A DNA stretch of 64,000 bases. It comes from a virus. Lineage: Duplodnaviria; Heunggongvirae; Uroviricota; Caudoviricetes. The DNA is taken from the IMG/VR virus record IMGVR_UViG_3300010370_000025. One strand, given 5' to 3'. The position numbers were made by a program, and so were the translations under genes. This document shows positions 1 to 64,000 of this stretch, in pieces. The notes beneath the pieces were generated by a model, which was not told where the DNA came from, did not search any database, and worked only from the letters and a program-made list of their open reading frames with translations. How positions within the stretch are numbered: the first letter of the stretch is position 1; every line of letters starts with the position of its first letter.

Positions 1-8
1 AATATATA

Positions 9-1121
9 ATGACAAACCCTATTAAAGTAGATACAACAACTACACCAGACTCTATAAAGCAAATGACAGATGCTGAGATGGACTATATTGTTCATCGCAT
101 TTTAACAACATTTGCTTCAAGTGATACAGGTGTAGGTACAGTTCAAGTTAACCCTGCATCTACAACTGGGTTAACTTTAATAGGTACTTTTAATGATACT
201 TATACTGATCCAGTAGGAACTCATCCTACTACTACAGTATATACTGCTGCTTATAATTTCTATCAAGACCTTCAAGTTGCTGCAGAAACGTTTATCAAAC
301 CACTTTTTGTTAATACATCTACTACACCTGATTCTTTAAAAGAACAAGATACAGAATTAAATACAACTATTATTGCTAGAGCATTAGCTAATCTTGTAAA
401 CCAAGGAATAGGCTCATACTATTTTAGTACTACTGCTCCAGCTGGCGGCACATGGACAGCTAAAGCAACAATTTCAGATAATACAGATATAAGCACTACA
501 CAAAATACTATTTACCTATGGAGAAAAACAGCAGCTGCGTCTATTCCTGCTACTGTAAGACCGCTTAAAAATGATACTACTACTACACCAGATTCTCTTA
601 AAGAGATGACAGATGCAGAAATAAATGATTTAGTTGATAGACTTAGAAATCAAATAGTTAGTACGGGTATAGGCACATATGATTTAGTAGCGGGGGCTGC
701 ACCAGTTGCACCTACACCAGGTACATGGATTCAAGTAGGACTTACTTTTTCGGATGATAGACGTAATTTTGCTTCTATAGGTTACACATCAAACTATTCA
801 GGTAACTATACAGGTGGTTACACAGGCACATTTACTGGTAACTATTCAAAAGCATTTTCTGGTACTTATACTGGCACCTATTCAGGTAACTATACAGGGC
901 CTACTTATTATTCAGGGTTTGCAGGTGCACCTACAAAAGCATATACAGGTAACTATTCAGGTAATTATACTGGTGCTTATACAGGCACATTCTCTGGTAA
1001 CTATTCACAAGCATTTTCTGGTACATACACAGGATCATACAGCACCACTTTCTCTGGTAGCACTGTACAAACTGCAACATCAGCTATAAGTTATAGGTCT
1101 TTGTTTTTGCGCATTGCTTAA
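9..1121 (+). CDS. Repeat-rich virion structural/fiber-like protein. It has three ~90-aa TTTPDSLKE..D(A)E repeats and a C-terminal G-N-Y-T/S-G low-complexity array.
   Basis: Long ORF with internal repeats visible in the translation. Thr/Gly/Tyr-rich composition is typical of phage fibers and decoration proteins. Confidence 0.45.
   Translation: MTNPIKVDTTTTPDSIKQMTDAEMDYIVHRILTTFASSDTGVGTVQVNPASTTGLTLIGTFNDTYTDPVGTHPTTTVYTAAYNFYQDLQVAAETFIKPLFVNTSTTPDSLKEQDTELNTTIIARALANLVNQGIGSYYFSTTAPAGGTWTAKATISDNTDISTTQNTIYLWRKTAAASIPATVRPLKNDTTTTPDSLKEMTDAEINDLVDRLRNQIVSTGIGTYDLVAGAAPVAPTPGTWIQVGLTFSDDRRNFASIGYTSNYSGNYTGGYTGTFTGNYSKAFSGTYTGTYSGNYTGPTYYSGFAGAPTKAYTGNYSGNYTGAYTGTFSGNYSQAFSGTYTGSYSTTFSGSTVQTATSAISYRSLFLRIA
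790..1060. repeat. Tandem short-period coding repeat (..aactattcaggtaactatacaggt.. units) that encodes the (Y/F)TG(N/T)YSG array.
   Basis: Direct nucleotide repetition visible in the sequence. Confidence 0.6.
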
Positions 1122-1147
1122 TTTTTTTTTTATATTATGAGGTCATT

Positions 1148-1579
1148 ATGGACGAGCGAAAAATAGAAAACCCCTTATGGGTTGACGATGATAAAAATCA
1201 AGTTATTTGTAATTTAATAAACGAAAAAGGTAAATTTACTTGTATTATTACAAGATCTGAACCAGGTCAGAACCCTGATTGGGATCTTGTTACTAGTAAA
1301 TATACAGAAGAACATATTGATGAAAATACTAGAAAAAATTTCAATATTACTGAGAGAATAAAGCTTCAAAAATTTGAAGAATATAAATTAAATGTTGATA
1401 AGCATTTGAAAGAAAAACTTTTTAATATTAAAGCTGAAGCATTTGAAATCGATTATATTAAAAACTCTACTAATAGAGAGTTAAAAAACAAGTTACGTAG
1501 AGCTAAGAACGTGCTTGAAGCGCAAATCGTAGCTACGATTCTATATCAAGAAGAATTTAATAAAACCAAAGTGAGCTAA
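1148..1579 (+). CDS. Hypothetical protein
   Basis: ORF of 143 aa in a tight same-strand gene array. Confidence 0.4.
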   Translation: MDERKIENPLWVDDDKNQVICNLINEKGKFTCIITRSEPGQNPDWDLVTSKYTEEHIDENTRKNFNITERIKLQKFEEYKLNVDKHLKEKLFNIKAEAFEIDYIKNSTNRELKNKLRRAKNVLEAQIVATILYQEEFNKTKVS

Positions 1580-1580
1580 A

Positions 1581-2348
1581 ATGAATAATGGTTATGTATA
1601 TGTGGCATCACTTAGTAAAGCTTATTATAAAGCGGCAGTAAGATCTGCTATTTCTCTAAAAGATAATTATCCAGAAGCAAAAATTACTTTATTTACTCAT
1701 GAAGAATTTGTAGATGAGTCAGATAGAGTTTTTTTTGATAAAATAATTACAAATATACCTGTTCATATTAGAGCTAAGATGTATGGCATTGCAAGAACGC
1801 CTTATGATAATACTTTATATTTAGACTGTGATACTGAAATTTATAGTTCAGAAATTTCTAACGTATTTGAATTCCTAAATGATGGTAGCGATATTAAATT
1901 TTCACCTATAGTTTCACATGTTAGTAAATCTAGAAAAGTAGATGAAGATAATCAGTTAGAATATCATGGCGGTGTTATTTTATATAATAATAAACCGCTT
2001 ACAATTAGTCTTATTAATGACTGGTACGAATTATATCTAGAACAGATTTCTAGCAAATGGCATTTATCACAGTTTAAAGATTATAGCAATCTCATGCAAC
2101 CATGGGATCAATTTACTATGTGGTATCTTTTACATAAAGTAGACAAATATAAAGATATTAAAAGTGGATTTATTGACAACGGTAATTTAAAATGGAACTA
2201 TATTTACTTGCTCGAGGATACAAGCAATCCTAAAAACGAGCCATATAGAGATATTGAACCAGTCATTTACCATTATACTATACCAAGGAGTCATTCCGAT
2301 GAAAGTTGTATCATTAAACCACCCGGAATTGCGACAGATTTTAGATAA
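1581..2348 (+). CDS. Putative nucleotide-sugar glycosyltransferase (GT-A like, DxD 'LDCDTE')
   Basis: Motif 'YLDCDTEIY' resembles the DxD sugar-nucleotide binding site of GT8-like transferases. It lies in a cluster of similar genes. Confidence 0.3.
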   Translation: MNNGYVYVASLSKAYYKAAVRSAISLKDNYPEAKITLFTHEEFVDESDRVFFDKIITNIPVHIRAKMYGIARTPYDNTLYLDCDTEIYSSEISNVFEFLNDGSDIKFSPIVSHVSKSRKVDEDNQLEYHGGVILYNNKPLTISLINDWYELYLEQISSKWHLSQFKDYSNLMQPWDQFTMWYLLHKVDKYKDIKSGFIDNGNLKWNYIYLLEDTSNPKNEPYRDIEPVIYHYTIPRSHSDESCIIKPPGIATDFR

Positions 2349-2940
2349 TTTTAGCTTATGGTTTTTTAATCAAGATCTTAAAGAGTTAGAAGAGCACTTA
2401 ACACCAGATGCTAGAAAAAGAATAGGTGATAAAGATGGAACTACATCTTTAGATTATTTAAAGAAAGCATTAAACACACCAGAAGAATATGGCTACCCTA
2501 AATCTACTTGTGGTGTAGAGATGATGAATGGTGTAGGTGTTGTACCTACTAAGTTTGTACGCAAAGCTAAAGAAGCTAACGATGCATTAATGGAGTTTTT
2601 CGGTGCTAGAAATAATGCTCTTCAGATGTATTATCCTGCTGGTGGTTATATCGGCTGGCATAACAATTGCAATGCATCTGGTTACAACATAGTTTTATCT
2701 TGTAACCCTGAAGGTGATGGTGAGTTTGAACACTATGATCATATTAACAATAAACTAAATGTTTTTAAAGATGAAAAGAACTGGAATGTTAAGGTAGGGT
2801 ATTTTGGTTCAGCTAAAGAACAAGATAAAATTTATTGGCATTGTGCAAGAACTAGAACGCCTAGAATTACATTTAGTTATGTAGTATACGATAAGAATAT
2901 ATGGAATGATATGGTAGCTGATATAGAATATGCTGGTTAA
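2299..2940 (+). CDS. Hypothetical protein (possible cupin/oxygenase-like fold)
   Basis: ORF with an ATG at 2299 preceded by AAGGAG (2285-2290). The track start at 2254 is TTG. Confidence 0.35.
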   Translation: MKVVSLNHPELRQILDNFSLWFFNQDLKELEEHLTPDARKRIGDKDGTTSLDYLKKALNTPEEYGYPKSTCGVEMMNGVGVVPTKFVRKAKEANDALMEFFGARNNALQMYYPAGGYIGWHNNCNASGYNIVLSCNPEGDGEFEHYDHINNKLNVFKDEKNWNVKVGYFGSAKEQDKIYWHCARTRTPRITFSYVVYDKNIWNDMVADIEYAG

Positions 2941-3649
2941 ATTTATAGTATTTAAATGGGGTACTAAGTATCCTGCTTATTACGTTAACAGACTTTATAA
3001 TAGTATTAAAAAAACGTTTACTGGTAATTTTGAATTTTATTGTATTACAGATGATACAAAAGATATTATAGATGAAGTTAAATGTCTATCATTTGACGAT
3101 ATAAACTATAAGCAATCAAACGTATTTACTTTACAAAAACTACACCTATTTAACCCTTCAAATATTCCATTTGAGGGGCCATTTGTGTTGTTAGACTTAG
3201 ATATATTAGTTCTTAAAGATTTAAATTTATATTTTAATGAATATAAATTTTTAGAACCAAGAATAATAAAAAACTACTGGACACCAGAAGACAATATTAA
3301 CATGTATTATCATGTAGGTACATGTATAATTAATAGTAGTTTTGTTACATGGGACAAAGATCAATTTAAATTTTTATATGATTATTATCAAAAACACAAA
3401 GATATAATAGAATATAAAATTCATAGTTTAGACAAATTTATTTACTATACAAATTATGAAAATTTAAAATTTCATCCTCGTAAAATAGTATATGCTTATA
3501 GTTTTGGTGCTGAATATCCTGATGATTTAGAACCATATAAAAAGAGAGATGAATATAGTATAGCTTTATTCAACACTTCTCATAATAGAGGTGTAGAATT
3601 ACATGATACTAAAGATTGGGCAAATGAATACTGGCGAAATTTTAACTGA
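2930..3649 (+). CDS. Putative glycosyltransferase-like protein (paralog A, 'FEFYCITDD...LLDLDILV')
   Basis: Shares the N-terminal 'FEF(Y/I)(C/L)ITD' motif and a D-x-D acidic motif with the minus-strand ORF 4181-4789. Confidence 0.3.
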   Translation: MLVKFIVFKWGTKYPAYYVNRLYNSIKKTFTGNFEFYCITDDTKDIIDEVKCLSFDDINYKQSNVFTLQKLHLFNPSNIPFEGPFVLLDLDILVLKDLNLYFNEYKFLEPRIIKNYWTPEDNINMYYHVGTCIINSSFVTWDKDQFKFLYDYYQKHKDIIEYKIHSLDKFIYYTNYENLKFHPRKIVYAYSFGAEYPDDLEPYKKRDEYSIALFNTSHNRGVELHDTKDWANEYWRNFN

Positions 3650-4205
3650 AAAAATTTTTAATATTCATAATAAGCTAGGCAATGATAGCCCAGCTTTTAG
3701 TGAATTACGAAATAAAGAAATAGTTAAAAAAGAATTTTTTATTTCAAGATTTATTCTTGACTATTTTGAAAATTTAGATAGTGTAACCATAATAGGAAGT
3801 AGGTTTCCTATTAATTATATTATGTTTTTAAATTCGTTAGGAGTAGATAATATTACAGTTATAGATTATCACCCTATGCTTCAAAAACACGGACAACATC
3901 TTAATAGTAAAGTTATTATTAAGAGACCGCTTTTTGATGATTTAAATGAATATGTAATAGATTCTGATTTAGTAATATTTCCTAATACAGAATATCTAGT
4001 ACCTCTTAAAATGCTTAGCTATTATAAAAATTGCAAAAACGTAGTTGCAGTAAACCATATTAATATGCAACACAATTTCAATAATTATAGAATAAAAAAT
4101 GATTATACTTTTGCAGAAGATTGCAATTTAAATAATGTAGAGAATTTTAAAGTGTCTTTTAATAGTCAATGTTATATGGCTTATGGTACAAACACGGCTT
4201 TGTGA
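3624..4205 (+). CDS. Hypothetical protein
   Basis: ORF with the first in-frame ATG at 3624. The track start at 3603 is non-ATG. Confidence 0.3.
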   Translation: MNTGEILTEKIFNIHNKLGNDSPAFSELRNKEIVKKEFFISRFILDYFENLDSVTIIGSRFPINYIMFLNSLGVDNITVIDYHPMLQKHGQHLNSKVIIKRPLFDDLNEYVIDSDLVIFPNTEYLVPLKMLSYYKNCKNVVAVNHINMQHNFNNYRIKNDYTFAEDCNLNNVENFKVSFNSQCYMAYGTNTAL

Positions 4206-4789
4206 TTGATTGCGATTTTTGTATCTTTATTGGCTGCATACGATAGCGTAATGTTATTTTTAAAGTAACCAACATTACCATACTTATTAATGAAAGTATC
4301 ATCCCCAAAATGCTTAGTGACATGAGTTTCTATATCCTTTTCAAAGAAATGCCAGAGCCAAGTCTTATCACCTTTCCATCCCATAATGCTAGTATTACCC
4401 TTACTTAAGAAAGAATCTGGGTTTTGTATTTTTACTGATTGTTGAAAATATCTCTCATTTTTCCACCAAGCATCAACTACTAAAATATTATCTTCAATTT
4501 GATCAAACATATCATCAAAGTTTTTTCTAATATCAGTATCTAAGTCAAAATATATATTAATATATTCACCAAAAAAATTAGGATGAAATATTAACATTTT
4601 ATTCCACCAAGTATCTAATTGATATTCAGAAAAATTATAACATTTAATATTTGGTAATTCTATATTTCTATCAGTTATTAAAATAAATTCAAAATCTTTA
4701 GTACAATGCTTTCTACATTGATCATAAAGTCTTAAAACGTGACTAACATTATATTTTGGTTTGACTAGAACAGAGAAGATTCTATACAT
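4181..4789 (-). CDS. Putative glycosyltransferase-like protein (paralog B, 'FEFILITDR...FDLDTD')
   Basis: Paralogous motifs to ORF 2930-3649. This is the only minus-strand gene in the first 29 kb. Confidence 0.3.
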   Translation of the reverse strand: MYRIFSVLVKPKYNVSHVLRLYDQCRKHCTKDFEFILITDRNIELPNIKCYNFSEYQLDTWWNKMLIFHPNFFGEYINIYFDLDTDIRKNFDDMFDQIEDNILVVDAWWKNERYFQQSVKIQNPDSFLSKGNTSIMGWKGDKTWLWHFFEKDIETHVTKHFGDDTFINKYGNVGYFKNNITLSYAANKDTKIAINHKAVFVP

Positions 4790-5567
4790 GAATGATTTAA
4801 ATTATGCTATTGAATGTTTAAAATTAAAAAACGAAAAATATACCACTCACGAGTGGTTGAAAATTAATGCTAATTTATTACCTAGTGTATCTAGTACTAA
4901 GATAGCTTTAAAATGCTTTGATCTTGAACATACTCATCTTTTTAAATCAGAGATGCTTATTGAATGGCTTGAAATATGTAAAATGTTCAATATAGATTTT
5001 AGCGATCTTTTTCATGATAACCAGACTAAAAGTAAAAAGTGGTTAACTGATAAACTTAAAAAATATATTCTTAAAACTCATAAAAATAATATTTTTATTT
5101 TTGGAGGCTGGTATGGAATCTTAGCATATATGCTACAGCATGATACTGATATTACCACCAAATATATTTATAATATTGATAAAAATCAAGCTCTTTATGA
5201 GCCTGCAAGAAGATTTAATAATAAAAGTATGTATTATCAACATATAATTGCAGATATGATAGATTATGAATACCCGTTTAGACCTAATATTGTTATTAAT
5301 ACAAGCTGTGAGCATCTTAGCAGAGATGAATTTTTAGCTTGGTATAAAAAGATACCAGATGCTGTTACAGTTGTTTTGCAAACAAATAATTACGATAAAA
5401 TTCAAGAGCACGTAGGTTGCTTTGAGAATTTAAATACTTTCTCTCATTTTATCAGAGAAAGCCTTAAAGTTGGCGGCGATAATATCTATTATACTGGTAA
5501 GCTTGAAATGTCTAATTTCGAGAGATACATGGTTATTTTTAAGAAACCGTCTGATGTGGTTTTATAA
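4788..5567 (+). CDS. Hypothetical protein (possible SAM-methyltransferase-like, 'IFIFGGWYG')
   Basis: ORF with ATG at 4788. Its start codon overlaps the start of the divergent minus-strand gene (shared CATG). Confidence 0.3.
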   Translation: MNDLNYAIECLKLKNEKYTTHEWLKINANLLPSVSSTKIALKCFDLEHTHLFKSEMLIEWLEICKMFNIDFSDLFHDNQTKSKKWLTDKLKKYILKTHKNNIFIFGGWYGILAYMLQHDTDITTKYIYNIDKNQALYEPARRFNNKSMYYQHIIADMIDYEYPFRPNIVINTSCEHLSRDEFLAWYKKIPDAVTVVLQTNNYDKIQEHVGCFENLNTFSHFIRESLKVGGDNIYYTGKLEMSNFERYMVIFKKPSDVVL

Positions 5568-5570
5568 ATA
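5563..5570 (+). promoter_or_regulatory. T4-type late promoter TATAAATA
   Basis: Exact TATAAATA about 20 bp upstream of the 5591 ATG. Confidence 0.55.
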
Positions 5571-5590
5571 ATAATAAACGAGAGAAAACC

Positions 5591-5920
5591 ATGGCAACTA
5601 AATTAAATCTTGTAATCGATCAAGGCGCAACTTATTCAAATACCTCTATTATTGCCTATGATAGCAGCAATAATGTTATGAATCTAACTGATAGTTCTAT
5701 TACTGCAAAGATTCGCAAACATTATACTTCTACAAATGCTACGTCTTTTACTGCTTCAGGTAATAGTTCAGGTGTCATTACTCTCTCTTTAACAGCTAAT
5801 TCTACAGCTAATCTTACTGCTGGACGATATGTATATGATGTGGTAGCTACCAGTAATACTGGCACAGTTACTCGTGTGAAAGAAGGTATTGTTACAGTAA
5901 CTCCACGAGCAACTTATTAA
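5591..5920 (+). CDS. Small Thr/Ser-rich late protein (probable virion protein)
   Basis: Preceded by a late promoter. Its composition resembles beta-rich structural proteins. Confidence 0.4.
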   Translation: MATKLNLVIDQGATYSNTSIIAYDSSNNVMNLTDSSITAKIRKHYTSTNATSFTASGNSSGVITLSLTANSTANLTAGRYVYDVVATSNTGTVTRVKEGIVTVTPRATY

Positions 5921-5929
5921 AGGTGAAAT

Positions 5930-6550
5930 ATGATAACTCAAGAAGAACTTAAAAAACACTATCCAAACGCAAACGATAAAGTATTAAAGGCTTTAGTAGA
6001 AAGCCTTAAGTTACTTGCAGACAAGTATGGTATTAATACTCCACTTCGTCTTTCTCATTTCTTGGCTCAAACAGCGCATGAATCAGGTGGATATAGAGCA
6101 GTAGAAGAAAATCTTAATTACTCAGCTGACGGTCTTAATAAGATCTTTCCTAAGTATTTTAAAAATGCTGGGCGTGATGCTCAAGCATATCATCGTCAGC
6201 CAGAAAAAATTGCTAACATTGTTTATGCTTCACGCATGGGTAACGGAGACACTGCATCTGGAGACGGATACAAGTTCCGTGGCCGCGGAGTAATTCAATT
6301 AACAGGCCGTTCTAATTATACTAACTTTGCAAAAGACATGGGTATTCAGCTTGAAGAAGCAGTTTCTTATCTTGCTACTCCACAGGGAGCAGTAGAGTCT
6401 GGCGCATGGTTCTGGAATAAGAATGGTCTCAATGCACTTGCTGATAAAGACGATGTTACTGCAGTTACAAAAAAGATTAACGGTGGTACTATTGGTCTTG
6501 AAGATCGTAAGAAGCATACTGAAGATTTTAAGAAAATTCTTAAAGCCTAA
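5930..6550 (+). CDS. Glycoside hydrolase family 19 (chitinase-like) lysozyme. It may be a virion-associated or endolysin peptidoglycan hydrolase.
   Basis: Motifs 'FLAQTAHESGGY' and 'GRGVIQLTGRSNY' are characteristic of GH19 phage lysozymes. It sits immediately upstream of a PAAR gene. Confidence 0.7.
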   Translation: MITQEELKKHYPNANDKVLKALVESLKLLADKYGINTPLRLSHFLAQTAHESGGYRAVEENLNYSADGLNKIFPKYFKNAGRDAQAYHRQPEKIANIVYASRMGNGDTASGDGYKFRGRGVIQLTGRSNYTNFAKDMGIQLEEAVSYLATPQGAVESGAWFWNKNGLNALADKDDVTAVTKKINGGTIGLEDRKKHTEDFKKILKA

Positions 6551-6552
6551 AA

Positions 6553-6915
6553 ATGCCTAAAGTTGCCAGACTCGGTGACACCAGTACACATGGTGGCACT
6601 ATAATTACATCTGCTGTTAAATCTTATTCTGCAGGGTCTCTTATAGCTAGAGTAACTGATACTTTAGCATGCCCTATTCACGGCAATGTTCCTATTATAA
6701 ATGGGTCTGGCAACTTTATTACTGAAGGAAAAATTACAGCAGTTCATGGCAGTTTATGTGGGTGTGGTGCTACAATTGTAGTTAATCCAGATACTAAGCA
6801 CCTTGCACCTTTAGAATCTGCAAAAAGTGCTCTTATTCTTAATGATGTTTCTAAGGGTAGAATTGATTATACTGGACCTCCTGTTGTACCTGGTACATCT
6901 AATCCTATAGGGTAA
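6553..6915 (+). CDS. PAAR-repeat spike-tip protein (T4 gp5.4-like)
   Basis: A ~120-aa protein whose 'LGD..HGG' and 'HGS.C.CG' motifs fit the PAAR domain. Confidence 0.6.
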   Translation: MPKVARLGDTSTHGGTIITSAVKSYSAGSLIARVTDTLACPIHGNVPIINGSGNFITEGKITAVHGSLCGCGATIVVNPDTKHLAPLESAKSALILNDVSKGRIDYTGPPVVPGTSNPIG

Positions 6916-6916
6916 A

Positions 6917-9900
6917 ATGACATTAAAAATATTTACTGCAGGTGAAGTACTTACAGCTGAAGATCTAAATGAGCAGTTTCAATTACTTGTTAATAACAGC
7001 CATGTAAATACTCTTAACTCAGTTCCACAGTATACATTTAATGGTAATATTGTAGTGAATAGCGCTATAATAGCTAATAGCGCTATGGGTGCAACCAATC
7101 AAGTATTAGCTTCAGATGGTAACAAACCTTATTGGGTATATGTCTCTGCATTAGGTTCTAGCATTAATACTGCAGCACAATTTAATTGGTCAAACGATCA
7201 CACATTTAGTGATTATGTAACATTTAGTAATTTAGTTACTTTCGGCAACACAACAGTAAATACTACTATTAACTCTTCGTCTATATCTGTGACAGATGTG
7301 ATTGTATCAGGTAATTTAACTGTATCAGGCACTACAACTTCTATTAATACAATAGCATTTAATGTTAGTGATCCTATTGTAACTCTAAATGCAGATCATA
7401 CAGGTGCACCTACGGATAATGTAGGGTTAGAAGTAAATCGCGGAACATCTACTAACGCATATTTTTATTTTGATGAGACTAATGATAAATGGCAAGCGAA
7501 TGATAATTTAAAAGTAGCAGGCACTTTTGAGGCAGGTAACTCATCAGTAACAGGTTTTGTTAACGCTACAGTATCTGTTAACTCTGCTATTTTATCTGTA
7601 GGCACTAATTTAATAGCAAACACTACAGGTCTATATCATACCGGCGCTATCAATTCTACATCAGTAAACGCTGCTTCCCATACAGTAGGTTCTAATTTTA
7701 TTGCAAATACTACTGGTGCTTATCATACCGGTACTATGAATGCAGCTTCATTTACTACTACAGGTGTAACAGCTAACGTAACCGGTGTTTATCCAACATC
7801 AAACACATCAGGACAAAACTTAGGTACTGATACTCAAAGATTCGATGCATTTTTAGATGTAGTTAACCTATCAGGTTCATTAACATCAAACGCTGGTGCT
7901 AATGCTATACTACTTACAAATGCTACTTCAAATTGGATTTATTATAATACTGCAGGAGTCGCCGCTCCTGCTGCAACTACTAGAAGCGCTGGTACAAAAA
8001 TAATATTATATCCTAATATTGGTGCAGCAAGTGTTGATTATGCTATAGGTATAGAAGGTAGCACTTTATGGCAATCGGTATCTACAACATCAAACCAGTT
8101 TAAATGGTATGCTAACGTAACTAACTTTATGTCCGCTAATACTACTGGTTTATACCATACCGGGCTAATAAATGCAACAACTGTTAACGCAACAACACTC
8201 TCTACTACCAGTTTCTCTGCTAATTCAACATTAGTTAACGCTGCAGCACTTAATATAACTAATCAAATTAATACCGCTACATTGTACGCAACTACATCAG
8301 CTAATATTGCATCTGTAGTACAGGCTAATACTAGCGGTCTATTTAATACAGCAAACACAACATTAGGTTCTGATTCTGCTGATAGAATAACGTTTAATGC
8401 ATATGCAGCAAGCAGTTTAATCCCTGCAGCTAACGCAACTTATGATTTAGGTGCACCAACTACAGGTTATTATAAAAATGTTTATTCCAATGCTTTTATC
8501 GGTACAATAGGCACATTCTTAGGTGATGTGACTGTAGGTGGTAACTTAACTATTACTGGTTCTACAGTATCCCTATCAGGTAATACTATTACCTTTACTG
8601 ACAATATGTTATACCTTAACCAGGGTATATTAGCTACCATTACAGGTATATCTAGTAATGGTACTCATGTTATATTTACTGCTAATAACAACTACTCTGC
8701 AGGATGGGACGTTGCTGTTACAGGCGTTACTCCTGCATCATATAACGGTACATATTTAAATATTTTCGCTGCTAACTCTACAACGTTTACTGTTGCTAAC
8801 ACAAACGTAGACGCCTATGTATCTGGAGGTACTGCGAGAGGTAAATCAGATGCTAATCCAGATCTAGGTTTTGCAGCAGGTTATAATGATGGTACATATC
8901 ATCATGCTGGCTTCTTCAGAGATGCTTCTGATGGTAGATGGAAAGTATTTGATAATTATGATCCAGAGCCAGATACATCAATTTATATTGATACTACAAA
9001 CCTCTCATTCCATTTTGCAGACTTTGAAGCAAATAGTATATATGGTGGTAATACATCAGTTGACTGGTTTGTAGCTAACACAACAGGTGTTTACCATACA
9101 GGCACTGTAAACGCTGCTTCACATACTGTAGGAACTTCTTTTACTGCTAACTCTACAGTAGTTAACGCTGTTGCATATAATATTAGCACGACATTTATTG
9201 CTAATACTACTGGTGTTTACCACACAGGTATTATTAATGCAGCTTCATTTACAGTAGGCGCTTCTTTAGTAGCAAATTCAACTGGCGTGTATCACACAGG
9301 AACTGTTAATGCTGCATCATATACTGTTGGCACTGCATTTGTAGCTAATACTACAGGTATATACCATACAGGCACTATCGCGCAATCTTTAATTGCAGGC
9401 ACATTAGTTTTAAATGGTAGCACCGGATCTATAGTATTAGATAGTAGCGGGCATAAGCGTATAAGTTGGAATGATGGTGCTGGCAACTTTAATATAAGAG
9501 CTGGTAATTTTTTTAATGGTACTTCGCTAGTATATGCAGCTGACGGCGCTACATCCGGTGGCGCTGCTACAATTCAATTGTCTTCTGATGCTGCTGACGG
9601 TACTGTGTCTCTATTTACTGCACCTATAGGTGCTAACGGTACTGCAGTAACATACTCAACATCTCTTGTATTAAATACTACATTTACCGCAATAGTTGCT
9701 AATTTATCTGTTACTGGTAATACCACAATAACCGGGTATGTTAATGCAACATCATCAATTAATGCTTCTTCATTTACTGTTGGTACTGCATTTACAGCTA
9801 ACTCTACAGTAGTTAACGCTGTTGCTTATAATATTGGTACTACATATGTTGCTAATACTTTGGGCTTGTATCATACAGGAACAGTTAATGCTGCATCGCA

Positions 9901-10783
9901 TTCAGTTGGTACTGCATTTACCGCAAACAGCACCGTAGTAAATGCAGTTGCTTATAATATTGGTACTACATATGTTGCTAATACATTAGGTTTGTACCAT
10001 TCAGGTACTGTAGGAATAGGAACTGCTCCTACTTCAGTTTTTGGGTTAAATATAAACAAAACTTATACTACAGATGCATCTACTTATGGGTCATATACTG
10101 GAACTTTAATTCAAAACACCACTTTAACAGCGGCTAGATCATACTTTGGGCGTGATGGAATTGTTCAAAATATATCTGAAAATAAAGATTCTTTAGGAAC
10201 ACCTTTAAATAGTTCTGTATTTGGAAGTAGATCAGTAGTTTATAATGGTAATAGTGCCTCAGGTGGTGATGCATTTTTATCAGCTGCTGAAGGTTATAGA
10301 GCTGATGTTAGAAATTATGCTAATGGCGCAACTTCTAATACTATAACAACAGCTAGAGGTGTTTATTCTTTAGTACGCACGTTTAGTACAGGTACAATAG
10401 GTACTGCTTATGGTGTAACATCACTAATACAGCCCGCTGCTGCAAACGCTACACTAACAGGCAACATAACTGCAGCATATGCATTTGATGGCCGCATAGG
10501 TTTAAATTCTGCTAACGCTTCTATAACTAACGGTTATTTGTATTATGGTAATTACCCAACTTCTGCTAACGTAACAAATAAGTGGGGTATAGTAATAACG
10601 GGTGAAGATCATAACACTGTTGATAGCGTTTTTGCAGCAGGCGCCGGCTTCCAACACAAACATACAACAAACAGAAACATAACTATTTACGCCGGCTATG
10701 CTGCTGGTTTTATACATATATTTACAATAGCTTCAGGCAATACAGTAACCGTTGCTTCCAACGCTTACATGAAAATACTTTAA
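6917..10783 (+). CDS. Giant tail-fiber-like protein (1288 aa) built from many tandem ~19-37 aa 'ANTTG(V/L)YHTG(T/A)(V/I)NA(A/T)S(H/F)TVG' repeats
   Basis: Translation shows more than 12 repeat units. Asn/Thr/Ser/Gly-rich composition fits a fiber. It follows the PAAR gene. Confidence 0.6.
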   Translation: MTLKIFTAGEVLTAEDLNEQFQLLVNNSHVNTLNSVPQYTFNGNIVVNSAIIANSAMGATNQVLASDGNKPYWVYVSALGSSINTAAQFNWSNDHTFSDYVTFSNLVTFGNTTVNTTINSSSISVTDVIVSGNLTVSGTTTSINTIAFNVSDPIVTLNADHTGAPTDNVGLEVNRGTSTNAYFYFDETNDKWQANDNLKVAGTFEAGNSSVTGFVNATVSVNSAILSVGTNLIANTTGLYHTGAINSTSVNAASHTVGSNFIANTTGAYHTGTMNAASFTTTGVTANVTGVYPTSNTSGQNLGTDTQRFDAFLDVVNLSGSLTSNAGANAILLTNATSNWIYYNTAGVAAPAATTRSAGTKIILYPNIGAASVDYAIGIEGSTLWQSVSTTSNQFKWYANVTNFMSANTTGLYHTGLINATTVNATTLSTTSFSANSTLVNAAALNITNQINTATLYATTSANIASVVQANTSGLFNTANTTLGSDSADRITFNAYAASSLIPAANATYDLGAPTTGYYKNVYSNAFIGTIGTFLGDVTVGGNLTITGSTVSLSGNTITFTDNMLYLNQGILATITGISSNGTHVIFTANNNYSAGWDVAVTGVTPASYNGTYLNIFAANSTTFTVANTNVDAYVSGGTARGKSDANPDLGFAAGYNDGTYHHAGFFRDASDGRWKVFDNYDPEPDTSIYIDTTNLSFHFADFEANSIYGGNTSVDWFVANTTGVYHTGTVNAASHTVGTSFTANSTVVNAVAYNISTTFIANTTGVYHTGIINAASFTVGASLVANSTGVYHTGTVNAASYTVGTAFVANTTGIYHTGTIAQSLIAGTLVLNGSTGSIVLDSSGHKRISWNDGAGNFNIRAGNFFNGTSLVYAADGATSGGAATIQLSSDAADGTVSLFTAPIGANGTAVTYSTSLVLNTTFTAIVANLSVTGNTTITGYVNATSSINASSFTVGTAFTANSTVVNAVAYNIGTTYVANTLGLYHTGTVNAASHSVGTAFTANSTVVNAVAYNIGTTYVANTLGLYHSGTVGIGTAPTSVFGLNINKTYTTDASTYGSYTGTLIQNTTLTAARSYFGRDGIVQNISENKDSLGTPLNSSVFGSRSVVYNGNSASGGDAFLSAAEGYRADVRNYANGATSNTITTARGVYSLVRTFSTGTIGTAYGVTSLIQPAAANATLTGNITAAYAFDGRIGLNSANASITNGYLYYGNYPTSANVTNKWGIVITGEDHNTVDSVFAAGAGFQHKHTTNRNITIYAGYAAGFIHIFTIASGNTVTVASNAYMKIL
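7600..10000. repeat. Degenerate tandem coding repeats inside the fiber gene
   Basis: Recurrent '..aatactactggtgtttaccacacaggt..' nucleotide units. Confidence 0.55.
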
Positions 10784-10793
10784 GAGGATTAAA

Positions 10794-11513
10794 ATGAGTA
10801 CATTAGTAGTTGACGCAATTACACCATTAACAGTAGGAGGTACCTCATCTTATATAGATCCTTCTTTTTTTGGTACTGGTTATAATAACATAACAATAGT
10901 TACTACTTCTAACGCATCATACGCGTGGCCTACCGGCGCAAAAAGAATTAGAGTTACTATTATAGGTGGAGGTGGAGGTGGAGGTGGTACAGCTACTGCT
11001 ACTGCAGGTTATACTGGAGCAGGTGGAGGTGGTGGTGGTGCAGGTATTCAAGATATAACTTATGCTCCTGGTTTAAATACACTTAATATTACAATAGGTG
11101 CTGCTGGAACAGCAGGTACTACTACTGGTGCTGGTGGTGCAGGAGGTACATCATCAGTAGTTTATAATACTATTACATATTCTGCAACTGGAGGAGCCGG
11201 AGGCGCTGCAGGGGCAGCTGCTGGATCAGCAGGTGGAGCAGGCGGAACAGGATCAGGGTGTAATGTTAACGTTGCAGGTGGACAGGGTCAACCTGGAGGA
11301 GTAGCTGCTGCAACTGCGTCTCGTTTACCTAGAGGAGGTAACACAGCTAGAGGTTTTGGTCAGGGAGGTGAAGTTGGTACAGCTACTGCTGGTGCTGCTG
11401 GTAACGCTGGTGATGGTTACGGAGCAGGTGGATCTGGAGGTATTAACGGAACTGGTACAACAGTGAGAGCTGGTGGCGCGGGACTTGCTGGCGCAGTTGT
11501 TATTGAATATTGA
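10794..11513 (+). CDS. Gly/Ala/Thr-rich low-complexity structural protein (poly-Gly runs; not collagen-periodic)
   Basis: Translation contains GGGGGGGG runs. Its GC is locally elevated relative to its neighbours. Confidence 0.4.
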   Translation: MSTLVVDAITPLTVGGTSSYIDPSFFGTGYNNITIVTTSNASYAWPTGAKRIRVTIIGGGGGGGGTATATAGYTGAGGGGGGAGIQDITYAPGLNTLNITIGAAGTAGTTTGAGGAGGTSSVVYNTITYSATGGAGGAAGAAAGSAGGAGGTGSGCNVNVAGGQGQPGGVAAATASRLPRGGNTARGFGQGGEVGTATAGAAGNAGDGYGAGGSGGINGTGTTVRAGGAGLAGAVVIEY

Positions 11514-11524
11514 GAGGTATAGTT

Positions 11525-11713
11525 ATGATAAACAATTATTTAATATTAGATGCATCTAATAACTACGTAAATATTATTGTTGCAGAAAATCAATTTAAAG
11601 CTTCTGAGGGGTACCCTAACACTTATATTGTTATAGAAGATACAGATTCTAGATATAATGATTATCTACAAGATCTAATAGCAAACGATTACTATAAAAC
11701 TCCACCTGCATAA
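11525..11713 (+). CDS. Small hypothetical protein
   Basis: ATG at 11525 preceded by GAGAGG. The track start at 11510 is TTG. Confidence 0.3.
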   Translation: MINNYLILDASNNYVNIIVAENQFKASEGYPNTYIVIEDTDSRYNDYLQDLIANDYYKTPPA

Positions 11714-11737
11714 ATACTATAAAACAGGATGTAACCA

Positions 11738-12721
11738 ATGGCAGTTCCAAGAACCAGAGCAGAATTTAAAGAATACTGCTTAAGAAAATTAGGTAAACCA
11801 GTAATCGAGATTAATGTTGATGACGATCAAGTAGAAGATCGCATCGATGAAGCATTAAAATATTATATGGATTATCACTTTGATGGTACTTCTAAAGTAT
11901 TTTATAAGCATGTTTTTACTGAAAGTAATTTACCAGGTAGTATTTCAGAAATCAACGTAGTTGATGGTGGCTCTGGGTATGCTAATTCAGATGTAGTAGT
12001 TATAACTAACGGTGCTGGAGATGTAGACGGCGCTGGTGCTACTGCTACAATTACTACTAATGCCAATGGAGTCATCACTTCAGCTACCATAACAAATAAC
12101 GGAACAAAATACAGAAAAGATCCTACTATCTCAATTACTTCTGCAACCGGTGTAGGTGCAGATCTTAGAGGCTATGTAGGAGGCTATGTTCGTTTACCTG
12201 ACAATATTATTGGTGCTATTAATATTTACGATATAGGCGATTATATTAATACAAATAATATCTTTAATATTAGATACCAAATAGCTTTAAACGACTTGTA
12301 TACTTTAGTATATCAATCTATGGTACCATATTACCAAGCATTCCAGCACATTCAATTATTAGAGCAACTTTTAGTTGGTAAGCAGCCTATTAGATACAAT
12401 AGACATACTAATAGATTATATGTTGATGTTAACTGGAATAAAATTGCAGTAGGTAACTATTTAATTGTAGAAGCTTATCAAGTCGTAGATCCATTAGAAT
12501 TTCCGGATGTGTGGTCTGACAGATGGCTTCAAACATATACTGCGCAGCTTATTAAACGACAATGGGGTATGAACCTTTCTAAATTCTCTGGTATTCAAAT
12601 GCCTGGCGGAGTTACGTTCAATGGTGATAAAATTTACGTTGATGCTCAACGTGAGATAGAAAAGTTAGAAGCTGAAATGATTAGGTCTTATAGTCTACCA
12701 GTTATGGATATGATAGGGTAA
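11738..12721 (+). CDS. gp13: Neck protein gp13-like
   Basis: Its position and size match the T4 gp13-gp14-gp15-gp16-gp17 block that follows. Confidence 0.6.
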   Translation: MAVPRTRAEFKEYCLRKLGKPVIEINVDDDQVEDRIDEALKYYMDYHFDGTSKVFYKHVFTESNLPGSISEINVVDGGSGYANSDVVVITNGAGDVDGAGATATITTNANGVITSATITNNGTKYRKDPTISITSATGVGADLRGYVGGYVRLPDNIIGAINIYDIGDYINTNNIFNIRYQIALNDLYTLVYQSMVPYYQAFQHIQLLEQLLVGKQPIRYNRHTNRLYVDVNWNKIAVGNYLIVEAYQVVDPLEFPDVWSDRWLQTYTAQLIKRQWGMNLSKFSGIQMPGGVTFNGDKIYVDAQREIEKLEAEMIRSYSLPVMDMIG

Positions 12722-13449
12722 TGGCAACCTCACAATACTTTAATAATATAGGTGCTAGTAATGAGCAAAATTTAATCGAAGATTTGATTGTAGAAGCAAT
12801 CAAAATCTACGGTATAGACATGTACTATATTCCTAGAACTACTATTAATAAAGATAATGTTTTTAGAGAAGGTGAAACATATTCATTTGGTACTGGTATT
12901 AGTATAGAAATGTATTTAAAGAGTGCTAATGATTTAATGGGTGAGGGTGAATTCTTATCTAAATTTGGTTTGGAAGTAAGAGATCAACTTCAATTTGTTA
13001 TTTCCCAGAGATCATTCGATCAAGAAATAACCTCTCTTACTAATAAAGCAAGACCTTTTGAAGGTGATTTAGTTTGGTTTCCATTAACTCAAGCTCTTTA
13101 TCAGATTAAATTTGTTAATAAGAAACCTGTATTTTATCAATTAGGTGCACTACAAGTTTATGAAATGACTGTAGAATTGTTTGAATATTCAAGTGAAATA
13201 TTTAATACAGGTATACCAACCATTGACAATCTTTATAATGCTTATAGCATGGTTACTAATGATTATATACTATTAGCTGAAAACGGTAATGAGCTTGCTA
13301 CAGAGAATGGTATATTCTTAACATTAGAAGAATTTAAAGCTTCAGAAGTTGATCAAGCAAATGCTGAAAATGAATATTTTGAAAGCGAAGCCGCTAATTT
13401 TGTAGACTTTACAGAAATAGATCCGTTCTCAGAAGGGCGTAGAACATAA
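12721..13449 (+). CDS. gp14: Neck protein gp14-like
   Basis: Synteny. ATGA overlap with gp13. Confidence 0.6.
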   Translation: MATSQYFNNIGASNEQNLIEDLIVEAIKIYGIDMYYIPRTTINKDNVFREGETYSFGTGISIEMYLKSANDLMGEGEFLSKFGLEVRDQLQFVISQRSFDQEITSLTNKARPFEGDLVWFPLTQALYQIKFVNKKPVFYQLGALQVYEMTVELFEYSSEIFNTGIPTIDNLYNAYSMVTNDYILLAENGNELATENGIFLTLEEFKASEVDQANAENEYFESEAANFVDFTEIDPFSEGRRT

Positions 13450-14288
13450 TGCTATCAGCTCCTTTTTATCATCAACTTTTTAGAAAATATATTATTATAT
13501 TTGGTACATTATTTAATAATATTAAAATAGATAGAACTTTACAAAATGGGTCTAAACAAACTATTTTAGTTCCAATAGCTTATGGTCCTAGAGATAAGTT
13601 TCTTGCTCGCGTGGATGATAACCCAACAGCTATCTCACAAGTTAGTACTATTCTACCTCGTATAGGATTTGAAATAGAAAATCTTAGATATGCTCCTGAC
13701 AGAAAATTAAATACAATAGGTAAAAAAGTATCTAAAAACAATTTAAATGGTAATAGTGTTTATAAAAGAGTTTATAATCCAGTACCTTATGATCTTAATT
13801 TTACTATGTCTATTTTAACTAAAACTAATGAAGATGCTACTAAAATTGTAGAGCAAATTCTTCCTTATTTTACTCCTGAATGGACAGTAACAGCAAAATT
13901 ACTAGAAGATTTTGATGATGTAACAGATATACCTTTAGTTTTAAATAGCGTAACTGCGCAAGATACCTATGATGCAGCATTTACTACTAGAAGAGCAATA
14001 ATATACACTCTTAAATTTACTATGAAATGCTATTTCTATGGTCCTGTTAATGAGGCGAAGCTTATTAAAATCTCTAAAGTTAATTTTTATACACCAGAAT
14101 ACAAAAAGCCATATACTGGTGATTATACTAATGAAGTCGCATCAAGAGTAACTATACAGCCAGGGTTAACCGCTAACGGTAATCCTACTACTGATATTAC
14201 TGAAACAGTTTCTTATACTCAAATTGATGAAGAAGATAATTGGGACTTTATAGTTACTATAGAGGACTTCCCTAATGCAAACACCTAA
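13449..14288 (+). CDS. gp15: Tail sheath stabilizer/tail completion gp15-like
   Basis: Synteny, with size similar to T4 gp15. Confidence 0.6.
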   Translation: MLSAPFYHQLFRKYIIIFGTLFNNIKIDRTLQNGSKQTILVPIAYGPRDKFLARVDDNPTAISQVSTILPRIGFEIENLRYAPDRKLNTIGKKVSKNNLNGNSVYKRVYNPVPYDLNFTMSILTKTNEDATKIVEQILPYFTPEWTVTAKLLEDFDDVTDIPLVLNSVTAQDTYDAAFTTRRAIIYTLKFTMKCYFYGPVNEAKLIKISKVNFYTPEYKKPYTGDYTNEVASRVTIQPGLTANGNPTTDITETVSYTQIDEEDNWDFIVTIEDFPNANT

Positions 14289-14688
14289 AAGAGAAGATCC
14301 GATTGCAGAATCTTTAGGATTAGAACCAATGAATAATGTATCTAAAATAGGTGATGTTTTACCTGCAATAAAAGCTGAAAAAAATAACGATTATGAATAT
14401 GCGCGTACTAATCTCTATAGTATAATAGAGAAAGGTCAGAATGCTTTGGATGATATTATTGATATTGCTAAACAATCAGAGTCTGCTAGAGCATTTGAAG
14501 TAGCAACTAATCTTATTAAAACTATGACAGAAGCAAATAAAGATTTATTAAATCTTGCTAAAGTTAAAAAGGAATTAGATAAAGATAACAATGTGCCAGA
14601 AAAACAAGTGACAAATAATAATTTATTTGTAGGTTCTTCAGCTGAACTACTTAAGATGATAAAAAATCCACAAAATGCAACAGAATGA
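14275..14688 (+). CDS. gp16: Terminase small subunit gp16-like
   Basis: A small protein immediately upstream of and overlapping the terminase large subunit. Confidence 0.5.
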   Translation: MQTPKREDPIAESLGLEPMNNVSKIGDVLPAIKAEKNNDYEYARTNLYSIIEKGQNALDDIIDIAKQSESARAFEVATNLIKTMTEANKDLLNLAKVKKELDKDNNVPEKQVTNNNLFVGSSAELLKMIKNPQNATE

Positions 14689-16300
14689 TACTGGTTACTT
14701 AGGTAATAAAAACCTTAAACGTAGAGATGTTACTTTACAATTTAATAAGGAACAAATTGAGGAATATATTAAATGTTCTCAAGATGTAAATTATTTTTGC
14801 TCAAAATATGTTAAAATTGTATCTGTAGATAAAGGACTGGTTCAATTTAGTCCTTATGAATATCAAAAGAATATGTTTAAATCTTTTGATAATAATAGAT
14901 ATACTATATGCAAAATGCCTAGACAGGTAGGTAAGACTACCGGGGTTGTAGGCTATATGTTACACAAAATATTATTTAATGAAAATTTTAATATTGCAGT
15001 ATTAGCTAACAAACAAGTTCAAGCTAGAGAAATTCTAGCTAGAATTCAACTAGCTTATGAATGGCTCCCTAAGTGGTTGCAGCAAGGTATTATTGAATGG
15101 AATAAAGGTAATATAGAGCTAGAAAACGGATCTAAAATCTTAGCTTCAGCTACATCATCTTCTGCAGTCCGTGGTCAATCATATAACCTGATATATCTTG
15201 ATGAGTTTGCGTTCGTTCCTAGAAATATTCAGGATATGTTCTTTGCTTCAGTTTTCCCAACTATTTCATCCGGTCAAACATCAAAGCTTATTATTACTTC
15301 TACACCTAATGGAATGAATCTTTTTTATAAAATTTGGACGGATTCAGTTAATGGAAATAATTCATATGCTAGAGTAGACGTTCATTGGTCTGATGTTCCA
15401 GGTAGAGATGAAGCCTGGAAAGAAGAGACAATAAGAAATACTTCTGTAGATCAATTTAGACAAGAATTTGAATGCGAATTTTTAGGTTCTGCTAATACGC
15501 TTATTCACCCCACATTCTTATCTAAATTAGTTTATAGAGCTCCAGAAGTTATAGAAAATGGAGTTAAAGTTTTTAAAAAACCTGTAAAAGATCATTATTA
15601 TGCTATTACAGTTGACGTTTCAGAAGGATTAGGTGGTGACTATTCTGCATTTACTGTTATAGATACCACTACAATTCCATATGAAGTAGTAGCTACATTT
15701 AAAAATAATGAAATAACAGAGTTATTGTATCCAACTTTATTAGCAAATGTAGGTAGATTCTACAATAATGCTGCTATTCTTATTGAAGTAAATATAGGTT
15801 CACAAGTAGTAAATATTTTACATGAAGATTTAGAGTATGAAAATATAGTTATAACAAAAGCTTCAGCTAAAAAAGGTACCCAGATTGGAGCTGGATTCCA
15901 AAGACAAAATAGAATGGGTATGAAAACTACTAAAATTACTAAAAGAATTGGTTGTTCTAATTTAAAAGCATTAATTGAAAATAATAAATTAGTATTTTTC
16001 GATTATGACATCATAGAAGAGCTATCTACTTTTATAGTAGATGGAACTTCGTATAATGCGGAAGAAGGCCATAATGATGATTTAGTGATGTGTCTTGTCT
16101 TATTTGCTTGGATGGCAAGTCAAAATTATTTTAAAGAATTAACAAGCACAGACGTACGTAGAAAAATATTAGAAGATAATGAACGATATTATGAAGAAGA
16201 ATTAACACCTTTTGCTATTATGTTAGATGATGGAGCTCAGCAAGATGTGGATGATGTTATTTCTGGAATAAGTGATTTTGACCGCTTTCTAAGATCTTAA
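14675..16300 (+). CDS. gp17: Terminase large subunit (gp17)
   Basis: ATPase motifs ('CKMPRQVGKTT', 'YLDEFAF') and a C-terminal nuclease region typical of T4 gp17. Confidence 0.9.
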   Translation: MQQNDTGYLGNKNLKRRDVTLQFNKEQIEEYIKCSQDVNYFCSKYVKIVSVDKGLVQFSPYEYQKNMFKSFDNNRYTICKMPRQVGKTTGVVGYMLHKILFNENFNIAVLANKQVQAREILARIQLAYEWLPKWLQQGIIEWNKGNIELENGSKILASATSSSAVRGQSYNLIYLDEFAFVPRNIQDMFFASVFPTISSGQTSKLIITSTPNGMNLFYKIWTDSVNGNNSYARVDVHWSDVPGRDEAWKEETIRNTSVDQFRQEFECEFLGSANTLIHPTFLSKLVYRAPEVIENGVKVFKKPVKDHYYAITVDVSEGLGGDYSAFTVIDTTTIPYEVVATFKNNEITELLYPTLLANVGRFYNNAAILIEVNIGSQVVNILHEDLEYENIVITKASAKKGTQIGAGFQRQNRMGMKTTKITKRIGCSNLKALIENNKLVFFDYDIIEELSTFIVDGTSYNAEEGHNDDLVMCLVLFAWMASQNYFKELTSTDVRRKILEDNERYYEEELTPFAIMLDDGAQQDVDDVISGISDFDRFLRS

Positions 16301-16311
16301 AACTAAGTTTT

Positions 16312-16319
16312 TATAAATA
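16312..16319 (+). promoter_or_regulatory. T4-type late promoter TATAAATA upstream of the tail sheath gene
   Basis: Exact octamer, followed by AAGGAGA and the ATG. Confidence 0.6.
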
Positions 16320-16361
16320 TACTTGTAAATTGAAGTATATTTATATTAAAGGAGATAAATT

Positions 16362-19247
16362 ATGGGATTTCAAATCAGTCCAGGAGTTAATATTTCAGAA
16401 ATTGATTTGACTACAGTTGTCCCAGCAGTTGCAACTACAGAAGGCGCAATTGCAGGTCTCTTCAACTGGGGTCCAATCAACAGAAGAGTACTTATTGACT
16501 CAGAGCAGTCACTCTACAAACTATTTGGTAAGCCAACTAATTATAATGCAGAAACATACTACACTGCTGCATCATTTTTAGCATACGGCAACCAGCTATA
16601 TGTAGTACGTGCAGGTAACACTGTTACTACAAATACAGCTATTCAAATTACTTCAGCTACTGCAAACACTGCTGCAATATCAGAAGATCCGGATACTTAT
16701 TCAGTAAAGAACGAAGACAATTATGACGAGTTAAGTGCTTCAGCATTTGACGCATCTATCGTTTATATTGCAAGATATCCTGGTACTTTTGGTAACTCGC
16801 TTAAAGTATCAGTTTGCGATTCAGCTAATGCTTATAATCAAAACGTTTTTGCCTTTGCTAATACAACACTAGGCGGAAGCGTAAAAATTGACCAAGCTAA
16901 CGTATCATTCGTTGTAGGATCAAATTCAGCTACACTATCTGCTAACTCAGATGCTGAAGCTAATTCATTCTACAATATGTTTACTATTGGCGACATCATT
17001 ACAGTAGGTAATACAGATCTTGGATTCCAAGAACTTAAGCTATCTACTCTAACTAAAGATCAAGAAACTATTACTAAGACTTTCAACGCTAGCTCAAGTG
17101 TAAACTCTGCTGGTTGGTTTGCAATTGCAAACTCAGGATTTGCTAACGGTCAAGCAGTTACTTACTTAGTAGCTGCAGGCAACACAAATCTTACTGAACT
17201 TTCAAATAATACTACCTACTATGTAAAGAGTGCTAATACTTCTGGTTTCTATCTTTCTACAACACCTCCGGGTGATACACATGCTATTATTACAATAACT
17301 CCAGGTTCATCAGAAACTGGACATTCATTTGATACACAGCAAAATATTGTAAGAGCATTTAACGCAAACACAGGTGTTCAGACAGTTAACTCATCATTCA
17401 ATGCTAGCTCTGCTGTAAACGCTACTGCAGACTTCATTACTATTGCATCTAACCCATTTGCAAATAATGACGTAGTGAGATATCTGGTAGCAGCAAGCAA
17501 TACAGCGCTAACTAACCTTGCTAATGATACAGTATACTATGTTGTAGGTGCTAATACTACAGGTATTCAGCTTTCTACTTCTAGAGGTGGTTCTGCAATT
17601 AACTTATCTGCTGGTTCATCAGAAACTGGTCACACATTTGTACTTGCTGACTTTATCTCAGTATCAAATAATCCATATTCAAACGGTGATTTGATTACTT
17701 ACTCAACAGATACAGGCAACACAGCAGTAACTGGTCTAACTGGTGATACAAACTATTATGTAGTAAAGGCAAACACATCAGGTGTTAAAATCTCATCTAC
17801 CTCAACAGGTTATGGAATCACATTAACTCCAGGTGCATCAGAAACTGGTCACTTTATTACTAAAAACGGTCCAGGGTCAGATGTTATTATGACATTTGAA
17901 AGACCATTCCAGTTAGCAACTAACGTAACAGTAACTAGCTCAAGCTCAGTTGTATCTCATAAGTTCGAAAGAAGCTGGGAATACTACAACCTCGTAGACA
18001 AAGCACCTGGACGTTCTACATTCGTAGACTCAAGAAACGCAAACACTGCAGTAAACGATGAAGTTCATATTATCGTAGCTGACGAAGACGGACTCTTCAC
18101 CGGTGTGCGTGGTCAAGTACTTGAAAAGTGGGAAGGTCTCTCTAGAGCTACTGATGCAGTTAAAGATGATGGTGCAACAAACTACTATAAAACTGTACTC
18201 AATCAGAGTTCAAATTGGATTTGGTGGGCTAACCATAGATCAGGTGCAAGTGCTGCAGCTGCAGTATCTCTAACTGGATCTACAAATACTAAGCCACTAT
18301 CACTTTCAATGGTTAATGGATCACAGGGCTCAATTACTGAAGGCTCTGTAAATATGGAAACCCTTACTACTGCATATGACTTGTTTAAGTCAGCTGAAGA
18401 CGTAGATATTTCTCTCGTACTTCAAGGTAAAGCAATGGGTGGGACTCATAAGACTCAGCTTGCAAACTATATTATTGATAATATCTGTGAATTTAGAAAA
18501 GATTGCGTGGTGTTTATCTCTCCAGATAAGGACGATGTGGTACAGGTTAGTGGATCTTTTGAAGTAGATAACGTATCTACATTCAAAAATGCAATCAACT
18601 CATCTTCTTATGCTGTAGTTGACTCTGGTTATAAGTATGCTTATGACAAGTATAACGATGTATATCGTTGGGTACCACTTAACGGTGATATCGCTGGTCT
18701 CTGTGTACGTACAGATAATCTAAGAGATCCTTGGTTCTCACCTGCAGGCTATAATCGTGGTCAAATTAAGAACGTTGTAAGACTTGCTTATAACCCACGT
18801 AAAGCTGATAGAGACGCTCTATACAAGATTGGTGTTAACCCAGTTATCACACAACCTGGTCAGGGTACAATCCTCTTCGGTGATAAGACTGCACTTAGCA
18901 AGCCTTCTGCATTCGATAGAATTAACGTACGTAGATTGTTCATTGTGCTTGAAAAAGCCATTGCAACTGCTGCTAAGTTTACTCTCTTCGAATTCAACGA
19001 TGAATTTACAAGAGCACAATTTAGAAATCTTGTAGAACCGTTCTTAAGAGACGTTCAGGGTCGCCGTGGTATCTATGACTTTAGAGTAGTCTGTGATGGT
19101 ACAAACAATACACCTGAGATTATCGATAGAAACGAATTCGTAGGTGATATTTACATTAAACCAGCTCGTTCAATTAACTTCATCCAGCTTAACTTCATCG
19201 CAGTTAGAACTGGTGTAGAGTTTAACGAAGTTGTTGGCAAGTTTTAA
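16362..19247 (+). CDS. gp18: Tail sheath protein (gp18) with an internal triple ~85-aa domain repeat
   Basis: N- and C-terminal regions are gp18-like ('GDKTALSKPSAFDRINVRRLF'). It lies between the terminase and tube genes. Confidence 0.85.
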   Translation: MGFQISPGVNISEIDLTTVVPAVATTEGAIAGLFNWGPINRRVLIDSEQSLYKLFGKPTNYNAETYYTAASFLAYGNQLYVVRAGNTVTTNTAIQITSATANTAAISEDPDTYSVKNEDNYDELSASAFDASIVYIARYPGTFGNSLKVSVCDSANAYNQNVFAFANTTLGGSVKIDQANVSFVVGSNSATLSANSDAEANSFYNMFTIGDIITVGNTDLGFQELKLSTLTKDQETITKTFNASSSVNSAGWFAIANSGFANGQAVTYLVAAGNTNLTELSNNTTYYVKSANTSGFYLSTTPPGDTHAIITITPGSSETGHSFDTQQNIVRAFNANTGVQTVNSSFNASSAVNATADFITIASNPFANNDVVRYLVAASNTALTNLANDTVYYVVGANTTGIQLSTSRGGSAINLSAGSSETGHTFVLADFISVSNNPYSNGDLITYSTDTGNTAVTGLTGDTNYYVVKANTSGVKISSTSTGYGITLTPGASETGHFITKNGPGSDVIMTFERPFQLATNVTVTSSSSVVSHKFERSWEYYNLVDKAPGRSTFVDSRNANTAVNDEVHIIVADEDGLFTGVRGQVLEKWEGLSRATDAVKDDGATNYYKTVLNQSSNWIWWANHRSGASAAAAVSLTGSTNTKPLSLSMVNGSQGSITEGSVNMETLTTAYDLFKSAEDVDISLVLQGKAMGGTHKTQLANYIIDNICEFRKDCVVFISPDKDDVVQVSGSFEVDNVSTFKNAINSSSYAVVDSGYKYAYDKYNDVYRWVPLNGDIAGLCVRTDNLRDPWFSPAGYNRGQIKNVVRLAYNPRKADRDALYKIGVNPVITQPGQGTILFGDKTALSKPSAFDRINVRRLFIVLEKAIATAAKFTLFEFNDEFTRAQFRNLVEPFLRDVQGRRGIYDFRVVCDGTNNTPEIIDRNEFVGDIYIKPARSINFIQLNFIAVRTGVEFNEVVGKF

Positions 19248-19266
19248 TTAAAGGGAGAGATAGAAA

Positions 19267-19818
19267 ATGGCTTTCAATATTAACGAAATCCGTGGTCAGC
19301 TCACCCTTGGCGGTGCTAGACCAGCGCTGTTTCAAGTTACAATTACTAACCCGGTTAACCCAGTTGCTGATCTCAAGGTTCCATTTCTTGTAAGAGCAGC
19401 ACAGCTACCAGAATCTACTCTTGGAGTAATCCAGGTACCATATTTTGGTCGTAGAATTAAGGTAGCAGGTGACAGAGTATTTGGTGATTGGGCAGTCACA
19501 GTTATTAACGATGAGGATTTCCTTATCCGCAATGCTATGGAAACTTGGAATAATGCGATAAATTCATATGAAGGTAATATTAATACTCTAGGTTCAGGAG
19601 CACCAGCACTTTATAAATCACAAGCTACCGTAACTCAATACGGTAAAGCAGGTGAAGTGCTCAGAACTTACCAGTTTAATGGTATTTTCCCGTCAAGAGT
19701 GACAGCAATTGATCTAGATTGGGATGCTACTGATCGTATTGAGCAATTTAACGTTGTGTTCCAATACGACAACTTTGAAGTACTCCCAGGTATCACCGGC
19801 AACGCTGGTGGAACGTAA
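19267..19818 (+). CDS. gp19: Tail tube protein (gp19)
   Basis: Matches the T4 gp19 pattern ('..LPE..LGV..VPYFGRRIKVAGDR.F.DW.VTVINDE'). Confidence 0.85.
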   Translation: MAFNINEIRGQLTLGGARPALFQVTITNPVNPVADLKVPFLVRAAQLPESTLGVIQVPYFGRRIKVAGDRVFGDWAVTVINDEDFLIRNAMETWNNAINSYEGNINTLGSGAPALYKSQATVTQYGKAGEVLRTYQFNGIFPSRVTAIDLDWDATDRIEQFNVVFQYDNFEVLPGITGNAGGT

Positions 19819-19833
19819 GTAAGAACAGGATAG

Positions 19834-19860
19834 AGGGCTACTATAAATACTAGTAGCCCT
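19834..19860 (+). terminator. Perfect 10-bp stem (AGGGCTACTA/TAGTAGCCCT) with a 7-nt loop downstream of gp19. A late promoter TATAAATA (19842-19849) straddles the stem and loop.
   Basis: The inverted repeat can be read directly. No strong T-run follows, so it may be an RNA-stability or processing hairpin rather than a strict terminator. Confidence 0.4.
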
Positions 19861-19886
19861 CAATTCTTACTCAAGGATAATTTATT

Positions 19887-21464
19887 ATGCAACTGTTCGG
19901 TTTCGAAATCAAGCGAAAAGAAGAAAAGCCGCTAGAGTCTTTTGCCCCAGAGGTAAAAGATGATGGCGCAGTTATTGTTGCGGCTGGTGGTGCCTATGCA
20001 ACATATGTAGACTTAGAAGGTACAGCTCGCACAGAAGCAGAGCTCGTTGCTAAGTATAGAGAAATTTCTCTACAACCAGAAATTGAAATGGCAGTTGACG
20101 ATATCGTTAACGAAGCTATGGATACTAATGCTGAAGAAACAGTATCAATTAACTTAGATAAAGTTCCTTACAGTGAAAATATTAAAGAAGTTATACGTAA
20201 TGAATTTAATTACGTATTAGAGCTACTAGATTTTAATAATAGTTGTTATGAAATTTTTAAAAGATGGTATGTAGACGGCAGACTCTATTATCATTTAATT
20301 ATAGATGATGTACAGCCAAGAACAGGTATTCAAGAATTACGTTACATCGATCCTAGAAAAATAAGAAAAATTAGAGAAGTAAAAAAGAATCGCAAGGGTC
20401 CTATCATGGTAAATCAGACTAAGTCTGAGTACTATGTATACAGTGATAGGGGTTATTTAAACGCAGGTGCTAATGCTGGTGTGCCGTTAGACTATTCTAC
20501 TACGGCAGGTCTTAGAATTGCGCCAGATTCTATTATTCATGTAACTTCAGGTTTAATGGATAAGAATAATCAGATGGTTTATTCTTATTTACAGAAAGCA
20601 ATTAAGCCTTTAAATCAGCTTCGCACACTAGAAGATGCTACTGTTATCTATCGTATCTCGCGTGCACCAGAGCGTCGTATTTTCTATATCGATGTCGGTA
20701 ACTTACCTAAAGCAAAAGCAGAACAATATCTACGTGATATGATGGTTCGCCATAAAAATAGAGTAGTGTATGACGCTACTACAGGTGAAGTTAGAGATGA
20801 TCGCAAGTATATGACTATGCTTGAAGATTACTGGCTACCTCGTCGTGAAGGTGGTAGAGGTACAGAAATTACAACACTACCAGCTGGCCAAAACCTAGGT
20901 GAAATGGCTGACGTTGAATATTTCCAAAAGAAGCTATTTCAATCATTAAGTGTACCTTTCTCAAGATTACAGCAACAACAGGGATTTAGTCTTGGAAGAT
21001 CTGCTGAAATTTCCAGAGATGAAGTAAAGTTTAGCAAGTTTGTTACTAGACTTCGTAGAAGATTTAGTTATCTTTTCTATAAAGTATTAGAAAAACAATT
21101 AGTTCTTAAAGGAATCGTAGCTGAAAATGACTGGAAAGAACTACAAGGTCAGATTACTTTTGACTTTGTAGCTGATAGCCATTTTACAGAATTTAGAGAT
21201 ACTGAAGTTCTAGCTAATAGAGTCCAAGTAGCTACCAGTCTTCAACAATATGTTGGTAAATACTATTCTGATAACTGGATTAGAAAGAATATTCTTAAAC
21301 AGACAGATGAAGATATTCAAGAGATTGCAGTAGAAATGCAACAAGAAAATGTTGTAGCACTACAAATTCAAACTGCCGCACAACAATTAGCACAACAAAT
21401 GTTTAATCAGCAAATGCAACAAATGCAGATGCAACAGCAGCCTCAGGCTAATAATACACAATAA
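19887..21464 (+). CDS. gp20: Portal vertex protein (gp20)
   Basis: Size and conserved regions of T4 gp20. It follows the tube gene. Confidence 0.9.
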   Translation: MQLFGFEIKRKEEKPLESFAPEVKDDGAVIVAAGGAYATYVDLEGTARTEAELVAKYREISLQPEIEMAVDDIVNEAMDTNAEETVSINLDKVPYSENIKEVIRNEFNYVLELLDFNNSCYEIFKRWYVDGRLYYHLIIDDVQPRTGIQELRYIDPRKIRKIREVKKNRKGPIMVNQTKSEYYVYSDRGYLNAGANAGVPLDYSTTAGLRIAPDSIIHVTSGLMDKNNQMVYSYLQKAIKPLNQLRTLEDATVIYRISRAPERRIFYIDVGNLPKAKAEQYLRDMMVRHKNRVVYDATTGEVRDDRKYMTMLEDYWLPRREGGRGTEITTLPAGQNLGEMADVEYFQKKLFQSLSVPFSRLQQQQGFSLGRSAEISRDEVKFSKFVTRLRRRFSYLFYKVLEKQLVLKGIVAENDWKELQGQITFDFVADSHFTEFRDTEVLANRVQVATSLQQYVGKYYSDNWIRKNILKQTDEDIQEIAVEMQQENVVALQIQTAAQQLAQQMFNQQMQQMQMQQQPQANNTQ

Positions 21465-21476
21465 AAAGGTATCGTT

Positions 21477-21749
21477 ATGGAAAATTTAGGTGATTATGAA
21501 AGATCTTATGTTGATAGATTGTTTATTGAATATCATGAACTATTTAAAACTAAGATTGATTTAACTGCAAAGTTAATAGTTCGAGAAAAACAATACGAGA
21601 TACTTAATAGAGATATTAATGACGTAGCTACAAGGTTTCATCAATTAAAAAATATGTATGATAGTTTATTAGTAGAACATGAGAATTTAAAAAACTCTTT
21701 TAATTTACAAGCTGAAGAAACAGTAAAAGCTAAAAAGGGTGCTAAGTAA
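21477..21749 (+). CDS. Small prohead core protein (gp67-like?)
   Basis: Its position after the portal gene matches T4 gene 67. Coiled-coil-like. Confidence 0.3.
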   Translation: MENLGDYERSYVDRLFIEYHELFKTKIDLTAKLIVREKQYEILNRDINDVATRFHQLKNMYDSLLVEHENLKNSFNLQAEETVKAKKGAK

Positions 21750-21789
21750 TTATTTTTGATAAATAATATATCAAGATTAGGAGATTAAT

Positions 21790-21990
21790 ATGGAAACTGT
21801 AGTAGATATTGTTAACGCAGCTATAAACAAAGATTCTATTGGATTAAAGCATTCATTAGAACTTGATCTTTCATCACGCATTTCTGACACTTTAGAAGGT
21901 ATGAGACAAGATGTAGCTAGCAGTCTTTTCGGTAGTGCTGTTGAAGCTGAAAGTGCTCCAGCACCAGAAGCACAAGAAGGATCTGAGTAA
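21790..21990 (+). CDS. Small acidic head-module protein (gp68-like?)
   Basis: Position only. Confidence 0.25.
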   Translation: METVVDIVNAAINKDSIGLKHSLELDLSSRISDTLEGMRQDVASSLFGSAVEAESAPAPEAQEGSE

Positions 21991-22394
21991 TGCTTACATT
22001 TAGTAGATTTGTCAATGAGGTTGCAGAACCTTTAGCTGGTGATGAAAAGAAATTTAAGGCTAAGCATGTATTTGTAAAGCACAAAGAGCTAGCAGGCGAG
22101 CCTACAAAAGATGATAAAGTCTTTAACGCAACTAATGTAAAAAAGACTAAGCGTATTGCAGATCAAGAAACTAATGAATCTGTAAAAGAGAATACTGAGC
22201 AGGTAGTAGAAGATAATGAAGTAGTAGATCCAAATCCTATGGCTACAGATGCCACAGAATTTAGCGATCCTAAGCCTGAAATAGCAGTAGCAGCTGCTAA
22301 GATGCCTGAAGAAGAACTTAAAAAAGTTCTTAATGTAGAAGAAACCAAACATACAAGCATGTCTTCATCAATCAGAAAAATTTTAGGAAAATAA
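21990..22394 (+). CDS. Acidic hypothetical protein in the head module
   Basis: ORF only. Confidence 0.3.
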   Translation: MLTFSRFVNEVAEPLAGDEKKFKAKHVFVKHKELAGEPTKDDKVFNATNVKKTKRIADQETNESVKENTEQVVEDNEVVDPNPMATDATEFSDPKPEIAVAAAKMPEEELKKVLNVEETKHTSMSSSIRKILGK

Positions 22395-22399
22395 AAAAA

Positions 22400-23629
22400 A
22401 TGAAAAATTTTCAAGATATAAAGAGACAGCTTCAGGAGAAACATCTTACTGCTGCTGAAAAGAAAAAAAGAGAAGAGATTGCACAGGCAATCGAAAAAAA
22501 GAATCCAGATATGCCAATGGAAAAGAAAATGGCTATCGCTACCGCTCAAGCTAAAAAAGTAGCTGAAGATTATGAAAAATTCATGTCAGAAATTAACGAG
22601 CTTGGCATTACAGAAGAAATGATTATCGAAAAAGGTTTACTAGATAATATTTTAGGTTTCGGTTGGAAGTACGGTAGCAAGCTTTTTGGTAAAGGTAAAG
22701 CAGCAGAGACTGGTGCTAAGTCAGCAGAGGATATTTTAAAAGGTACTCCAACTCCTGCTACTCCTAGACCGCCAGCAGCAGATGACCCTATGGGCGTTCT
22801 TGGACCTAAAGTTACTAAACCGTTTAAAGATACAGAAGGCGCTAAAGAATTTACAGCTAGAGAGTTAGAGAGAATTCAAAAAGCTGTTGGTTCTAGTAAA
22901 TCAGTTGATGATTTTAGAGCTCCATCAACAGCACCTAAAGCTGTTGATGATATTCCAGGTCCTCCACCTGCAGCTCCTAAAAAGCCAACTCAGCCAAGAG
23001 ACGCTGGTGGTAGATTTGTAGCAAAGCAGGCTGATGATATTAAGCCACCTCCAGGTGCAGGTAGAACAGCAGTGACTACAGGTGCTAAGGCAGCTGATGA
23101 TATTAAGCCACCTCCAGGTGCAAGTCGCGGGTTTAGTACAACAGATAAGGTAATTGGTGGTGGATTAGCTGCTGGTGCTGCAGCTTTAGCTGCTGATAGT
23201 ATGTTAAGCGGCGATAAATCATCTGCAGAAGCTCCAAAGCCAGTAAAAATGCCTGAACCTAATTTTCCAAAGCCTGATCTACCTCCAGTAAAAATGCCTG
23301 AACCTAATTTTCCAAAGCCTGATCTACCTCCAGTAAAAATGCCTGAACCACCTAAGGCAGCAGAGCCACCAAAAGAAGATAAGCCTAATTATGATAATAT
23401 GACATTTGGTCAAGCTTTTGCAGCAGCAAGAAAAGCAGCTGCAGAAAAAGGCGCTCAGTCAACTGGTAGATTTGAATATAAAGGTAAAGAATACCAGACT
23501 AACGTGAAGGGCGAGAAGTATGTTTCACGCGCTAAACAAACTGCAGTTGGTGAGTCATTTGATAAATTGCCTGCAGGATCAATTGATGAAGCAATTTTAA
23601 TGTCTCTAACTAAGATTGAGAACAAGTAA
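22400..23629 (+). CDS. Pro/Ala/Lys-rich repeat protein (possible internal head or scaffold-associated protein)
   Basis: Contains tandem 'VKMPEPNFPKPDLPP' x2(+) and 'ADDIKPPPGA' x2 repeats. Confidence 0.4.
   Translation: MKNFQDIKRQLQEKHLTAAEKKKREEIAQAIEKKNPDMPMEKKMAIATAQAKKVAEDYEKFMSEINELGITEEMIIEKGLLDNILGFGWKYGSKLFGKGKAAETGAKSAEDILKGTPTPATPRPPAADDPMGVLGPKVTKPFKDTEGAKEFTARELERIQKAVGSSKSVDDFRAPSTAPKAVDDIPGPPPAAPKKPTQPRDAGGRFVAKQADDIKPPPGAGRTAVTTGAKAADDIKPPPGASRGFSTTDKVIGGGLAAGAAALAADSMLSGDKSSAEAPKPVKMPEPNFPKPDLPPVKMPEPNFPKPDLPPVKMPEPPKAAEPPKEDKPNYDNMTFGQAFAAARKAAAEKGAQSTGRFEYKGKEYQTNVKGEKYVSRAKQTAVGESFDKLPAGSIDEAILMSLTKIENK
23240..23350. repeat. 45-nt perfect tandem repeat (2.5 copies) encoding VKMPEPNFPKPDLPP
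   Basis: Direct repeat visible at 23240-23284, 23285-23329 and a partial third copy. Confidence 0.7.
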
Positions 23630-23630
23630 T

Positions 23631-25796
23631 ATGTCAAAAGCTTTTCTAGATAGTTTACAAGAAGTACTTAAAGGCAATCAACATAAGATTGATGCTAATA
23701 AGAATGGTAGAGTAGACGCCCATGATTTTAAGCTTCTCCGTAGTATGGAAGATGATGATGGTTGGTACACTCATAGAGAAATTCATGGCGATAAGGGCGT
23801 ATCTAAAGAAGACTGGAAAAAGGGTATTAGACTCAATTCTAAAGGTGAAAGAGTAAAAATAAAAGAAGATCTAGATGAGCCTGACTACGAAGGTCAAATG
23901 GCAAAGACAGAACTTAAAGCTATTTGCGATAAAGCAAATAAATTAGAAACTATGTTAAGAGATGAAGATCAACTTGAGGCGTGGGTACAATCTAAGATTT
24001 CAAATGCTAAAATGCATATAGATGCTATTCATGATTATATGGTTTATAGAGATAAGCCAAATATGGAAGCTAAAGTTCCTAATATTGCCGCTGGTCCTGG
24101 ATCACTTACTGTATTGGGAAGTAAGAGTGCTTTTGAAGAAGTAGATTTCTTTGCAGAAGCTAAGCGTGGTCGTCCTCGTAAAGACGGCGCAAAGTTTGCT
24201 AGTGAAGATGATACTCAAGAAGCTGATAAGAATATTATGAATCAGCTAAGAAAGAAGCCAGAAGGCGAACATCAGAACCTTACATTCAATAACGGAGAGA
24301 AGAAAAAAGTACATGTTATACATGCTACTAGAGCTCTTTCTATGCTACAAAATTCTAAGCCTTCTGAGAGATTAGATCTTCAAAACAGTCTTGCTCATTC
24401 TCATAGCAGATTTATGGATACAGTTCGTACTGGTAAGGCTGTTAAAGATGAGCCAAGAGCTAAAGTATCATTAGCTAAAAGAGTATCTGAAGAAGCAGAA
24501 TTAATTGATGAAGGTATAACTAAATTATCTAACGCCCGTCTTAAGTTTCATGCTACTAAGAACGTACCTCATGGATCCTATACTCGTCAAGAAATTAAAG
24601 ACGAACATAAACGTCGTATGAAAGTTGATCCTGAATATCACACTGCTAAACCTTCACTTAATGAAGAAGAGGTTAAACAGATTGATGAAAAGGTAAGTGT
24701 AAATAAGAAAGAATATTCATGGGGTAAAATGATAACTGTACTTCATGGTGCATCTCATACATTCCCACTTCACCCAGAACATCAAGAAAAGATTGCTAAA
24801 CTTAAAGATGGTGAATCAGTATCTTTCACTGATGAAACTAAATCAAAAGTAAAAGCACATAGAGAAGGTGACACTGTACATCTTTCTCATGAAGGTTCTA
24901 GTTCTAAAACACCAGTAGCTTATTCTCATTTTTCTGAAGAATATGTTGAAGAAGATGTAGCAGGTAGTTTACATGCAGGTGCTAGAGGCGCTTGGGACTC
25001 TTTAACTTTAGGTGGCGGTAAATATCTCAGAGGGACTGCAGATTATCTTGCTAAAAAAGTTATGGGTAAACCTACTGACTGGAATAAAGAAGTTGAGCAA
25101 GAAAGAGAAAAAGATACTAAAGCACAAACTGAGCATCCGACAGCTTATGCTGTAGGTGAACATGGTGCTACTGTAGCTACATCTCTAACTGGTGCAGGAT
25201 TAGCAGGCAGAATCGCAGCAAAAGCAGGAATTAAAGCAGGAGCTGCTTTAGCAAGAGGTATTGATTCTAGTAAGGTTGTTAGCGCGCTTGATAGGGCTGG
25301 AACACGCGGACTAGTTGCTGGTGCTGCGGGTTATGGTGCTGGGTATTATAAAAATCGTGCGGCAGTAGCTCAAGATTTAGATAAAAGATATGGTGTTAGC
25401 GAATCTATAGATGAAGATGTAGAAACAAAAGCGTCTGATAGACGTGCTAAGAAAGCTGTTACTTACAGAGATCCTAAAACTGGTAAAATGAAAGTAAAGC
25501 TACAATCAAGCCCTAAGAAAGAAATACATATAGAATCTGTAGTTGATGAAGGTAAAATTATTCCTAAGCCAAAATTTAAAACTGGTGAGATTGGTTTTAT
25601 GAAAGGTGGTGGGCCTGAGCAACATGCAGCTATTGCAGAGTCATTTCTTATTGAACTTAGCAACGAACAAATTGAAAAGATTAGTTTAGTGTTTGAAAAA
25701 CTAAACGAAAAGAATCAAGAAGCATTTATTAACAATGCATCTAGTTCAGTTGAAGGTTCAAAAGCTATGTTAGATTTTGCCATAAATATTGAGTAA
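23631..25796 (+). CDS. Large hypothetical protein (721 aa) in the head module
   Basis: ATG at 23631. The track start at 23616 is TTG. No recognizable domain. Confidence 0.4.
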   Translation: MSKAFLDSLQEVLKGNQHKIDANKNGRVDAHDFKLLRSMEDDDGWYTHREIHGDKGVSKEDWKKGIRLNSKGERVKIKEDLDEPDYEGQMAKTELKAICDKANKLETMLRDEDQLEAWVQSKISNAKMHIDAIHDYMVYRDKPNMEAKVPNIAAGPGSLTVLGSKSAFEEVDFFAEAKRGRPRKDGAKFASEDDTQEADKNIMNQLRKKPEGEHQNLTFNNGEKKKVHVIHATRALSMLQNSKPSERLDLQNSLAHSHSRFMDTVRTGKAVKDEPRAKVSLAKRVSEEAELIDEGITKLSNARLKFHATKNVPHGSYTRQEIKDEHKRRMKVDPEYHTAKPSLNEEEVKQIDEKVSVNKKEYSWGKMITVLHGASHTFPLHPEHQEKIAKLKDGESVSFTDETKSKVKAHREGDTVHLSHEGSSSKTPVAYSHFSEEYVEEDVAGSLHAGARGAWDSLTLGGGKYLRGTADYLAKKVMGKPTDWNKEVEQEREKDTKAQTEHPTAYAVGEHGATVATSLTGAGLAGRIAAKAGIKAGAALARGIDSSKVVSALDRAGTRGLVAGAAGYGAGYYKNRAAVAQDLDKRYGVSESIDEDVETKASDRRAKKAVTYRDPKTGKMKVKLQSSPKKEIHIESVVDEGKIIPKPKFKTGEIGFMKGGGPEQHAAIAESFLIELSNEQIEKISLVFEKLNEKNQEAFINNASSSVEGSKAMLDFAINIE

Positions 25797-25807
25797 TGGA
25801 GAATAGT

Positions 25808-26080
25808 ATGGCAAACATTTTAAAAGTTTTAGGTACAGAAAGAGCTTGCAACACCACAGCTAACACTTACGGTAATAATGTGTTAGTTAGACTAACATAC
25901 CCAGCAGCAACTACAGCAAGTTTCTTGGTGACATGTAAATATGCTAACGGCACTGTTAAGTATACAGCTACAATAGGTGGCGGGCAAGAGATGCTTTTAG
26001 TAAAAGACTATTCAGACACTTTAGAATCAGCTGATACTGGTACTGCAGTTAGAGCTGTTCAAGTAGCATACGGAAACTAA
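25808..26080 (+). CDS. Small hypothetical protein (alternative start 25796)
   Basis: GGAGA RBS ahead of the ATG at 25808. Confidence 0.35.
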   Translation: MANILKVLGTERACNTTANTYGNNVLVRLTYPAATTASFLVTCKYANGTVKYTATIGGGQEMLLVKDYSDTLESADTGTAVRAVQVAYGN

Positions 26081-26081
26081 A

Positions 26082-26726
26082 ATGAAACTTATTACTGAAC
26101 TCGTAGAAGACGTTAGAGTTATCCAAGAAGAAAAAGAAGGTAAAAAGAACCTTTACATCGAGGGTATCTTTTTACAAGGTGATATTAAAAACCGTAACGG
26201 TAGAATGTACAGAATGCCTGTACTTGAAAAAGAAGTAAACAGATATGTTAAAGAGTTTGTTGAAAAAAACCGTGCTTATGGTGAATTAGGTCATCCTAGT
26301 GGTCCAGGAATTAACCTAGATAGAGTATCTCATATTATTACAGAACTTAAAAGAGACGGTTCTAATGTTATGGGTAGAGCTCGCATTACAGAAACACCAA
26401 TGGGTAAGATTGTTGAGGGTATTCTAAACTCAGGTGGTCAGCTAGGCGTATCTTCTAGAGGTATGGGTACATTAAAAGAAGTAAACGGTGTAAACGAAGT
26501 ACAAGATGACTTCTATCTTGCTACTGCAGCTGATATTGTAGCAGATCCATCAGCTCCAGATGCTTATGTAAATGGCATTATGGAGGGAAAAGAGTGGGTT
26601 TGGGATAACGGATTAATTAAAGAAAAAGTGATTGAAGATCATAAGCAAGAAATCAAGAAAGCTTCTCGCAAGCAGCTAGAAGAAGCAAAGCTTAAAGTTT
26701 TCAAAAATTTTCTTTCAAATCTTTAA
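26082..26726 (+). CDS. gp21: Prohead core protein protease (gp21)
   Basis: Matches the T4 gp21 N-terminal and catalytic regions ('GELGHPSGP', 'GVSSRGMG'). Confidence 0.85.
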   Translation: MKLITELVEDVRVIQEEKEGKKNLYIEGIFLQGDIKNRNGRMYRMPVLEKEVNRYVKEFVEKNRAYGELGHPSGPGINLDRVSHIITELKRDGSNVMGRARITETPMGKIVEGILNSGGQLGVSSRGMGTLKEVNGVNEVQDDFYLATAADIVADPSAPDAYVNGIMEGKEWVWDNGLIKEKVIEDHKQEIKKASRKQLEEAKLKVFKNFLSNL

Positions 26727-26729
26727 AAT

Positions 26730-26737
26730 TATAAATA
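26730..26737 (+). promoter_or_regulatory. Late promoter TATAAATA upstream of the scaffold gene
   Basis: Exact octamer. Confidence 0.5.
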
Positions 26738-26778
26738 TTACGATTAATTTTACTTAACTAAATATGGAAGGTTGTAAA

Positions 26779-27855
26779 ATGGCAGACAGAGAGAATAATA
26801 ACATTACAGAAGCTGATGACGGTCTTACTCGCGAGCAGAATCCAATGCCAGCGGAAGAAGGTCTTCATGCTAATGAAGTAGTATCTAAGTCTGATCTCCT
26901 TGCCAAGATGGTTGGTTATGCTTCTAGAATGGATAAAGTTACACTTGCTCAGGCAGTTGAACTAATGTCAAAAACTCCAGATGAAGTGTATGACGGCAAC
27001 AAAGCATCTACTCAGGGCGCGGAATCAGAAATGCAAAATAAGGCAAGTATCAACTCTTCAGGTGCGCCTAAGGAAATGATGCATGTTGTTGGAGAAGATC
27101 TTAACGAACTTATCGGTGGCGCAGATCTATCAGAAAATTTCAGAGATAAAGCAAAAGTTATCTTTGAAGCTGCAGTCAACTCAAGAATTAATTTAGAAGT
27201 TGCTAAGCTCGATGAGCAATATGCAACTATGCTTCAGGAAGCTAATGAAGTATTTAATCAGAAGCTGGAAGAAGCAGTAGAAGAAATTCACAGCGAGCTT
27301 GTAGAGCAAGTTGACCAATATCTCAACTATGTTGTTGCAGAATGGGTAACTGATAACAAGCTTGCAATTGAAACTGGTTTAAGAGCTGATGTAACTGAAT
27401 CATTCTTAACAGGACTTAAGTCTCTATTTGAAGAGCACTATGTAGATATTCCTGCAGAAAAGACTGATGTAGTTGAGTCATTAGCGCTTAGAGTAGAAGA
27501 GCTTGAAGCAAAGCTTAACGAAGCTACTGACAAAAACATCACTCTTTCAAAGTCACTTGATGAAGTAAATGTTAAGGTAGTATCAGAAGAGCTTTCAATT
27601 GGTCTTACAGAAACTCAGAAAGATAAGTTTAAGAATCTTCTAGAAGCTATCGATTTTACCAATGCTGACGAGTATAAGAGAAAAGCTTCTATTCTCAAGG
27701 AGACTTATTTCTCTGCTAAGTCAGAAGCTAAGGTGGAAACCGATCAACTCTTAACTGAAGAAGTAGAAGAAGCAACACCTGCTAAGAAGTCTATTTCATC
27801 AGATCCACAAGTAAGCGCTTATGCAGCTGCTCTATCAAAGTTTCAAAGAAAGTAA
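26779..27855 (+). CDS. gp22: Prohead scaffold protein (gp22-like), acidic coiled-coil
   Basis: Sits between gp21 and gp23. Glu/Lys-rich composition. The ATG at 26779 has a GGAAGG RBS (alternative start 26764). Confidence 0.6.
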   Translation: MADRENNNITEADDGLTREQNPMPAEEGLHANEVVSKSDLLAKMVGYASRMDKVTLAQAVELMSKTPDEVYDGNKASTQGAESEMQNKASINSSGAPKEMMHVVGEDLNELIGGADLSENFRDKAKVIFEAAVNSRINLEVAKLDEQYATMLQEANEVFNQKLEEAVEEIHSELVEQVDQYLNYVVAEWVTDNKLAIETGLRADVTESFLTGLKSLFEEHYVDIPAEKTDVVESLALRVEELEAKLNEATDKNITLSKSLDEVNVKVVSEELSIGLTETQKDKFKNLLEAIDFTNADEYKRKASILKETYFSAKSEAKVETDQLLTEEVEEATPAKKSISSDPQVSAYAAALSKFQRK

Positions 27856-27858
27856 TTT

Positions 27859-27866
27859 TATAAATA
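27859..27866 (+). promoter_or_regulatory. Late promoter TATAAATA upstream of the major capsid gene
   Basis: Exact octamer plus an AAAGGAG RBS. Confidence 0.65.
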
Positions 27867-27900
27867 CAATAGATATAAAATATCTACAAAGGAGAAAAAG

Positions 27901-29220
27901 ATGTTAATTAACGAAGATCTTATTAATAAGTGGAAAGAAGTGCTCGATCATGCAGAAATGCCTAAGATCGGTGACGCACATCGCCGCAATACAACAGCTG
28001 TTCTCCTAGAGAACACTGCTAGATTCCTTGACGAGCAGCGTGGTGGACGTCCAGTTCAATTGAACGAAGATGCACCAACTAACGCTACTGGTTCAAATAT
28101 CGACACATACGATCCAATTCTTATTTCACTCGTTCGTCGTTCAATGCCTAACCTTATTGCTTATGATATCTGCGGCGTACAGCCAATGACTGGTCCAACA
28201 GGACTTATCTTCGCAATGCGTTCACATTATGCTAACCAGGCAGGTACAGAAGCTTTCTATTCAGAAGCTAATACTGCTCATTCAGCTCTTGATGCAACTC
28301 CAGGTGCTGGCGACAATACTATTTTTGGTGGTGCTAACCTTAACGTTGGTACAGTTCCAACTGGTAACTCAGAAACTTACAACTTCGCAGCTGCAATGAA
28401 TACTGCTACTGCAGAAGCTCTTGGTAGCAACTCAACTACTCAGTTTAACGAAATGGCCTTCTCAATTGATAAGGTTTCCGTTACTGCTAAGTCACGTGCT
28501 CTCAAGGCTGAATACACAATGGAACTTGCACAGGACCTCAAGGCTATTCATGGTCTTGATGCTGAGACTGAGCTTGCTAACATTCTTCAGTCAGAAATTC
28601 TCGCTGAAATCAACCGTGAAATCGTACGTACTGTTTATCTCTCAGCTAAGGCTGGTGCTAACTCAGGTACTACTACTGCAGGTACTTTCGACCTTGATAC
28701 TGACTCAAACGGTCGTTGGTCAGTTGAAAAGTTCAAGGGTCTTATGTTCCAGGTTGAGCGTGAAGCTAACCAAATTGCAAAAGACACTCGTAGAGGCAAG
28801 GGTAATCTTGTAATCTGCTCTTCAGACGTTGCTTCAGCACTTCAGATGGCAGGTGTACTTGATTACGCTCCAGCTCTTAACTCAAACAATCTTCAGGTAG
28901 ACGATACTGGTAACACTTTCGCTGGTGTTCTCAATGGTCGTTACCGCGTATATGTTGACCCATATGCAACTTCAAACTATATGGTTGTAGGCTATAGAGG
29001 TGCTAACGCATTCGACGCTGGTCTCTTCTACTGCCCATACATTCCTCTCCAAATGGTTCGTGCCGTTGGTCAGGATTCGTTCCAGCCAAAGATTGGATTC
29101 AAGACACGTTATGGCGTTGTTGCAAATCCATTCTCACGTGGTGCTACTGCTTCTGACGGTACACTCGTACAGAACGTTAACGTATACTATCGTAGAGTTA
29201 CAATCAGTAACCTTATGTAA
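27901..29220 (+). CDS. gp23: Major capsid protein (gp23)
   Basis: T4 gp23-like sequence throughout, and synteny. Confidence 0.9.
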   Translation: MLINEDLINKWKEVLDHAEMPKIGDAHRRNTTAVLLENTARFLDEQRGGRPVQLNEDAPTNATGSNIDTYDPILISLVRRSMPNLIAYDICGVQPMTGPTGLIFAMRSHYANQAGTEAFYSEANTAHSALDATPGAGDNTIFGGANLNVGTVPTGNSETYNFAAAMNTATAEALGSNSTTQFNEMAFSIDKVSVTAKSRALKAEYTMELAQDLKAIHGLDAETELANILQSEILAEINREIVRTVYLSAKAGANSGTTTAGTFDLDTDSNGRWSVEKFKGLMFQVEREANQIAKDTRRGKGNLVICSSDVASALQMAGVLDYAPALNSNNLQVDDTGNTFAGVLNGRYRVYVDPYATSNYMVVGYRGANAFDAGLFYCPYIPLQMVRAVGQDSFQPKIGFKTRYGVVANPFSRGATASDGTLVQNVNVYYRRVTISNLM

Positions 29221-29252
29221 GAATAAGAGCCAGATAACTGGTCAAACTATTA

Positions 29253-29279
29253 GAGGGGCAGCAATGCCCCTCTTTTTTT
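29253..29279 (+). terminator. Rho-independent terminator (GAGGGGCA-GCAA-TGCCCCTC + T7) after gp23
   Basis: GC-rich 8-bp stem followed by TTTTTTT. Confidence 0.7.
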
Positions 29280-29508
29280 ATCCCCAATTCTTGAACATAC
29301 CAGCTTTCTCGTTATCTTCCCAGCCAGCTCGATATGCTTCTATTTCTTCTTCAGTCATATCTTCATAACCTACACGTTCACTAGAATAAGTTCCATCCTT
29401 ATAATAGTGAGGATTAAAAGTACGACCATAGTATGAATCAGCACCGCCTCTATCAAAAGGGCCACCATGCCTAGTATCATACTTCTTCTCATTAAGCGTA
29501 TCGGACAT
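29278..29508 (-). CDS. Hypothetical protein
   Basis: Real ATG on the minus strand. Part of a three-gene minus-strand block. Confidence 0.4.
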   Translation of the reverse strand: MSDTLNEKKYDTRHGGPFDRGGADSYYGRTFNPHYYKDGTYSSERVGYEDMTEEEIEAYRAGWEDNEKAGMFKNWG

Positions 29509-29656
29509 AATTTTTCTTTCCTACATATTCCATTACGAAAGTTGAAGAGCCATCAGGCCACTTTCTTTCTTTAACAATTACCCAGCCGCGACGTTGAAGG
29601 TCGCGAAGCTTACGATTTGCATAAGCAGGTTGTCCAGAAAAAACCATATTATTCAT
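29492..29656 (-). CDS. Small basic hypothetical protein (possible DNA-binding; 'RKLRDLQRRGWVIVKER')
   Basis: First ATG on the minus strand at 29656. The track ORF extends upstream with TTG. Confidence 0.3.
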   Translation of the reverse strand: MNNMVFSGQPAYANRKLRDLQRRGWVIVKERKWPDGSSTFVMEYVGKKNYVRYA

Positions 29657-29657
29657 A

Positions 29658-29939
29658 TTACATGCTCCAGTAGGTTTGAGAAGAAGGATCACAGCAGAGA
29701 GGAGTATTAGCAAGAATCTCAATATCCTTACCAGACATAAGATTCTTGACTACTTTTGTACGAGTCTCTTCTTTATGCTGAGCTTTAGCTTTCTTAAGAT
29801 GCAGCTTAGCATTAGGAAGCTTAAGACCTTTAACGTGGCAGAGCTCTGAGAGAATCATCTCATCAGCTTCTCCATTACGCAGCATATTCATTACAAAAGC
29901 GCGAACCGTACCCTTAGCGTTCTTCATTTCTATCTCCAT
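29658..29939 (-). CDS. Hypothetical protein
   Basis: Real ATG at 29939. It is divergent from the repeat-containing promoter region. Confidence 0.4.
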   Translation of the reverse strand: MEIEMKNAKGTVRAFVMNMLRNGEADEMILSELCHVKGLKLPNAKLHLKKAKAQHKEETRTKVVKNLMSGKDIEILANTPLCCDPSSQTYWSM

Positions 29940-30010
29940 TCCTTATATTATTATAATCGTCTATTTTCGAATTAATTGCAACTGTTTTTTTCCTAAAAAC
30001 GCACTTTTTT

Positions 30011-30081
30011 AACCTATTGAAATCATTGAGTTTTTAACCTATTGATATCATTGGAGAAAATAACTCATTGAAATCATTGAG
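30011..30081. promoter_or_regulatory. Three direct ~20-bp repeats 'AACCTATTGA(A/T)ATCATTG(A/G)AG' in a divergent intergenic region (putative early promoter or operator array)
   Basis: Copies at 30011-30030, 30036-30056 and 30063-30081. A related motif occurs again at 47812-47860. Confidence 0.5.
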
Positions 30082-30139
30082 TTTTTTATCTGTAGATTTA
30101 ATTAAAAAACGAGCATATTATATAAAAAATGAGGGAAAT

Positions 30140-30496
30140 ATGCGAGTTAAAGTAAAAAATCCTTTCTATGGTCCTATATGGCCTTTTCAACCCGAATTCT
30201 ATTACCATGAAGGAGAAGTGGTTGCTACTCCTAAATGGATAGACTATCCTGCAATATCTCTTACGACAGGCCAAAAGCAGTTTCCTGTACGTATAGTACC
30301 TAAAGCATGGATTGTTGAGATAGATGGTGAAGAGAATATACATGTAGAAAAAAATCCTGTAGAACGCACCTTTACAGTTGCCGGCTCTAAAGGAAATAGC
30401 TATACTGTCACTGTGGGCCCGAAAGTAAAGACATGTACATGTCAAGGGTTTCAATTCCGTCATACATGTAAACATATAGCACAGATTGCTGCATGA
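30140..30496 (+). CDS. Small SWIM-type zinc-finger protein
   Basis: The C-terminal 'CTCQGFQFRHTCKH' fits CxCxnCxH. The ATG at 30140 has a GAGGGAAA RBS. Confidence 0.45.
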   Translation: MRVKVKNPFYGPIWPFQPEFYYHEGEVVATPKWIDYPAISLTTGQKQFPVRIVPKAWIVEIDGEENIHVEKNPVERTFTVAGSKGNSYTVTVGPKVKTCTCQGFQFRHTCKHIAQIAA

Positions 30497-30849
30497 GTAT
30501 AGATTCTTTTATGGAATCAACAACTACTGAGACTTTAGAGTCTTGGGGTAATGTTTTTGAACAGGAGAGACGTAATAGAATACGTCTCTCTATAGCTGCA
30601 TATGCGTATGAGTTCTGCAATGAATCTATTATGAGTGACAGCGATTATGATTCACTTAGCTTGAAAATTAATCCTATCCAGCCTACTGTTGACCCCTCTA
30701 TATGGTGTCAAGAGCAAATTAGTAGGTATAAGAAGCTTGATGAGTTCTTTAGTAAACAATTCTCACCAGACACAGGTCAATGGATTCATAAACATCCAGA
30801 ATTGGATATTGTAGCTTGGTGTTATAACAAATATTATAAAAAGAGGTAA
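30493..30849 (+). CDS. Hypothetical protein
   Basis: ORF with ATGA overlap. Confidence 0.4.
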   Translation: MSIDSFMESTTTETLESWGNVFEQERRNRIRLSIAAYAYEFCNESIMSDSDYDSLSLKINPIQPTVDPSIWCQEQISRYKKLDEFFSKQFSPDTGQWIHKHPELDIVAWCYNKYYKKR

Positions 30850-30853
30850 TGAG

Positions 30854-31537
30854 ATGGCTCTTACGAGACTCGTAGGTGATATTCATGGAAATTTTAATGA
30901 ATACAAATATTATGAACTGGGTGTAGGACGTCCTCGTCATGTAATTGAGGAGGCACCCCCAAGTCGTTCAATTCAAATAGGAGATTTTGGTATCGGTTTT
31001 GGTCAAAGTGATTATTGGGTTGAACAAGTAAATATATTGCATAGCACAGGCGAGCATCGTTTCATTCGTGGTAATCATGATAATCCTTCTATGTGTAAGA
31101 AGGATATGACCGGCTACATTAAAGACGGTACAGTAGAAAATAATGTTATGTTTATCGGTGGCGCATGGTCAATTGATAATCCTAATGCTCCTCCTGGTTG
31201 GTATAGACGTACAGTAGGAGTTGATTGGTGGGAGGATGAACAGTGTTCTCTTGAAGAGTTTGAAAGGTTCATTGATATCTATTCTACCATTAAACCTCGT
31301 GTTATGATTACACATGATTGTCCTCATAATATTGCAGGTGAGATGTTCTGGAACAGTGGCTTTATTAAAGGCCCGCGCTATAATAGTATTACAGCTGATG
31401 CGTTTCAGACCATGTTTGAAATTCATCAACCTGATGAATGGTACTTTGGACATTGGCACAAAACAATGTCTTACAAGTCTGGGCGTACTATGTTCCAGTG
31501 TATTGGTGAACTTGAACACATCGACGTAGAACTTTAA
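30854..31537 (+). CDS. Calcineurin-like metallophosphoesterase
   Basis: Motifs GDIHG, GDFG and GNHD. Confidence 0.7.
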   Translation: MALTRLVGDIHGNFNEYKYYELGVGRPRHVIEEAPPSRSIQIGDFGIGFGQSDYWVEQVNILHSTGEHRFIRGNHDNPSMCKKDMTGYIKDGTVENNVMFIGGAWSIDNPNAPPGWYRRTVGVDWWEDEQCSLEEFERFIDIYSTIKPRVMITHDCPHNIAGEMFWNSGFIKGPRYNSITADAFQTMFEIHQPDEWYFGHWHKTMSYKSGRTMFQCIGELEHIDVEL

Positions 31538-31549
31538 TTGGAGAAATAA

Positions 31550-32455
31550 ATGTCATATTCTGAATATGAGAAGCGTGAAGCAGCTGCTATGGCTGCTAAG
31601 GTAAAGACAGTTAAGCGCGCAGTTATGGGTGGTGTAGCGGGGCTTTTCGGTCTTGGTATTCTCCTTGGATCATGGTATACAGTAGATCAAGGTGAGCGAG
31701 GAGTTATCCTCCGTAACGGTGCTGTAGTAGGTACTGCGGAACCAGGTCTTGGGTTTAAAGTACCTTTTATTGACCGTGTTGTCGATATTAACGTGCAAAC
31801 TCAAGCTCAGTTGTATGAGAATATTTTAGCGTATTCTCGAGATCAACAAACTGCTGGTCTTAATATTTCTGTTAACTACCGTCTTCCTGCTGATAAAGTA
31901 GAAGATATTTATTCTAACTTTGGAGGACAGGCTGGGCTAGTTACTCGTTTGCTTGATCGACAGGTACTAGAAGAAGTAAAGAATGTCTTCGGTCAATTTA
32001 ATGCAGTTACTTCTATTCAAGAACGCTCTCGCTTGACAGCAGAAGTTCAAATGGCAGTACAAAAGGCAGTTATCGGACCTGTTGTTATTGAGTCAGTTCA
32101 AATTGAAAATATTGACTTCTCTGATACTTATGAGAATTCAATTGAACAGCGAATGGTTGCAGAAGTAGAAGTGCAGAAAGTCCGTCAAAATGCTGAACGT
32201 GAAAAAGTTCAAGCAGAAATTAAGGTAATTCAAGCACAAGCAGCTGCTGATTCTCAGATTGCAGCGGCTAAGGCAGAAGCAGAGGCTATTAGTCTTCGCG
32301 GTAATGCTGAAGCAGAGGCAATTCGAGTAAAGGGTGCTGCACTTCGTGATAACCCTTCATTGATTGGGCTTGTACAGGCTGAGCGTTGGAATGGTGCTCT
32401 TCCTACTACTATGCTTCCTAACTCAACTGTACCTTTTATGGAAATGAAGAAGTAA
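31550..32455 (+). CDS. SPFH/band-7 (prohibitin/HflK/C-like) membrane protein
   Basis: N-terminal TM segment followed by an SPFH core ('YTVDQGERGVI..'), then an Ala/Glu/Gln-rich coiled-coil C-terminus. Confidence 0.8.
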   Translation: MSYSEYEKREAAAMAAKVKTVKRAVMGGVAGLFGLGILLGSWYTVDQGERGVILRNGAVVGTAEPGLGFKVPFIDRVVDINVQTQAQLYENILAYSRDQQTAGLNISVNYRLPADKVEDIYSNFGGQAGLVTRLLDRQVLEEVKNVFGQFNAVTSIQERSRLTAEVQMAVQKAVIGPVVIESVQIENIDFSDTYENSIEQRMVAEVEVQKVRQNAEREKVQAEIKVIQAQAAADSQIAAAKAEAEAISLRGNAEAEAIRVKGAALRDNPSLIGLVQAERWNGALPTTMLPNSTVPFMEMKK

Positions 32456-32456
32456 A

Positions 32457-33002
32457 ATGGCAAGAAATATCTGGGTCATCTCAGATACTCATTTTAATCA
32501 CACTAATATCTTAAACTTTAAATTAGATGATGGTGTGACACCAGTTCGTCCAGGCTTTAATAGTCTGGACGAAATGAATGAGCATATGATAGAAAAATGG
32601 AATGAGCTAGTTAAACCTGGTGATATTGTTTATCATTTGGGTGATGTTGTGTTTGGTCTTAATAAAGAGGCATGGCTCGATAAGCATATGAAAAGGCTTA
32701 TGGGTAAAAAGCGTCTTATTTTTGGTAACCATGATGATCCTAAAAATTTCGTAGATAAAGGACATTTTGGTAAGACTATGTTGTGGAGAATGTTTCCAGA
32801 ATTTAATATACTTCTTACACATGTACCAGTGCATCCTAGTACGCTGGGTGAACATAGGTTTGATGGTAAACGTATGTTGAATGTTCACGGTCATATTCAT
32901 CATAATAAATCACCTGAAGGTCCTTATAAATGTGTTTGTGTTGAACATACAGATTATAAGCCAGTTAATATAGAAGATCTTGCTAAAATAGCTAGAGGCT
33001 AA
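32457..33002 (+). CDS. Calcineurin-like metallophosphoesterase (second copy)
   Basis: Motifs SDTHFNH, GDVVFG, GNHDD and HGHIHH. Confidence 0.75.
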   Translation: MARNIWVISDTHFNHTNILNFKLDDGVTPVRPGFNSLDEMNEHMIEKWNELVKPGDIVYHLGDVVFGLNKEAWLDKHMKRLMGKKRLIFGNHDDPKNFVDKGHFGKTMLWRMFPEFNILLTHVPVHPSTLGEHRFDGKRMLNVHGHIHHNKSPEGPYKCVCVEHTDYKPVNIEDLAKIARG

Positions 33003-33006
33003 TAAA

Positions 33007-33165
33007 ATGGTTAAGAATATTCGCGACTATCTATTGTGTCTTATATTAGGTGCAATTCTTAGTTTAGGTGTATTTTATGCATTTGTACCAGAAGCGCTTG
33101 GTAAGTGGCTTCAGAGGGTAGATAATGCTAGATTTTATAATCAAACATCTCTGGAGTTAGAATGA
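33007..33165 (+). CDS. Small predicted membrane protein (52 aa), missed by the ORF track
   Basis: ATG at 33007, a hydrophobic core 'LLCLILGAILSLGVFYAFV', and an ATGA overlap with the next gene. Confidence 0.35.
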   Translation: MVKNIRDYLLCLILGAILSLGVFYAFVPEALGKWLQRVDNARFYNQTSLELE

Positions 33166-33551
33166 GAGTATTAGTATTAACAATATGTGTTATGTTGGCA
33201 GGATGCGCATCTACAAAGTATAATCAAGTAGATGCGCATCCTGATCCAGCACTTATAGAAATTTATAATCATGCACAAAATGAGTCAATGTGCAATGATG
33301 TAAAAGTAATTGCTGATAGTTCAGTTATTATGTTAGATAATGCTGCGTTTATTGCATCTAATGATGAATATAGTCAGCTTAAAGATGAAACTCATAATCT
33401 AGGTAATACTATTAGTAATCTTCTTTATGATGCAAGATATGGTAGAATTAATGAAAAGATTTGCAAAGGCTATCTTGATTTAATTTCTAATATAATCGAA
33501 GATCTTATTATAAAGAGAGAGCTAGTATTCGATGAACATCTTTTATCTTGA
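33162..33551 (+). CDS. Putative lipoprotein
   Basis: Signal peptide with a lipobox 'VMLAGCAST'. Confidence 0.55.
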   Translation: MRVLVLTICVMLAGCASTKYNQVDAHPDPALIEIYNHAQNESMCNDVKVIADSSVIMLDNAAFIASNDEYSQLKDETHNLGNTISNLLYDARYGRINEKICKGYLDLISNIIEDLIIKRELVFDEHLLS

Positions 33552-34098
33552 TAAAGATCCTGTAACTGCAGCTCAAATGCAGTGCGATAAACATGTTGTA
33601 AAAATGGTAGTAGAGTCAGCTCAAATGCTCTCTACTACTCATCGCATGATTGATGGTGTACAAGAACGCCGCAAATCTATTTCAGGTAAGACTATGTCAA
33701 AGTATTTTATGCTTCCTGATGAACGAGAAAATGTTTTGTATAGAGCAGTACATATGAAGCATCCTTGTACTATATGGACTGGGCAGTCTAATAATAATTA
33801 TAATTGGCATTATGTGCATTGGAAAGCTCTATGCAGCGAGTATTCATACCGCTATGGTAAAAAACATAACTCGGAAGAACTGCTAGATAAATATCTATAT
33901 AACCCTCCTAAAAATATTGAAGTTGGTTATAAAACTTCTCTTCCACTCGCGATGGGTAATTCACCTGAGTGTATTGATTATAATGACCCTGTTGGTTCTT
34001 ATAGAAAGTTTTATATGAAGAAGCAGAATAATTTTAACATGGTATGGACAAAACGTGAAATGCCTTCATGGTTTGTAAAGGTAAATAATGCAAATTGA
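33532..34098 (+). CDS. Conserved hypothetical protein
   Basis: ORF only. Confidence 0.4.
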
Positions 34099-35224
34099 TA
34101 ATGATGTTAAACTTGACTTTAAAGATGTTTTACTTAGACCTAAACGATCTACACTAGGAAGTAGAAAAGAAGTAGATCTACTTCGTAAGTTTACTTTTAA
34201 AAATTATACTCCTGATTTTCCTGACAATATAGAAGAATATCACTATCATGGCTTACCTATTATGGCAGCCAATATGGATGGTGTTGGAACTTTTACTATG
34301 GCAGAAAAATTAGCTAAGTTTGAGATGTTTACTTGCTTAGCAAAAAATTATTCACTAGAAGATCTTCAAGAGTGGATTTTTACTATTGGATACAGTATTA
34401 ATAACTACTGGGCTTATAGTATGGGTATAAGTGAATCTGATCTTGATAAATTTAATTTAGTTTATAAAATAACAAGTGATCCTGATGGTCATAATAATTC
34501 TATCAAGCATGTCTGCATTGACGTTGCTAATGGATACTCAGAACGTTTTGTTGACTTTGTAAAAAATTTTCGTATTCAATACCCACATCTTGTTATTATT
34601 GCAGGTAATGTTGTTACTCGTGAAATGACTGAGGAGTTGATTCTCAATGGAGCTGATATCGTTAAAGTTGGTATTGGTCCTGGTTCTGTTTGTACTACTC
34701 GGATTAAAACTGGTGTTGGATATCCGCAGCTCTCCGCGATTATCGAATGCGCCGACGCTGCCCATGGTCTTGGTGGACATATTATCGCTGACGGTGGTTG
34801 TACTAGTCCTGGTGATGTAGCAAAAGCATTTGCAGCTGGTGCTGACTTTGTAATGCTTGGTGGTATGCTTGCCGGGCATGATGAGGGCGGCGGTGAAAAA
34901 CATCATATATGGAAAAAGAATGGTTATTGCACCGATGAAGGTGATGATATTTTAATTACAGAGACTGTAGTTAAATTCTACGGGATGAGCTCTAAAGCAG
35001 CTAATGATAAGCACTTTGGTGGACTTAAAGACTATAGAGCATCTGAAGGTAGAGAGGTACTGATTCCCTATAAAGGAGCAGTTAGTGAGACAGTACAAGA
35101 TATTTTAGGCGGTCTAAGATCTTCTTGTACGTATGTTGGAGCTTCTAAGTTGAAGTATTTAAGCAAATGTACTACATTTGTCAAAGTTAACCAACAATAT
35201 AATAATATATTTGAAAGGAACTAA
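34088..35224 (+). CDS. guaC: GMP reductase (GuaC) with a ~35-aa insertion
   Basis: Near-colinear match to bacterial GuaC ('[11 protein letters not shown]', '[43 protein letters not shown]'). Confidence 0.85.
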
Positions 35225-35225
35225 T

Positions 35226-35804
35226 ATGATTGATTTTAATCAGGTTGACAAGAGTCTTGCTATTAAGCTTATGCTCTTCCACGTCTTTATTATTGGTATT
35301 TCCAATTTTCTTGTACAGTTTCCAACTACATTTTTTGGACTAACTGTTACATACGCAATGTTTACTTTCCCGCTAGTACTCATTGCTACTGATCTTACAG
35401 TACGTTTAACTAATAAGCATAATGCAAGGTATGTTGTAGGTCTTGCATATATTCCTGCTATCGTTATTAGCGGGTTGATTGCTGACTGGCGTATTGGTCT
35501 TGCAAGCGCTACTGCTTACCTTGTTGGACAGCTTTTTGACGTTTCAGTCTTCCAACGTATTCGAGAGAAGTTTAGTTTCTGGTGGGCAGCTCCTCTTGCA
35601 AGCTCAGTATTTGCCAACGCAGTTGATACCTATGTATTCTTTGGTACTGCTTTCTACAATTCAGCAGATCCATTTATGGCAGAAAATTGGCTTACTATTG
35701 CTAATAATGATGTTGTGTTTAAGATTCTTATCTCTACACTCATCATCTTACCTATTTACGGTACTATTCTTAACTTCTTGCTTAAGAAGTTTAAGGAAGT
35801 ATAA
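35226..35804 (+). CDS. yhhQ: YhhQ/DUF165 family 7-deazaguanine precursor (preQ0/preQ1) transporter
   Basis: Multi-TM protein with YhhQ-like motifs ('VTYAMFTFPL..TDLT', 'YLVGQLFDV..FQ'). ATG at 35226. Confidence 0.7.
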   Translation: MIDFNQVDKSLAIKLMLFHVFIIGISNFLVQFPTTFFGLTVTYAMFTFPLVLIATDLTVRLTNKHNARYVVGLAYIPAIVISGLIADWRIGLASATAYLVGQLFDVSVFQRIREKFSFWWAAPLASSVFANAVDTYVFFGTAFYNSADPFMAENWLTIANNDVVFKILISTLIILPIYGTILNFLLKKFKEV

Positions 35805-35824
35805 TAATATACACTGTAAATTAA

Positions 35825-35860
35825 AAGAGGGGCTCACTGCCCCTCTTCCTTTGTTTTTTG
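35825..35860. terminator. Bidirectional terminator hairpin (AAGAGGGGC-TCACT-GCCCCTCTT + T-run) between convergent genes
   Basis: Stem and T-tract can be read directly. Confidence 0.65.
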
Positions 35861-36634
35861 TTCTGTAAAATACGGCTCATTATCTATCAAGCCCCAATTA
35901 TTATAATTTTCTCTTCCTAATAGATGATCCAACGTAACAGGAAGATCTTCATTATTACTTACATCTGAATAACTATATCTATCAAATAAATCATTGTTTG
36001 TTGCACCCACAGGCATTGAATTAAATGATAATATCTTTCTATAAGAATTAGTTCTGCTTAAGTTATTATGAGCTGTATGATGAGGTAACCATGCAGGGAA
36101 TATAACTAACGTGCCTTCTTCAAACGGCACTGTATACTCTATCATACTTGCATGAGGTCTTCTATCTTTTAACTTTGGCACAATAATATTGTGTTGAACG
36201 TTAGTGTTAAAAAATGTAGTACCTGCGCATTGTTCATTACCATCAAAATAAAATACCCCAGCTAGAAATGAATTATAATGTGTATGTCTGTGGTGATATC
36301 CGTTATTAGGATGCACCGTACCCCACATACCCGTTAAAGCAATATCAGGTTCAAATCCAATTGATTCCATTACTTCTTTAAGTGAATTAATAAAAAATTC
36401 TGAGTATGGTTTAAAAACTTCTTCTTTATGTAAATTTGAAGATGTAAAAAGTAAACTAGGTCTAGAAGTATATTTTCTAAAGTTTTCTTTATCTTTTAAA
36501 TACACTAATGCTTGTTCTTTAAAAGCATCATGTAGATCAAATTTTTTCCTAAAAATAGGAACACCAAAAATTTGACGCATTTGTAAAGGCTGATTTGATG
36601 GTTCACTCATTTTAACCTCATAATTAAACACCAT
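35834..36634 (-). CDS. 2OG-Fe(II) oxygenase superfamily protein
   Basis: His-rich motif 'HHRHTHYNSFLAGVFY' and 'LPHH' are typical of the cyanophage 2OG-Fe(II) oxygenase family. A paralog lies at 44276-44896. Confidence 0.65.
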   Translation of the reverse strand: MVFNYEVKMSEPSNQPLQMRQIFGVPIFRKKFDLHDAFKEQALVYLKDKENFRKYTSRPSLLFTSSNLHKEEVFKPYSEFFINSLKEVMESIGFEPDIALTGMWGTVHPNNGYHHRHTHYNSFLAGVFYFDGNEQCAGTTFFNTNVQHNIIVPKLKDRRPHASMIEYTVPFEEGTLVIFPAWLPHHTAHNNLSRTNSYRKILSFNSMPVGATNNDLFDRYSYSDVSNNEDLPVTLDHLLGRENYNNWGLIDNEPYFTEQKTKEEGQ

Positions 36635-36665
36635 ATATGATTATTTATCTTGTATTATTAAGCAA

Positions 36666-36673
36666 TATAAATA
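36666..36673 (+). promoter_or_regulatory. Late promoter TATAAATA
   Basis: Exact octamer upstream of 36696. Confidence 0.5.
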
Positions 36674-36695
36674 TAATAATATAGAGGAATATAAA

Positions 36696-37235
36696 ATGCC
36701 AGCATTAGAGAATCAATTAACAGATATAAATTTTCTTTCACCGTTAGGGTTTAAGTTTAGTCTTAAACGCTCTCCTGCGTTGAACTTCTTTGTAATTAAA
36801 GCTAGCGTTCCAAGTATTTCAATAGGCACAGCAAAACTACCTACTCCGTTTAAAGGTATACCTCTTATCGGTGATAGTATCGAATATGCAGATCTAGATA
36901 TAGTATTCAAGGTAGATGAAAATTTAGAAAATTATTTAGAAATTTATAATTGGATTACTAAAATTGTACGCCCTGAAAATTTTCAAGGCTACAAACAGTT
37001 AAGAGACGTATCAGGTGAGAACTATAAGCCAAATCTAGAAGGCACAGGTTTGTATTCAGATGGTACACTTACAATACTTAATAGCTCTATGATGGGCATA
37101 AAAAGCTTTCAATTTAGAAATATGTATCCTATAATGCTATCAGGTATGGAATTTAGTTCAGTTGACTCTGATGTTAATTATGTAAACGCTTCTGTAAAGT
37201 TTAGATATCAGCAGTTTGTAGTTGTTGATCCTTAA
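36696..37235 (+). CDS. gp19-family baseplate tail-tube protein (gp48/gp54-like)
   Basis: Matches the gp19-like pattern ('LPTPFKG..GDSIEY.DLD..FKVDE'). It sits adjacent to uvsY, as T4 baseplate genes do. Confidence 0.45.
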   Translation: MPALENQLTDINFLSPLGFKFSLKRSPALNFFVIKASVPSISIGTAKLPTPFKGIPLIGDSIEYADLDIVFKVDENLENYLEIYNWITKIVRPENFQGYKQLRDVSGENYKPNLEGTGLYSDGTLTILNSSMMGIKSFQFRNMYPIMLSGMEFSSVDSDVNYVNASVKFRYQQFVVVDP

Positions 37236-37251
37236 TTAAAAAGGCTTTGTT

Positions 37252-37686
37252 ATGAAACTTGATGAAATTTTAGAATGGTGGTCAGCAGATTGTAATGTTG
37301 ACCGCACTGAGCTTGGTGATGAATCGTTAAAGATTCCTAAGTTACATGCGAAATATCTAAGAGTATTTACTGAAGAGCGTCTCCTTCTCCGTAAAATGGA
37401 AGAAGAGCGAAAAGAGCTCTTTAAACTTAAGCATGATTATTATAGAGGCATTCTTCCAGAAGAAGATTTAAAAGCTAACGGATGGGATCCATTTCGTCTA
37501 TCTATTATTAAATCTGACGTTCCAATGTATTTGGAGGCAGATCAAGATGTAATTAAATTTAACCTTAGAATTGCTGTACAACAAGAGAAAGTCGATACGC
37601 TTGAGTCGATTATAAAATCGATAAGTAATAGGGGATACCTTATTAAAGCGGCGATCGATTATGAAAAGTTCAAGGTGGGTGCGTGA
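37252..37686 (+). CDS. uvsY: Recombination mediator UvsY
   Basis: Pattern shared with T4 UvsY ('YYRG', 'DV.KFNLRI', 'RGYLIKAAIDYEKF'). Confidence 0.65.
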   Translation: MKLDEILEWWSADCNVDRTELGDESLKIPKLHAKYLRVFTEERLLLRKMEEERKELFKLKHDYYRGILPEEDLKANGWDPFRLSIIKSDVPMYLEADQDVIKFNLRIAVQQEKVDTLESIIKSISNRGYLIKAAIDYEKFKVGA

Positions 37687-39124
37687 TACAGTGTACCTGC
37701 AAAAAGTAAATGAAGTATATCTTAAAGTTGTATCTGAGGCTTCAGTAGTTCAAGAGCTTTCTGAACATTTAACTTTTACAGTACCAGGGGCTAAATTTAT
37801 GCCTGCTGTACGTAATAAGTTTTGGGACGGTAAAGTAAGATTACTTAATTCTATGAATGGGTTAACTTATACAGGTTTAGTAAAAGAAATATCTGAGTTT
37901 TGTCAATCACGAAATTATGATATTAAAATTGATGAAAATTTAATTCCTAAAAAATATCATAAAAGTGGTAGTCCTTATGATCTTGGAATTAAAATTAAAC
38001 CAAGAGAATATCAGCATAAAGCATTTATGAGTGCTATTAATAGAGAAAGAGGTATATTTCTTTCTCCTACTGCATCTGGTAAATCACTTATCATATATGC
38101 ACTTGCAGAGTATTATAATTGTGAGAACCATAAAGTATTAGTTATTGTTCCTACAGTATCGCTTGTTCTTCAAATGAAAAAAGATTTTGAAAGTTATACT
38201 GATAAGAAACTAGACATACATTGTATTACAGCTGGTGTAGATAAACAAACAGATAGTCCAATAGTTATTAGCACTTGGCAGTCTATCTATAAAATGCCTA
38301 AGCAATGGTTTAAGCAATTTGGTTGCGTATTAGGTGATGAAGTTCATCAGTTTAAAGCTACATCGCTTAAATCAATTATGGAAAAGCTAGAAGACTGTAG
38401 ATATAGATTTGGATTTACTGGAACGCTTGATGGGTCGCAAACAAATAGAGTTACTCTTGAAGGACTATTCGGTCCAGTAAAGCAAGTAACTACAACAACC
38501 GATCTTATGGAAGAAGGTCATGTTGCTAATTTAAATATTAAAGCTCTTATACTACAATATTCAGATGATATAAAGCAACAAGCACGTAAGTATACATACC
38601 AGGATGAAATGGATTTTATTGTACGCTATGAGAAGCGTAATAAGTTTATACGTAATTTGAGTCTATCATTAAAAGGTAATACTCTTGTATTGTTTCAATA
38701 TGTAGAAAAGCATGGTAAGATTCTACATGATATGATGACTTCAAAAGAGTCAGATCGTAAAATATTTTTTGTGCATGGTGGTATAGAGGGTGAAGACAGA
38801 GAAAGAATTAGAGGTATTGTTGAAAAAGAATCAAACGCAATCATTGTTGCCAGTTATGGTACGTTTTCAACTGGTATTAACATACGTAATCTACATAACG
38901 TTATTCTTGCTAGTCCTTCTAAGTCTCGCGTTAGAATTTTACAATCCATTGGTCGTGGATTAAGAATAGGTGATGAAAAAGACACAATGACACTTTATGA
39001 TATTGCTGATGACCTAAGAATTAAATCTCATACCAATTTTACATTACAGCATTTTATGGAAAGAATAAATATTTACAATAGTGAAGGTTTTGAATATAAA
39101 ATCTTCAATACGGAGCTTAAATGA
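37661..39124 (+). CDS. uvsW: UvsW SF2 helicase
   Basis: Helicase motifs ('SPTASGKS', 'DEVHQF', 'FTGT') and an N-terminal 'FWDGKVRLL' as in T4 UvsW. Confidence 0.8.
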   Translation: MKSSRWVRDTVYLQKVNEVYLKVVSEASVVQELSEHLTFTVPGAKFMPAVRNKFWDGKVRLLNSMNGLTYTGLVKEISEFCQSRNYDIKIDENLIPKKYHKSGSPYDLGIKIKPREYQHKAFMSAINRERGIFLSPTASGKSLIIYALAEYYNCENHKVLVIVPTVSLVLQMKKDFESYTDKKLDIHCITAGVDKQTDSPIVISTWQSIYKMPKQWFKQFGCVLGDEVHQFKATSLKSIMEKLEDCRYRFGFTGTLDGSQTNRVTLEGLFGPVKQVTTTTDLMEEGHVANLNIKALILQYSDDIKQQARKYTYQDEMDFIVRYEKRNKFIRNLSLSLKGNTLVLFQYVEKHGKILHDMMTSKESDRKIFFVHGGIEGEDRERIRGIVEKESNAIIVASYGTFSTGINIRNLHNVILASPSKSRVRILQSIGRGLRIGDEKDTMTLYDIADDLRIKSHTNFTLQHFMERINIYNSEGFEYKIFNTELK

Positions 39125-39549
39125 TTAGTATATTTTCTTTACCTAATGGGCAACTACTTATTGGTAATATAGTTGAACAAGATGATGTAACAATTAAAGT
39201 TGAATATCCTCTTATAATGGTTCTATCAAACCCTATCGCACAAGCTACATCTATATACACAGCTCGATATATGCCAATGGCTTCTGAAGGGTTAGTTTCT
39301 TTTAATAAAAATAATATTGTTGGTGTTGCGTCAATTGATCCGCCACTACAATCTTATTATGATAAGATGGTTGATTTTTATAAATCAAGAAAATCATTGT
39401 ATAGAAGTGTTGATGACGCAGAACAAGCTCAGAAAGAGCTAGATGCAATTGCTCAAAATGATCAAGAAAACGAAGTACCTAATATTGATAATGTTTCTGA
39501 AGAAGAACTAGCAGCCTACTTCGAATCAAAAGATAAAACTAAGCATTAA
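39121..39549 (+). CDS. Hypothetical protein (UvsW.1 position)
   Basis: ORF only. Confidence 0.35.
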   Translation: MISIFSLPNGQLLIGNIVEQDDVTIKVEYPLIMVLSNPIAQATSIYTARYMPMASEGLVSFNKNNIVGVASIDPPLQSYYDKMVDFYKSRKSLYRSVDDAEQAQKELDAIAQNDQENEVPNIDNVSEEELAAYFESKDKTKH

Positions 39550-39616
39550 ATAGTTGATTTAATTATACAATTGCGTATAATAAATTTATTTACTACGCGA
39601 TAGTAGAGGAATACTT

Positions 39617-40183
39617 ATGAGTACTAAACAACAAAAACCACATTATGTAGATAATAAAAAGTTTTATACAGCATTACTACATCATAAAAAAGAAATAGAA
39701 AATGCAAAATTAAATAATAAGCCAGAACCACCTATACCAAATTATGTAGGTGAATGTTTGTATAAGATCGCTACTAGATTGTCGCTAAGACCAAACTTTA
39801 TTAATTACACTTATAGAGATGAAATGATTTCTGATGGACTAGAAAATTGTATTAACTATCTATATAATTTTGACCCAGAAAAAGGCTCTAACCCGTTTGC
39901 ATATTTTACACAAATAATTCATTTTGCATTTTTAAGACGAATTGAAAAAGAAAAAAAGCATTTATATATTAAACAAAAAACATTAGAGAATTTTTATTTT
40001 GAAGGTTTATTAGCAGACCAATCTGTGGTAGATGATCAAGATAAACCAGTTAATGTTGATTTAAATAACGTCTATATGAATAACTTAGTGGAAGCTTTTG
40101 ATGAAAAACAACTTAAAAAACAACAAAAAGCTAAAGCTAAAAAAGCTAATGTAGGCGTGGAGAAATTTTATGAAGACGAATAA
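39617..40183 (+). CDS. gp55: Late sigma factor gp55
   Basis: Matches T4 gp55 ('YVDNKKF', 'MISDGLENCINYLYNFD'). Confidence 0.8.
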   Translation: MSTKQQKPHYVDNKKFYTALLHHKKEIENAKLNNKPEPPIPNYVGECLYKIATRLSLRPNFINYTYRDEMISDGLENCINYLYNFDPEKGSNPFAYFTQIIHFAFLRRIEKEKKHLYIKQKTLENFYFEGLLADQSVVDDQDKPVNVDLNNVYMNNLVEAFDEKQLKKQQKAKAKKANVGVEKFYEDE

Positions 40184-40376
40184 TATACATCTTGTACCTC
40201 AAGTAGTTATTGATTGTGCAGAAAATATTTTTAAAGGAAATAGAATAAACGAAATATATGCTGCACGAGTAGAAGCTATTCGCGATTTTTGTAATAGTGA
40301 ATTGCAAAAGTATGAAGCTAAAAAAGTACAAGAACTTAGAAATAATACTATTTTTAATACAAAGAAGAGAAAATGA
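40170..40376 (+). CDS. Small hypothetical protein
   Basis: ORF between gp55 and gp47. Confidence 0.3.
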   Translation: MKTNNIHLVPQVVIDCAENIFKGNRINEIYAARVEAIRDFCNSELQKYEAKKVQELRNNTIFNTKKRK

Positions 40377-41476
40377 AGATAGCTTTGATTACCGATACTC
40401 ATTGGGGGGTTAGAAATGACTCCCCAATTCAACATGATGCTATGAAGAAATTTCTTAATGAAGTGTTTTTTCCTAAATTAAAAGAGCAAAACATCACAAC
40501 TGTTATTCATGCAGGGGATCTTGTTGACCGTCGCAAGTATATCAATTTTGTTACTGCAAAACGTTTAAGAGAAGATTTTCTAGATAAGCTAAAACAATTA
40601 GATATTGAGCTTCATATTATTGCTGGCAATCATGATACGTTTTATAAAAATACTAATGATGTTAATGCACTAGAAGAATTAATTGGTTCTCCAAAAGCAG
40701 AATATGTAGTAGATACAAAACGTTATAATAAAGTTTATATCTATTATAAACAACCTTGCACCTTGCACTGGAATACAACTGATCCTGGTGTATTTTTAAT
40801 TCCGTGGATTACAGATAGTAACAGAGATGTTACTATGAAAATGATTAAAGAAACAAAAGCACCAATTGCAATTGGCCATCTTGAGTTAAATGGTTTTGAA
40901 ATGTATAAAGGGAATATTAACACACATGGCGATGATCCTAAGCTCTTTGATAAATTCGATCTTGTACTTAGCGGTCATTATCATACTCGCTCCTCTAGTG
41001 GCAATATTCATTATCTTGGCACTCCCGTTCAATATACTTGGTCTGATTATAATGATCCTAAAGGCTTCCATATCTTGGACACAGAGACTCGTGAGTTAAC
41101 ATTTATAGAAAATCCAGATAATCTTTTTCATCGATTTATGTATGATGATCTTAATAAAGAGATGGATGAAGTGGTAGTTTTTGATGCAGACAAATATAAA
41201 AATTGTTATGTAAAGGTTATTATCAAAAATAAAATTAACCCATATTGGTTTGATTTAGTTATCGATAAGCTTGAAAAATCAGGTGTAGTTGATCTACAAG
41301 TAGTAGAAGATCATCACCACTTAGATCTAGAACAAGACGATGATATTATTAGTGAAGCAGAAGATACTGTGACTATTCTTAGAAAATATATTCAGGGTAT
41401 GAATGTACAGACTGATAAAGTTAGAATTGAATCGCTGCTACAAAACTTATATAATGAAGCTTTATCAATAGAGTGA
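40373..41476 (+). CDS. gp47: Recombination nuclease subunit gp47 (Mre11/SbcD-like)
   Basis: Phosphoesterase motifs 'ITDTHWG', 'AGDLVD' and 'GNHD'. Confidence 0.85.
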   Translation: MKIALITDTHWGVRNDSPIQHDAMKKFLNEVFFPKLKEQNITTVIHAGDLVDRRKYINFVTAKRLREDFLDKLKQLDIELHIIAGNHDTFYKNTNDVNALEELIGSPKAEYVVDTKRYNKVYIYYKQPCTLHWNTTDPGVFLIPWITDSNRDVTMKMIKETKAPIAIGHLELNGFEMYKGNINTHGDDPKLFDKFDLVLSGHYHTRSSSGNIHYLGTPVQYTWSDYNDPKGFHILDTETRELTFIENPDNLFHRFMYDDLNKEMDEVVVFDADKYKNCYVKVIIKNKINPYWFDLVIDKLEKSGVVDLQVVEDHHHLDLEQDDDIISEAEDTVTILRKYIQGMNVQTDKVRIESLLQNLYNEALSIE

Positions 41477-41479
41477 ACA

Positions 41480-42238
41480 ATGCAGACGATACTTATTACT
41501 GGGCATAAAGGCTTTATAGGAAGTCATTTATTTAAATATCTTTCTGAAAACTATAATTGTATAGGTCTAGATATAAAAGATGGTCAAGATATTAGATCAT
41601 GTGATTTACCTAACTGTAATATTATTATTCACTTAGCAGGGTTAGCAGGGGTAAGACATAGTTTTAATAAACCGGATTTATATTGGGATGTAAACGTTAA
41701 TGGATCAAAAAGAATATTTGAACACGCTAATAAAATAAATGCTAAAGTTTTATATGCTTCTAGCTCTACTGCTAAGAATCCAGAAACAAGTCCATATGCT
41801 CAAACTAAAAGAGCATTAGAATTAATATCTCCTAAAAATTCTATAGGCATGAGATTTCATACAGTATACGGAATTGATTCTAGACCGGATATGATGTATA
41901 GAAAGTTACTCGAAAATACAGCAGAATATATTACAACACATACTAGAGACTTTACAAGTATAAAAGATCTAATAGTAGCAGTTGAAATTTTATTATTAAG
42001 TGATTATACTGGTATTGTAGACATCGGTACTGGTGAGCAAGTTCAAGTATCGCAGCTTGCAGCTGCAATAGGTAGAAATTTACCATATAAAAGTGTTACA
42101 GGTGAACAGGTTTCAAGTAAAGCAGACACTAGAGTACTTAAATCTCTTGGCTGGTCACCTAAGTATGTCGTATTGGATGAAATAAAGAATGATCTTCTTC
42201 AAAAAAATAAGATGGAAAAATCTGTTAAGTACAGGTAA
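41480..42238 (+). CDS. Short NAD(P)-dependent epimerase/dehydratase (extended SDR) inserted between gp47 and gp46
   Basis: Rossmann motif 'ITGHKGFIGSHL' and a catalytic 'YAQTK' YxxxK. Confidence 0.6.
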   Translation: MQTILITGHKGFIGSHLFKYLSENYNCIGLDIKDGQDIRSCDLPNCNIIIHLAGLAGVRHSFNKPDLYWDVNVNGSKRIFEHANKINAKVLYASSSTAKNPETSPYAQTKRALELISPKNSIGMRFHTVYGIDSRPDMMYRKLLENTAEYITTHTRDFTSIKDLIVAVEILLLSDYTGIVDIGTGEQVQVSQLAAAIGRNLPYKSVTGEQVSSKADTRVLKSLGWSPKYVVLDEIKNDLLQKNKMEKSVKYR

Positions 42239-43904
42239 TTCTTTTACCGAAATTGACTTAACAAAAACTAATACTACTCTCATTGTTGGTGAAAACGGAT
42301 CGGGTAAGTCTACTTTACTCGATGCTGTATCTTTTGCATTATACAATAAACCGTTTAGAAAAGTAAATAAACCTCAACTTCTTAATTCTATTAATAAAAA
42401 AGATCTTATTGTTGAGATTGAATTTAATATTGGTAAAAATATGTATAAGATCATTCGCGGTCTTAAGCCTTCTGTGTTTGAAGTATATCAGAATGGTAAC
42501 ATGATTAGCCAAAATGCTGATAATAAAGACTACCAAGAAGTATTAGAGAAGCAAATTCTTAAACTTAATCATAAATCTTTTTGTCAAGTAGTAGTTTTAG
42601 GTTCTGCTTCGTTTACTCCGTTCATGCAGTTGTCTGCAATGAACCGCAGAGAAGTTATTGAAGACCTTCTCGATATTCAAATTTTTTCTATTATGAATAG
42701 TTTACTTAAAGATAAGGTTAATGTTAATTCTAATAATTTACTTGAAGTAGAATATAATTATGATCTTACTTCAGAAAAAATTAAAATGCAACATGAGCAT
42801 GCAGTCGCTATGCAAAAAAATAGTGAAGAGCAGGTAGAAAAACTTAAGAAAGATCTTAAGCATTATACTAATCTTATTGAGGAAGATAAAAATGATATTG
42901 AACGCATCGATGCAGAAATTTTATCGCTCAGAGATTCAATTGAAGACCAAGACCAAGTCAATAAAAAACAAAAAACATTACAAAGATTGGAGGTACAGCT
43001 GGGAGATAAAATTGCCAAACTCCAAGCTGACATCGAATTCTTCACTTCACATGATAACTGCCCTACTTGCAAGCAGAGCATTGGAACCGAGTTTAAGTGT
43101 GAGACTCTTGATACAAAACAAATACAGATTAAAGAAACAAATGACGGGGTTGAAAAACTCAGAAACGAAATTAAAACAATACAAGACCGAATTCAATCCA
43201 TTGCTGATGTTTCAAGCCAAATTTCAAGTCTAAACATTGATAAAATTACAAAAACAAACACCATTAGTGGGCTATTAAGTCAGTGCAAGAAGATTGCTAA
43301 AGATATTTCAGAGTTGCAACAAAAAGCAGATGATTATATCATTAATGATGATAAGATGAAAGATCTTGAACAGTCACTTGAAACTTATGCAGGTCAAAAA
43401 AGTGAGCTCTTAAAAGATAAAGATGCATTAGCAATTGCAGGTATTATTCTTAAGGATAATGGTATTAAAGCGCGTATTATTAAACAGTATGTACCAGTCA
43501 TTAATAAATTGATTAATAAGTATCTTGCTGCAATGGACTTCTTTGTTCAATTTGAATTAGATGAGAACTTTAATGAAACAATTAAATCAAGATTTAGAGA
43601 TGAGTTTTCTTACGCGTCTTTCTCTGAAGGTGAAAAAATGCGCATCAACCTTGCTATTCTATTTACATGGCGAGCTATTGCTAAGTTACGTAATAGCGCT
43701 AGTACTAATCTTCTCATACTTGACGAAGTACTGGATGGGTCATTAGACTCAAATGGTACAGATGAGTTCTTAAAGATTATTAATAACCTTACACAAGATA
43801 CAAATACATTTATTATTAGTCATAAAGTAGATCAAATGTATGACAAGTTTACTAACGTATTGAAATTTGAAAAACATAAAAACTTTAGTAGAGTAGCAGC
43901 ATGA
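42189..43904 (+). CDS. gp46: Recombination ATPase gp46 (Rad50/SbcC-like)
   Basis: Walker A 'GENGSGKST', a zinc hook 'CPTCKQ', and a C-terminal signature and D-loop 'LILDEV'. Confidence 0.85.
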   Translation: MIFFKKIRWKNLLSTGNSFTEIDLTKTNTTLIVGENGSGKSTLLDAVSFALYNKPFRKVNKPQLLNSINKKDLIVEIEFNIGKNMYKIIRGLKPSVFEVYQNGNMISQNADNKDYQEVLEKQILKLNHKSFCQVVVLGSASFTPFMQLSAMNRREVIEDLLDIQIFSIMNSLLKDKVNVNSNNLLEVEYNYDLTSEKIKMQHEHAVAMQKNSEEQVEKLKKDLKHYTNLIEEDKNDIERIDAEILSLRDSIEDQDQVNKKQKTLQRLEVQLGDKIAKLQADIEFFTSHDNCPTCKQSIGTEFKCETLDTKQIQIKETNDGVEKLRNEIKTIQDRIQSIADVSSQISSLNIDKITKTNTISGLLSQCKKIAKDISELQQKADDYIINDDKMKDLEQSLETYAGQKSELLKDKDALAIAGIILKDNGIKARIIKQYVPVINKLINKYLAAMDFFVQFELDENFNETIKSRFRDEFSYASFSEGEKMRINLAILFTWRAIAKLRNSASTNLLILDEVLDGSLDSNGTDEFLKIINNLTQDTNTFIISHKVDQMYDKFTNVLKFEKHKNFSRVAA

Positions 43905-44113
43905 CAGAAGAGAAATGGACTGATACCTATGATGATCTATATGAGTTTGTTCTCGAAAGAAAATTAAGAGAGCAAATATATATTGAAGGGTTTAAAGCAG
44001 GGTGGGCTAATGCACACACTTTGTTTATGAGTCCTTGTGAAAGAGGGCCTGCACCAGATAATATTCCAGATAAAGTGTTGTTTGGTAAATTGAAAGATTT
44101 TGGTAATGAGTGA
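43901..44113 (+). CDS. Small hypothetical protein
   Basis: ORF only. Confidence 0.3.
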   Translation: MTEEKWTDTYDDLYEFVLERKLREQIYIEGFKAGWANAHTLFMSPCERGPAPDNIPDKVLFGKLKDFGNE

Positions 44114-44279
44114 TTTTGAATCTAGATATCGTAAATGGCATACTTATATGTCTTATGTTAAGAGTGGTATTCGTATTGTTGCATTTGGCGGATTGGCATT
44201 AGGATTGATTGGAGCTGCATTTACAGCAACTCTATTACTTATTGCTGAATTAGTTGGTGTAGCAGAGGAGTGGGTATGA
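44106..44279 (+). CDS. Small predicted membrane protein (57 aa), missed by the ORF track
   Basis: ATG at 44106, a hydrophobic stretch 'IRIVAFGGLALGLIGAAFTATLLLIAELVGV', and a stop that overlaps the next ATG. Confidence 0.3.
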   Translation: MSDFESRYRKWHTYMSYVKSGIRIVAFGGLALGLIGAAFTATLLLIAELVGVAEEWV

Positions 44280-44896
44280 GCGATTATCGTTATGAAGTAG
44301 TAGGTATTTTTCCTTTACCAATTTTAGTAGCTTCTTTGCCTAGAGATTTTCTTCAGCTTGAAATAGACTATTTTCAAGATCTAGAAAGCAAAACAGTTGA
44401 TAATGTAGGTAATAAAGTATCTAAAAATAAAAATGTTTTAGGTGAGCCTGTATTAGGTCGTCTAAATGCAGATTGTCATAATTTACTTAAATGCTTTGTA
44501 GATAAAATTTATAACCCAGAAAATGAGTTAGAACCATATATTACTCAATCTTGGGTTAATTATACTACTGAAGGTCAAGATCACCACAGACACACTCATC
44601 CTAATAGTTGGTTATCAGGGGTAGTTTATATTAATGCAGATAAAGAACATGATAAGATTTATTTTCATAATGAGCCTTATAAACTAATTAATCCGGTTAC
44701 TAAAGAACATAATCCATTTAACTGTACGTCTTGGTCAATACCTGTAAAGACAGGAGATATTGTAATATTTCCGTCAGATATTTCACACAGCGTAGGAACA
44801 AAGACTGGCAATAATACTAGAGTTAGTCTAGCATTTAATAGCTTTGTAAAAGGTATTGTAGGAAGCTATGATGGCTCTACTGAATTAATTTTGTGA
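44276..44896 (+). CDS. 2OG-Fe(II) oxygenase superfamily protein (second paralog)
   Basis: 'HHRHTHPNSWLSGVVY' and 'IFPSDISHS' are paralogous to 35834-36634. Confidence 0.65.
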   Translation: MSDYRYEVVGIFPLPILVASLPRDFLQLEIDYFQDLESKTVDNVGNKVSKNKNVLGEPVLGRLNADCHNLLKCFVDKIYNPENELEPYITQSWVNYTTEGQDHHRHTHPNSWLSGVVYINADKEHDKIYFHNEPYKLINPVTKEHNPFNCTSWSIPVKTGDIVIFPSDISHSVGTKTGNNTRVSLAFNSFVKGIVGSYDGSTELIL

Positions 44897-44902
44897 GATA
44901 TT

Positions 44903-45400
44903 ATGAATATAATTAAATTTCCTGATCCAGTATTAACTACTGAGACTCAATATTTTGATTTTGAAAATCCACCTATGGATCCTAACGAACTATCTTTAAC
45001 GTTAATCCGTAAAGTGAATGAGCATAACGGGCTTGGATTATCCGCTAACCAGCTAGGTATTCCATATAAAGTGTTTGTTATTAAAGGCAATCCTAATATT
45101 GTATGTTTTAATCCTAAAATAGTATCCCATAGTGATGATGAAACTATTATGGTTGAAGGTTGCTTATCTTACCCCAATTTACTAATTAAGATTAGACGTC
45201 CAGTAGAGATTAGAACTCGTTTTCAAGTACCATCTGGAGTTACTACAACTAAACCATTTGTAGGTCTTACAGCAAGAGTATTTCAGCACGAACTAGATCA
45301 CCTTAACGGTATAGCATTTTTTAATAGAGCTAACCTTTATCATAAAGAACAAGCATTTAGGAAACTTAAAAATGACAACAGAAGAGCAGCCCAGCGCTAA
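44903..45400 (+). CDS. def: Peptide deformylase
   Basis: Three PDF motifs: 'GLSANQLG', 'EGCLSYP' and 'HELDHLNG'. Confidence 0.85.
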   Translation: MNIIKFPDPVLTTETQYFDFENPPMDPNELSLTLIRKVNEHNGLGLSANQLGIPYKVFVIKGNPNIVCFNPKIVSHSDDETIMVEGCLSYPNLLIKIRRPVEIRTRFQVPSGVTTTKPFVGLTARVFQHELDHLNGIAFFNRANLYHKEQAFRKLKNDNRRAAQR

Positions 45401-45641
45401 CGAACCTATAGGGTTCAAAATTAATGACCAGTATTTTATTGAAATCCCTCCAGGAGATTTTGTTCATGAAACAGAAGATGGTGGGATGTGGGTTGATGTT
45501 ATTGTATATGAAAATACAAAAGATGGCATTAAGAGACTTAAAGCGGAAGATTTATCCGAAGAAACTACTGTCTTGATTAATAAAGCTATCAATAATATTT
45601 TATCTAAAGCAATCAACGAAGCGTTAAATGATGATAAATAA
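45372..45641 (+). CDS. Acidic hypothetical protein
   Basis: ORF only. Confidence 0.3.
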   Translation: MTTEEQPSANEPIGFKINDQYFIEIPPGDFVHETEDGGMWVDVIVYENTKDGIKRLKAEDLSEETTVLINKAINNILSKAINEALNDDK

Positions 45642-45685
45642 TTTATCAGTGCCCTTCCACTGATTAAACAAAACTAGGAGTAATA

Positions 45686-46522
45686 ATGTCAAAGATTAAA
45701 ATAGCAGAACTGTTCTATTCACTTCAAGGTGAGGGGCAGTATCTTGGAACTCCAAGCCTCTTTCTTAGAGTGTTTGGATGTAATTTTATGTGCCAGGGGT
45801 TCTCAATGCCTCGTGGTGAGCTCTCTGAAGAGCGTTTATCGATAGATCCAGCAAAATATGAAAAGTATGATAATTTACCTCTAGTACATACTGGATGTGA
45901 TTCATACGCGTCTTGGGATGCTCGTTTTAAGCATCTATCACCAATGCTTACAGTTGAAGCTATTGTTGATAGAATGCAGCAAATACTCCCAGGCGGTAAG
46001 TTTGGACATACTCATCTTATTCTTACTGGTGGTGAGCCTTTGCTTGGATGGCAAAGATCATATCCTGCTTTGTTGCAAGAAATTATTAACCGAGACATGG
46101 ATCTCGGATACATTACTTTTGAAACTAATGGTACGCAAGAGTTAACAGATCAATTGCAAGGTGTTCTTAAACACTTTAATGTTACTTATAGTGTATCATC
46201 TAAATTACCTTCTTCTGGAGAAAAATGGGAAGAAGCAATTAAGCCTGAAATTGTTAACAAATATGTTCGTAATGGTGATCTAACTTACTTTAAATGGGTC
46301 GTGTCAAACGAAGACGATTATAATGATGTCATCAAAGCTATTGATGAGTATAGTAAAGTTATCGATATGACACAAGTGCCTATTTACCTTATGCCTGCAG
46401 GTGGAACTACAAAACATTATGATAATAATGAAAAGTGGGTTGCAGATTTAGCTATGAAACATGGGTGGAGATATAGTCCACGTCTACAAGTTCAACTCTG
46501 GAAAAATGCATGGGGCACATAA
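45686..46522 (+). CDS. queE: 7-carboxy-7-deazaguanine synthase QueE (radical SAM)
   Basis: 'LFYSLQGEG', 'GCNFMCQGF' and 'LTGGEPLL'. Confidence 0.8.
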   Translation: MSKIKIAELFYSLQGEGQYLGTPSLFLRVFGCNFMCQGFSMPRGELSEERLSIDPAKYEKYDNLPLVHTGCDSYASWDARFKHLSPMLTVEAIVDRMQQILPGGKFGHTHLILTGGEPLLGWQRSYPALLQEIINRDMDLGYITFETNGTQELTDQLQGVLKHFNVTYSVSSKLPSSGEKWEEAIKPEIVNKYVRNGDLTYFKWVVSNEDDYNDVIKAIDEYSKVIDMTQVPIYLMPAGGTTKHYDNNEKWVADLAMKHGWRYSPRLQVQLWKNAWGT

Positions 46523-47052
46523 TGAGTAATAATACAGCAGATATAGTTATGCCAAAAGGCAGATTTTACAAATACGTTAGCACTAAAGAATATCATAACG
46601 CATTTCCATGTGCATACAGACAGTGGCGTGCAGACAGTCATTGTAATTTAATTCACGGCTATGCTTTTTCAATGAAATTTTATTTTGGAACAGATCATCT
46701 TGATGCTCGTAATTGGTGTGCAGATTATGGTGGTCTTAAGGAACTTAAGAAAGTACTAGAAGATCAATTTGATCACACTTTACTCGTTGCGCAAGATGAT
46801 CCAGAATTTGAAACATATAAATTGCTTGAAAGTAAAAACTTAGCTAAACTAACAGTACTACCTAAGCTAGGCTGTGAAGGTTTAGCTGATATGCTTTATA
46901 AGTATGTAAACGGGGTTTATATACCTGATATGTGGGGTCCAGGTGAAGCAGAACGTCTATGGTGTTTTAGAGTAGAAGTTCGCGAAACAGTTTCTAATAT
47001 GGCCTACCGTGAAGGCCACCGTGAATGGCATGAGGATCTATTTAATGACTGA
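46522..47052 (+). CDS. queD: 6-carboxy-5,6,7,8-tetrahydropterin synthase QueD
   Basis: PTPS-fold motifs 'CNLIHGYAF' and 'FDHTLL'. TAATG overlap with queE (alternative start 46510). Confidence 0.75.
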   Translation: MSNNTADIVMPKGRFYKYVSTKEYHNAFPCAYRQWRADSHCNLIHGYAFSMKFYFGTDHLDARNWCADYGGLKELKKVLEDQFDHTLLVAQDDPEFETYKLLESKNLAKLTVLPKLGCEGLADMLYKYVNGVYIPDMWGPGEAERLWCFRVEVRETVSNMAYREGHREWHEDLFND

Positions 47053-47812
47053 TAATGATTTTGATGTGATATATGATGAGTCTGGCTTTGTAGTAGGTCA
47101 GGTAAGTAAACCAATCTCTGCATCTAATAAAATTAAGCAAAGGTTACAAGATGCCAATCATCGCTATTATGCCAATGATAACATTAGCAAATTTTTGGAC
47201 GATAATACTCGTCAGCAGCTTATTGACGAAGTAGCAACTAAATTCGATGGTGTGCTTCGTTCACTGTTAATTGACGTTGATAATGATCCAAACTCTAAAG
47301 GTACAGCTAAGCGTCTCGCTAAGATGTATATTAATGAGATTATGAGAGGTAGATATCATGACGAACCAGACGTTACCTCATTTCCAAATGATGGCTCTCA
47401 TGGGACAGACCCTTATAAAGGTATGTTGGTTGTTAGGGCTGAACTTAAGTCTATGTGTAGTCATCACCATCAACCTGTTACTGGTACAGCATATATTGGT
47501 GTCATACCTAATACCCATGTTATTGGTCTCAGTAAGTACATTCGTATTGCGCAGCATTGTGCGCGACGTGGAACGCTACAGGAAGAACTTTGCGGAGACA
47601 TAGCAAAGGCAATTAGCTCTGCTACACAGTCAAAAGATGTAGGTGTGTATATTGAAGCAACTCATGGGTGCTGTGAGAACAGAGGTATTAGCGCGTCTAA
47701 CTCACTTACGCAAACAGCTGTGCTTATGGGTGACTTCCTTACTGATCCTTCAGTAAAGAACGAGTTCTATAGTAATATTAAGTTACAAACAAGTCGCTAT
47801 TCTTGTAACTAA
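47045..47812 (+). CDS. folE: GTP cyclohydrolase I (FolE)
   Basis: 'CSHHHQPV' and 'HVIGLSKYIRIAQHCARRGTLQEEL'. ATG at 47045 (track 47009). Confidence 0.8.
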   Translation: MTDNDFDVIYDESGFVVGQVSKPISASNKIKQRLQDANHRYYANDNISKFLDDNTRQQLIDEVATKFDGVLRSLLIDVDNDPNSKGTAKRLAKMYINEIMRGRYHDEPDVTSFPNDGSHGTDPYKGMLVVRAELKSMCSHHHQPVTGTAYIGVIPNTHVIGLSKYIRIAQHCARRGTLQEELCGDIAKAISSATQSKDVGVYIEATHGCCENRGISASNSLTQTAVLMGDFLTDPSVKNEFYSNIKLQTSRYSCN

Positions 47813-47870
47813 TTGAAATCATTGATAAAAAATAACAGTTGATTTCTTAACCTGTTGATATTATTATAAT
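47812..47870 (+). promoter_or_regulatory. Intergenic region carrying two copies of the ATTGAAATCATTGA/AACCTGTTGATA motif and TATAAT-like elements (putative sigma70-like early promoter)
   Basis: Motif shared with the 30011-30081 array. Confidence 0.4.
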
Positions 47871-47902
47871 AATTATAGGCTAATAAATGGAGATTTACAC
47901 CT

Positions 47903-48115
47903 ATGATTAATCTTGACAAATATGTACAACAGGTATGGAAAGCAGAAACTACAGAAAAGAAGCGAGAAGCTTTTAAAGAGCTTCTCGCAATTTCCCATGC
48001 TAAGACAGAAACTAAAGTAAAGGCGCTTAGAGATATTCAAACTCTTTCAGGTAAAAAGCTTGACACCTTTGCTACAAATTTTGCTTTTTCTGGTTACGGA
48101 CTTAAGGTAAAGTAA
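47903..48115 (+). CDS. Small hypothetical protein
   Basis: ORF only. Confidence 0.3.
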   Translation: MINLDKYVQQVWKAETTEKKREAFKELLAISHAKTETKVKALRDIQTLSGKKLDTFATNFAFSGYGLKVK

Positions 48116-48116
48116 T

Positions 48117-48551
48117 ATGACGTGGTATAAGAATGCTGAAGGTAGACATGGTGCTGCAGGAGCTAAAGGTGATGCAGGTGAAGAACTTGTCAAACATTAT
48201 CTAGAAGAAAGTAATATCAATTACGAGCATAAGACTGATATTGACAGTCAAGTTAATAAAAAGATTGACTTCATTGTAGAAGGTACTACAATGGATGTTA
48301 AGACTAATGCATACAAAGATTTTCTTGCAGTAGAAATTGCTACATCAAAAGGTAAACCAGGGTGGCTTTATACTTCTACTGCAGAAGAGATTTACGGTGT
48401 AGATTTAGAAAAAGAAGAGATATACAGATATCTACGTGAAGAGATGATTCAGTATGCAGCAGATAATGCGCATCGATTTAAAGTAACAAAAAATAATTCA
48501 GTACTACTTTGGGTACATAAAGATAATAAAATGATTGAGAGATTGCAATGA
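48117..48551 (+). CDS. Hypothetical protein (possible PD-(D/E)xK nuclease fold: 'IDFIVEG...MDVKT')
   Basis: Weak motif resemblance only. Confidence 0.3.
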   Translation: MTWYKNAEGRHGAAGAKGDAGEELVKHYLEESNINYEHKTDIDSQVNKKIDFIVEGTTMDVKTNAYKDFLAVEIATSKGKPGWLYTSTAEEIYGVDLEKEEIYRYLREEMIQYAADNAHRFKVTKNNSVLLWVHKDNKMIERLQ

Positions 48552-49339
48552 AGATAGCACATGAAGCACCAATAAGCATTTTTCCTCAAGTACAGCGCAT
48601 GACTGATTATGATTATGCGCTTGTTCACTTATTTGAATCTAATATGTTTTACTATCGCATGTTTAAAGATGCAGTTATTAACGGGCGTGAAGTTATTTTA
48701 GATAATTCTATTTTTGAATTGGGATATGCATTTGACGGTGATTCATATCATAATTGGATTTTAACTTTAAGCCCTACTTGGTATATTGTGCCTGATGTAT
48801 TAGAAGATACAAATGGTACTCTTAATAGTCTTAATAAGTGGTTTTCAAAGTTTGATATTCCAAAGCCTATTAAGTCTATTGGAGCTATTCAAGGTACTAC
48901 CTACGATGAAATTGTAGAGTGTTATCAGGGGGTTGAACCTTTTGTAGATAAGGTTGCTATATCATTTGATTTTTCTTATTATATTAAGTCAACAGAATAT
49001 TTAAAGCCTGATAATAAGTATTATGCTTGGATGCTTGGCCGTCAAAAGCTATTGAAAGATTTGCTTAATGATGGTATTATCAATACTAATAAACCCCATC
49101 ACCTTCTTGGGTGCGCATTACCTCAAGAGTTTTTAGCTTATAAAGATTATAAGTGGATTGACTCTGTAGATACTTCTAATCCTATTGTACATGGATTAAA
49201 TGGTATAGCGTATAAACCTAATGGTTTAGATGAAAAGATTTCTACTAAACTTATTGATTATATGACTGAGAGTGTTACTGATACTCAACTAGAATTTATT
49301 AAAGGTAATATTGAACAGTTTAGAAAGTTTTGTAAGTGA
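48548..49339 (+). CDS. tRNA-guanine-transglycosylase-fold protein (DpdA-like 7-deazaguanine DNA transglycosylase candidate)
   Basis: TGT-like motifs 'ILDNSIFELG' (cf. DSGGFQ), 'HLLGCALP' (cf. LMGVGTP) and 'IDSVDTSNP' (cf. GVDMFDCV). It is embedded among que genes. Confidence 0.5.
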   Translation: MKIAHEAPISIFPQVQRMTDYDYALVHLFESNMFYYRMFKDAVINGREVILDNSIFELGYAFDGDSYHNWILTLSPTWYIVPDVLEDTNGTLNSLNKWFSKFDIPKPIKSIGAIQGTTYDEIVECYQGVEPFVDKVAISFDFSYYIKSTEYLKPDNKYYAWMLGRQKLLKDLLNDGIINTNKPHHLLGCALPQEFLAYKDYKWIDSVDTSNPIVHGLNGIAYKPNGLDEKISTKLIDYMTESVTDTQLEFIKGNIEQFRKFCK

Positions 49340-49884
49340 AACCTTGGATTGCGCTCTTTAGTAATACTGGTAGCGAGCTCAAAAGGATCTGCGATCATTT
49401 TGATATATGGCCTACATCTGTAATTACTAATAATTTTAACTCGGATGATTGGCGTCATAATATTCCAGAAGATATTGTGACAATGATGTCACCTAGCGCT
49501 ATTCACGCCGGGTTTAAGCATATGTATAAAAGGCAGTTTGTTACTCTACATGGGTATATGAGAATATTGCCTCCAGAAGCATGTGAAATGCATGATGTAT
49601 ATAACGGGCATCCAGGCGCTATCAATCTTTATCCTGAACTTAAAGGTAAAGATCCTCAAGAGCGAGTGTGGAATGATCTAGGTAAATATGAGTTTATTGG
49701 TTCAGTTGTGCATAAAGTTACTGAAGAGCTTGATGGTGGTGAGATTGTAAGTAAAGTCTTTTGCGAAAACACTTGCACTTCTAAAGAAGAGCTCTATAAT
49801 ACAATTAGAGAAACTTCATTTAGATCATGGAAAAACTTTCTTTCAACTCATTTTGAGAGAGAGCTAGGAGTAAATAATGTCTGA
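49336..49884 (+). CDS. PurN/Fmt-family formyltransferase domain protein (DpdN-like candidate)
   Basis: 'NGHPGAINLYPELKG' and 'SVVHKVTEELDGGEIVSKVF' match the PurN catalytic-loop pattern (H..D). Confidence 0.7.
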   Translation: MKPWIALFSNTGSELKRICDHFDIWPTSVITNNFNSDDWRHNIPEDIVTMMSPSAIHAGFKHMYKRQFVTLHGYMRILPPEACEMHDVYNGHPGAINLYPELKGKDPQERVWNDLGKYEFIGSVVHKVTEELDGGEIVSKVFCENTCTSKEELYNTIRETSFRSWKNFLSTHFERELGVNNV

Positions 49885-50122
49885 CGCAATTAAACCTGAT
49901 CATTATAAAGCAGGTAATGCATTGTATAGCTGTATCGATGTTATTGAAGATCTTTGTAAAGGTACAAAGAACGATACGTTTACAGATTATAATAGATTTC
50001 AAGCTTTTAAGTATATCTGGAGAGCAGGTAATAAAGATCCTGTACTTCAAGATCTTAAGAAAGCAGTTAGATTTTTAGAATTTGCTATTGCATACGAGGA
50101 AAAGAAGAATGGTAAAAATTGA
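49877..50122 (+). CDS. DUF3310-like small protein (paralog 1)
   Basis: Shared motifs with 51059-51472: 'PDHY', 'FKYIWRAGNKDP' and 'DLKKA..FLE'. Confidence 0.45.
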   Translation: MSDAIKPDHYKAGNALYSCIDVIEDLCKGTKNDTFTDYNRFQAFKYIWRAGNKDPVLQDLKKAVRFLEFAIAYEEKKNGKN

Positions 50123-51059
50123 GGATATTGCATCAAAGCATTTAGGTAAAGCTGGCGACGGTTCGGTAGTTAAGCCTTATGTTACACCAGATAATATTGA
50201 CCCTAGTCTTTTAGTAGGCGTTCCTCGTTATCTTAATCGCATTCAGTATGCAATTGATGAAAACAACCTTCCTTTTGAAGGTTTTGATACTTGGAATTGC
50301 TATGAGTTTTCTGCATTAACTGATAATGGATTTCCTGTATGCGGGGTAATTCGTTGTGTATATTCTAGCAGCTCTAAGAATATTGTAGAGTCAAAGTCTC
50401 TCAAGCTTTATATGAACTCTTATAATATGGCAAGGCTTGGTAAAAGTGTTAAAGAGGTGACTGAAAACGCAGTTGCAACTATCCGTAAAGATCTTGTAGA
50501 GGTTCTTGGATTAGCTGATGAAAATGATTTGAATGTTTCATTTTGTGATGATCAAAGCCCTTCATATGAACCTATCAATGAGCCATATAAGTCAGCATTT
50601 GTTAAGCTTGAATATGTTAATGACATTGAAAATATGACGTTTGATCATTATAATGAAGATCCTAAGATTCTTCAAGTTATACCAACTAATAATTCATCGG
50701 TAGAATTTAAATGGAAGTCATCTGTACTTCGCTCTAATTGTAGAGTAACCAATCAACCCGACTGGGGTGATGTTTTTATTTCTATTAAAGGCGATAATAC
50801 AATTACTTCAGAATCTTTACTCCAATACTTAGTATCTATGCGTAAAGAAAATCACTTTCACGAAGAAATTTGTGAATGCATTTATAAGAGATTATATGAT
50901 CTACTTAATCCAGAAGAGTTGTTTGTAGCTTGTCTTTATACACGTAGAGGCGGTATAGATATTAATCCAGCTCGCGCTACTAATAAAGAGGTAGTTATGA
51001 AACATGCTTCTATGCTTTATAATTCATCAATTAATAATATTAAAACTTTGAGGCAATAA
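50109..51059 (+). CDS. queF: NADPH-dependent 7-cyano-7-deazaguanine reductase QueF (two-domain type)
   Basis: QueF signature 'ESKSLKLYMNSY'. ATG at 50109 (track 50082). Confidence 0.7.
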   Translation: MVKIEDIASKHLGKAGDGSVVKPYVTPDNIDPSLLVGVPRYLNRIQYAIDENNLPFEGFDTWNCYEFSALTDNGFPVCGVIRCVYSSSSKNIVESKSLKLYMNSYNMARLGKSVKEVTENAVATIRKDLVEVLGLADENDLNVSFCDDQSPSYEPINEPYKSAFVKLEYVNDIENMTFDHYNEDPKILQVIPTNNSSVEFKWKSSVLRSNCRVTNQPDWGDVFISIKGDNTITSESLLQYLVSMRKENHFHEEICECIYKRLYDLLNPEELFVACLYTRRGGIDINPARATNKEVVMKHASMLYNSSINNIKTLRQ

Positions 51060-51472
51060 TGACAAAAGCTAGTAAGAGTAATATGTTTGAAAAGAGTGCA
51101 GCAGAAGAGCCGTTTTTAGCTACTATGGGTTCAACAGAACCGTTCGGTGCAGTAGGATCTTCTATTAGTGTAGATAATGTTAGCTTTACAATGCAAGAAC
51201 CTGCTTATATATCTACTCAGTACGACGTCAATCAAGAAACAGTAGATCATCCAGATCATTATGGTGGTGCTGATAATCCTTATGAAGCAATTAAGGTTAT
51301 TCGCGCTTGGGACCTTGGATTTAGTCTAGGTAATACAGTAAAATATATTTCACGTGCAGGTAAGAAAGATCCTAATAAGCGTCTTGAAGACTTGCAAAAA
51401 GCACTTTGGTATTTAGAAGAAGAGATTCAGTATGAATTTGCAAAAAGCCTTGGACCACGTTCCGGATACTAA
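51059..51472 (+). CDS. DUF3310-like small protein (paralog 2, with an N-terminal extension)
   Basis: 'PDHYGG', 'VKYISRAGKKDP' and 'DLQKALWYLEEE'. Confidence 0.45.
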   Translation: MTKASKSNMFEKSAAEEPFLATMGSTEPFGAVGSSISVDNVSFTMQEPAYISTQYDVNQETVDHPDHYGGADNPYEAIKVIRAWDLGFSLGNTVKYISRAGKKDPNKRLEDLQKALWYLEEEIQYEFAKSLGPRSGY

Positions 51473-52205
51473 ACATAATGTTGTATCAGTTCTCTCCGGA
51501 GGGCTCGACTCTACTATTATGACTTATATTCTTGTACGTAAGTATGGTGCAAATAGAGTCTTTGCACTTTCATATAACTACGGACAGAAGCAAAAAGTAG
51601 AACTTGAAATGGCAGCTAAGACATGTGAGTATCTTGGCGTAGCACATAAGGTTCTTGATCTAAGCATCCTAGGTGATATTGTTAAGAACGTCTCTGCTAA
51701 CATTGGTGGTAGTGATGTTAATATGCCTACTATTAAGGATGTGCTTGGAGATCCTCAACCTAAGACATACGTACCCTTCCGTAATATGATTCTTAATTCG
51801 TTAGCATTCTCGTTTGCAGAAGCTAATAAAGCAAGTCATGTATTTACTGGATTACAAGTACATGATGAATATGGTTATTGGGATACTACTCAGAAGTTTG
51901 TAGATAGTATGAATGCAGTAGCAGATCAAAATCGTACTCATAAAGTTAAACTAGAAGCGCCTTTTAGTCTTCTTTCTAAGTATGATGAACTTATGATAGC
52001 TAAAGAACTTGGTAATGTTCGTTTAGAATATACTCTTACCTGCTATGATCCAGATGAACAAGGTCGTTCATGCGGTATTTGCCCATCATGCTCTGAACGT
52101 CTTCAAAATTTTATTAAAGCAAATATGAGAGACCCTATTCAATACCAACCAGGTAGAACTGTTGATTGGGATAGGTTTCTTATTAACGGTGGTGTAAGCT
52201 ATTAA
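51432..52205 (+). CDS. queC: 7-cyano-7-deazaguanine synthase QueC
   Basis: PP-loop 'SGGLDS' and a C-terminal zinc motif 'CGICPSCSERL'. Confidence 0.8.
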   Translation: MNLQKALDHVPDTKHNVVSVLSGGLDSTIMTYILVRKYGANRVFALSYNYGQKQKVELEMAAKTCEYLGVAHKVLDLSILGDIVKNVSANIGGSDVNMPTIKDVLGDPQPKTYVPFRNMILNSLAFSFAEANKASHVFTGLQVHDEYGYWDTTQKFVDSMNAVADQNRTHKVKLEAPFSLLSKYDELMIAKELGNVRLEYTLTCYDPDEQGRSCGICPSCSERLQNFIKANMRDPIQYQPGRTVDWDRFLINGGVSY

Positions 52206-52849
52206 TGTGCAGTATATTTGGCAGTTTTAGTACTGAAAAGTTAAAAGAGTTAGCTGAGCTTAATTTATATAGAGGTCAGCACTCTTATTCTTTTTCATAC
52301 TATGATATCCTTAAAAGACAAATCACCTTTATGCAGAAAGATTTAGGTGAATTGCCTATTAATGACATTAATATACCTGAAGGGCATTATGCAATAGCAC
52401 ATATGCAAGCTCCCACTACAGGTAATAAAAGAGCTAACACTATACACCCGGCTACTATAGGCGTGCATAGTCTTTGGCATAATGGTATTATTAAAGATCA
52501 TTGTGTAAAAAATATGTCACGTAATACCGTTTTTATTGAAAATGGTGATTTAGATTATCTTTCTTGGGATACTTATTTAATTCTCCATCAGTATGTTTAT
52601 CAAGGCAATATAAATAATATAGATGGTACATTTTCATGCGTATACTATAGTGAGCGTGATGGATTGAGATTGTTTCGTAATGAGATATCACCGCTTTTTA
52701 TTGATAAAGAGCACAACATATCCTCAACTAAATTTAACGATTCAGAATCGCTAATGCCTAATATTATCTGGCAATTTTTGCCAGGTGAAGGTATAATGTC
52801 AATTGATACCTTTAAAACAGTAGAAAACCCTTATTATTTTGGAATATAA
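52205..52849 (+). CDS. Class-II (Ntn) glutamine amidotransferase-like domain protein, free-standing downstream of queC
   Basis: Begins 'MCSIFG', i.e. a nucleophile Cys right after Met as in AsnB/GATase-II. TAATG overlap with queC. Confidence 0.5.
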   Translation: MCSIFGSFSTEKLKELAELNLYRGQHSYSFSYYDILKRQITFMQKDLGELPINDINIPEGHYAIAHMQAPTTGNKRANTIHPATIGVHSLWHNGIIKDHCVKNMSRNTVFIENGDLDYLSWDTYLILHQYVYQGNINNIDGTFSCVYYSERDGLRLFRNEISPLFIDKEHNISSTKFNDSESLMPNIIWQFLPGEGIMSIDTFKTVENPYYFGI

Positions 52850-52852
52850 TTC

Positions 52853-53362
52853 ATGATGATTCATATTGCATCTAAAGAGACTGGATCTTCTCTTACTAAT
52901 TTAGTTGAAGCAGATATTCAACCTAATGCTGTAGATCTTAGAGTGAGTAAAATTTTCTCTATTAATCAAAATACTTTTGTTATCGGTGAAGATGATGATG
53001 GCAAAGAGACAAAAATTCATCGAGGTTCTACTGAAGTATATCCAGATGAGTACGGCTATTATACTCTTGACCCTGGCTCATATGAAGTAATTATGGAAAA
53101 TATTATTTCAGTGGGAGCTGATGAAGCGGGGTGGGTTATTACTCGTTCTACTCTTAATCGTAATGGTGTATATATTACTAGCGGGTTATATGATTCAGGT
53201 TATAATGGTGTCATGGCTGGCGCACTTCATGTAACTAGAGGTACTGCCCGTATTAAGAAGGGTACTCGAGTAGGGCAATTCCTATTATTTAAGTCTCAAT
53301 CTCTTAAGAAATATGATGGAGATTACGGTATCGGTAAGGCGCATGATCAAAAATATAATTGA
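52853..53362 (+). CDS. dUTPase/dCTP-deaminase-fold protein
   Basis: 'SGLYDSGYNGVMAGALHV' resembles the dUTPase/dCD motif III region. Predicted beta-rich. Confidence 0.45.
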   Translation: MMIHIASKETGSSLTNLVEADIQPNAVDLRVSKIFSINQNTFVIGEDDDGKETKIHRGSTEVYPDEYGYYTLDPGSYEVIMENIISVGADEAGWVITRSTLNRNGVYITSGLYDSGYNGVMAGALHVTRGTARIKKGTRVGQFLLFKSQSLKKYDGDYGIGKAHDQKYN

Positions 53363-53545
53363 TTATCTTAAGTGGTCAAACCTATTAATAACATTTACTC
53401 TAAATCCATATAGATGGAAAATTCACTTTAATTATTTTCCTCCTAATGATTTAGGACCAAAGATGCATCATTTAATTATTAGAATATTAATGTTAAGAAT
53501 AGAACTCATCATTGATGATGGTTCGTGGTAATAAGGAAATAAAAA

Positions 53546-54403
53546 ATGGAAATTAAAATTGAACTTGAAGAGCTAAGAAAGAAAAAGCTCTTTATTGCTA
53601 CCCCGATGTATGGTGGTGCTTGTACAGGTATGTACACTCGCTCTATGTGTGATTTGACATCGATGCTAGTAAAGTATGGTATTGAAATGCGATCATACTT
53701 CCTATTTAACGAATCACTTATTACTCGTGCACGTAACTATTGCGTGGATGAATTCTTGCGTTCTGACTTTACACATCTTATGTTTATTGACTCAGATATT
53801 GGATTTAATCCTCAAGACGTAATTGCACTTCTTGCATTACAGGACGATGATTCACCGTATGATGTTATCGGTGGACCTTATCCTAAAAAGTGTATTACAT
53901 GGGAAAAGGTAAAGCAAGCTGTCGATAAGGGTGTTGCTGATAAAGATCCTAACGTGCTTGAAGATTTTGTAGGCGACTTCGTATTCAATCCAGTTATTGA
54001 GAATGGTGCTAAGTCTAAGGAAATTCGTCTTGATGAACCTGCAGAGGTTCTTGAGATTGGTACTGGATTTATGATGATTCGTAAGAAGACGTTTGATCAG
54101 TATGCGGCAGCTTATCCAGAAATTATGTATAAGCCTGATCATGTTCGTACTGCTGCGTTTGATGGGTCGCGTGAGATTGGAATGTATTTCCAAGCAGAGA
54201 TTGATCCTGCATCTAAGCGCTATCTATCAGAAGATTATCTCTTCTGTCAAAACGTACGTAAGATGGGCGGTAAGGTATGGATTTGTCCGTGGATGCATAT
54301 GGCGCATTCAGGCTTCTATACATTCAATGGTAAGCTTCCCGCTCTTGCTTCTATTGGTGCATCAGCTACTGCTGATCCAGCGCTATTAAAGAATAAGAAG
54401 TAA
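53546..54403 (+). CDS. GT-A fold glycosyltransferase-like protein ('FIDSDIGF' DxD)
   Basis: DxD plus an upstream 'ESLITRARN' motif. Confidence 0.45.
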   Translation: MEIKIELEELRKKKLFIATPMYGGACTGMYTRSMCDLTSMLVKYGIEMRSYFLFNESLITRARNYCVDEFLRSDFTHLMFIDSDIGFNPQDVIALLALQDDDSPYDVIGGPYPKKCITWEKVKQAVDKGVADKDPNVLEDFVGDFVFNPVIENGAKSKEIRLDEPAEVLEIGTGFMMIRKKTFDQYAAAYPEIMYKPDHVRTAAFDGSREIGMYFQAEIDPASKRYLSEDYLFCQNVRKMGGKVWICPWMHMAHSGFYTFNGKLPALASIGASATADPALLKNKK

Positions 54404-54419
54404 TTAAAGGATATTTGTT

Positions 54420-55097
54420 ATGAAACTTAGTGAACAGACTATTAATATTTTAAAGAACTTTTCAGTTATTAATAATAACTTGCTTGTTAACCCAGGTAAT
54501 ATTCTTACTACTGTTGCCCCGCAATCACGTTCCGTGTACGCTAAAGCAAACGTAGAAGAAACTTTTCCAAAGCAATTTGCTATCTATGAATTGAATAAGT
54601 TTCTTGGTGTAGTATCTCTCTTCAAGGAACCAGAGCTTGAGTTTGGTGATATGTCAGTTAAGATTGTCTCAGGTAGACAATCAGTAAGCTATACATATGC
54701 AGACCCATCTATGGTTATTGCACCAGATCCTAATAAGGATATTAATTTTCCGACAGCAGATATTGAGTTCTCCATTTCTCAAGAAGAACTTCAGCGCGTC
54801 GTAAGGGCTGCAGGTGTTCTTCAGTTGCCGGAAATTGCAGTGACTGGTGATGGTGCGAACATTACCGTCACTGCTACTAATTCAAAGAATCCAACTACTG
54901 ATGTATTCAGTATTGAGGTAGGTGAGACTAATCATACTTTTAATATGTTAATTAAAGCAGAAAATATTATTAAGTTAATTTCTGCTAACTATGAAGTAAA
55001 GATTACATCGCGCGGACTAGCACAATTTAAGTCTAATAATGTAATCTATTATATTGCAACAGAAGCTAATAGCACATTTAATAAGGATGAAAATTAA
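54420..55097 (+). CDS. gp45: Sliding clamp gp45
   Basis: Colinear with T4 gp45 ('MKLS..T..LKNF..IN'). Confidence 0.85.
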   Translation: MKLSEQTINILKNFSVINNNLLVNPGNILTTVAPQSRSVYAKANVEETFPKQFAIYELNKFLGVVSLFKEPELEFGDMSVKIVSGRQSVSYTYADPSMVIAPDPNKDINFPTADIEFSISQEELQRVVRAAGVLQLPEIAVTGDGANITVTATNSKNPTTDVFSIEVGETNHTFNMLIKAENIIKLISANYEVKITSRGLAQFKSNNVIYYIATEANSTFNKDEN

Positions 55098-55690
55098 TGA
55101 ACGTATATATTCTACTTGACAGATCAGGTTCTATGTCAAGTCTTTGGAATGAAGCAATTGGCGCTATTAATGCATACGTAAAAAAGCTTGACAAAAAGAC
55201 CAAGATCTTTTTATCAACTTTTGATAATGAAAGCTATGATGTTCTTCGTAACTCTAGTGTAAAAGAGTGGAAGGATATTGGTGAGAAAGAATCGCATCCT
55301 AGAGGTATGACTCCTCTTTATGATTCTTGTGCACGTATTATGAATCGTGCAATTGAAGATAATAGCGATAAAACTATTCTTGTCGTAATGACAGATGGTT
55401 TTGAGAATTGCTCAAGAGAGCATACTCGTGAACAGATTAAAGCTAAGATTAAAGACTTTGAAAAGAAAAACTGGGAAGTTGTTTTTCTCGGAGCAAACTT
55501 TGATAAGGTAGATTCAGTTGCATCTGATCTCGGGCTAGCGTATAATAAGTTTACAAATATTACTACAAATAACCTTAGATCGTATATGATGGGTAGTCTA
55601 GCTGACGCTACTGTAGCATATACTACTGCAGGTACTGCAGTAAATATTACTGACAAAGATAAGATGTCTGCTACTAAAGCATCAGTCTAA
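55097..55690 (+). CDS. von Willebrand factor A domain protein (MIDAS 'DRSGSM') inserted between gp45 and gp44
   Basis: vWA motifs 'LLDRSGSM', 'T....' and 'VVMTDGFEN'. Confidence 0.7.
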   Translation: MNVYILLDRSGSMSSLWNEAIGAINAYVKKLDKKTKIFLSTFDNESYDVLRNSSVKEWKDIGEKESHPRGMTPLYDSCARIMNRAIEDNSDKTILVVMTDGFENCSREHTREQIKAKIKDFEKKNWEVVFLGANFDKVDSVASDLGLAYNKFTNITTNNLRSYMMGSLADATVAYTTAGTAVNITDKDKMSATKASV

Positions 55691-55723
55691 TCTTTTATTT
55701 TATATTATGAAAATGGTGAAAAA

Positions 55724-56665
55724 ATGGTACGTGATGAATTCTTGTGGGTCGAAAAGTATCGTCCCAAGACTATAGATGATTGTGTGTTGCCGGACAGCTT
55801 AAAGCAAACTTTTAAGCAGTTTATTGCTGGCGGTGAAATTCCTAATCTACTTCTTACAGGCGGGCCCGGCGTTGGTAAAACGACCGTGGCTCGCGCTATG
55901 TTGGAACAGATTGGGTGTGATTATATTGTTATTAACGGGAGTATGAATGGCAACATCGACACGCTTAGAAATGAAATTCAGCAGTTTGCCTCAAGTATCT
56001 CTTTTAGTGGGGGACGAAAATACGTCATCCTTGACGAAGCAGATTACCTTAATGCAAATTCAACCCAACCCGCACTTAGAAATTTCATGGAAGAATATTC
56101 CAAAAATTGCGGATTCATCCTTACATGCAACTTTAAAAATCGAATTATTGAACCGCTACATTCTAGGTGCTCTGTCGTAGAGTTTAAGATTGCTAAAACA
56201 GATTTACCTAAACTTGCTATGCAGTTTTTCAAGCGCGTAGTAGGTATTCTTGATAAAGAAAATATAAGTTATGATAAATCAGTAGTTGCTGAACTAATTA
56301 ATAAACATGTACCTGATTGGCGTCGAGTTCTTAATGAGCTTCAACGTTATTCTGCTACAGGTAGCATTGATTCTGGTATCTTTATTAATCTTAGTGAAGA
56401 GAATTTTAAAAGTCTTATATCAATGCTTAAAGCTAAAAACTTTGCAGAGATGCGTAAATGGGTAGGTGAGAATAGTGATTCAGATTCTACATCTGTATTT
56501 CGCAAGTTTTATGATCAAGCCTATCAGTATATTAAACCTAGTTCTATTCCTGAACTAGTTGTACTTATTAGTAAGTATCAATATCAAGCTGCATTTGTAG
56601 CTGATCATGAAATTAACTTAACTGCATTCTTAACTGAGTGTATGATTACTGTTGAGTTTATCTAA
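55724..56665 (+). CDS. gp44: Clamp loader large subunit gp44 (AAA+)
   Basis: Walker A 'GGPGVGKTT', 'ILDEAD' and SRC-like 'SRC'. Confidence 0.85.
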   Translation: MVRDEFLWVEKYRPKTIDDCVLPDSLKQTFKQFIAGGEIPNLLLTGGPGVGKTTVARAMLEQIGCDYIVINGSMNGNIDTLRNEIQQFASSISFSGGRKYVILDEADYLNANSTQPALRNFMEEYSKNCGFILTCNFKNRIIEPLHSRCSVVEFKIAKTDLPKLAMQFFKRVVGILDKENISYDKSVVAELINKHVPDWRRVLNELQRYSATGSIDSGIFINLSEENFKSLISMLKAKNFAEMRKWVGENSDSDSTSVFRKFYDQAYQYIKPSSIPELVVLISKYQYQAAFVADHEINLTAFLTECMITVEFI

Positions 56666-57078
56666 TGAATCCGTTTGATTTTGTTAACGCTATTAATGGC
56701 AAAAAGCAAGACATCATTAGAGCATCTGACAACCCTGATCTTGCTGAGAAGCAATATATACCTTTTATTATTAATAAAGCATTCTCATATCATATCGATA
56801 CAGTGCTTTACTCAAATGAGATGAATAAAGCAGCTCATATTGATTCTAAACTCCAAAACGACTATTACCTAAATAGTATACGCACTGGAAAGCGTTTCTC
56901 TAAGTGGCATAAGCGCCAGGAAAACTTAGATATAGACGTTATTCAGGAATATTTTAAAGTAAACTATTTAAGAGCTACTGAGATAGCAAAATTGCTATCA
57001 AGGGAACAGCTCGACCTTATAAGAATAAGAATAACAAAAGGTGGTAATAATGAGCTTCGATCTAAGTCAGCTAGTTGA
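56665..57078 (+). CDS. gp62: Clamp loader small subunit gp62
   Basis: Position and a pattern similar to T4 gp62. Confidence 0.55.
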   Translation: MNPFDFVNAINGKKQDIIRASDNPDLAEKQYIPFIINKAFSYHIDTVLYSNEMNKAAHIDSKLQNDYYLNSIRTGKRFSKWHKRQENLDIDVIQEYFKVNYLRATEIAKLLSREQLDLIRIRITKGGNNELRSKSAS

Positions 57079-57445
57079 AGTGAGATTAAAGAATGCTGAA
57101 GATTTTCTCAAAGTTCGCGAAACTTTATCTCGAATCGGCTTAGCGTCAAAAAAAGACAACACTCTTTATCAGTCATGCCATATTCTACATAAACAAGGCA
57201 AATATTATATTGTGCATTTTAAAGAGTTGTTTATGCTTGACGGTAAAGAAGCAACCTTCTCAGAAGGTGATATTGCTAGACGTAACAGAATTGTTACGCT
57301 TCTAGACGAATGGGAATTAATAGAAGTTGTTGATAACAGTAAAATATTAAATCCTATTGCACCCCTTAATCAGATTAAAATTATTCCTTTCAAAGAAAAG
57401 AATAGCTGGAATCTTATTACTAAATATACTATAGGTGGAAGATAA
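57041..57445 (+). CDS. regA: Translational repressor RegA
   Basis: Strong colinear similarity to T4 RegA ('KNAEDFLKVRETLSRIGLASKKD.TLYQSCHILHKQG.YYIVHFKE'). Confidence 0.85.
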   Translation: MVIMSFDLSQLVEVRLKNAEDFLKVRETLSRIGLASKKDNTLYQSCHILHKQGKYYIVHFKELFMLDGKEATFSEGDIARRNRIVTLLDEWELIEVVDNSKILNPIAPLNQIKIIPFKEKNSWNLITKYTIGGR

Positions 57446-57463
57446 CTATATAAAGTTTTTGTT

Positions 57464-58534
57464 ATGTATAATTATGATGATGTTAGAGTAGTTCATTTAG
57501 AAATTACTCAAAAGTGTCAAGCTTCCTGTCCGATGTGTGACAGAAATCAAAATGGGGGCTTAATCAACCCCCATCTTTCTTTAGCTGAACTCTCCTTAGA
57601 AAATTGTAAGCAAATATTTGAGCCTGCTTTTATTAAGCAGCTTAACTACATGTATATGTGTGGTAATTTAGGTGATCCTATTATTGCTAATGATACTCTA
57701 GAAGTATTTGATTACTTTCGCACACATAACCCTAACATGAAACTAAGCATGAATACCAATGCAGGTGCTAGAAATCAGCAATGGTGGCGAGATCTTGCTA
57801 AAGTATTAGGCCCGAAGGGGATGGTAAGATTCTCTATAGATGGATTAGAAGATACTAATCATATCTACAGAAGAGGTGTTCAATGGGATAATGTAATGAG
57901 CTCTCTTACCAGTTTTATTGATGCTGGAGGTAACGCTATATGGGATTATTTAATATTTGATCATAATGCACATCAAGTAGAAGAAGCAAAAAAATTATCA
58001 GTTAATCTAGGTGTAAAAACTTTTGTAGAAAAGAAAACATCTAGATTCTATAGTACAGCAAAAACATCTCTTAAAGATACTCATACTGTAAAAGATCGTA
58101 AAGGTAACGATCAATATGATCTAAAACCAGTAGATACACCTCTTAATAATAAAATTAATAATACTATAGATAAGCATGGTAGTCTATCTAACTATTATGA
58201 TACAACAGAAATAGTTTGTAAAGTAAAAGAACAAAAAAGTATTTTTATTACTGCTGAAGGTCTAGCAATGCCTTGTTGCTGGACTGCTTCCCGTATGTAT
58301 AAGTGGTGGCATAAAGATCCTAAAGTAGAACAGGTGTGGCAATTTATTAAAGATACAGATAGAATAAACGTTCTTAAACACGGTATTAAAGATGTGCTTA
58401 ATAATGGTGTATTTCAAGATATAGAAGTAAGCTGGGGGCTTCGATCAGTAGCAGAAGGTAAACTGAAAGTATGCTCTGAGAAATGTGGTAAAGAGTTTGA
58501 TCCGTTTAAGGAACAATTTGTTAATGCAAAATAA
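57464..58534 (+). CDS. Radical SAM enzyme with a C-terminal SPASM/twitch-like Cys cluster (rSAM-A)
   Basis: 'ITQKCQASCPMC' (CxxxCxxC), 'CGNLGDP', and a C-terminal 'C-x12-G-x4-CC ... CSEKCGKEF'. Confidence 0.65.
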   Translation: MYNYDDVRVVHLEITQKCQASCPMCDRNQNGGLINPHLSLAELSLENCKQIFEPAFIKQLNYMYMCGNLGDPIIANDTLEVFDYFRTHNPNMKLSMNTNAGARNQQWWRDLAKVLGPKGMVRFSIDGLEDTNHIYRRGVQWDNVMSSLTSFIDAGGNAIWDYLIFDHNAHQVEEAKKLSVNLGVKTFVEKKTSRFYSTAKTSLKDTHTVKDRKGNDQYDLKPVDTPLNNKINNTIDKHGSLSNYYDTTEIVCKVKEQKSIFITAEGLAMPCCWTASRMYKWWHKDPKVEQVWQFIKDTDRINVLKHGIKDVLNNGVFQDIEVSWGLRSVAEGKLKVCSEKCGKEFDPFKEQFVNAK

Positions 58535-59927
58535 AATATCATCTACATTCTGCGCTTTACCTTGGGTACATTTAAGCACAAGACCAGACGGTTCAATGCG
58601 TGTGTGTTGCACAGCTAATGCATCAGGAGTACAAGATCCTGATAGTAGTAAGCGTGTTAATGGTGGTAATGCAGGTATAGTTAAGAATCAAAATAATATG
58701 CCAGCAAATCTCAACCACACATCACTTAATGATGCGTGGAATAATGAGTACATGTGCAACGTGCGTAAAACAATGCTTAAAGGTGAAAAGCCAACTTCTT
58801 GTCTCAAATGTTATAAAGAAGAAGAAGCAGGTGTTATCAGTAAACGTCAATGGGAAACTGATTACTGGGGTAAGATATTTGATCTTAATGAGATAGTATC
58901 GGAGACTAAAGAAGATGGTTCTATTCCAGCAAAAATTAGATATTTAGATCTTAGACTAGGTTCTAAATGTCAGCTTGCATGTGTTATGTGTTCACCGCAT
59001 GATAGTTCAGGTTGGGTAAAAGAATGGAATGAAATTTATCCTAAGATTGAAAATGAAAATTTAAAACGTAATAGTAATTGGCATATGAAGGGCCAAGTAG
59101 GTGGTGCTAGCTATAACTGGCATCTTAATAATCCTACATTCTGGGAAGAGCTTTATGAGCAGATTCCTCATATGTATCAACTATACTTTGCTGGTGGTGA
59201 AAGCACTATCATTAAAGAACATTATCTTCTTCTGGAAGAGTGTATCAAAAGAGGATATGCAAGCCAAATTGAACTTAGATATAACTCTAACGGGCTTGAA
59301 TTGCCTGAAAAGCTTTTCGAGCTTTGGTCGCATTTTAGGTTAGTTAAATTTCATTTTTCTATAGATGCATTAGGCAAGCAGAACGAATATATTCGTTATC
59401 CTACTGATTGGAAGACTATAGAAAATAACTTACACATTCTTGATAATACCCCTGATAATGTAGAAGTAACAATAGCTTGTACCTTGATGGCATTAAACAT
59501 ATACTATTTTCCAGATTTTATAAAGTGGAAACTTACTCAAGGCTTTAAAAAGATCAATAAATATCCATACGGTGCTGGAACTATTAATACCCATTTTGCG
59601 TATTACCCTCCTCAGCTTAACGTTAAAGTCCTGCCTAAAGAGTTTAAACAAAAAGTCGTTGACAAATACGAAAACGATTTCTTTCCTTGGTTAGAAGAAA
59701 ACTGGAAACTTGCAACAGGCATACCTGACACTGTAAGTAAAGAAAAGTGGTTTAGTGAGAATTATAGTATTAAAAGATATAAAAGTATTCTAAACTTTAT
59801 GAATAAAGAAGACTGGAGTCAAAGATTACCAGAGACTGCAGAATGGATTAAACGTATAGATGATACCCGTGGTTTGAACTTCTATGAAATATTTCCTGAT
59901 TTTGATTGGTTAAAAAATTATGAGTAA
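58524..59927 (+). CDS. Radical SAM enzyme with an N-terminal SPASM-like Cys-rich domain (rSAM-B)
   Basis: N-terminal 'FCALPW..DGSMRVCC' and 'SCLKCYKEEEAG', followed by a core 'LGSKCQLACVMC' and 'FAGGEST'. ATG at 58524. Confidence 0.55.
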   Translation: MQNKISSTFCALPWVHLSTRPDGSMRVCCTANASGVQDPDSSKRVNGGNAGIVKNQNNMPANLNHTSLNDAWNNEYMCNVRKTMLKGEKPTSCLKCYKEEEAGVISKRQWETDYWGKIFDLNEIVSETKEDGSIPAKIRYLDLRLGSKCQLACVMCSPHDSSGWVKEWNEIYPKIENENLKRNSNWHMKGQVGGASYNWHLNNPTFWEELYEQIPHMYQLYFAGGESTIIKEHYLLLEECIKRGYASQIELRYNSNGLELPEKLFELWSHFRLVKFHFSIDALGKQNEYIRYPTDWKTIENNLHILDNTPDNVEVTIACTLMALNIYYFPDFIKWKLTQGFKKINKYPYGAGTINTHFAYYPPQLNVKVLPKEFKQKVVDKYENDFFPWLEENWKLATGIPDTVSKEKWFSENYSIKRYKSILNFMNKEDWSQRLPETAEWIKRIDDTRGLNFYEIFPDFDWLKNYE

Positions 59928-61263
59928 GACGTTTTGTCCTATGCCTTGGAATTCAGTTAACCTGCGCAATAATGGTGATATGCGCATTTGCTGTAACGCC
60001 AATTCATATACTAAAAATAGAGGTATTCTTAGAAAAGAGGACGGTACTGCATTTAATATCGGTAGAGATGATATTAATGAAGCTAGAAACTCTTCTACAC
60101 TAAAAGAAGTAAGAGCTACTATGCTTAAGGGTGAATGGCATTCTGAGTGTGAGCGCTGCCGACAAGAAGAAGTAAATGGTATTAGAAGTAGAAGAGAGTA
60201 TGAATCAGAACTCTGGAATACTGTAGAGGAAAATATTAAAGATAAAACGTTAGAAGACGGTACTATTAATGCAGAAGAGATTCCTATAGATTATTTTGAT
60301 ATTAGATACGGTAATTTTTGTAATTTAAAATGTCGTATGTGTGCTCCTACTGAATCACATACATGGTTTAGTGATTATGTAGAATTATACAAAACTAACA
60401 AGTATAAAGATACTCATGATACAATAGTACTTACTAAAAATAAAAAAGGTAGATGGGTAACAGATCAATACGATTGGTTTAAAAACTCTAATCATTACTG
60501 GCATCAATTTGAAAAATATACAAAAAATGCTAAAAAGTTTTATATAGTAGGAGGTGAACCTCTTATTATTGAAGAACATATTGATTCTTTAGAGCGTTTA
60601 ATTTATAATGGTAATTCTAAAGAGGTAGTTATAGAGTATAATACTAATTTAACAAACGTTACACCACGTATTCTTGAATTATGGAAAAACTTTAAGCAGA
60701 TTAGAATTGGTGCATCAATTGACGGGTTTGGTGATGTGTTTGAATATCAGAGAACCCCAGCAAATTGGGATAGTGTCTATGAAAATTTGCTTAAGTTGGA
60801 TACTAATACGGATATTAATTTAGTAGGCTGGTTTGCATTTACTGTAACACCTATTAATATATTTCATTTACCAGAATTTATGAAATGGAAATTAACAGAT
60901 AGTAAGCTTAATAGATTTAATACTATAAGAGGTGTACGTAAAGTAATATCTCACCATATGTGTCACGCACCTAGACATTATAATGTTAAGTGTCTTCCAG
61001 ACGAGATAAAACAACAAGTAGATGTACATTTTGCAGAGTATAAAGAATGGGCTAAGTGTCAACCAGAAGATGTATATAAAGATTTCTGTAAACTATTGAA
61101 TGGTGTTTCTCGTTTTATGAACTCTGAAAGATACTACGATCCTCATTTTACTGATTTTATTGATATAACCGCTAAACTGGATAAAATTAGAAACCAAGAT
61201 GTGAGAAAAATTGTCCCTCAATTTACAAAATACTTTGATGCATATTACGAACGAAAATCCTGA
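59920..61263 (+). CDS. Radical SAM enzyme, paralog of rSAM-B (rSAM-C)
   Basis: 'FCPMPW..NGDMRICC', 'ECERCRQEEVNG', 'YGNFCNLKCRMC' and 'VGGEPL'. Confidence 0.55.
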   Translation: MSKTFCPMPWNSVNLRNNGDMRICCNANSYTKNRGILRKEDGTAFNIGRDDINEARNSSTLKEVRATMLKGEWHSECERCRQEEVNGIRSRREYESELWNTVEENIKDKTLEDGTINAEEIPIDYFDIRYGNFCNLKCRMCAPTESHTWFSDYVELYKTNKYKDTHDTIVLTKNKKGRWVTDQYDWFKNSNHYWHQFEKYTKNAKKFYIVGGEPLIIEEHIDSLERLIYNGNSKEVVIEYNTNLTNVTPRILELWKNFKQIRIGASIDGFGDVFEYQRTPANWDSVYENLLKLDTNTDINLVGWFAFTVTPINIFHLPEFMKWKLTDSKLNRFNTIRGVRKVISHHMCHAPRHYNVKCLPDEIKQQVDVHFAEYKEWAKCQPEDVYKDFCKLLNGVSRFMNSERYYDPHFTDFIDITAKLDKIRNQDVRKIVPQFTKYFDAYYERKS

Positions 61264-62131
61264 TTGTTGTATAGTTACTTTATTTTTACATAACGTTTGT
61301 AATTATAAATGTTCTTACTGCAACGATTATCACAGAGATGGGTCATATAGGTGGCCAGATGACTGGGAAGCATATACCAAACTTATTAGTAAAGTGAAAG
61401 AAAATAATAAAAACGTATATGTTGAAGTATTAGGAGGTGAACCTACTCTGTGGCCCAGATTTCAAGAGTTTGTAGATTATATTAGCAGTGATGATGTATT
61501 TGTAGAGTATGCTACTAATGCATCGCGCACTCTTAATTATTGGAGCAAATTTAAAACACAAAATGCTTTTGTATTTCTATCTTGGCATCATGAGTTTGCT
61601 GATGATGATCATTTTGTAAAAGTTGCAGAGATAATGCAACACAAAGCTTCAGTATCAGTTCCTTTAATGGTAGTGCCTGATAATTTTGAACGTGCTAAAG
61701 CGCTGTATGAGAGACTCAAACCGTTAAACATAGAAGTAACTCCTAAATTTACTCGTACATCTATTAACGGACATTCATACTTTAATTATACAGACGAACA
61801 AAAAGAATGGATTCAAAATAATAGTTTTAATAAAATGAAACCATTTGGTATTAACTGGAAAATACCTCAAACATTACATTTTAATGGTGAACCTATTAGG
61901 TTTATGTCTGTACTAGATAGACAGATGCATAAATTTAAAGGTTATACATGTACTGCAGGCATAAAAAGACTTATGGTAGATCCTAACGGTGATATTAAAA
62001 GATGTACTAAAAAGGTAGGTGGTATTATAGGCAACATATTTAAAGAATATAAACTGCCAGATACACCAATAGTGTGTACTTATGAAGCTTGCCCTTGTAA
62101 ACTAGATGCGGTTGTTGAAAAATGGAGTTAA
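61238..62131 (+). CDS. Compact radical SAM-SPASM enzyme (rSAM-D)
   Basis: 'HNVCNYKCSYC', 'LGGEPTL', and a C-terminal 'C-x12-G-x4-C' plus 'CTYEACPC'. ATG at 61238. Confidence 0.6.
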   Translation: MHITNENPDCCIVTLFLHNVCNYKCSYCNDYHRDGSYRWPDDWEAYTKLISKVKENNKNVYVEVLGGEPTLWPRFQEFVDYISSDDVFVEYATNASRTLNYWSKFKTQNAFVFLSWHHEFADDDHFVKVAEIMQHKASVSVPLMVVPDNFERAKALYERLKPLNIEVTPKFTRTSINGHSYFNYTDEQKEWIQNNSFNKMKPFGINWKIPQTLHFNGEPIRFMSVLDRQMHKFKGYTCTAGIKRLMVDPNGDIKRCTKKVGGIIGNIFKEYKLPDTPIVCTYEACPCKLDAVVEKWS

Positions 62132-63372
62132 ATCTTCTTGACACTTACAATTTAAAAGATCCTGTTTGTATGTACAAATTAGGATGGAGTACTGTAAGAC
62201 TGTACAACAGTGTTAGTCAGAGTTGTCATAGAGTTGTATCAAACGATATTATAACACCAGAGACTTTTGATAGTTTTCATAATACTCCTTCAAAAATTAA
62301 AGCTAGGGAGTCTATGTTCAATGGTCAGTGGCCAGAAGAAACTGAGCATGTAGGATGCAATTATTGTAAAAAAATAGAAGATGCAGGAGGCCTTAGCGAT
62401 AGACATATTATTAATAGATCTTATAATTCTCAATATGTCACAGAAGAAACAAAAAGCAATCCTCGTTCTAGCATAACCACCCCCACAATGTTAGAGGTTT
62501 ATTTTACAAATTTATGTAATATGAGTTGCATATATTGTAATAGTCTATTTAGTAGTAAATGGGAAGCAGAAGATTTAAAACATAATTTTGATAAAAATAA
62601 ATTTAGACTAGAAAAATTAAGAGAAGGAAGAAAGACTTATTCAGCAATGAAAGTTGCTTTCTGGAAATGGTTTGAAAAAAATGTTTCTAAACTAAAATCG
62701 TATAATATATTAGGAGGAGAACCTTTTTATCAGCAAGAGTTAGTAGAAAATATAGAATTCTTTAACAATAACGAATGTCCAGATTTAGAAATAAATATAT
62801 TTTCTAATTTAAAAGTGGAACCAGAAAAATTTAAAGATATTTTAAATAGTTTTTCTAATCTTATTAAATTAAAAAAGATAAAATCTCTTACACTTTTTTG
62901 TAGTTTTGATTGTTGGGGGCCTCAAATTGAATACATTAGATATGGGTTAAATTTAAATAAGTGGGAAGAAAACTTTAATATTTTAATAAATGATTATCCA
63001 GAAATTAAAATAGTCTTGCACAGCACTCTTACGTCTCTTACGTTTGATACGTTTCCTCAACTATGTGAAAAAGTAAAAAAATGGCAGACTATCCGACAAT
63101 TACGTCATAGTATTTCTATTGCAGGCGGCAATCATTGGCATCCTGGTATTTTCTCGAAAGATTTTTTTACAGAAAAAATTAATGAAGCTATATCGTTTAG
63201 TAATGACAAAGATTTTATTGTTAAATTAGACGGGTTTAATAAATCATTTAATGCTCATAATGAAAATAAACATGAAATTAGAATACTTAAACAAGAGTTA
63301 GATAGATTGGATAAAATTAGAAATACTAACTGGAAATTATTATGGCCTTGGTTAGACAAATATGAAGTATGA
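62122..63372 (+). CDS. Radical SAM enzyme with an N-terminal Cys-rich extension (rSAM-E); very AT-rich
   Basis: 'FTNLCNMSCIYC' and 'LGGEPF'. Its N-terminal 'GCNYCKKIEDAGGLSDR' aligns with the rSAM-B and rSAM-C N-domains. Confidence 0.5.
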   Translation: MELNLLDTYNLKDPVCMYKLGWSTVRLYNSVSQSCHRVVSNDIITPETFDSFHNTPSKIKARESMFNGQWPEETEHVGCNYCKKIEDAGGLSDRHIINRSYNSQYVTEETKSNPRSSITTPTMLEVYFTNLCNMSCIYCNSLFSSKWEAEDLKHNFDKNKFRLEKLREGRKTYSAMKVAFWKWFEKNVSKLKSYNILGGEPFYQQELVENIEFFNNNECPDLEINIFSNLKVEPEKFKDILNSFSNLIKLKKIKSLTLFCSFDCWGPQIEYIRYGLNLNKWEENFNILINDYPEIKIVLHSTLTSLTFDTFPQLCEKVKKWQTIRQLRHSISIAGGNHWHPGIFSKDFFTEKINEAISFSNDKDFIVKLDGFNKSFNAHNENKHEIRILKQELDRLDKIRNTNWKLLWPWLDKYEV

Positions 63373-64000
63373 TGACCTTACATTTGATATATTAGGTACA
63401 AAACGTCAAAGACCTATGTATCTTTCTTGTTTTACCAGAGCAAGATGTAATATGGATATGAAAAATTATCCTAAAGATCCTCATGAATATACAAAATACT
63501 TTATATCATATGTAGATAAATGGATAAAAGAACATAAACAAGTTAAGTATAATAATTTAGATTCTTTTAATCGAAAAGATGTTATACTAGGAACTACACA
63601 TCAATTAGACGAATTACATCTATTATATGGTAAAAGAATTGCAGTTTTTAAAGGTGAATACAAATATCACCGCAGGCTTACCAACTCAAACGTAAAGCAA
63701 ATTACATCTTATAAAGAACTTTTAGAAGGGGATGTATTAGTTGTATCATACCCTTCTTGTATTACAACTAATATTATAAAAGATTTTGATGAAACTTTAG
63801 ATTATTGTTTAAAAAATAATATACAAGTACATATAGACGGCGCATGGTTCGGTCAATGTAGAAATTTTAATTTTGATGTAAGTCACCCTGCAATATTATC
63901 TGTAAGTGTATCACTTTCTAAAGCATATGGAATGGGAAGTCAGCGTATCGGTATTAGATATTCAAGAAATATTACTACAGGTCCTATATCTATTATGAAC
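63362..64000 (+). CDS. Class I/II PLP-dependent aminotransferase-like protein (partial, runs off the window)
   Basis: 'VHIDGAWFG' (cf. the vDEAY region) and a PLP-lysine motif 'SLSKAYGMGSQRIGI'. Stop/start overlap with rSAM-E. Confidence 0.45.
   Translation, partial: MKYDDLTFDILGTKRQRPMYLSCFTRARCNMDMKNYPKDPHEYTKYFISYVDKWIKEHKQVKYNNLDSFNRKDVILGTTHQLDELHLLYGKRIAVFKGEYKYHRRLTNSNVKQITSYKELLEGDVLVVSYPSCITTNIIKDFDETLDYCLKNNIQVHIDGAWFGQCRNFNFDVSHPAILSVSVSLSKAYGMGSQRIGIRYSRNITTGPISIMN

Follow-up and report, generated by a model that had tools for sequence, protein, structure and literature searches.

A multi-gene radical SAM island between regA and DUF932 in a T4-like phage, with a candidate tailoring function

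Gene content of the island downstream of regA

The window, i.e. the whole stretch of 64,000 nucleotides that was analyzed, belongs to a T4-like phage with an MCP 63-64% identical to that of the Pelagibacter phages Mosig and HTVC008M, and its regA DNA is 66-71% identical to cyanophage regA. In the replication module, the gene order gp45-gp44-gp62-regA is followed after 18 nt by gene A, the first of an island rich in radical SAM (rSAM) enzymes. The features at the locus are:

57050..57445, + strand: regA translational repressor (Pfam Translat_reg), left edge of the island
57464..58534, + strand: A, rSAM enzyme, 356 aa, CQASCPMC at residue 18, triad member
58524..59927, + strand: B, N-terminal-twitch rSAM enzyme (N_Twi_rSAM), 467 aa, triad member
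59920..61263, + strand: C, N-terminal-twitch rSAM enzyme, 447 aa
61238..62131, + strand: D, rSAM enzyme of about 297 aa, D/I/M/O subgroup
62122..63372, + strand: E, divergent N-terminal-twitch rSAM enzyme, 416 aa
63362..64000, + strand, cut by the window end: F, short protein resembling fold-type-I PLP enzymes, 302 aa at full length (contig L001, 11241-12149)

A sequence-only reading had described six overlapping plus-strand genes directly after regA, and all of these ORFs were present. With the starts used here the junctions from A to F overlap by 11, 8, 26, 10 and 11 nt, within the 8-26 nt noted earlier. The start of B was set at ATG 58524 in an ORF open from GTG 58485, and that of D at ATG 61238 in an ORF open from TTG 61211. 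Genes A-F are the 5' third of a larger island of about 23 kb, as suspected from the cluster running past the window end. Contig L001 is 100% identical to window positions 52122-64000 and is overlapped at 100% identity by contig L246; these two contigs supplied the remaining island sequence. The interval from regA to DUF932 (~23 kb) consists of a co-directional operon of 20 genes (~20 kb) and a convergent three-gene unit, with junctions that overlap by 1-26 nt except for gaps of 1 and 27 nt. Due to this tight packing and the 18-nt spacing after gp45-gp44-gp62-regA, the operon is probably co-transcribed with these replication genes, judging from gene spacing only.

The CxxxCxxC motif was confirmed in all five proteins A-E, and Pfam and NCBIfam profiles identified them as rSAM enzymes with SPASM/twitch domains. 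The earlier caveat that the motif matches might be spurious is contradicted by the N_Twi_rSAM (NF033640) scores of B, C and E (424.7, 355.4 and 207.3 bits; curated cut-off 170); on profile evidence the rSAM matches of the window genes are not due to chance. Pfam Radical_SAM had been expected for each protein and exceeded its curated cut-off in A (29.6 bits; cut-off 29.5), C (37.9) and D (41.0), whereas B and E stayed below it and matched N_Twi_rSAM instead. SPASM scored 25.9 bits in C and 18.1, below its cut-off, in A, and covered residues 10-97 of B. The GGE(P/S) motif attributed to all five occurs in B, C, D and E; A carries GNLGDP in its place. The notion of five paralogs applies to B, C and E only: B and C are 30% identical (E = 4e-71) and E is 22-23% identical to both, whereas D belongs with O, M and I further along the island (24-32% identity) and A stands alone. 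In A the N-terminal core is followed by a Cys module of SPASM/twitch type (Cx18CC...Cx3C), and the protein matches phrog_21308 at 8e-23. D has a CNYKCSYC motif and a Cys-rich, twitch-like C-terminal tail; its best NCBIfam match, STM4011, reached 64.5 bits and not the cut-off of 200.

Relatives of B comprise 3991 protein clusters at E ≤ 1e-5. The AF2 model of B (pLDDT 82.6) gave SkfB, viperin and anSME as best PDB matches, all with TM ≤ 0.39. SkfB was the nearest neighbor of N_Twi in both sequence and structure; it is a peptide maturase, which counts against a small-molecule substrate. The nearest solved twitch-type relatives include BlsE, viperin, MoaA and DesII, the substrates of which are nucleotides or nucleosides.

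Gene F, which contains SLSKAYGMGSQRIG, had been called PLP aminotransferase-like. The PLP fold was supported, while the class assignment was not: Aminotran_1_2 and Pyridoxal_deC matched with equally weak scores (4/10 and 3/10 family members, respectively), and about 100 N-terminal residues are missing. An Asp, a Ser-x-Ser-Lys and an Arg (D159, S184-x-S186-K187, R195) are invariant in 10/10 members, and the family profile matched the valine-pyruvate aminotransferase AvtA (3g7q) at E = 1e-5. F is thus best described as a candidate aminotransferase or decarboxylase with a predicted PLP fold.

The complete island encodes 12 rSAM proteins in four subfamilies:

B, C, E, J: N-terminal-twitch subfamily, all above the curated NF033640 cut-off
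D, I, M, O: C-terminal-twitch 'CNYKCSYC' subfamily
R, S, U: class-B subfamily with a B12 domain
A: lone rSAM enzyme, a subfamily of its own

It also encodes three PP-loop proteins, two of which (K, L) are QueC-like PP-loop/Zn proteins, and two PLP enzymes, the truncated class-I-like F and a class-III aminotransferase, T. Further genes specify a SAM methyltransferase, a GNAT protein, a cupin of the Asp/Asn-hydroxylase type and a SET protein; P is a member of the Asp_Arg_Hydrox family.

Insertion site, conserved triad and accessory genes

The insertion separates regA from DUF932 and precedes the position where the DNA polymerase gene (gp43) would be expected, in agreement with the earlier placement in the regA-gp43 slot. 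In the nearest relatives (L252 and L253) this site holds three small ORFs over 2.6 kb between regA and DUF932 and no rSAM gene. In other relatives gp43 is reached a few kb further on, and some have a shorter insert that includes an A-like rSAM gene ahead of gp43. Across relatives the cargo ranges from zero to 23 kb, and the gene content around O differs sharply from contig to contig. Such turnover would fit a dumping ground, in which independent rSAM genes with separate host targets accumulate by duplication and transfer and no single pathway exists. The near-identical N_Twi genes found as tandem duplicates in Bdellovibrionota point the same way, as do single rSAM genes of the same fold in isolated phages such as KVP40. 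We nevertheless consider this explanation very unlikely, because the 20 genes are translationally packed in one operon, A, B and O recur together in phages and bacteria, and the sub-blocks R-S-T and SET-PP-loop also recur as units.

Hundreds of uncultured viral contigs carry the triad A+B+O, and the synteny expected in related phages held for these three genes amid hypervariable surroundings. The triad is also a chromosomal unit in predatory Bdellovibrionota, where all loci (8/8) have A, B and O in common and no other gene; for one of them, on a contig of 558 kb, dnaG is 2.7 kb away. Orthologs of A beside B and O have 48-85% identity on viral contigs, and in Bdellovibrionota identity is 42-47% for A and 54-59% for B. 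For O, identity was 75-81% in the best 80 of at least 576 confirmed IMG/VR matches, with medians of 79% among phages, 71% among Bdellovibrionota and 64% between the groups. No conserved small ORF or partner protein was found beside the triad in the eight bacterial loci, nor were DNA-modification genes.

A Pfam census was performed on 138 non-rSAM island families; 44 Pfam families matched, and the 25 most frequent of these were considered. The unit of the census, the same-strand block, may take in unrelated auxiliary genes. The matches included cupin and TauD oxygenases, nitroreductase, a halogenase, a P450, QueC-like proteins, methyl-, sulfo- and acetyltransferases, an AMP-binding enzyme and aminotransferases. 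These classes are of the small-molecule tailoring type. The commonest accessory family was Asp_Arg_Hydrox (10 families), which takes in the lipid hydroxylases LpxO and OlsC. Related islands also carry FA_desaturase (4 families) and FA_hydroxylase families, an observation that points to lipids and counts against a small-molecule substrate. There were also weak matches to the tetraether synthases Tes and GDGT-MAS and to lipid class-B rSAM enzymes.

Lipid-type rSAM chemistry, together with hydroxylases and desaturases, could alter receptors or membrane properties by remodeling envelope lipids or glycans of the infected cell or predator surface, e.g. for superinfection exclusion. Neighbors of the Bdellovibrionota triad hint at envelope glycans: among them are a NodU-type carbamoyltransferase and a gene with a weak Glyco_tranf_2_2 Pfam match (E = 0.0018). 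Other neighbors appeared GT2-, ArnT- and NeuA/NeuB-like, mostly as judged by eye from N-terminal sequences. Surface modification has been proposed for pelagimyophage islands as well (PMC7029224). However, glycosyltransferases and NDP-sugar enzymes were absent from the 25 most frequent Pfam families of the phage islands, no desaturase was found in this phage's own island, and the lipid-enzyme matches were no stronger than generic rSAM matches. Envelope remodeling therefore appears quite unlikely.

Known systems and possible substrates

Marine T4-like phages with multiple rSAM genes have already been mentioned in the literature, without explanation. The earlier description of the system as 'undescribed' was too strong, since rSAM sets were reported (PMC5332604, PMC7029224) and N_Twi_rSAM is a named subfamily. 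No function is assigned to that subfamily, and it does not include A, D, I, M, O, R, S or U. The uncultured T4-like marine viral genome TARA_ERS488813_N000010 is reported to contain 12 rSAM genes and Fe-S assembly genes (Nishimura et al. 2017, PMC5332604). Compared by description, it resembles our island in rSAM gene number, and islands related to ours also carry Fe-S assembly genes (IscU, NifU and SufE), but it was listed for 'Fe-S-related auxiliary genes' only, without cluster anatomy, triad or function. In pelagimyophages, which are related T4-like phages, the presence of rSAM cassettes in hypervariable regions varies even among close relatives, and an Asp/Asn beta-hydroxylase occurs as well (Zaragoza-Solas et al. 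2020, PMC7029224). Those cassettes lie in the tail-fiber 'host recognition cluster' (VrlC-gp14), whereas the regA-DUF932 site of our island is part of the replication module. A search of HTVC008M for B and O found neither. The overall fold of B is shared by phage rSAM proteins in BFVD (TM 0.52-0.79), from uncultured Caudovirales (best E 8e-23) to the KVP40 'MoaA/NifB/PqqE family protein' Q6WHP4 (3e-10), but the latter is a single uncharacterized gene outside any multi-rSAM operon.

RiPP maturase clusters with rSAM/SPASM enzymes (SkfB, SuiB, PqqE, polytheonamide Poy) share auxiliary-cluster rSAM enzymes, class-B methylases and Fe/2OG hydroxylases with the island. They differ in having a precursor peptide, RRE, protease and exporter. 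The lack of a precursor peptide, noted earlier for the window, extends to the rest of the island, which has no intergenic space for such a gene. Profile searches detected no RRE domain and no PqqD match, and A, D, I, M and O have no room for an RRE because their rSAM motifs begin at residues 18-43. No leader peptidase, transporter/exporter, immunity gene or scaffold-supplying enzyme was found in the island either.

The enzymes might instead multiply modify a virion or host protein encoded elsewhere, in the manner of methyl-CoM reductase with its many modifications, or of proteusin-type peptides. The SPASM/twitch class leans towards peptide substrates, and Asp/Asn-hydroxylase cupins, SET domain proteins and GNATs are typical protein modifiers too, both of which count against a small-molecule substrate; class-B C-methylases would complete such a set. 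This would agree with SkfB being the top PDB match of the N_Twi profile and B model, with the frequency of Asp_Arg_Hydrox, and with the best NCBIfam match of T, a daptide RiPP aminotransferase, although far below cut-off. In relatives, islands border large minus-strand ORFs (~960 and 286 aa) that look fiber-like by eye, and the pelagimyophage cassettes sit in the host-recognition cluster (PMC7029224). Against protein modification stand the missing RiPP functions, the absence of a conserved partner protein beside the bacterial triad, and the operon's position after early/middle replication genes and not late structural genes. We regard it as rather unlikely.

The location in a replication/nucleotide module raises another option, hypermodification of a phage DNA or tRNA base, e.g. 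a 7-deazaguanine derivative. A complete FolE-QueD-QueE-QueC-QueF set and a formyltransferase-like gene lie 5-12 kb upstream of the island. K of the island can be aligned over its whole length with the QueC that this phage encodes, PP-loop and CxxCxxC Zn motif included, and a K-like gene adjoins gp43 in relatives. Precedent exists in the thymidine-hypermodification clusters of M6 and ViI (Lee et al., PMC5889632, PMC8989533), where rSAM, PLP and acetyltransferase enzymes act on DNA in combinatorial, phage-encoded gene sets that vary between relatives. These clusters have one SPL-like rSAM gene and depend on 5-hmdU, 5-HMUDK kinase and aGPT-Pplase; our island has 12 rSAM genes of other subfamilies, and DpdA/TGT, 5-hmdU kinase and aGPT-Pplase were not detected among the genes scanned. 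Furthermore, the Que genes are kept in relatives without the island, and the bacterial triad is chromosomal with no adjoining DNA-modification genes. Base hypermodification is thus an unlikely function.

Our tentative proposal, made with less than even confidence, is that the island encodes a combinatorial radical tailoring pathway for a small, non-peptide substrate, possibly nucleobase-like. Since no island enzyme reached the curated cut-off of a functionally defined family in NCBIfam searches, the substrate class is argued from absences and weak analogies. Multi-step radical chemistry on one substrate, as suggested earlier, is compatible with the evidence. The triad would be the conserved heart, building a scaffold by successive radical steps from a ubiquitous low-molecular-weight cellular compound and not from a gene-encoded peptide. 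A nucleobase- or nucleotide-like compound is suggested by the QueC paralogs and the position in the nucleotide/replication module. Further modification of the scaffold by lineage-specific accessory enzymes (methylation, amidation, transamination, hydroxylation, and acetyl or sulfo transfer) would follow, so that each phage lineage may make a different end product, with a possible role in host takeover, competition or nucleic-acid chemistry.

Radical-SAM genes behind regA and the full extent of the island

The phage is T4-like, the window encoding terminase, tail sheath, portal, MCP, UvsW, gp46/47, gp45, gp44, gp62 and regA. The sequence-only reading had placed six co-directional plus-strand genes with short overlaps directly behind regA, and this was borne out by the ORF list. 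The gap between regA and gene A is 18 nt, and the junctions from A to F overlap by 11, 8, 26, 10 and 11 nt (ATG starts).

Genes following regA (window coordinates)
57464-58534, plus strand: A, radical-SAM (rSAM) enzyme, alone among the rSAM subfamilies of the island
58524-59927, plus strand: B, rSAM of the N-terminal-twitch (N_Twi) subfamily
59920-61263, plus strand: C, N_Twi rSAM
61238-62131, plus strand: D, rSAM of the D/I/M/O subgroup
62122-63372, plus strand: E, N_Twi rSAM
63362 to past the window end, plus strand: F, PLP-enzyme-like

The CxxxCxxC motif is present in all five rSAM genes of the window. A, C and D scored above the cut-off of Pfam Radical_SAM (PF04055), B and E below it. The NCBIfam profile N_Twi_rSAM (NF033640; curated cut-off 170 bits, whole-protein score) was passed by B (424.7 bits), C (355.4 bits), E (207.3 bits) and the downstream gene J (246.5 bits), with A (47 bits) and D (32 bits) falling outside the family. 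The motifs together with the Pfam and N_Twi_rSAM cut-offs passed confirm the proposed rSAM identity of the five genes, and chance occurrence of CxxxCxxC is ruled out by profile scores such as those of B, C and E. PHROGs labels the proteins just as 'radical SAM domain-containing protein'. The description of the five as paralogues sharing a GGE(P/S) SAM-binding motif holds in part: B has GGES and C, D and E have GGEP, with the variant GNLGDP in A, and mutual paralogy (22-30% identity) applies to B, C and E, D belonging to another subgroup and A standing alone.

Scores for the SPASM domain (PF13186, Pfam cut-off 21.5) were 24.8 for B, 25.9 for C and, below the cut-off, 18.1 for A; the match spans residues 252-341 in A and 10-97 in B. 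In the N_Twi proteins the conserved cysteines (C10, C28/C29, C93 and C96) belong to an N-terminal Cys module that precedes the rSAM core, and A has a matching module (Cx18CC...Cx3C) in its C-terminal part. What appears to be one and the same arrangement (Cx17-18CC ... Cx2-3C) lies before the core in B, C, E and J and behind it in A, a placement that looks like a domain permutation. The predicted model of B (pLDDT 82.6) has the rSAM barrel fold. A strong, GC-rich, terminator-like 12-bp hairpin followed by a T-run lies on the minus strand inside the 5' part of A (57549-57577; 5428-5456 on the overlapping contig L001). Promoter and terminator scans gave counts close to those for shuffled sequence.

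Gene F had been read as a class-I/II aminotransferase. It gave no Pfam or NCBIfam match above threshold, and at 302 aa it is short compared with the about 400 aa of typical members of that class. An alignment of 10 family members from viral contigs and Bdellovibrionota loci revealed an invariant Asp, Ser-x-Ser-Lys and Arg. The family profile matched the valine-pyruvate aminotransferase AvtA (3g7q) with E = 1e-5 over the PLP core only, and weak matches below the cut-off were found to Aminotran_1_2 (PF00155) in four of the 10 members and to Pyridoxal_deC in three. Because of the invariant residues and these profile matches we assign F as a short fold-type-I PLP enzyme, by profile a putative aminotransferase or decarboxylase-like protein. 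The Lys motif of the original proposal stands; the aminotransferase class itself is weakly matched, as is the decarboxylase family.

The cluster was predicted to run beyond the window end, and this was confirmed by two contigs from which the remaining genes G to U were recovered. An exact look-up of protein E led to L001, which is 100% identical to window positions 52122-64000, and a look-up via gene O (protein P0144) led to L246, which overlaps L001 at 100% identity. A contig of 195,579 bp likewise carries P0144. An exact 35-mer search of IMG/VR for the downstream continuation gave no match, and a homologue search with a 106-aa fragment of R returned just three short proteins. The exact phage was found only in the ENA/Logan assemblies ERZ27275033, ERZ27275020, SRR5216638 and SRR5216639.

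Island genes downstream of F
G, plus strand: SAM methyltransferase
H, plus strand: no family assigned; HxD...H motif, 2OG-oxygenase-like, by eye only
I, plus strand: rSAM
J, plus strand: N_Twi rSAM
K and L, plus strand: PP-loop proteins with QueC-type Zn motif
M, plus strand: rSAM
N, plus strand: no assignment
O, plus strand: rSAM
P, plus strand: Asp/Asn-hydroxylase cupin
Q, plus strand: GNAT
R and S, plus strand: class-B rSAM
T, plus strand: class-III aminotransferase
L246 9628-12449, minus strand: convergent unit of a SET-domain protein, a PP-loop protein without the QueC Zn motif and the class-B rSAM U
after the convergent unit: 102-aa ORF, then a DUF932 gene

All junctions from A to T are overlaps of 1-26 nt save for gaps of 1 and 27 nt. 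In total the island holds 12 rSAM genes in about 23 kb, which fall into four subfamilies: N_Twi (B, C, E, J), proteins with 'CNYKCSYC' and a C-terminal Cys-rich tail (D, I, M, O), class B (R, S, U), and A. The class-B architecture of R, S and U is plausible. Their best match was PhpK, with 68-92 bits far under the cut-off of 600, so that membership of that family was rejected; a B12-binding domain was weakly detected in R (E = 0.0046). A PDB sequence search with the H family had no informative result, so the motif in H is left as a by-eye observation. The SET and PP-loop pair adjoins an R-S-T block in 11-13 further viral loci.

A plastic site between regA and the DNA polymerase gene

The closest isolates by MCP and gp44 identity are Stenotrophomonas phage DLP_6 (72% and 65%) and Methylophilales phage Melnitz (64% and 60%); Pelagibacter phages Mosig and HTVC008M reach 63-64% by MCP only. 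Megablast and blastn searches of isolated phage genomes with the region matched only regA, and tblastn gave three weak matches for B and none for O. The cluster is absent from the isolated phages searched.

The closest replication-module relatives are JGI metagenome contigs with DUF932 (L248-L267), with 78-82% identical proteins; the phage itself was not among the contigs returned by the JGI scan with DUF932. In the two nearest, L252 and L253 (gp44 78%, regA 82%, DUF932 80%), regA is followed by three small ORFs over 2.6 kb and then DUF932, with no rSAM gene. In L262, L266 and L267, DUF932 is followed by one or two rSAM genes and then by gp43 and a K-like PP-loop gene; these rSAM genes are A-like at 49-51% identity, and L262 also has a C-like gene. 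An ORF of ~834 aa after regA in many relatives is an RB69-type DNA polymerase. Because relatives have an empty or small site with gp43 further on, this gene order supports the sequence-only claim that the island sits at the post-regA position where gp43 is expected. The island fills a plastic slot. A recent foreign insertion was rejected for want of a composition signal, the GC content being 0.23-0.37 in the island and 0.30-0.39 in the flanks.

Elsewhere in the window, a gene for a 197-aa protein with a weak VWA match is inserted between gp45 (sliding clamp) and gp44 (clamp loader), at 55097-55690. Three ORFs of the structural region had no PHROG match at E <= 1e-5: 6917-10783 (1288 aa), 22400-23629 (409 aa) and 23616-25796 (726 aa).

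The A-B-O triad in phages and Bdellovibrionota

Homologues of O and B are very numerous, with 4840 protein clusters for O at E <= 1e-20 and 3991 for B at E <= 1e-5. O is strikingly conserved, with 75-81% identity in the best 80 of at least 576 confirmed IMG/VR matches. Gene content around O shifts sharply from contig to contig, the only often-recurring families being of B-, C-, A- and P-type, and CxxxCxxC occurs in 396 of 916 ORFs of the same-strand blocks around O. In related viral contigs the Fe-S assembly genes IscU, NifU and SufE are found in or beside the rSAM islands (e.g., L010 15795-16211), consistent with Fe-S scaffold genes described earlier in such phages (PMC5332604).

A scan of GTDB, using one genome per species and a query alignment of five sequences, gave 70 loci, of which 45 belong to Bdellovibrionota, Oligoflexia or Bacteriovoracaceae by a hand count from record labels. 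A few matches are probably mis-binned phage contigs, judging from the gene content of L096 and L140. Eight Bdellovibrionota loci carry A (42-47% identity to the phage), B (54-59%) and O (61-65%) together, one of them on a contig of 558 kb, where a genuine dnaG lies 2.7 kb away. A, B and O are the sole genes common to all eight Bdellovibrionota triad loci. That the island is a set of unrelated auxiliary genes appears very improbable. For O the median identity is 79% within phages and 71% within Bdellovibrionota, falling to 64% across the two groups; the sequences point to two clades that are old and strongly constrained.

Bdellovibrionota also have arrays in which five to seven N_Twi rSAM paralogues stand in tandem (L141 342-11877; also L107, L115 and L117). 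L141 has seven such genes, six of which are contiguous, and an O-like gene comes immediately after the seven. The N-termini within the arrays are almost the same (e.g., MEKLNTEDILKGKKEISPTFCVYPWMEF...), which implies that the genes were duplicated in tandem only very recently. Behind one array lie an O-like gene and a gene resembling asparagine synthase. Two Bdellovibrionales loci have a carbamoyltransferase of NodU/CmcH type, together with a membrane-anchored protein, between B and A-O (L097 7947-9764, L098 9760-11529).

The triad may be the core of a new biosynthetic or modification system common to T4-like phages and predatory Bdellovibrionota, both killers of Gram-negative cells. It would then yield a new metabolite or macromolecular modification for takeover of the victim cell, with fast-evolving arrays of accessory rSAM paralogues diversifying the product in an arms race; we regard this proposal as somewhat doubtful.

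Possible functions of the island

For no family of defined function did an island protein reach the curated cut-off. The N_Twi profile matched SkfB, BlsE and GDGT-MAS among solved structures, all distant rSAM neighbours. The model of B matched SkfB, viperin, anSME, DesII and MoaA, in every case with TM <= 0.39, and its full-length structural relatives are only uncharacterised phage proteins, including Q6WHP4 of KVP40. PDB sequence searches with A and O gave no match. The top match of the O model was BlsE, to which we give little weight because of the low model confidence (pLDDT 58.6).

K can be aligned over its whole length with the QueC that the phage itself encodes, PP-loop and C-terminal Zn motif included (25% identity, E = 3e-9). 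Its score against TIGR00364 was 20.7 bits for a cut-off of 150.3, which makes it a QueC paralogue and not a true QueC. A complete 7-deazaguanine (preQ) gene set, FolE-QueD-QueE-QueC-QueF with a formyltransferase-like gene, lies 5-12 kb upstream of the island (window 45686-52205).

Upstream preQ gene set (window coordinates)
45686-46522: QueE-like rSAM
46510-47052: QueD/PTPS
47009-47812: FolE
49336-49884: formyltransferase-like gene
50082-51059: QueF
51432-52205: QueC

The gene set suggests a preQ1-type DNA modification, possibly formylated. DpdA was not identified among the ORFs scanned, and QueC and QueF are kept in relatives without the rSAM island.

In the reading that we tentatively prefer, A, B and O would turn a ubiquitous small substrate, perhaps resembling a nucleobase or nucleotide, into a scaffold that variable accessory enzymes would then decorate. 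The nucleobase-like substrate is proposed because of the alignment of K with QueC and the preQ genes upstream. A Pfam census of 138 non-rSAM island families gave 10 Asp_Arg_Hydrox, 7 QueC-like, 5 TauD, 4 FA_desaturase and 4 nitroreductase families, as well as methyl-, sulfo- and acetyl-transferases, a halogenase, a P450, an AMP-binding enzyme, aminotransferases, SufE and NifU. Remodelling of envelope lipids or glycans is improbable; no glycosyltransferase occurs among the 25 most frequent of the 44 Pfam families matched in the census.

Hypermodification of DNA or RNA bases is distinctly unlikely. Among characterised phage systems, the thymidine-hypermodification clusters come closest (PMC8989533). 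Their defining genes were not found: in the island and upstream genes scanned, general Pfam profiles detected no 5-hmdU synthesis gene, 5-HMUDK kinase or aGPT-Pplase.

Modification of a protein is also unlikely as the role of the island. The sequence-only reading had seen no precursor-peptide-like ORF in the window, and none is present from A to T either, where the genes are separated by overlaps or gaps of 1-27 nt only. Near the triad no conserved small ORF was found in the eight Bdellovibrionota loci, and the island genes gave no Pfam match to a PqqD-like recognition domain (RRE), leader peptidase or exporter. The rSAM motif starts at residues 18-43 in A, D, I, M and O. With precursor ORF, RRE, peptidase and exporter all missing, a canonical RiPP cluster was rejected. 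Overall, the earlier interpretation was supported in part.

Multi-rSAM T4-like marine phages were already known, and the island adds to that kind. Earlier reports describe a 183 kb T4-like marine environmental genome with 12 rSAM genes (PMC5332604), rSAM cassettes in hypervariable regions of pelagimyophages (PMC7029224) and abundant rSAM genes in viromes (PMC7150976). These three papers assigned no function and defined no core, and literature searches found no functional study. As far as our searches reach, what is new is the A-B-O triad, its link to Bdellovibrionota and the evidence for an empty site.

The rSAM island is real, unusually large and widely distributed. Twelve rSAM genes in a single phage operon represent an extreme concentration of radical chemistry, and in aquatic metagenomes the clusters of O-type and of B-type proteins each number in the thousands, none with an assigned function. 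The conserved three-gene core offers a tractable entry point for biochemistry, and the empty site and the unexpected link to Bdellovibrionota allow testable hypotheses to be drawn from the old annotation of Fe-S and radical-SAM auxiliary genes as abundant in marine viromes. Whether the product proves to be a new derivative of a nucleobase or nucleoside, a modified protein or a lipid, the outcome would probably reveal enzymology not seen before, and it might add a further layer to the interaction of virus and host or of predator and prey.

Follow-up and report, generated by a model that had tools for sequence, protein, structure and literature searches.

A twitch-type domain ahead of the radical SAM core in tandem paralogs of a marine T4-like phage

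Background

The question raised by this locus is what a Cys-rich domain is doing in front of, and not behind, the core of a radical SAM (rSAM) enzyme. SPASM and twitch domains are described as C-terminal extensions of the rSAM core (PMC9012708). An earlier note on a 64,000-nucleotide stretch of viral DNA (the window, meaning the whole stretch that was analysed) described five tandem rSAM proteins, rSAM-A to rSAM-E, and claimed that rSAM-B and rSAM-C carry a SPASM-like Cys motif at the N-terminus. We examined the identity of this domain, its conservation, its relationship to canonical-order paralogs and the gene neighbourhoods in which it occurs. The source phage is a marine T4-like myophage of about 33% GC, and its capsid protein is 63-64% identical to the capsid proteins of HTVC008M, Mosig and Melnitz.

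Results

The five rSAM ORFs were found on the plus strand where the earlier note had placed them. rSAM-A (57464..58534) is a canonical-order radical SAM protein with the triad C18/C22/C25, and is followed by rSAM-B (58524..59927), rSAM-C (59920..61263), the small canonical-order rSAM-D (61211..62131; triad C30/C34/C37) and rSAM-E (62122..63372). The 5' part of a putative PLP-dependent gene comes next (63362..64000, plus strand, by frame translation) and runs past the window end. Genes of the array have starts that overlap the preceding stops; the public gene call for rSAM-B begins at the ATG at 58524. The array, which follows regA, extends beyond the window and comprises at least nine rSAM genes in approximately 14 kb, together with the PLP enzyme, methyltransferases and QueC-like PP-loop ATPases.

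Proteins were assigned to the NCBI family NF033640 ("N_Twi_rSAM") if their full-length HMM score reached the curated 170-bit cutoff. rSAM-B scored 424.7 bits over its full length, rSAM-C 355.4 bits and the divergent rSAM-E 207.3 bits, the last aligning over residues 14-413. A further paralog just past the window end (L001:16682-17833) scored 246.5 bits, bringing the N_Twi genes of the array to four, whereas rSAM-A (47 bits) and rSAM-D (32 bits) fell below the cutoff. The N_Twi genes here are three to four ancient paralogs, with 22-39% identity to each other, in one operon-like array. The N-terminal twitch architecture is not new, as NCBI already curates NF033640 as a family defined by that domain order, and RefSeq names the Bdellovibrio homolog WP_413940396.1 a 'twitch domain-containing radical SAM protein'. 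The proposal of a novel auxiliary Fe-S-type domain in an atypical position was therefore borne out as to the domain type and its position but not as to its novelty. Literature searches on the N-terminal twitch architecture and on NF033640 found no relevant paper, PHROGs gave nothing more specific than 'radical SAM domain-containing protein', and PDB sequence searches with rSAM-C, rSAM-B and the N-domain profile gave no meaningful match to any chain. When rSAM-B was compared by tblastn with isolated phages, only three weak matches were obtained (RsoM2USA and the Vibrio phages K566 and K567).

The N-terminal Cys motif was present in rSAM-B as C10-x12-G-x4-C28C29 ... C93-x2-C96 (DNA ~58551-58811, plus strand), ahead of the triad C149/C153/C156 (58968-58991, plus strand), and in rSAM-C as C6-x12-G-x4-C24C25 ... 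C77-x2-C80 (59935-60159, plus strand), ahead of C134/C138/C141 (60319-60342, plus strand). The triad lies 128-139 aa beyond the first twitch Cys, not about 150 aa as the earlier note had estimated. Pfam SPASM matched rSAM-B at residues 10-97 with 24.8 bits (GA 21.5) and rSAM-C, also above GA, at residues 6-80. A single match spans both the motif and the conserved block that follows it, so these are two halves of one twitch domain and not the separate elements that the earlier note had taken them for. Nor does rSAM-E keep only the second half, as was also suggested: C16-x18-C35 aligns with the first block, where this subfamily has the signature 'SCH' and not 'CC', and all four ligand-type Cys (C16, C35, C79 and C82; 62167-62367, plus strand) are retained ahead of the triad C132/C136/C139 (62515-62538, plus strand). 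An alignment of E-type orthologs kept the pattern C...SCH...CxxC, giving exactly four twitch Cys in this subfamily. The cores display the features of PF04055, namely the CxxxCxxC triad and the SAM-binding GGE motif in a partial TIM barrel; in rSAM-C the motif is an intact GGEP at residues 211-214. The order twitch, linker, rSAM core and helical C-terminal domain is common to rSAM-B, -C, -E and the fourth paralog, and in rSAM-C the last of these domains is Cys-free and runs from approximately residue 351 to 447.

Conservation was assessed in a diverse set of 86 family sequences taken from clusters at 50% identity, using rSAM-C numbering. The twitch Cys were near-invariant (C6 and C24 each in 85/86, C77 and C80 each in 86/86), with C25 somewhat more variable (75/86, about 87%), and the Cys of the radical SAM triad were present in all 86 sequences. 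The hairpin glycine G19 was kept in 82/86, and the block R-x2-M-L-x-G-...-C-x2-C-x3-E-x2-G-x2-S-x-R, whose conservation had been noted previously, was likewise maintained across the family (R65 86/86, S90 84/86, R92 79/86). In these 86 sequences there was no conserved Cys outside the twitch domain and the CxxxCxxC triad, including downstream of the core. A profile of the N-domain recovered 3785 representatives of 50%-identity clusters at E<=1e-3 among 1.84 billion proteins, and in matches of ~400-470 aa the domain occupied residues ~1-125. The twitch domain preceded the triad in 369 of 370 locus genes, and two-module fusions of the form [Twi-rSAM]x2 also exist. Conservation of the N-terminal domain is thus far beyond chance.

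Isolated N-domains matched Pfam SPASM in 48 of 53 cases (best E 1.6e-9), and the match was to this Fe-S-type domain, not to PqqD. All the comparisons made at the level of the domain favoured a SPASM/twitch Fe-S fold over an RRE-like one for substrate recognition. AlphaFold models were of high confidence (pLDDT 95.9 for the full-length protein and 93.4 for the isolated domain) and placed strands at residues 12-15 and 20-22, between C6 and C24, and a helix at 75-85 that bears C77 and C80. The N-terminal domain shares homology with SPASM/twitch domains and resembles them in structure. The features described for twitch domains, a Cys-flanked beta-hairpin followed by a Cys-bearing helix with approximately four Cys in a fold like the first half of SPASM, were all found; the one departure is that the domain lies at residues ~1-95, ahead of the core, and not in a C-terminal extension. 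The seven-Cys SPASM arrangement (CX9-15GX4C...CX2CX5CX3C...C) was absent, with only C6, C24, (C25), C77 and C80 conserved. As four to five conserved Cys correspond to a one-cluster twitch and not to a seven-Cys SPASM domain, the sequences identify the domain as probably twitch-type, that is, a truncated SPASM with one cluster.

It could be argued that the domain is nevertheless a full SPASM domain with two auxiliary clusters, the missing ligands being supplied from elsewhere in the protein, since it is the SPASM model of Pfam that matches, 75/86 sequences have a fifth conserved Cys (C25) and rSAM-C has additional Cys at 348, 358, 380 and 390. We regard this as very improbable, because family-wide only four to five Cys are conserved, the E subfamily has exactly four, no CX2CX5CX3C segment is present and none of the downstream Cys of rSAM-C is conserved. 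It is equally improbable that the region is a structural module for zinc, of the zinc ribbon or treble clef kind, or a recognition domain without a metal, in view of the SPASM matches to 48 of 53 N-domains, above GA for rSAM-B and -C, the retained hairpin-G-x4-C signature with its glycine in 82/86, and the classification as twitch by NCBI curators. Zinc finger, two-cluster SPASM and RRE identities for the N-domain were all rejected on the SPASM matches, the Cys count and the absence of a PqqD match.

The canonical-order paralogs do carry C-terminal motifs, as claimed, in the form C-x13-G-x4-CC in rSAM-A and C-x12-G-x4-C in rSAM-D. In rSAM-A the motif is a twitch-like set of five Cys (C252, C271, C272, C337 and C341), kept in 89-103 of 103 A-family sequences; Pfam assigned 29.6 bits to Radical_SAM and 18.1 bits, below GA, to SPASM at residues 252-341. 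The C-terminal Cys of rSAM-D, with conservation assessed in the D family, are C247, C265, C289, C294 and C296. This protein matched Radical_SAM with 41 bits, and its best NCBIfam match was the STM4011 family with 64.5 bits, under the cutoff of 200.

The possibility of circular permutation was examined by comparison with the A family, whose C-terminus bears an N-domain-like pattern (C...CC...C-x3-C) and for which the best NCBIfam match to the rSAM-A core was N_Twi_rSAM (E 1.9e-12). Alignment of the N-domain with the A C-terminus by hhalign gave P = 6e-4, but a probability of 29%. With a doubled template, the best alignment ran contiguously from the C-terminal twitch of A into the core of A, scoring 116.7 compared to 109.2 for the single template, although this gain is only about 7 units. 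These sequence comparisons weakly suggest a permutation-like relationship of the N_Twi proteins to rSAM-A.

The gene that overlaps the end of rSAM-E encodes 302 aa (full gene L001:13422-14330). Its family profile matched AvtA 3g7q (E 4e-4) with D159, S184 and K187 invariant, and weak matches to Aminotran_1_2 and Pyridoxal_deC were obtained for 9/29 and 8/29 family members, respectively. The gene product is probably a divergent PLP-dependent protein of fold-type I, aminotransferase-like, and the gene recurs beside N_Twi genes in both phage and Bdellovibrionota loci.

Comparable arrays, the largest with 11 rSAM genes, are common among uncultured phages and among Bdellovibrionota. The genome scan used an 18-sequence alignment; as it relied on one sequence pattern and only the 80 closest matches were kept, the enrichment in Bdellovibrionota may be biased. 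Neighbours linked to sugars in Bdellovibrionota included GT2 glycosyltransferases, UDP-Glc dehydrogenase, an epimerase and DegT, but such genes were present in a minority of neighbourhoods and most neighbours had no family assignment. A Pfam census of 142 non-redundant Bdellovibrionota neighbouring genes showed no dominant family, and the top recurrent neighbour clusters mostly had no Pfam match, the exceptions being GT2, B12-rSAM, an SDR fragment and Asp/Asn hydroxylase.

Discussion

We conclude that rSAM-B, -C, -E and the fourth paralog are, with good confidence, NF033640 radical SAM enzymes with a twitch domain N-terminal to the (beta/alpha)6 core. They show no structural difference from the curated family; what distinguishes the present members is that they are phage-encoded, with three to four paralogs in one array.

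In BtrN the ligands of the auxiliary [4Fe-4S] cluster are all Cys (C169, C187, C232 and C235). BtrN, MoaA and BlsE likewise have one auxiliary cluster motif of hairpin-flanking Cys (C-x17-C) and a CxxC pair, and BlsE was among the top matches for the isolated N-domain. In these three enzymes, however, the twitch domain follows the core, whereas in the N_Twi proteins it precedes the core and a Cys-free helical domain forms the C-terminus. Enzymes such as anSME, PqqE, CteB, SuiB and SkfB (PF13186 / TIGR04085) have a seven-Cys C-terminal SPASM domain with two auxiliary clusters; in comparison, the N_Twi proteins have an N-terminal domain with four to five Cys and room for one cluster, no RRE and no precursor peptide.

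The conserved four are the Cys that precedes the beta-hairpin, the G-x4-C Cys that follows it and the helix-borne CxxC pair, and at this predicted site they would bind one fully Cys-ligated auxiliary [4Fe-4S] cluster. The cluster would adjoin the active site and may conduct or accept electrons from a substrate radical generated by 5'-deoxyadenosyl radical chemistry. The N_Twi order may derive from a relative with the canonical order, such as rSAM-A; a permutation-like rearrangement would have produced it, plausibly when tandem paralogs fused. Within the array, the N_Twi enzymes would perform successive tailoring steps in one multi-enzyme pathway, with other rSAMs, the PLP enzyme, methyltransferases and PP-loop ATPases as candidate partners. 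Our leading guess for the substrate, a (nucleotide-)sugar or glycan, goes back to the sugar-linked genes in a minority of neighbourhoods.

The array, including the N_Twi paralogs, might instead hypermodify nucleic-acid bases or nucleotides of phage DNA or tRNA and not sugars. A complete 7-deazaguanine (preQ0) gene set (QueE-like, QueD, FolE, QueF-like and QueC) lies approximately 5 kb upstream, the PP-loop ATPases in the array are QueC-like, a PP-loop protein also adjoins the N_Twi genes in Bdellovibrio, and adjacent PLP and rSAM enzymes serve phage thymidine hypermodification (PMC8989533). Against this, the characterised DNA-modifying rSAM is SPL-like and not twitch-type, neither a DNA-binding nor a base-flipping domain was found, and Bdellovibrionota chromosomes carry the same arrays next to glycosyltransferases and nucleotide-sugar enzymes. 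We consider a nucleic-acid substrate rather unlikely. Still less likely is a role in RiPP or protein maturation, with a peptide or a virion protein as the substrate. Many RiPP maturases have an RRE at the N-terminus, but here that position is taken by the twitch domain. Within the window, the genes of the array overlap so tightly that no small precursor ORF would fit between them, and the best structural match to the core, the nucleoside-sugar decarboxylase BlsE, also argues against a peptide substrate, even though RiPP maturases are numerous among SPASM enzymes (PMC9012708) and some related loci contain aspartyl/asparaginyl beta-hydroxylase genes.

Pelagimyophages have been described with rSAM gene cassettes in a variable 'host recognition cluster' (PMC7029224), a report that notes the cassettes only and describes no domain architecture or function. 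In both cases a marine T4-like myophage with a GC content near 33% carries rSAM insertions in a variable region, but the present array differs in following regA. More tentatively, a broader picture is possible: the N-terminal twitch may have come from circular permutation when tandem rSAM paralogs fused, and arrays such as this one, which marine T4-like phages share with predatory Bdellovibrionota, may encode an undescribed multi-step radical pathway. Its product would be a hypermodified sugar, glycan or nucleobase that serves where predator meets prey or phage meets host.

The mechanism of SPASM/twitch auxiliary clusters is still debated, and the N-terminal twitch family constitutes a natural experiment on the positioning of the auxiliary cluster relative to the SAM cluster. 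The high-confidence models and compact phage operons are good entry points to the N_Twi family, and the recurrent arrays suggest that abundant marine viruses hold a sizeable share of radical biochemistry yet to be explored.

Phage setting and gene order

The window belongs to a marine, T4-like myophage whose major capsid protein shares 72% identity with its counterpart in Stenotrophomonas phage DLP6 and 63-64% with the Melnitz, Mosig and HTVC008M proteins. Greedy ORF calling across the window placed 72 of 75 ORFs on the + strand. Directly upstream of the radical SAM (rSAM) genes are those for gp45 (sliding clamp; 54420-55097), gp44 (clamp loader), gp62 and RegA (57041-57445). A gene for a vWA-domain protein (weak Pfam VWA match; 55097-55690) is inserted between the gp45 and gp44 genes. 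Two regions that lie amid replication and recombination genes, 41480-42238 and 44270-44896, code for a NAD-dependent epimerase/dehydratase (GDP-mannose dehydratase-like) and a 2OG-Fe(II) oxygenase. After regA come five + strand rSAM ORFs with overlapping stop and start codons: rSAM-A (57464-58534), rSAM-B (58524-59927), rSAM-C (59920-61263), rSAM-D (61211-62131) and rSAM-E (62122-63372).

A complete 7-deazaguanine (preQ0) gene set was also observed upstream of the array. The region 45686-53362 encodes a QueE-like rSAM (45686-46522; weak assignment), QueD/PTPS (46510-47052), GTP cyclohydrolase I (47009-47812), a QueF-like protein (50082-51059), QueC (51432-52205), a 214-aa possible Ntn amidotransferase starting 'MCSIFG' (52205-52849) and a dCTP-deaminase-like protein (52853-53362), which suggests deazaguanine DNA modification.

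Conservation of the N-terminal cysteine domain

rSAM-B reads C10-x12-G-x4-C28C29, C93-x2-C96 and then the CxxxCxxC triad C149/C153/C156; rSAM-C reads C6-x12-G-x4-C24C25, C77-x2-C80 and then C134/C138/C141. The earlier note was therefore right to place a Cys motif ahead of the triad at the N-terminus of both proteins (C10-C29 and C6-C25), but its spacing of about 150 aa was too long, as 128-139 aa separate the first Cys from the triad. It had listed a further conserved block separately and allowed rSAM-E only that block. Motif and block proved to be one domain, and rSAM-E retains all four predicted ligand Cys (C16, C35, C79 and C82), with 'SCH' in its subfamily at the position of 'CC' in rSAM-B and rSAM-C.

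Conservation was assessed in 86 sequences, comprising rSAM-B, -C, -E, a fourth paralog from beyond the window and 82 sequences that each stand for a cluster at 50% identity. In rSAM-C numbering, C6 and C24 were each kept in 85, C25 in 75, and C77 and C80 in all 86, as was the triad; GGEP was kept in 84-85. R65, S90 and R92 of the second block were near-invariant, and no conserved Cys was found downstream of the core. A profile of the N-terminal ~125 aa of rSAM-B, -C and -E, searched against 1.84 billion representative proteins, matched 3785 at E<=1e-3, of which 811 reached E<=1e-10; within proteins of ~400-470 aa the match always lay at residues ~1-125. Among 145 fetched loci, the domain lay upstream of the triad in 369 of 370 domain-carrying genes, the sole exception being a weak case. 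The feature is real and conserved.

Homologs conserve 'TFCPLPW', which favours the ATG at 59920 as the rSAM-C start (59920-59941); this start overlaps the rSAM-B stop by 8 nt. The public gene call (P0001, 440 aa) begins at Met8 ('MPWNS...') and drops C6, the first putative twitch ligand; the start of database protein P0003 is miscalled likewise, with loss of the equivalent Cys.

Domain type and family

Several independent analyses indicate a SPASM/twitch fold. Pfam SPASM (PF13186; gathering score 21.5) matched residues 10-97 of rSAM-B at 24.8 bits and 6-80 of rSAM-C at 25.9 bits, and 48 of 53 isolated N-terminal domains of diverse members (best E 1.6e-9). AlphaFold2 modelled full-length rSAM-C with a pLDDT of 95.9 and pTM of 0.92, and the isolated domain with a pLDDT of 93.4. 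In the rSAM-C model, a beta-hairpin (strands 12-15 and 20-22) lies between C6 and C24/C25, and C77 and C80 are at the start of helix 75-85. The 4-5 conserved Cys and the absence of a CX2CX5CX3C segment speak strongly against a two-cluster SPASM domain; by its sequence we class the domain as a one-cluster twitch domain. The earlier description of a SPASM-like domain in an unusual position held for the SPASM-family Cys domain and its atypical order, but not for its type. The proteins run from twitch (~1-95) through a linker and a (beta/alpha)6 core (~125-350) to a Cys-free helical C-terminal domain, whereas a review presents SPASM/twitch domains as extensions at the C-terminus (PMC9012708).

The earlier note called this order atypical and suggested that it could mark a new auxiliary domain. 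However, NCBIfam NF033640 ('N_Twi_rSAM: twitch domain-containing radical SAM protein'; cutoff 170 bits) matched rSAM-B (424.7 bits), rSAM-C (355.4) and rSAM-E (207.3) end to end, and the Bdellovibrio sp. HCB2-146 homolog WP_413940396.1 bears its name in RefSeq, so the order is already recognised by curators. rSAM-B, -C and -E add new phage-encoded members to a family that is curated but has no characterised function. No PDB chain matched N_Twi proteins by sequence, profile search included, and no paper was found on the family or on an N-terminal twitch.

Relation to the canonical-order paralog

rSAM-A carries its triad at C18/C22/C25 and C252...C271C272...C337-x3-C341 at its C-terminus, with these Cys kept in 89-103 of 103 A-type sequences. 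The C...CC...CxnC layout is common to this C-terminus and the N-terminal domain of the N_Twi proteins. Profile-profile alignment of the two (P = 6e-4, probability 29%) put the hairpin, the middle N-rich segment and the CxxC region in register. Against two copies of the A-family alignment joined end to end, the N_Twi family aligned best along a contiguous path from the A C-terminal twitch across the junction into the A core, scoring 116.7 versus 109.2 for the core alone. Database proteins of ~800-870 aa contain two [twitch-rSAM] modules, the kind of tandem fusion that can give rise to a permutant. Together, these results are compatible with, and weakly support, an origin by circular permutation.

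Tandem complete modules were noted in proteins of ~800-1100 aa (P0128, P0130, P0151, P0164, P0177, P0217, P0269 and P0157), the last apparently ordered [twitch-rSAM]-[rSAM-twitch]. Two-module proteins may be genuine fusions, bearing on permutation by duplication, or read-through or gene-calling artefacts.

Arrays in phages and Bdellovibrionota

On the same contig (L001; window position = L001 position + 49940), the array extends beyond the window end by 7 kb or more (L001:13422-21323). From 63362 (63362-64000 in the window) lies a gene for a divergent PLP fold-type-I enzyme (profile match to AvtA 3g7q, E 4e-4). Its ~300-aa family, without Pfam or NCBIfam assignment, has invariant D159, S184 and K187 (Ser-x-x-Lys) in our alignment and a weak AvtA match, and is classed as a truncated enzyme of this type. 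In phages and Bdellovibrionota alike, the gene is conserved beside N_Twi_rSAM genes. Further past the window are a methyltransferase, an unknown gene, an rSAM, the fourth N_Twi_rSAM (L001:16682-17833; 246.5 bits to NF033640), two QueC-like PP-loop ATPases and two more rSAMs with one unknown gene between, which brings the rSAM genes to 9 or more within ~14 kb.

In 68 loci from related viral contigs, N_Twi genes averaged 2.6 and rSAM genes 5.1 per <=21 kb, with maxima of 7 and 11. Since the B-, C- and E-types are each conserved across phages (55-65%, 56-87% and 43-47% identity), we regard them as old paralogs with distinct roles. In BFVD, many 'uncultured Caudovirales phage' proteins have the full-length N_Twi fold (TM up to 0.86), with weaker matches to proteins of Vibrio phage KVP40 and of phi-pp2. 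Among the non-rSAM neighbours that recur in viral loci, the largest cluster (65 members, 199-924 aa; e.g. L036:3387-4091) had no Pfam match; its G-G-x2-G ... I-x2-f-D-i-D pattern is reminiscent of Rossmann-fold SAM methyltransferases, and one locus (L026) has three copies upstream of an A-type rSAM.

Bdellovibrionota are predatory bacteria. The closest cellular relatives were overwhelmingly from this group (mostly MAGs and one isolate), a skew that may be partly methodological as only the best 80 matches to a single peptide pattern were taken. Among these matches (L071-L145), N_Twi homologs often occur several per genome in multi-rSAM arrays, with A/B pairs ~45% (A) and ~55-60% (B) identical to the phage proteins, a PLP enzyme and PP-loop ATPases. 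The identity of the B-type proteins suggests gene exchange between phage and Bdellovibrionota. Other recurrent neighbours were GT2 glycosyltransferases (17 loci) and B12-binding rSAMs (8 loci). In the Bdellovibrio isolate, an N_Twi gene is followed by overlapping UDP-glucose/GDP-mannose dehydrogenase, NAD-dependent epimerase/dehydratase and DegT-type aminotransferase genes. A few matches in 'Verrucomicrobiales', 'Rickettsiales', 'Gammaproteobacteria' and 'Acidimicrobiaceae' MAGs resemble mis-binned phage contigs.

Possible function

With triad and GGEP motif, the N_Twi proteins are, as far as sequence tells, intact rSAM enzymes, and their N-terminal domain has a twitch fold and four invariant Cys. 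These Cys would coordinate all the irons of a single auxiliary [4Fe-4S] cluster, as is the case in BtrN. The predicted arrangement would differ from that of MoaA, where three Cys leave one Fe site open (PMC9012708). The cluster may chiefly conduct or accept electrons from a substrate radical, as has been proposed for the auxiliary clusters of BtrN and SuiB (PMC9012708). The paralogs, canonical-order rSAMs, PLP enzyme, methyltransferases and PP-loop ATPases could perform successive tailoring steps on one scaffold.

That scaffold may be a (nucleotide-)sugar or glycan, given the Bdellovibrionota neighbours, BlsE as top structural match and a weak sugar O-methyltransferase match among array genes past the window. 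Nucleobase or nucleic-acid hypermodification is a rather unlikely alternative, drawn from the adjoining complete preQ0 pathway in the window, the PP-loop paralogs and the precedent of PLP and rSAM enzymes in thymidine hypermodification (PMC8989533). Peptide or protein modification is improbable. All of the remaining probability goes to another small molecule.

The finding draws attention to a very large family lacking any biochemical or structural characterisation, to its weakly supported permutation relation to co-located canonical paralogs, and to dense rSAM arrays common to marine phages and Bdellovibrionota.
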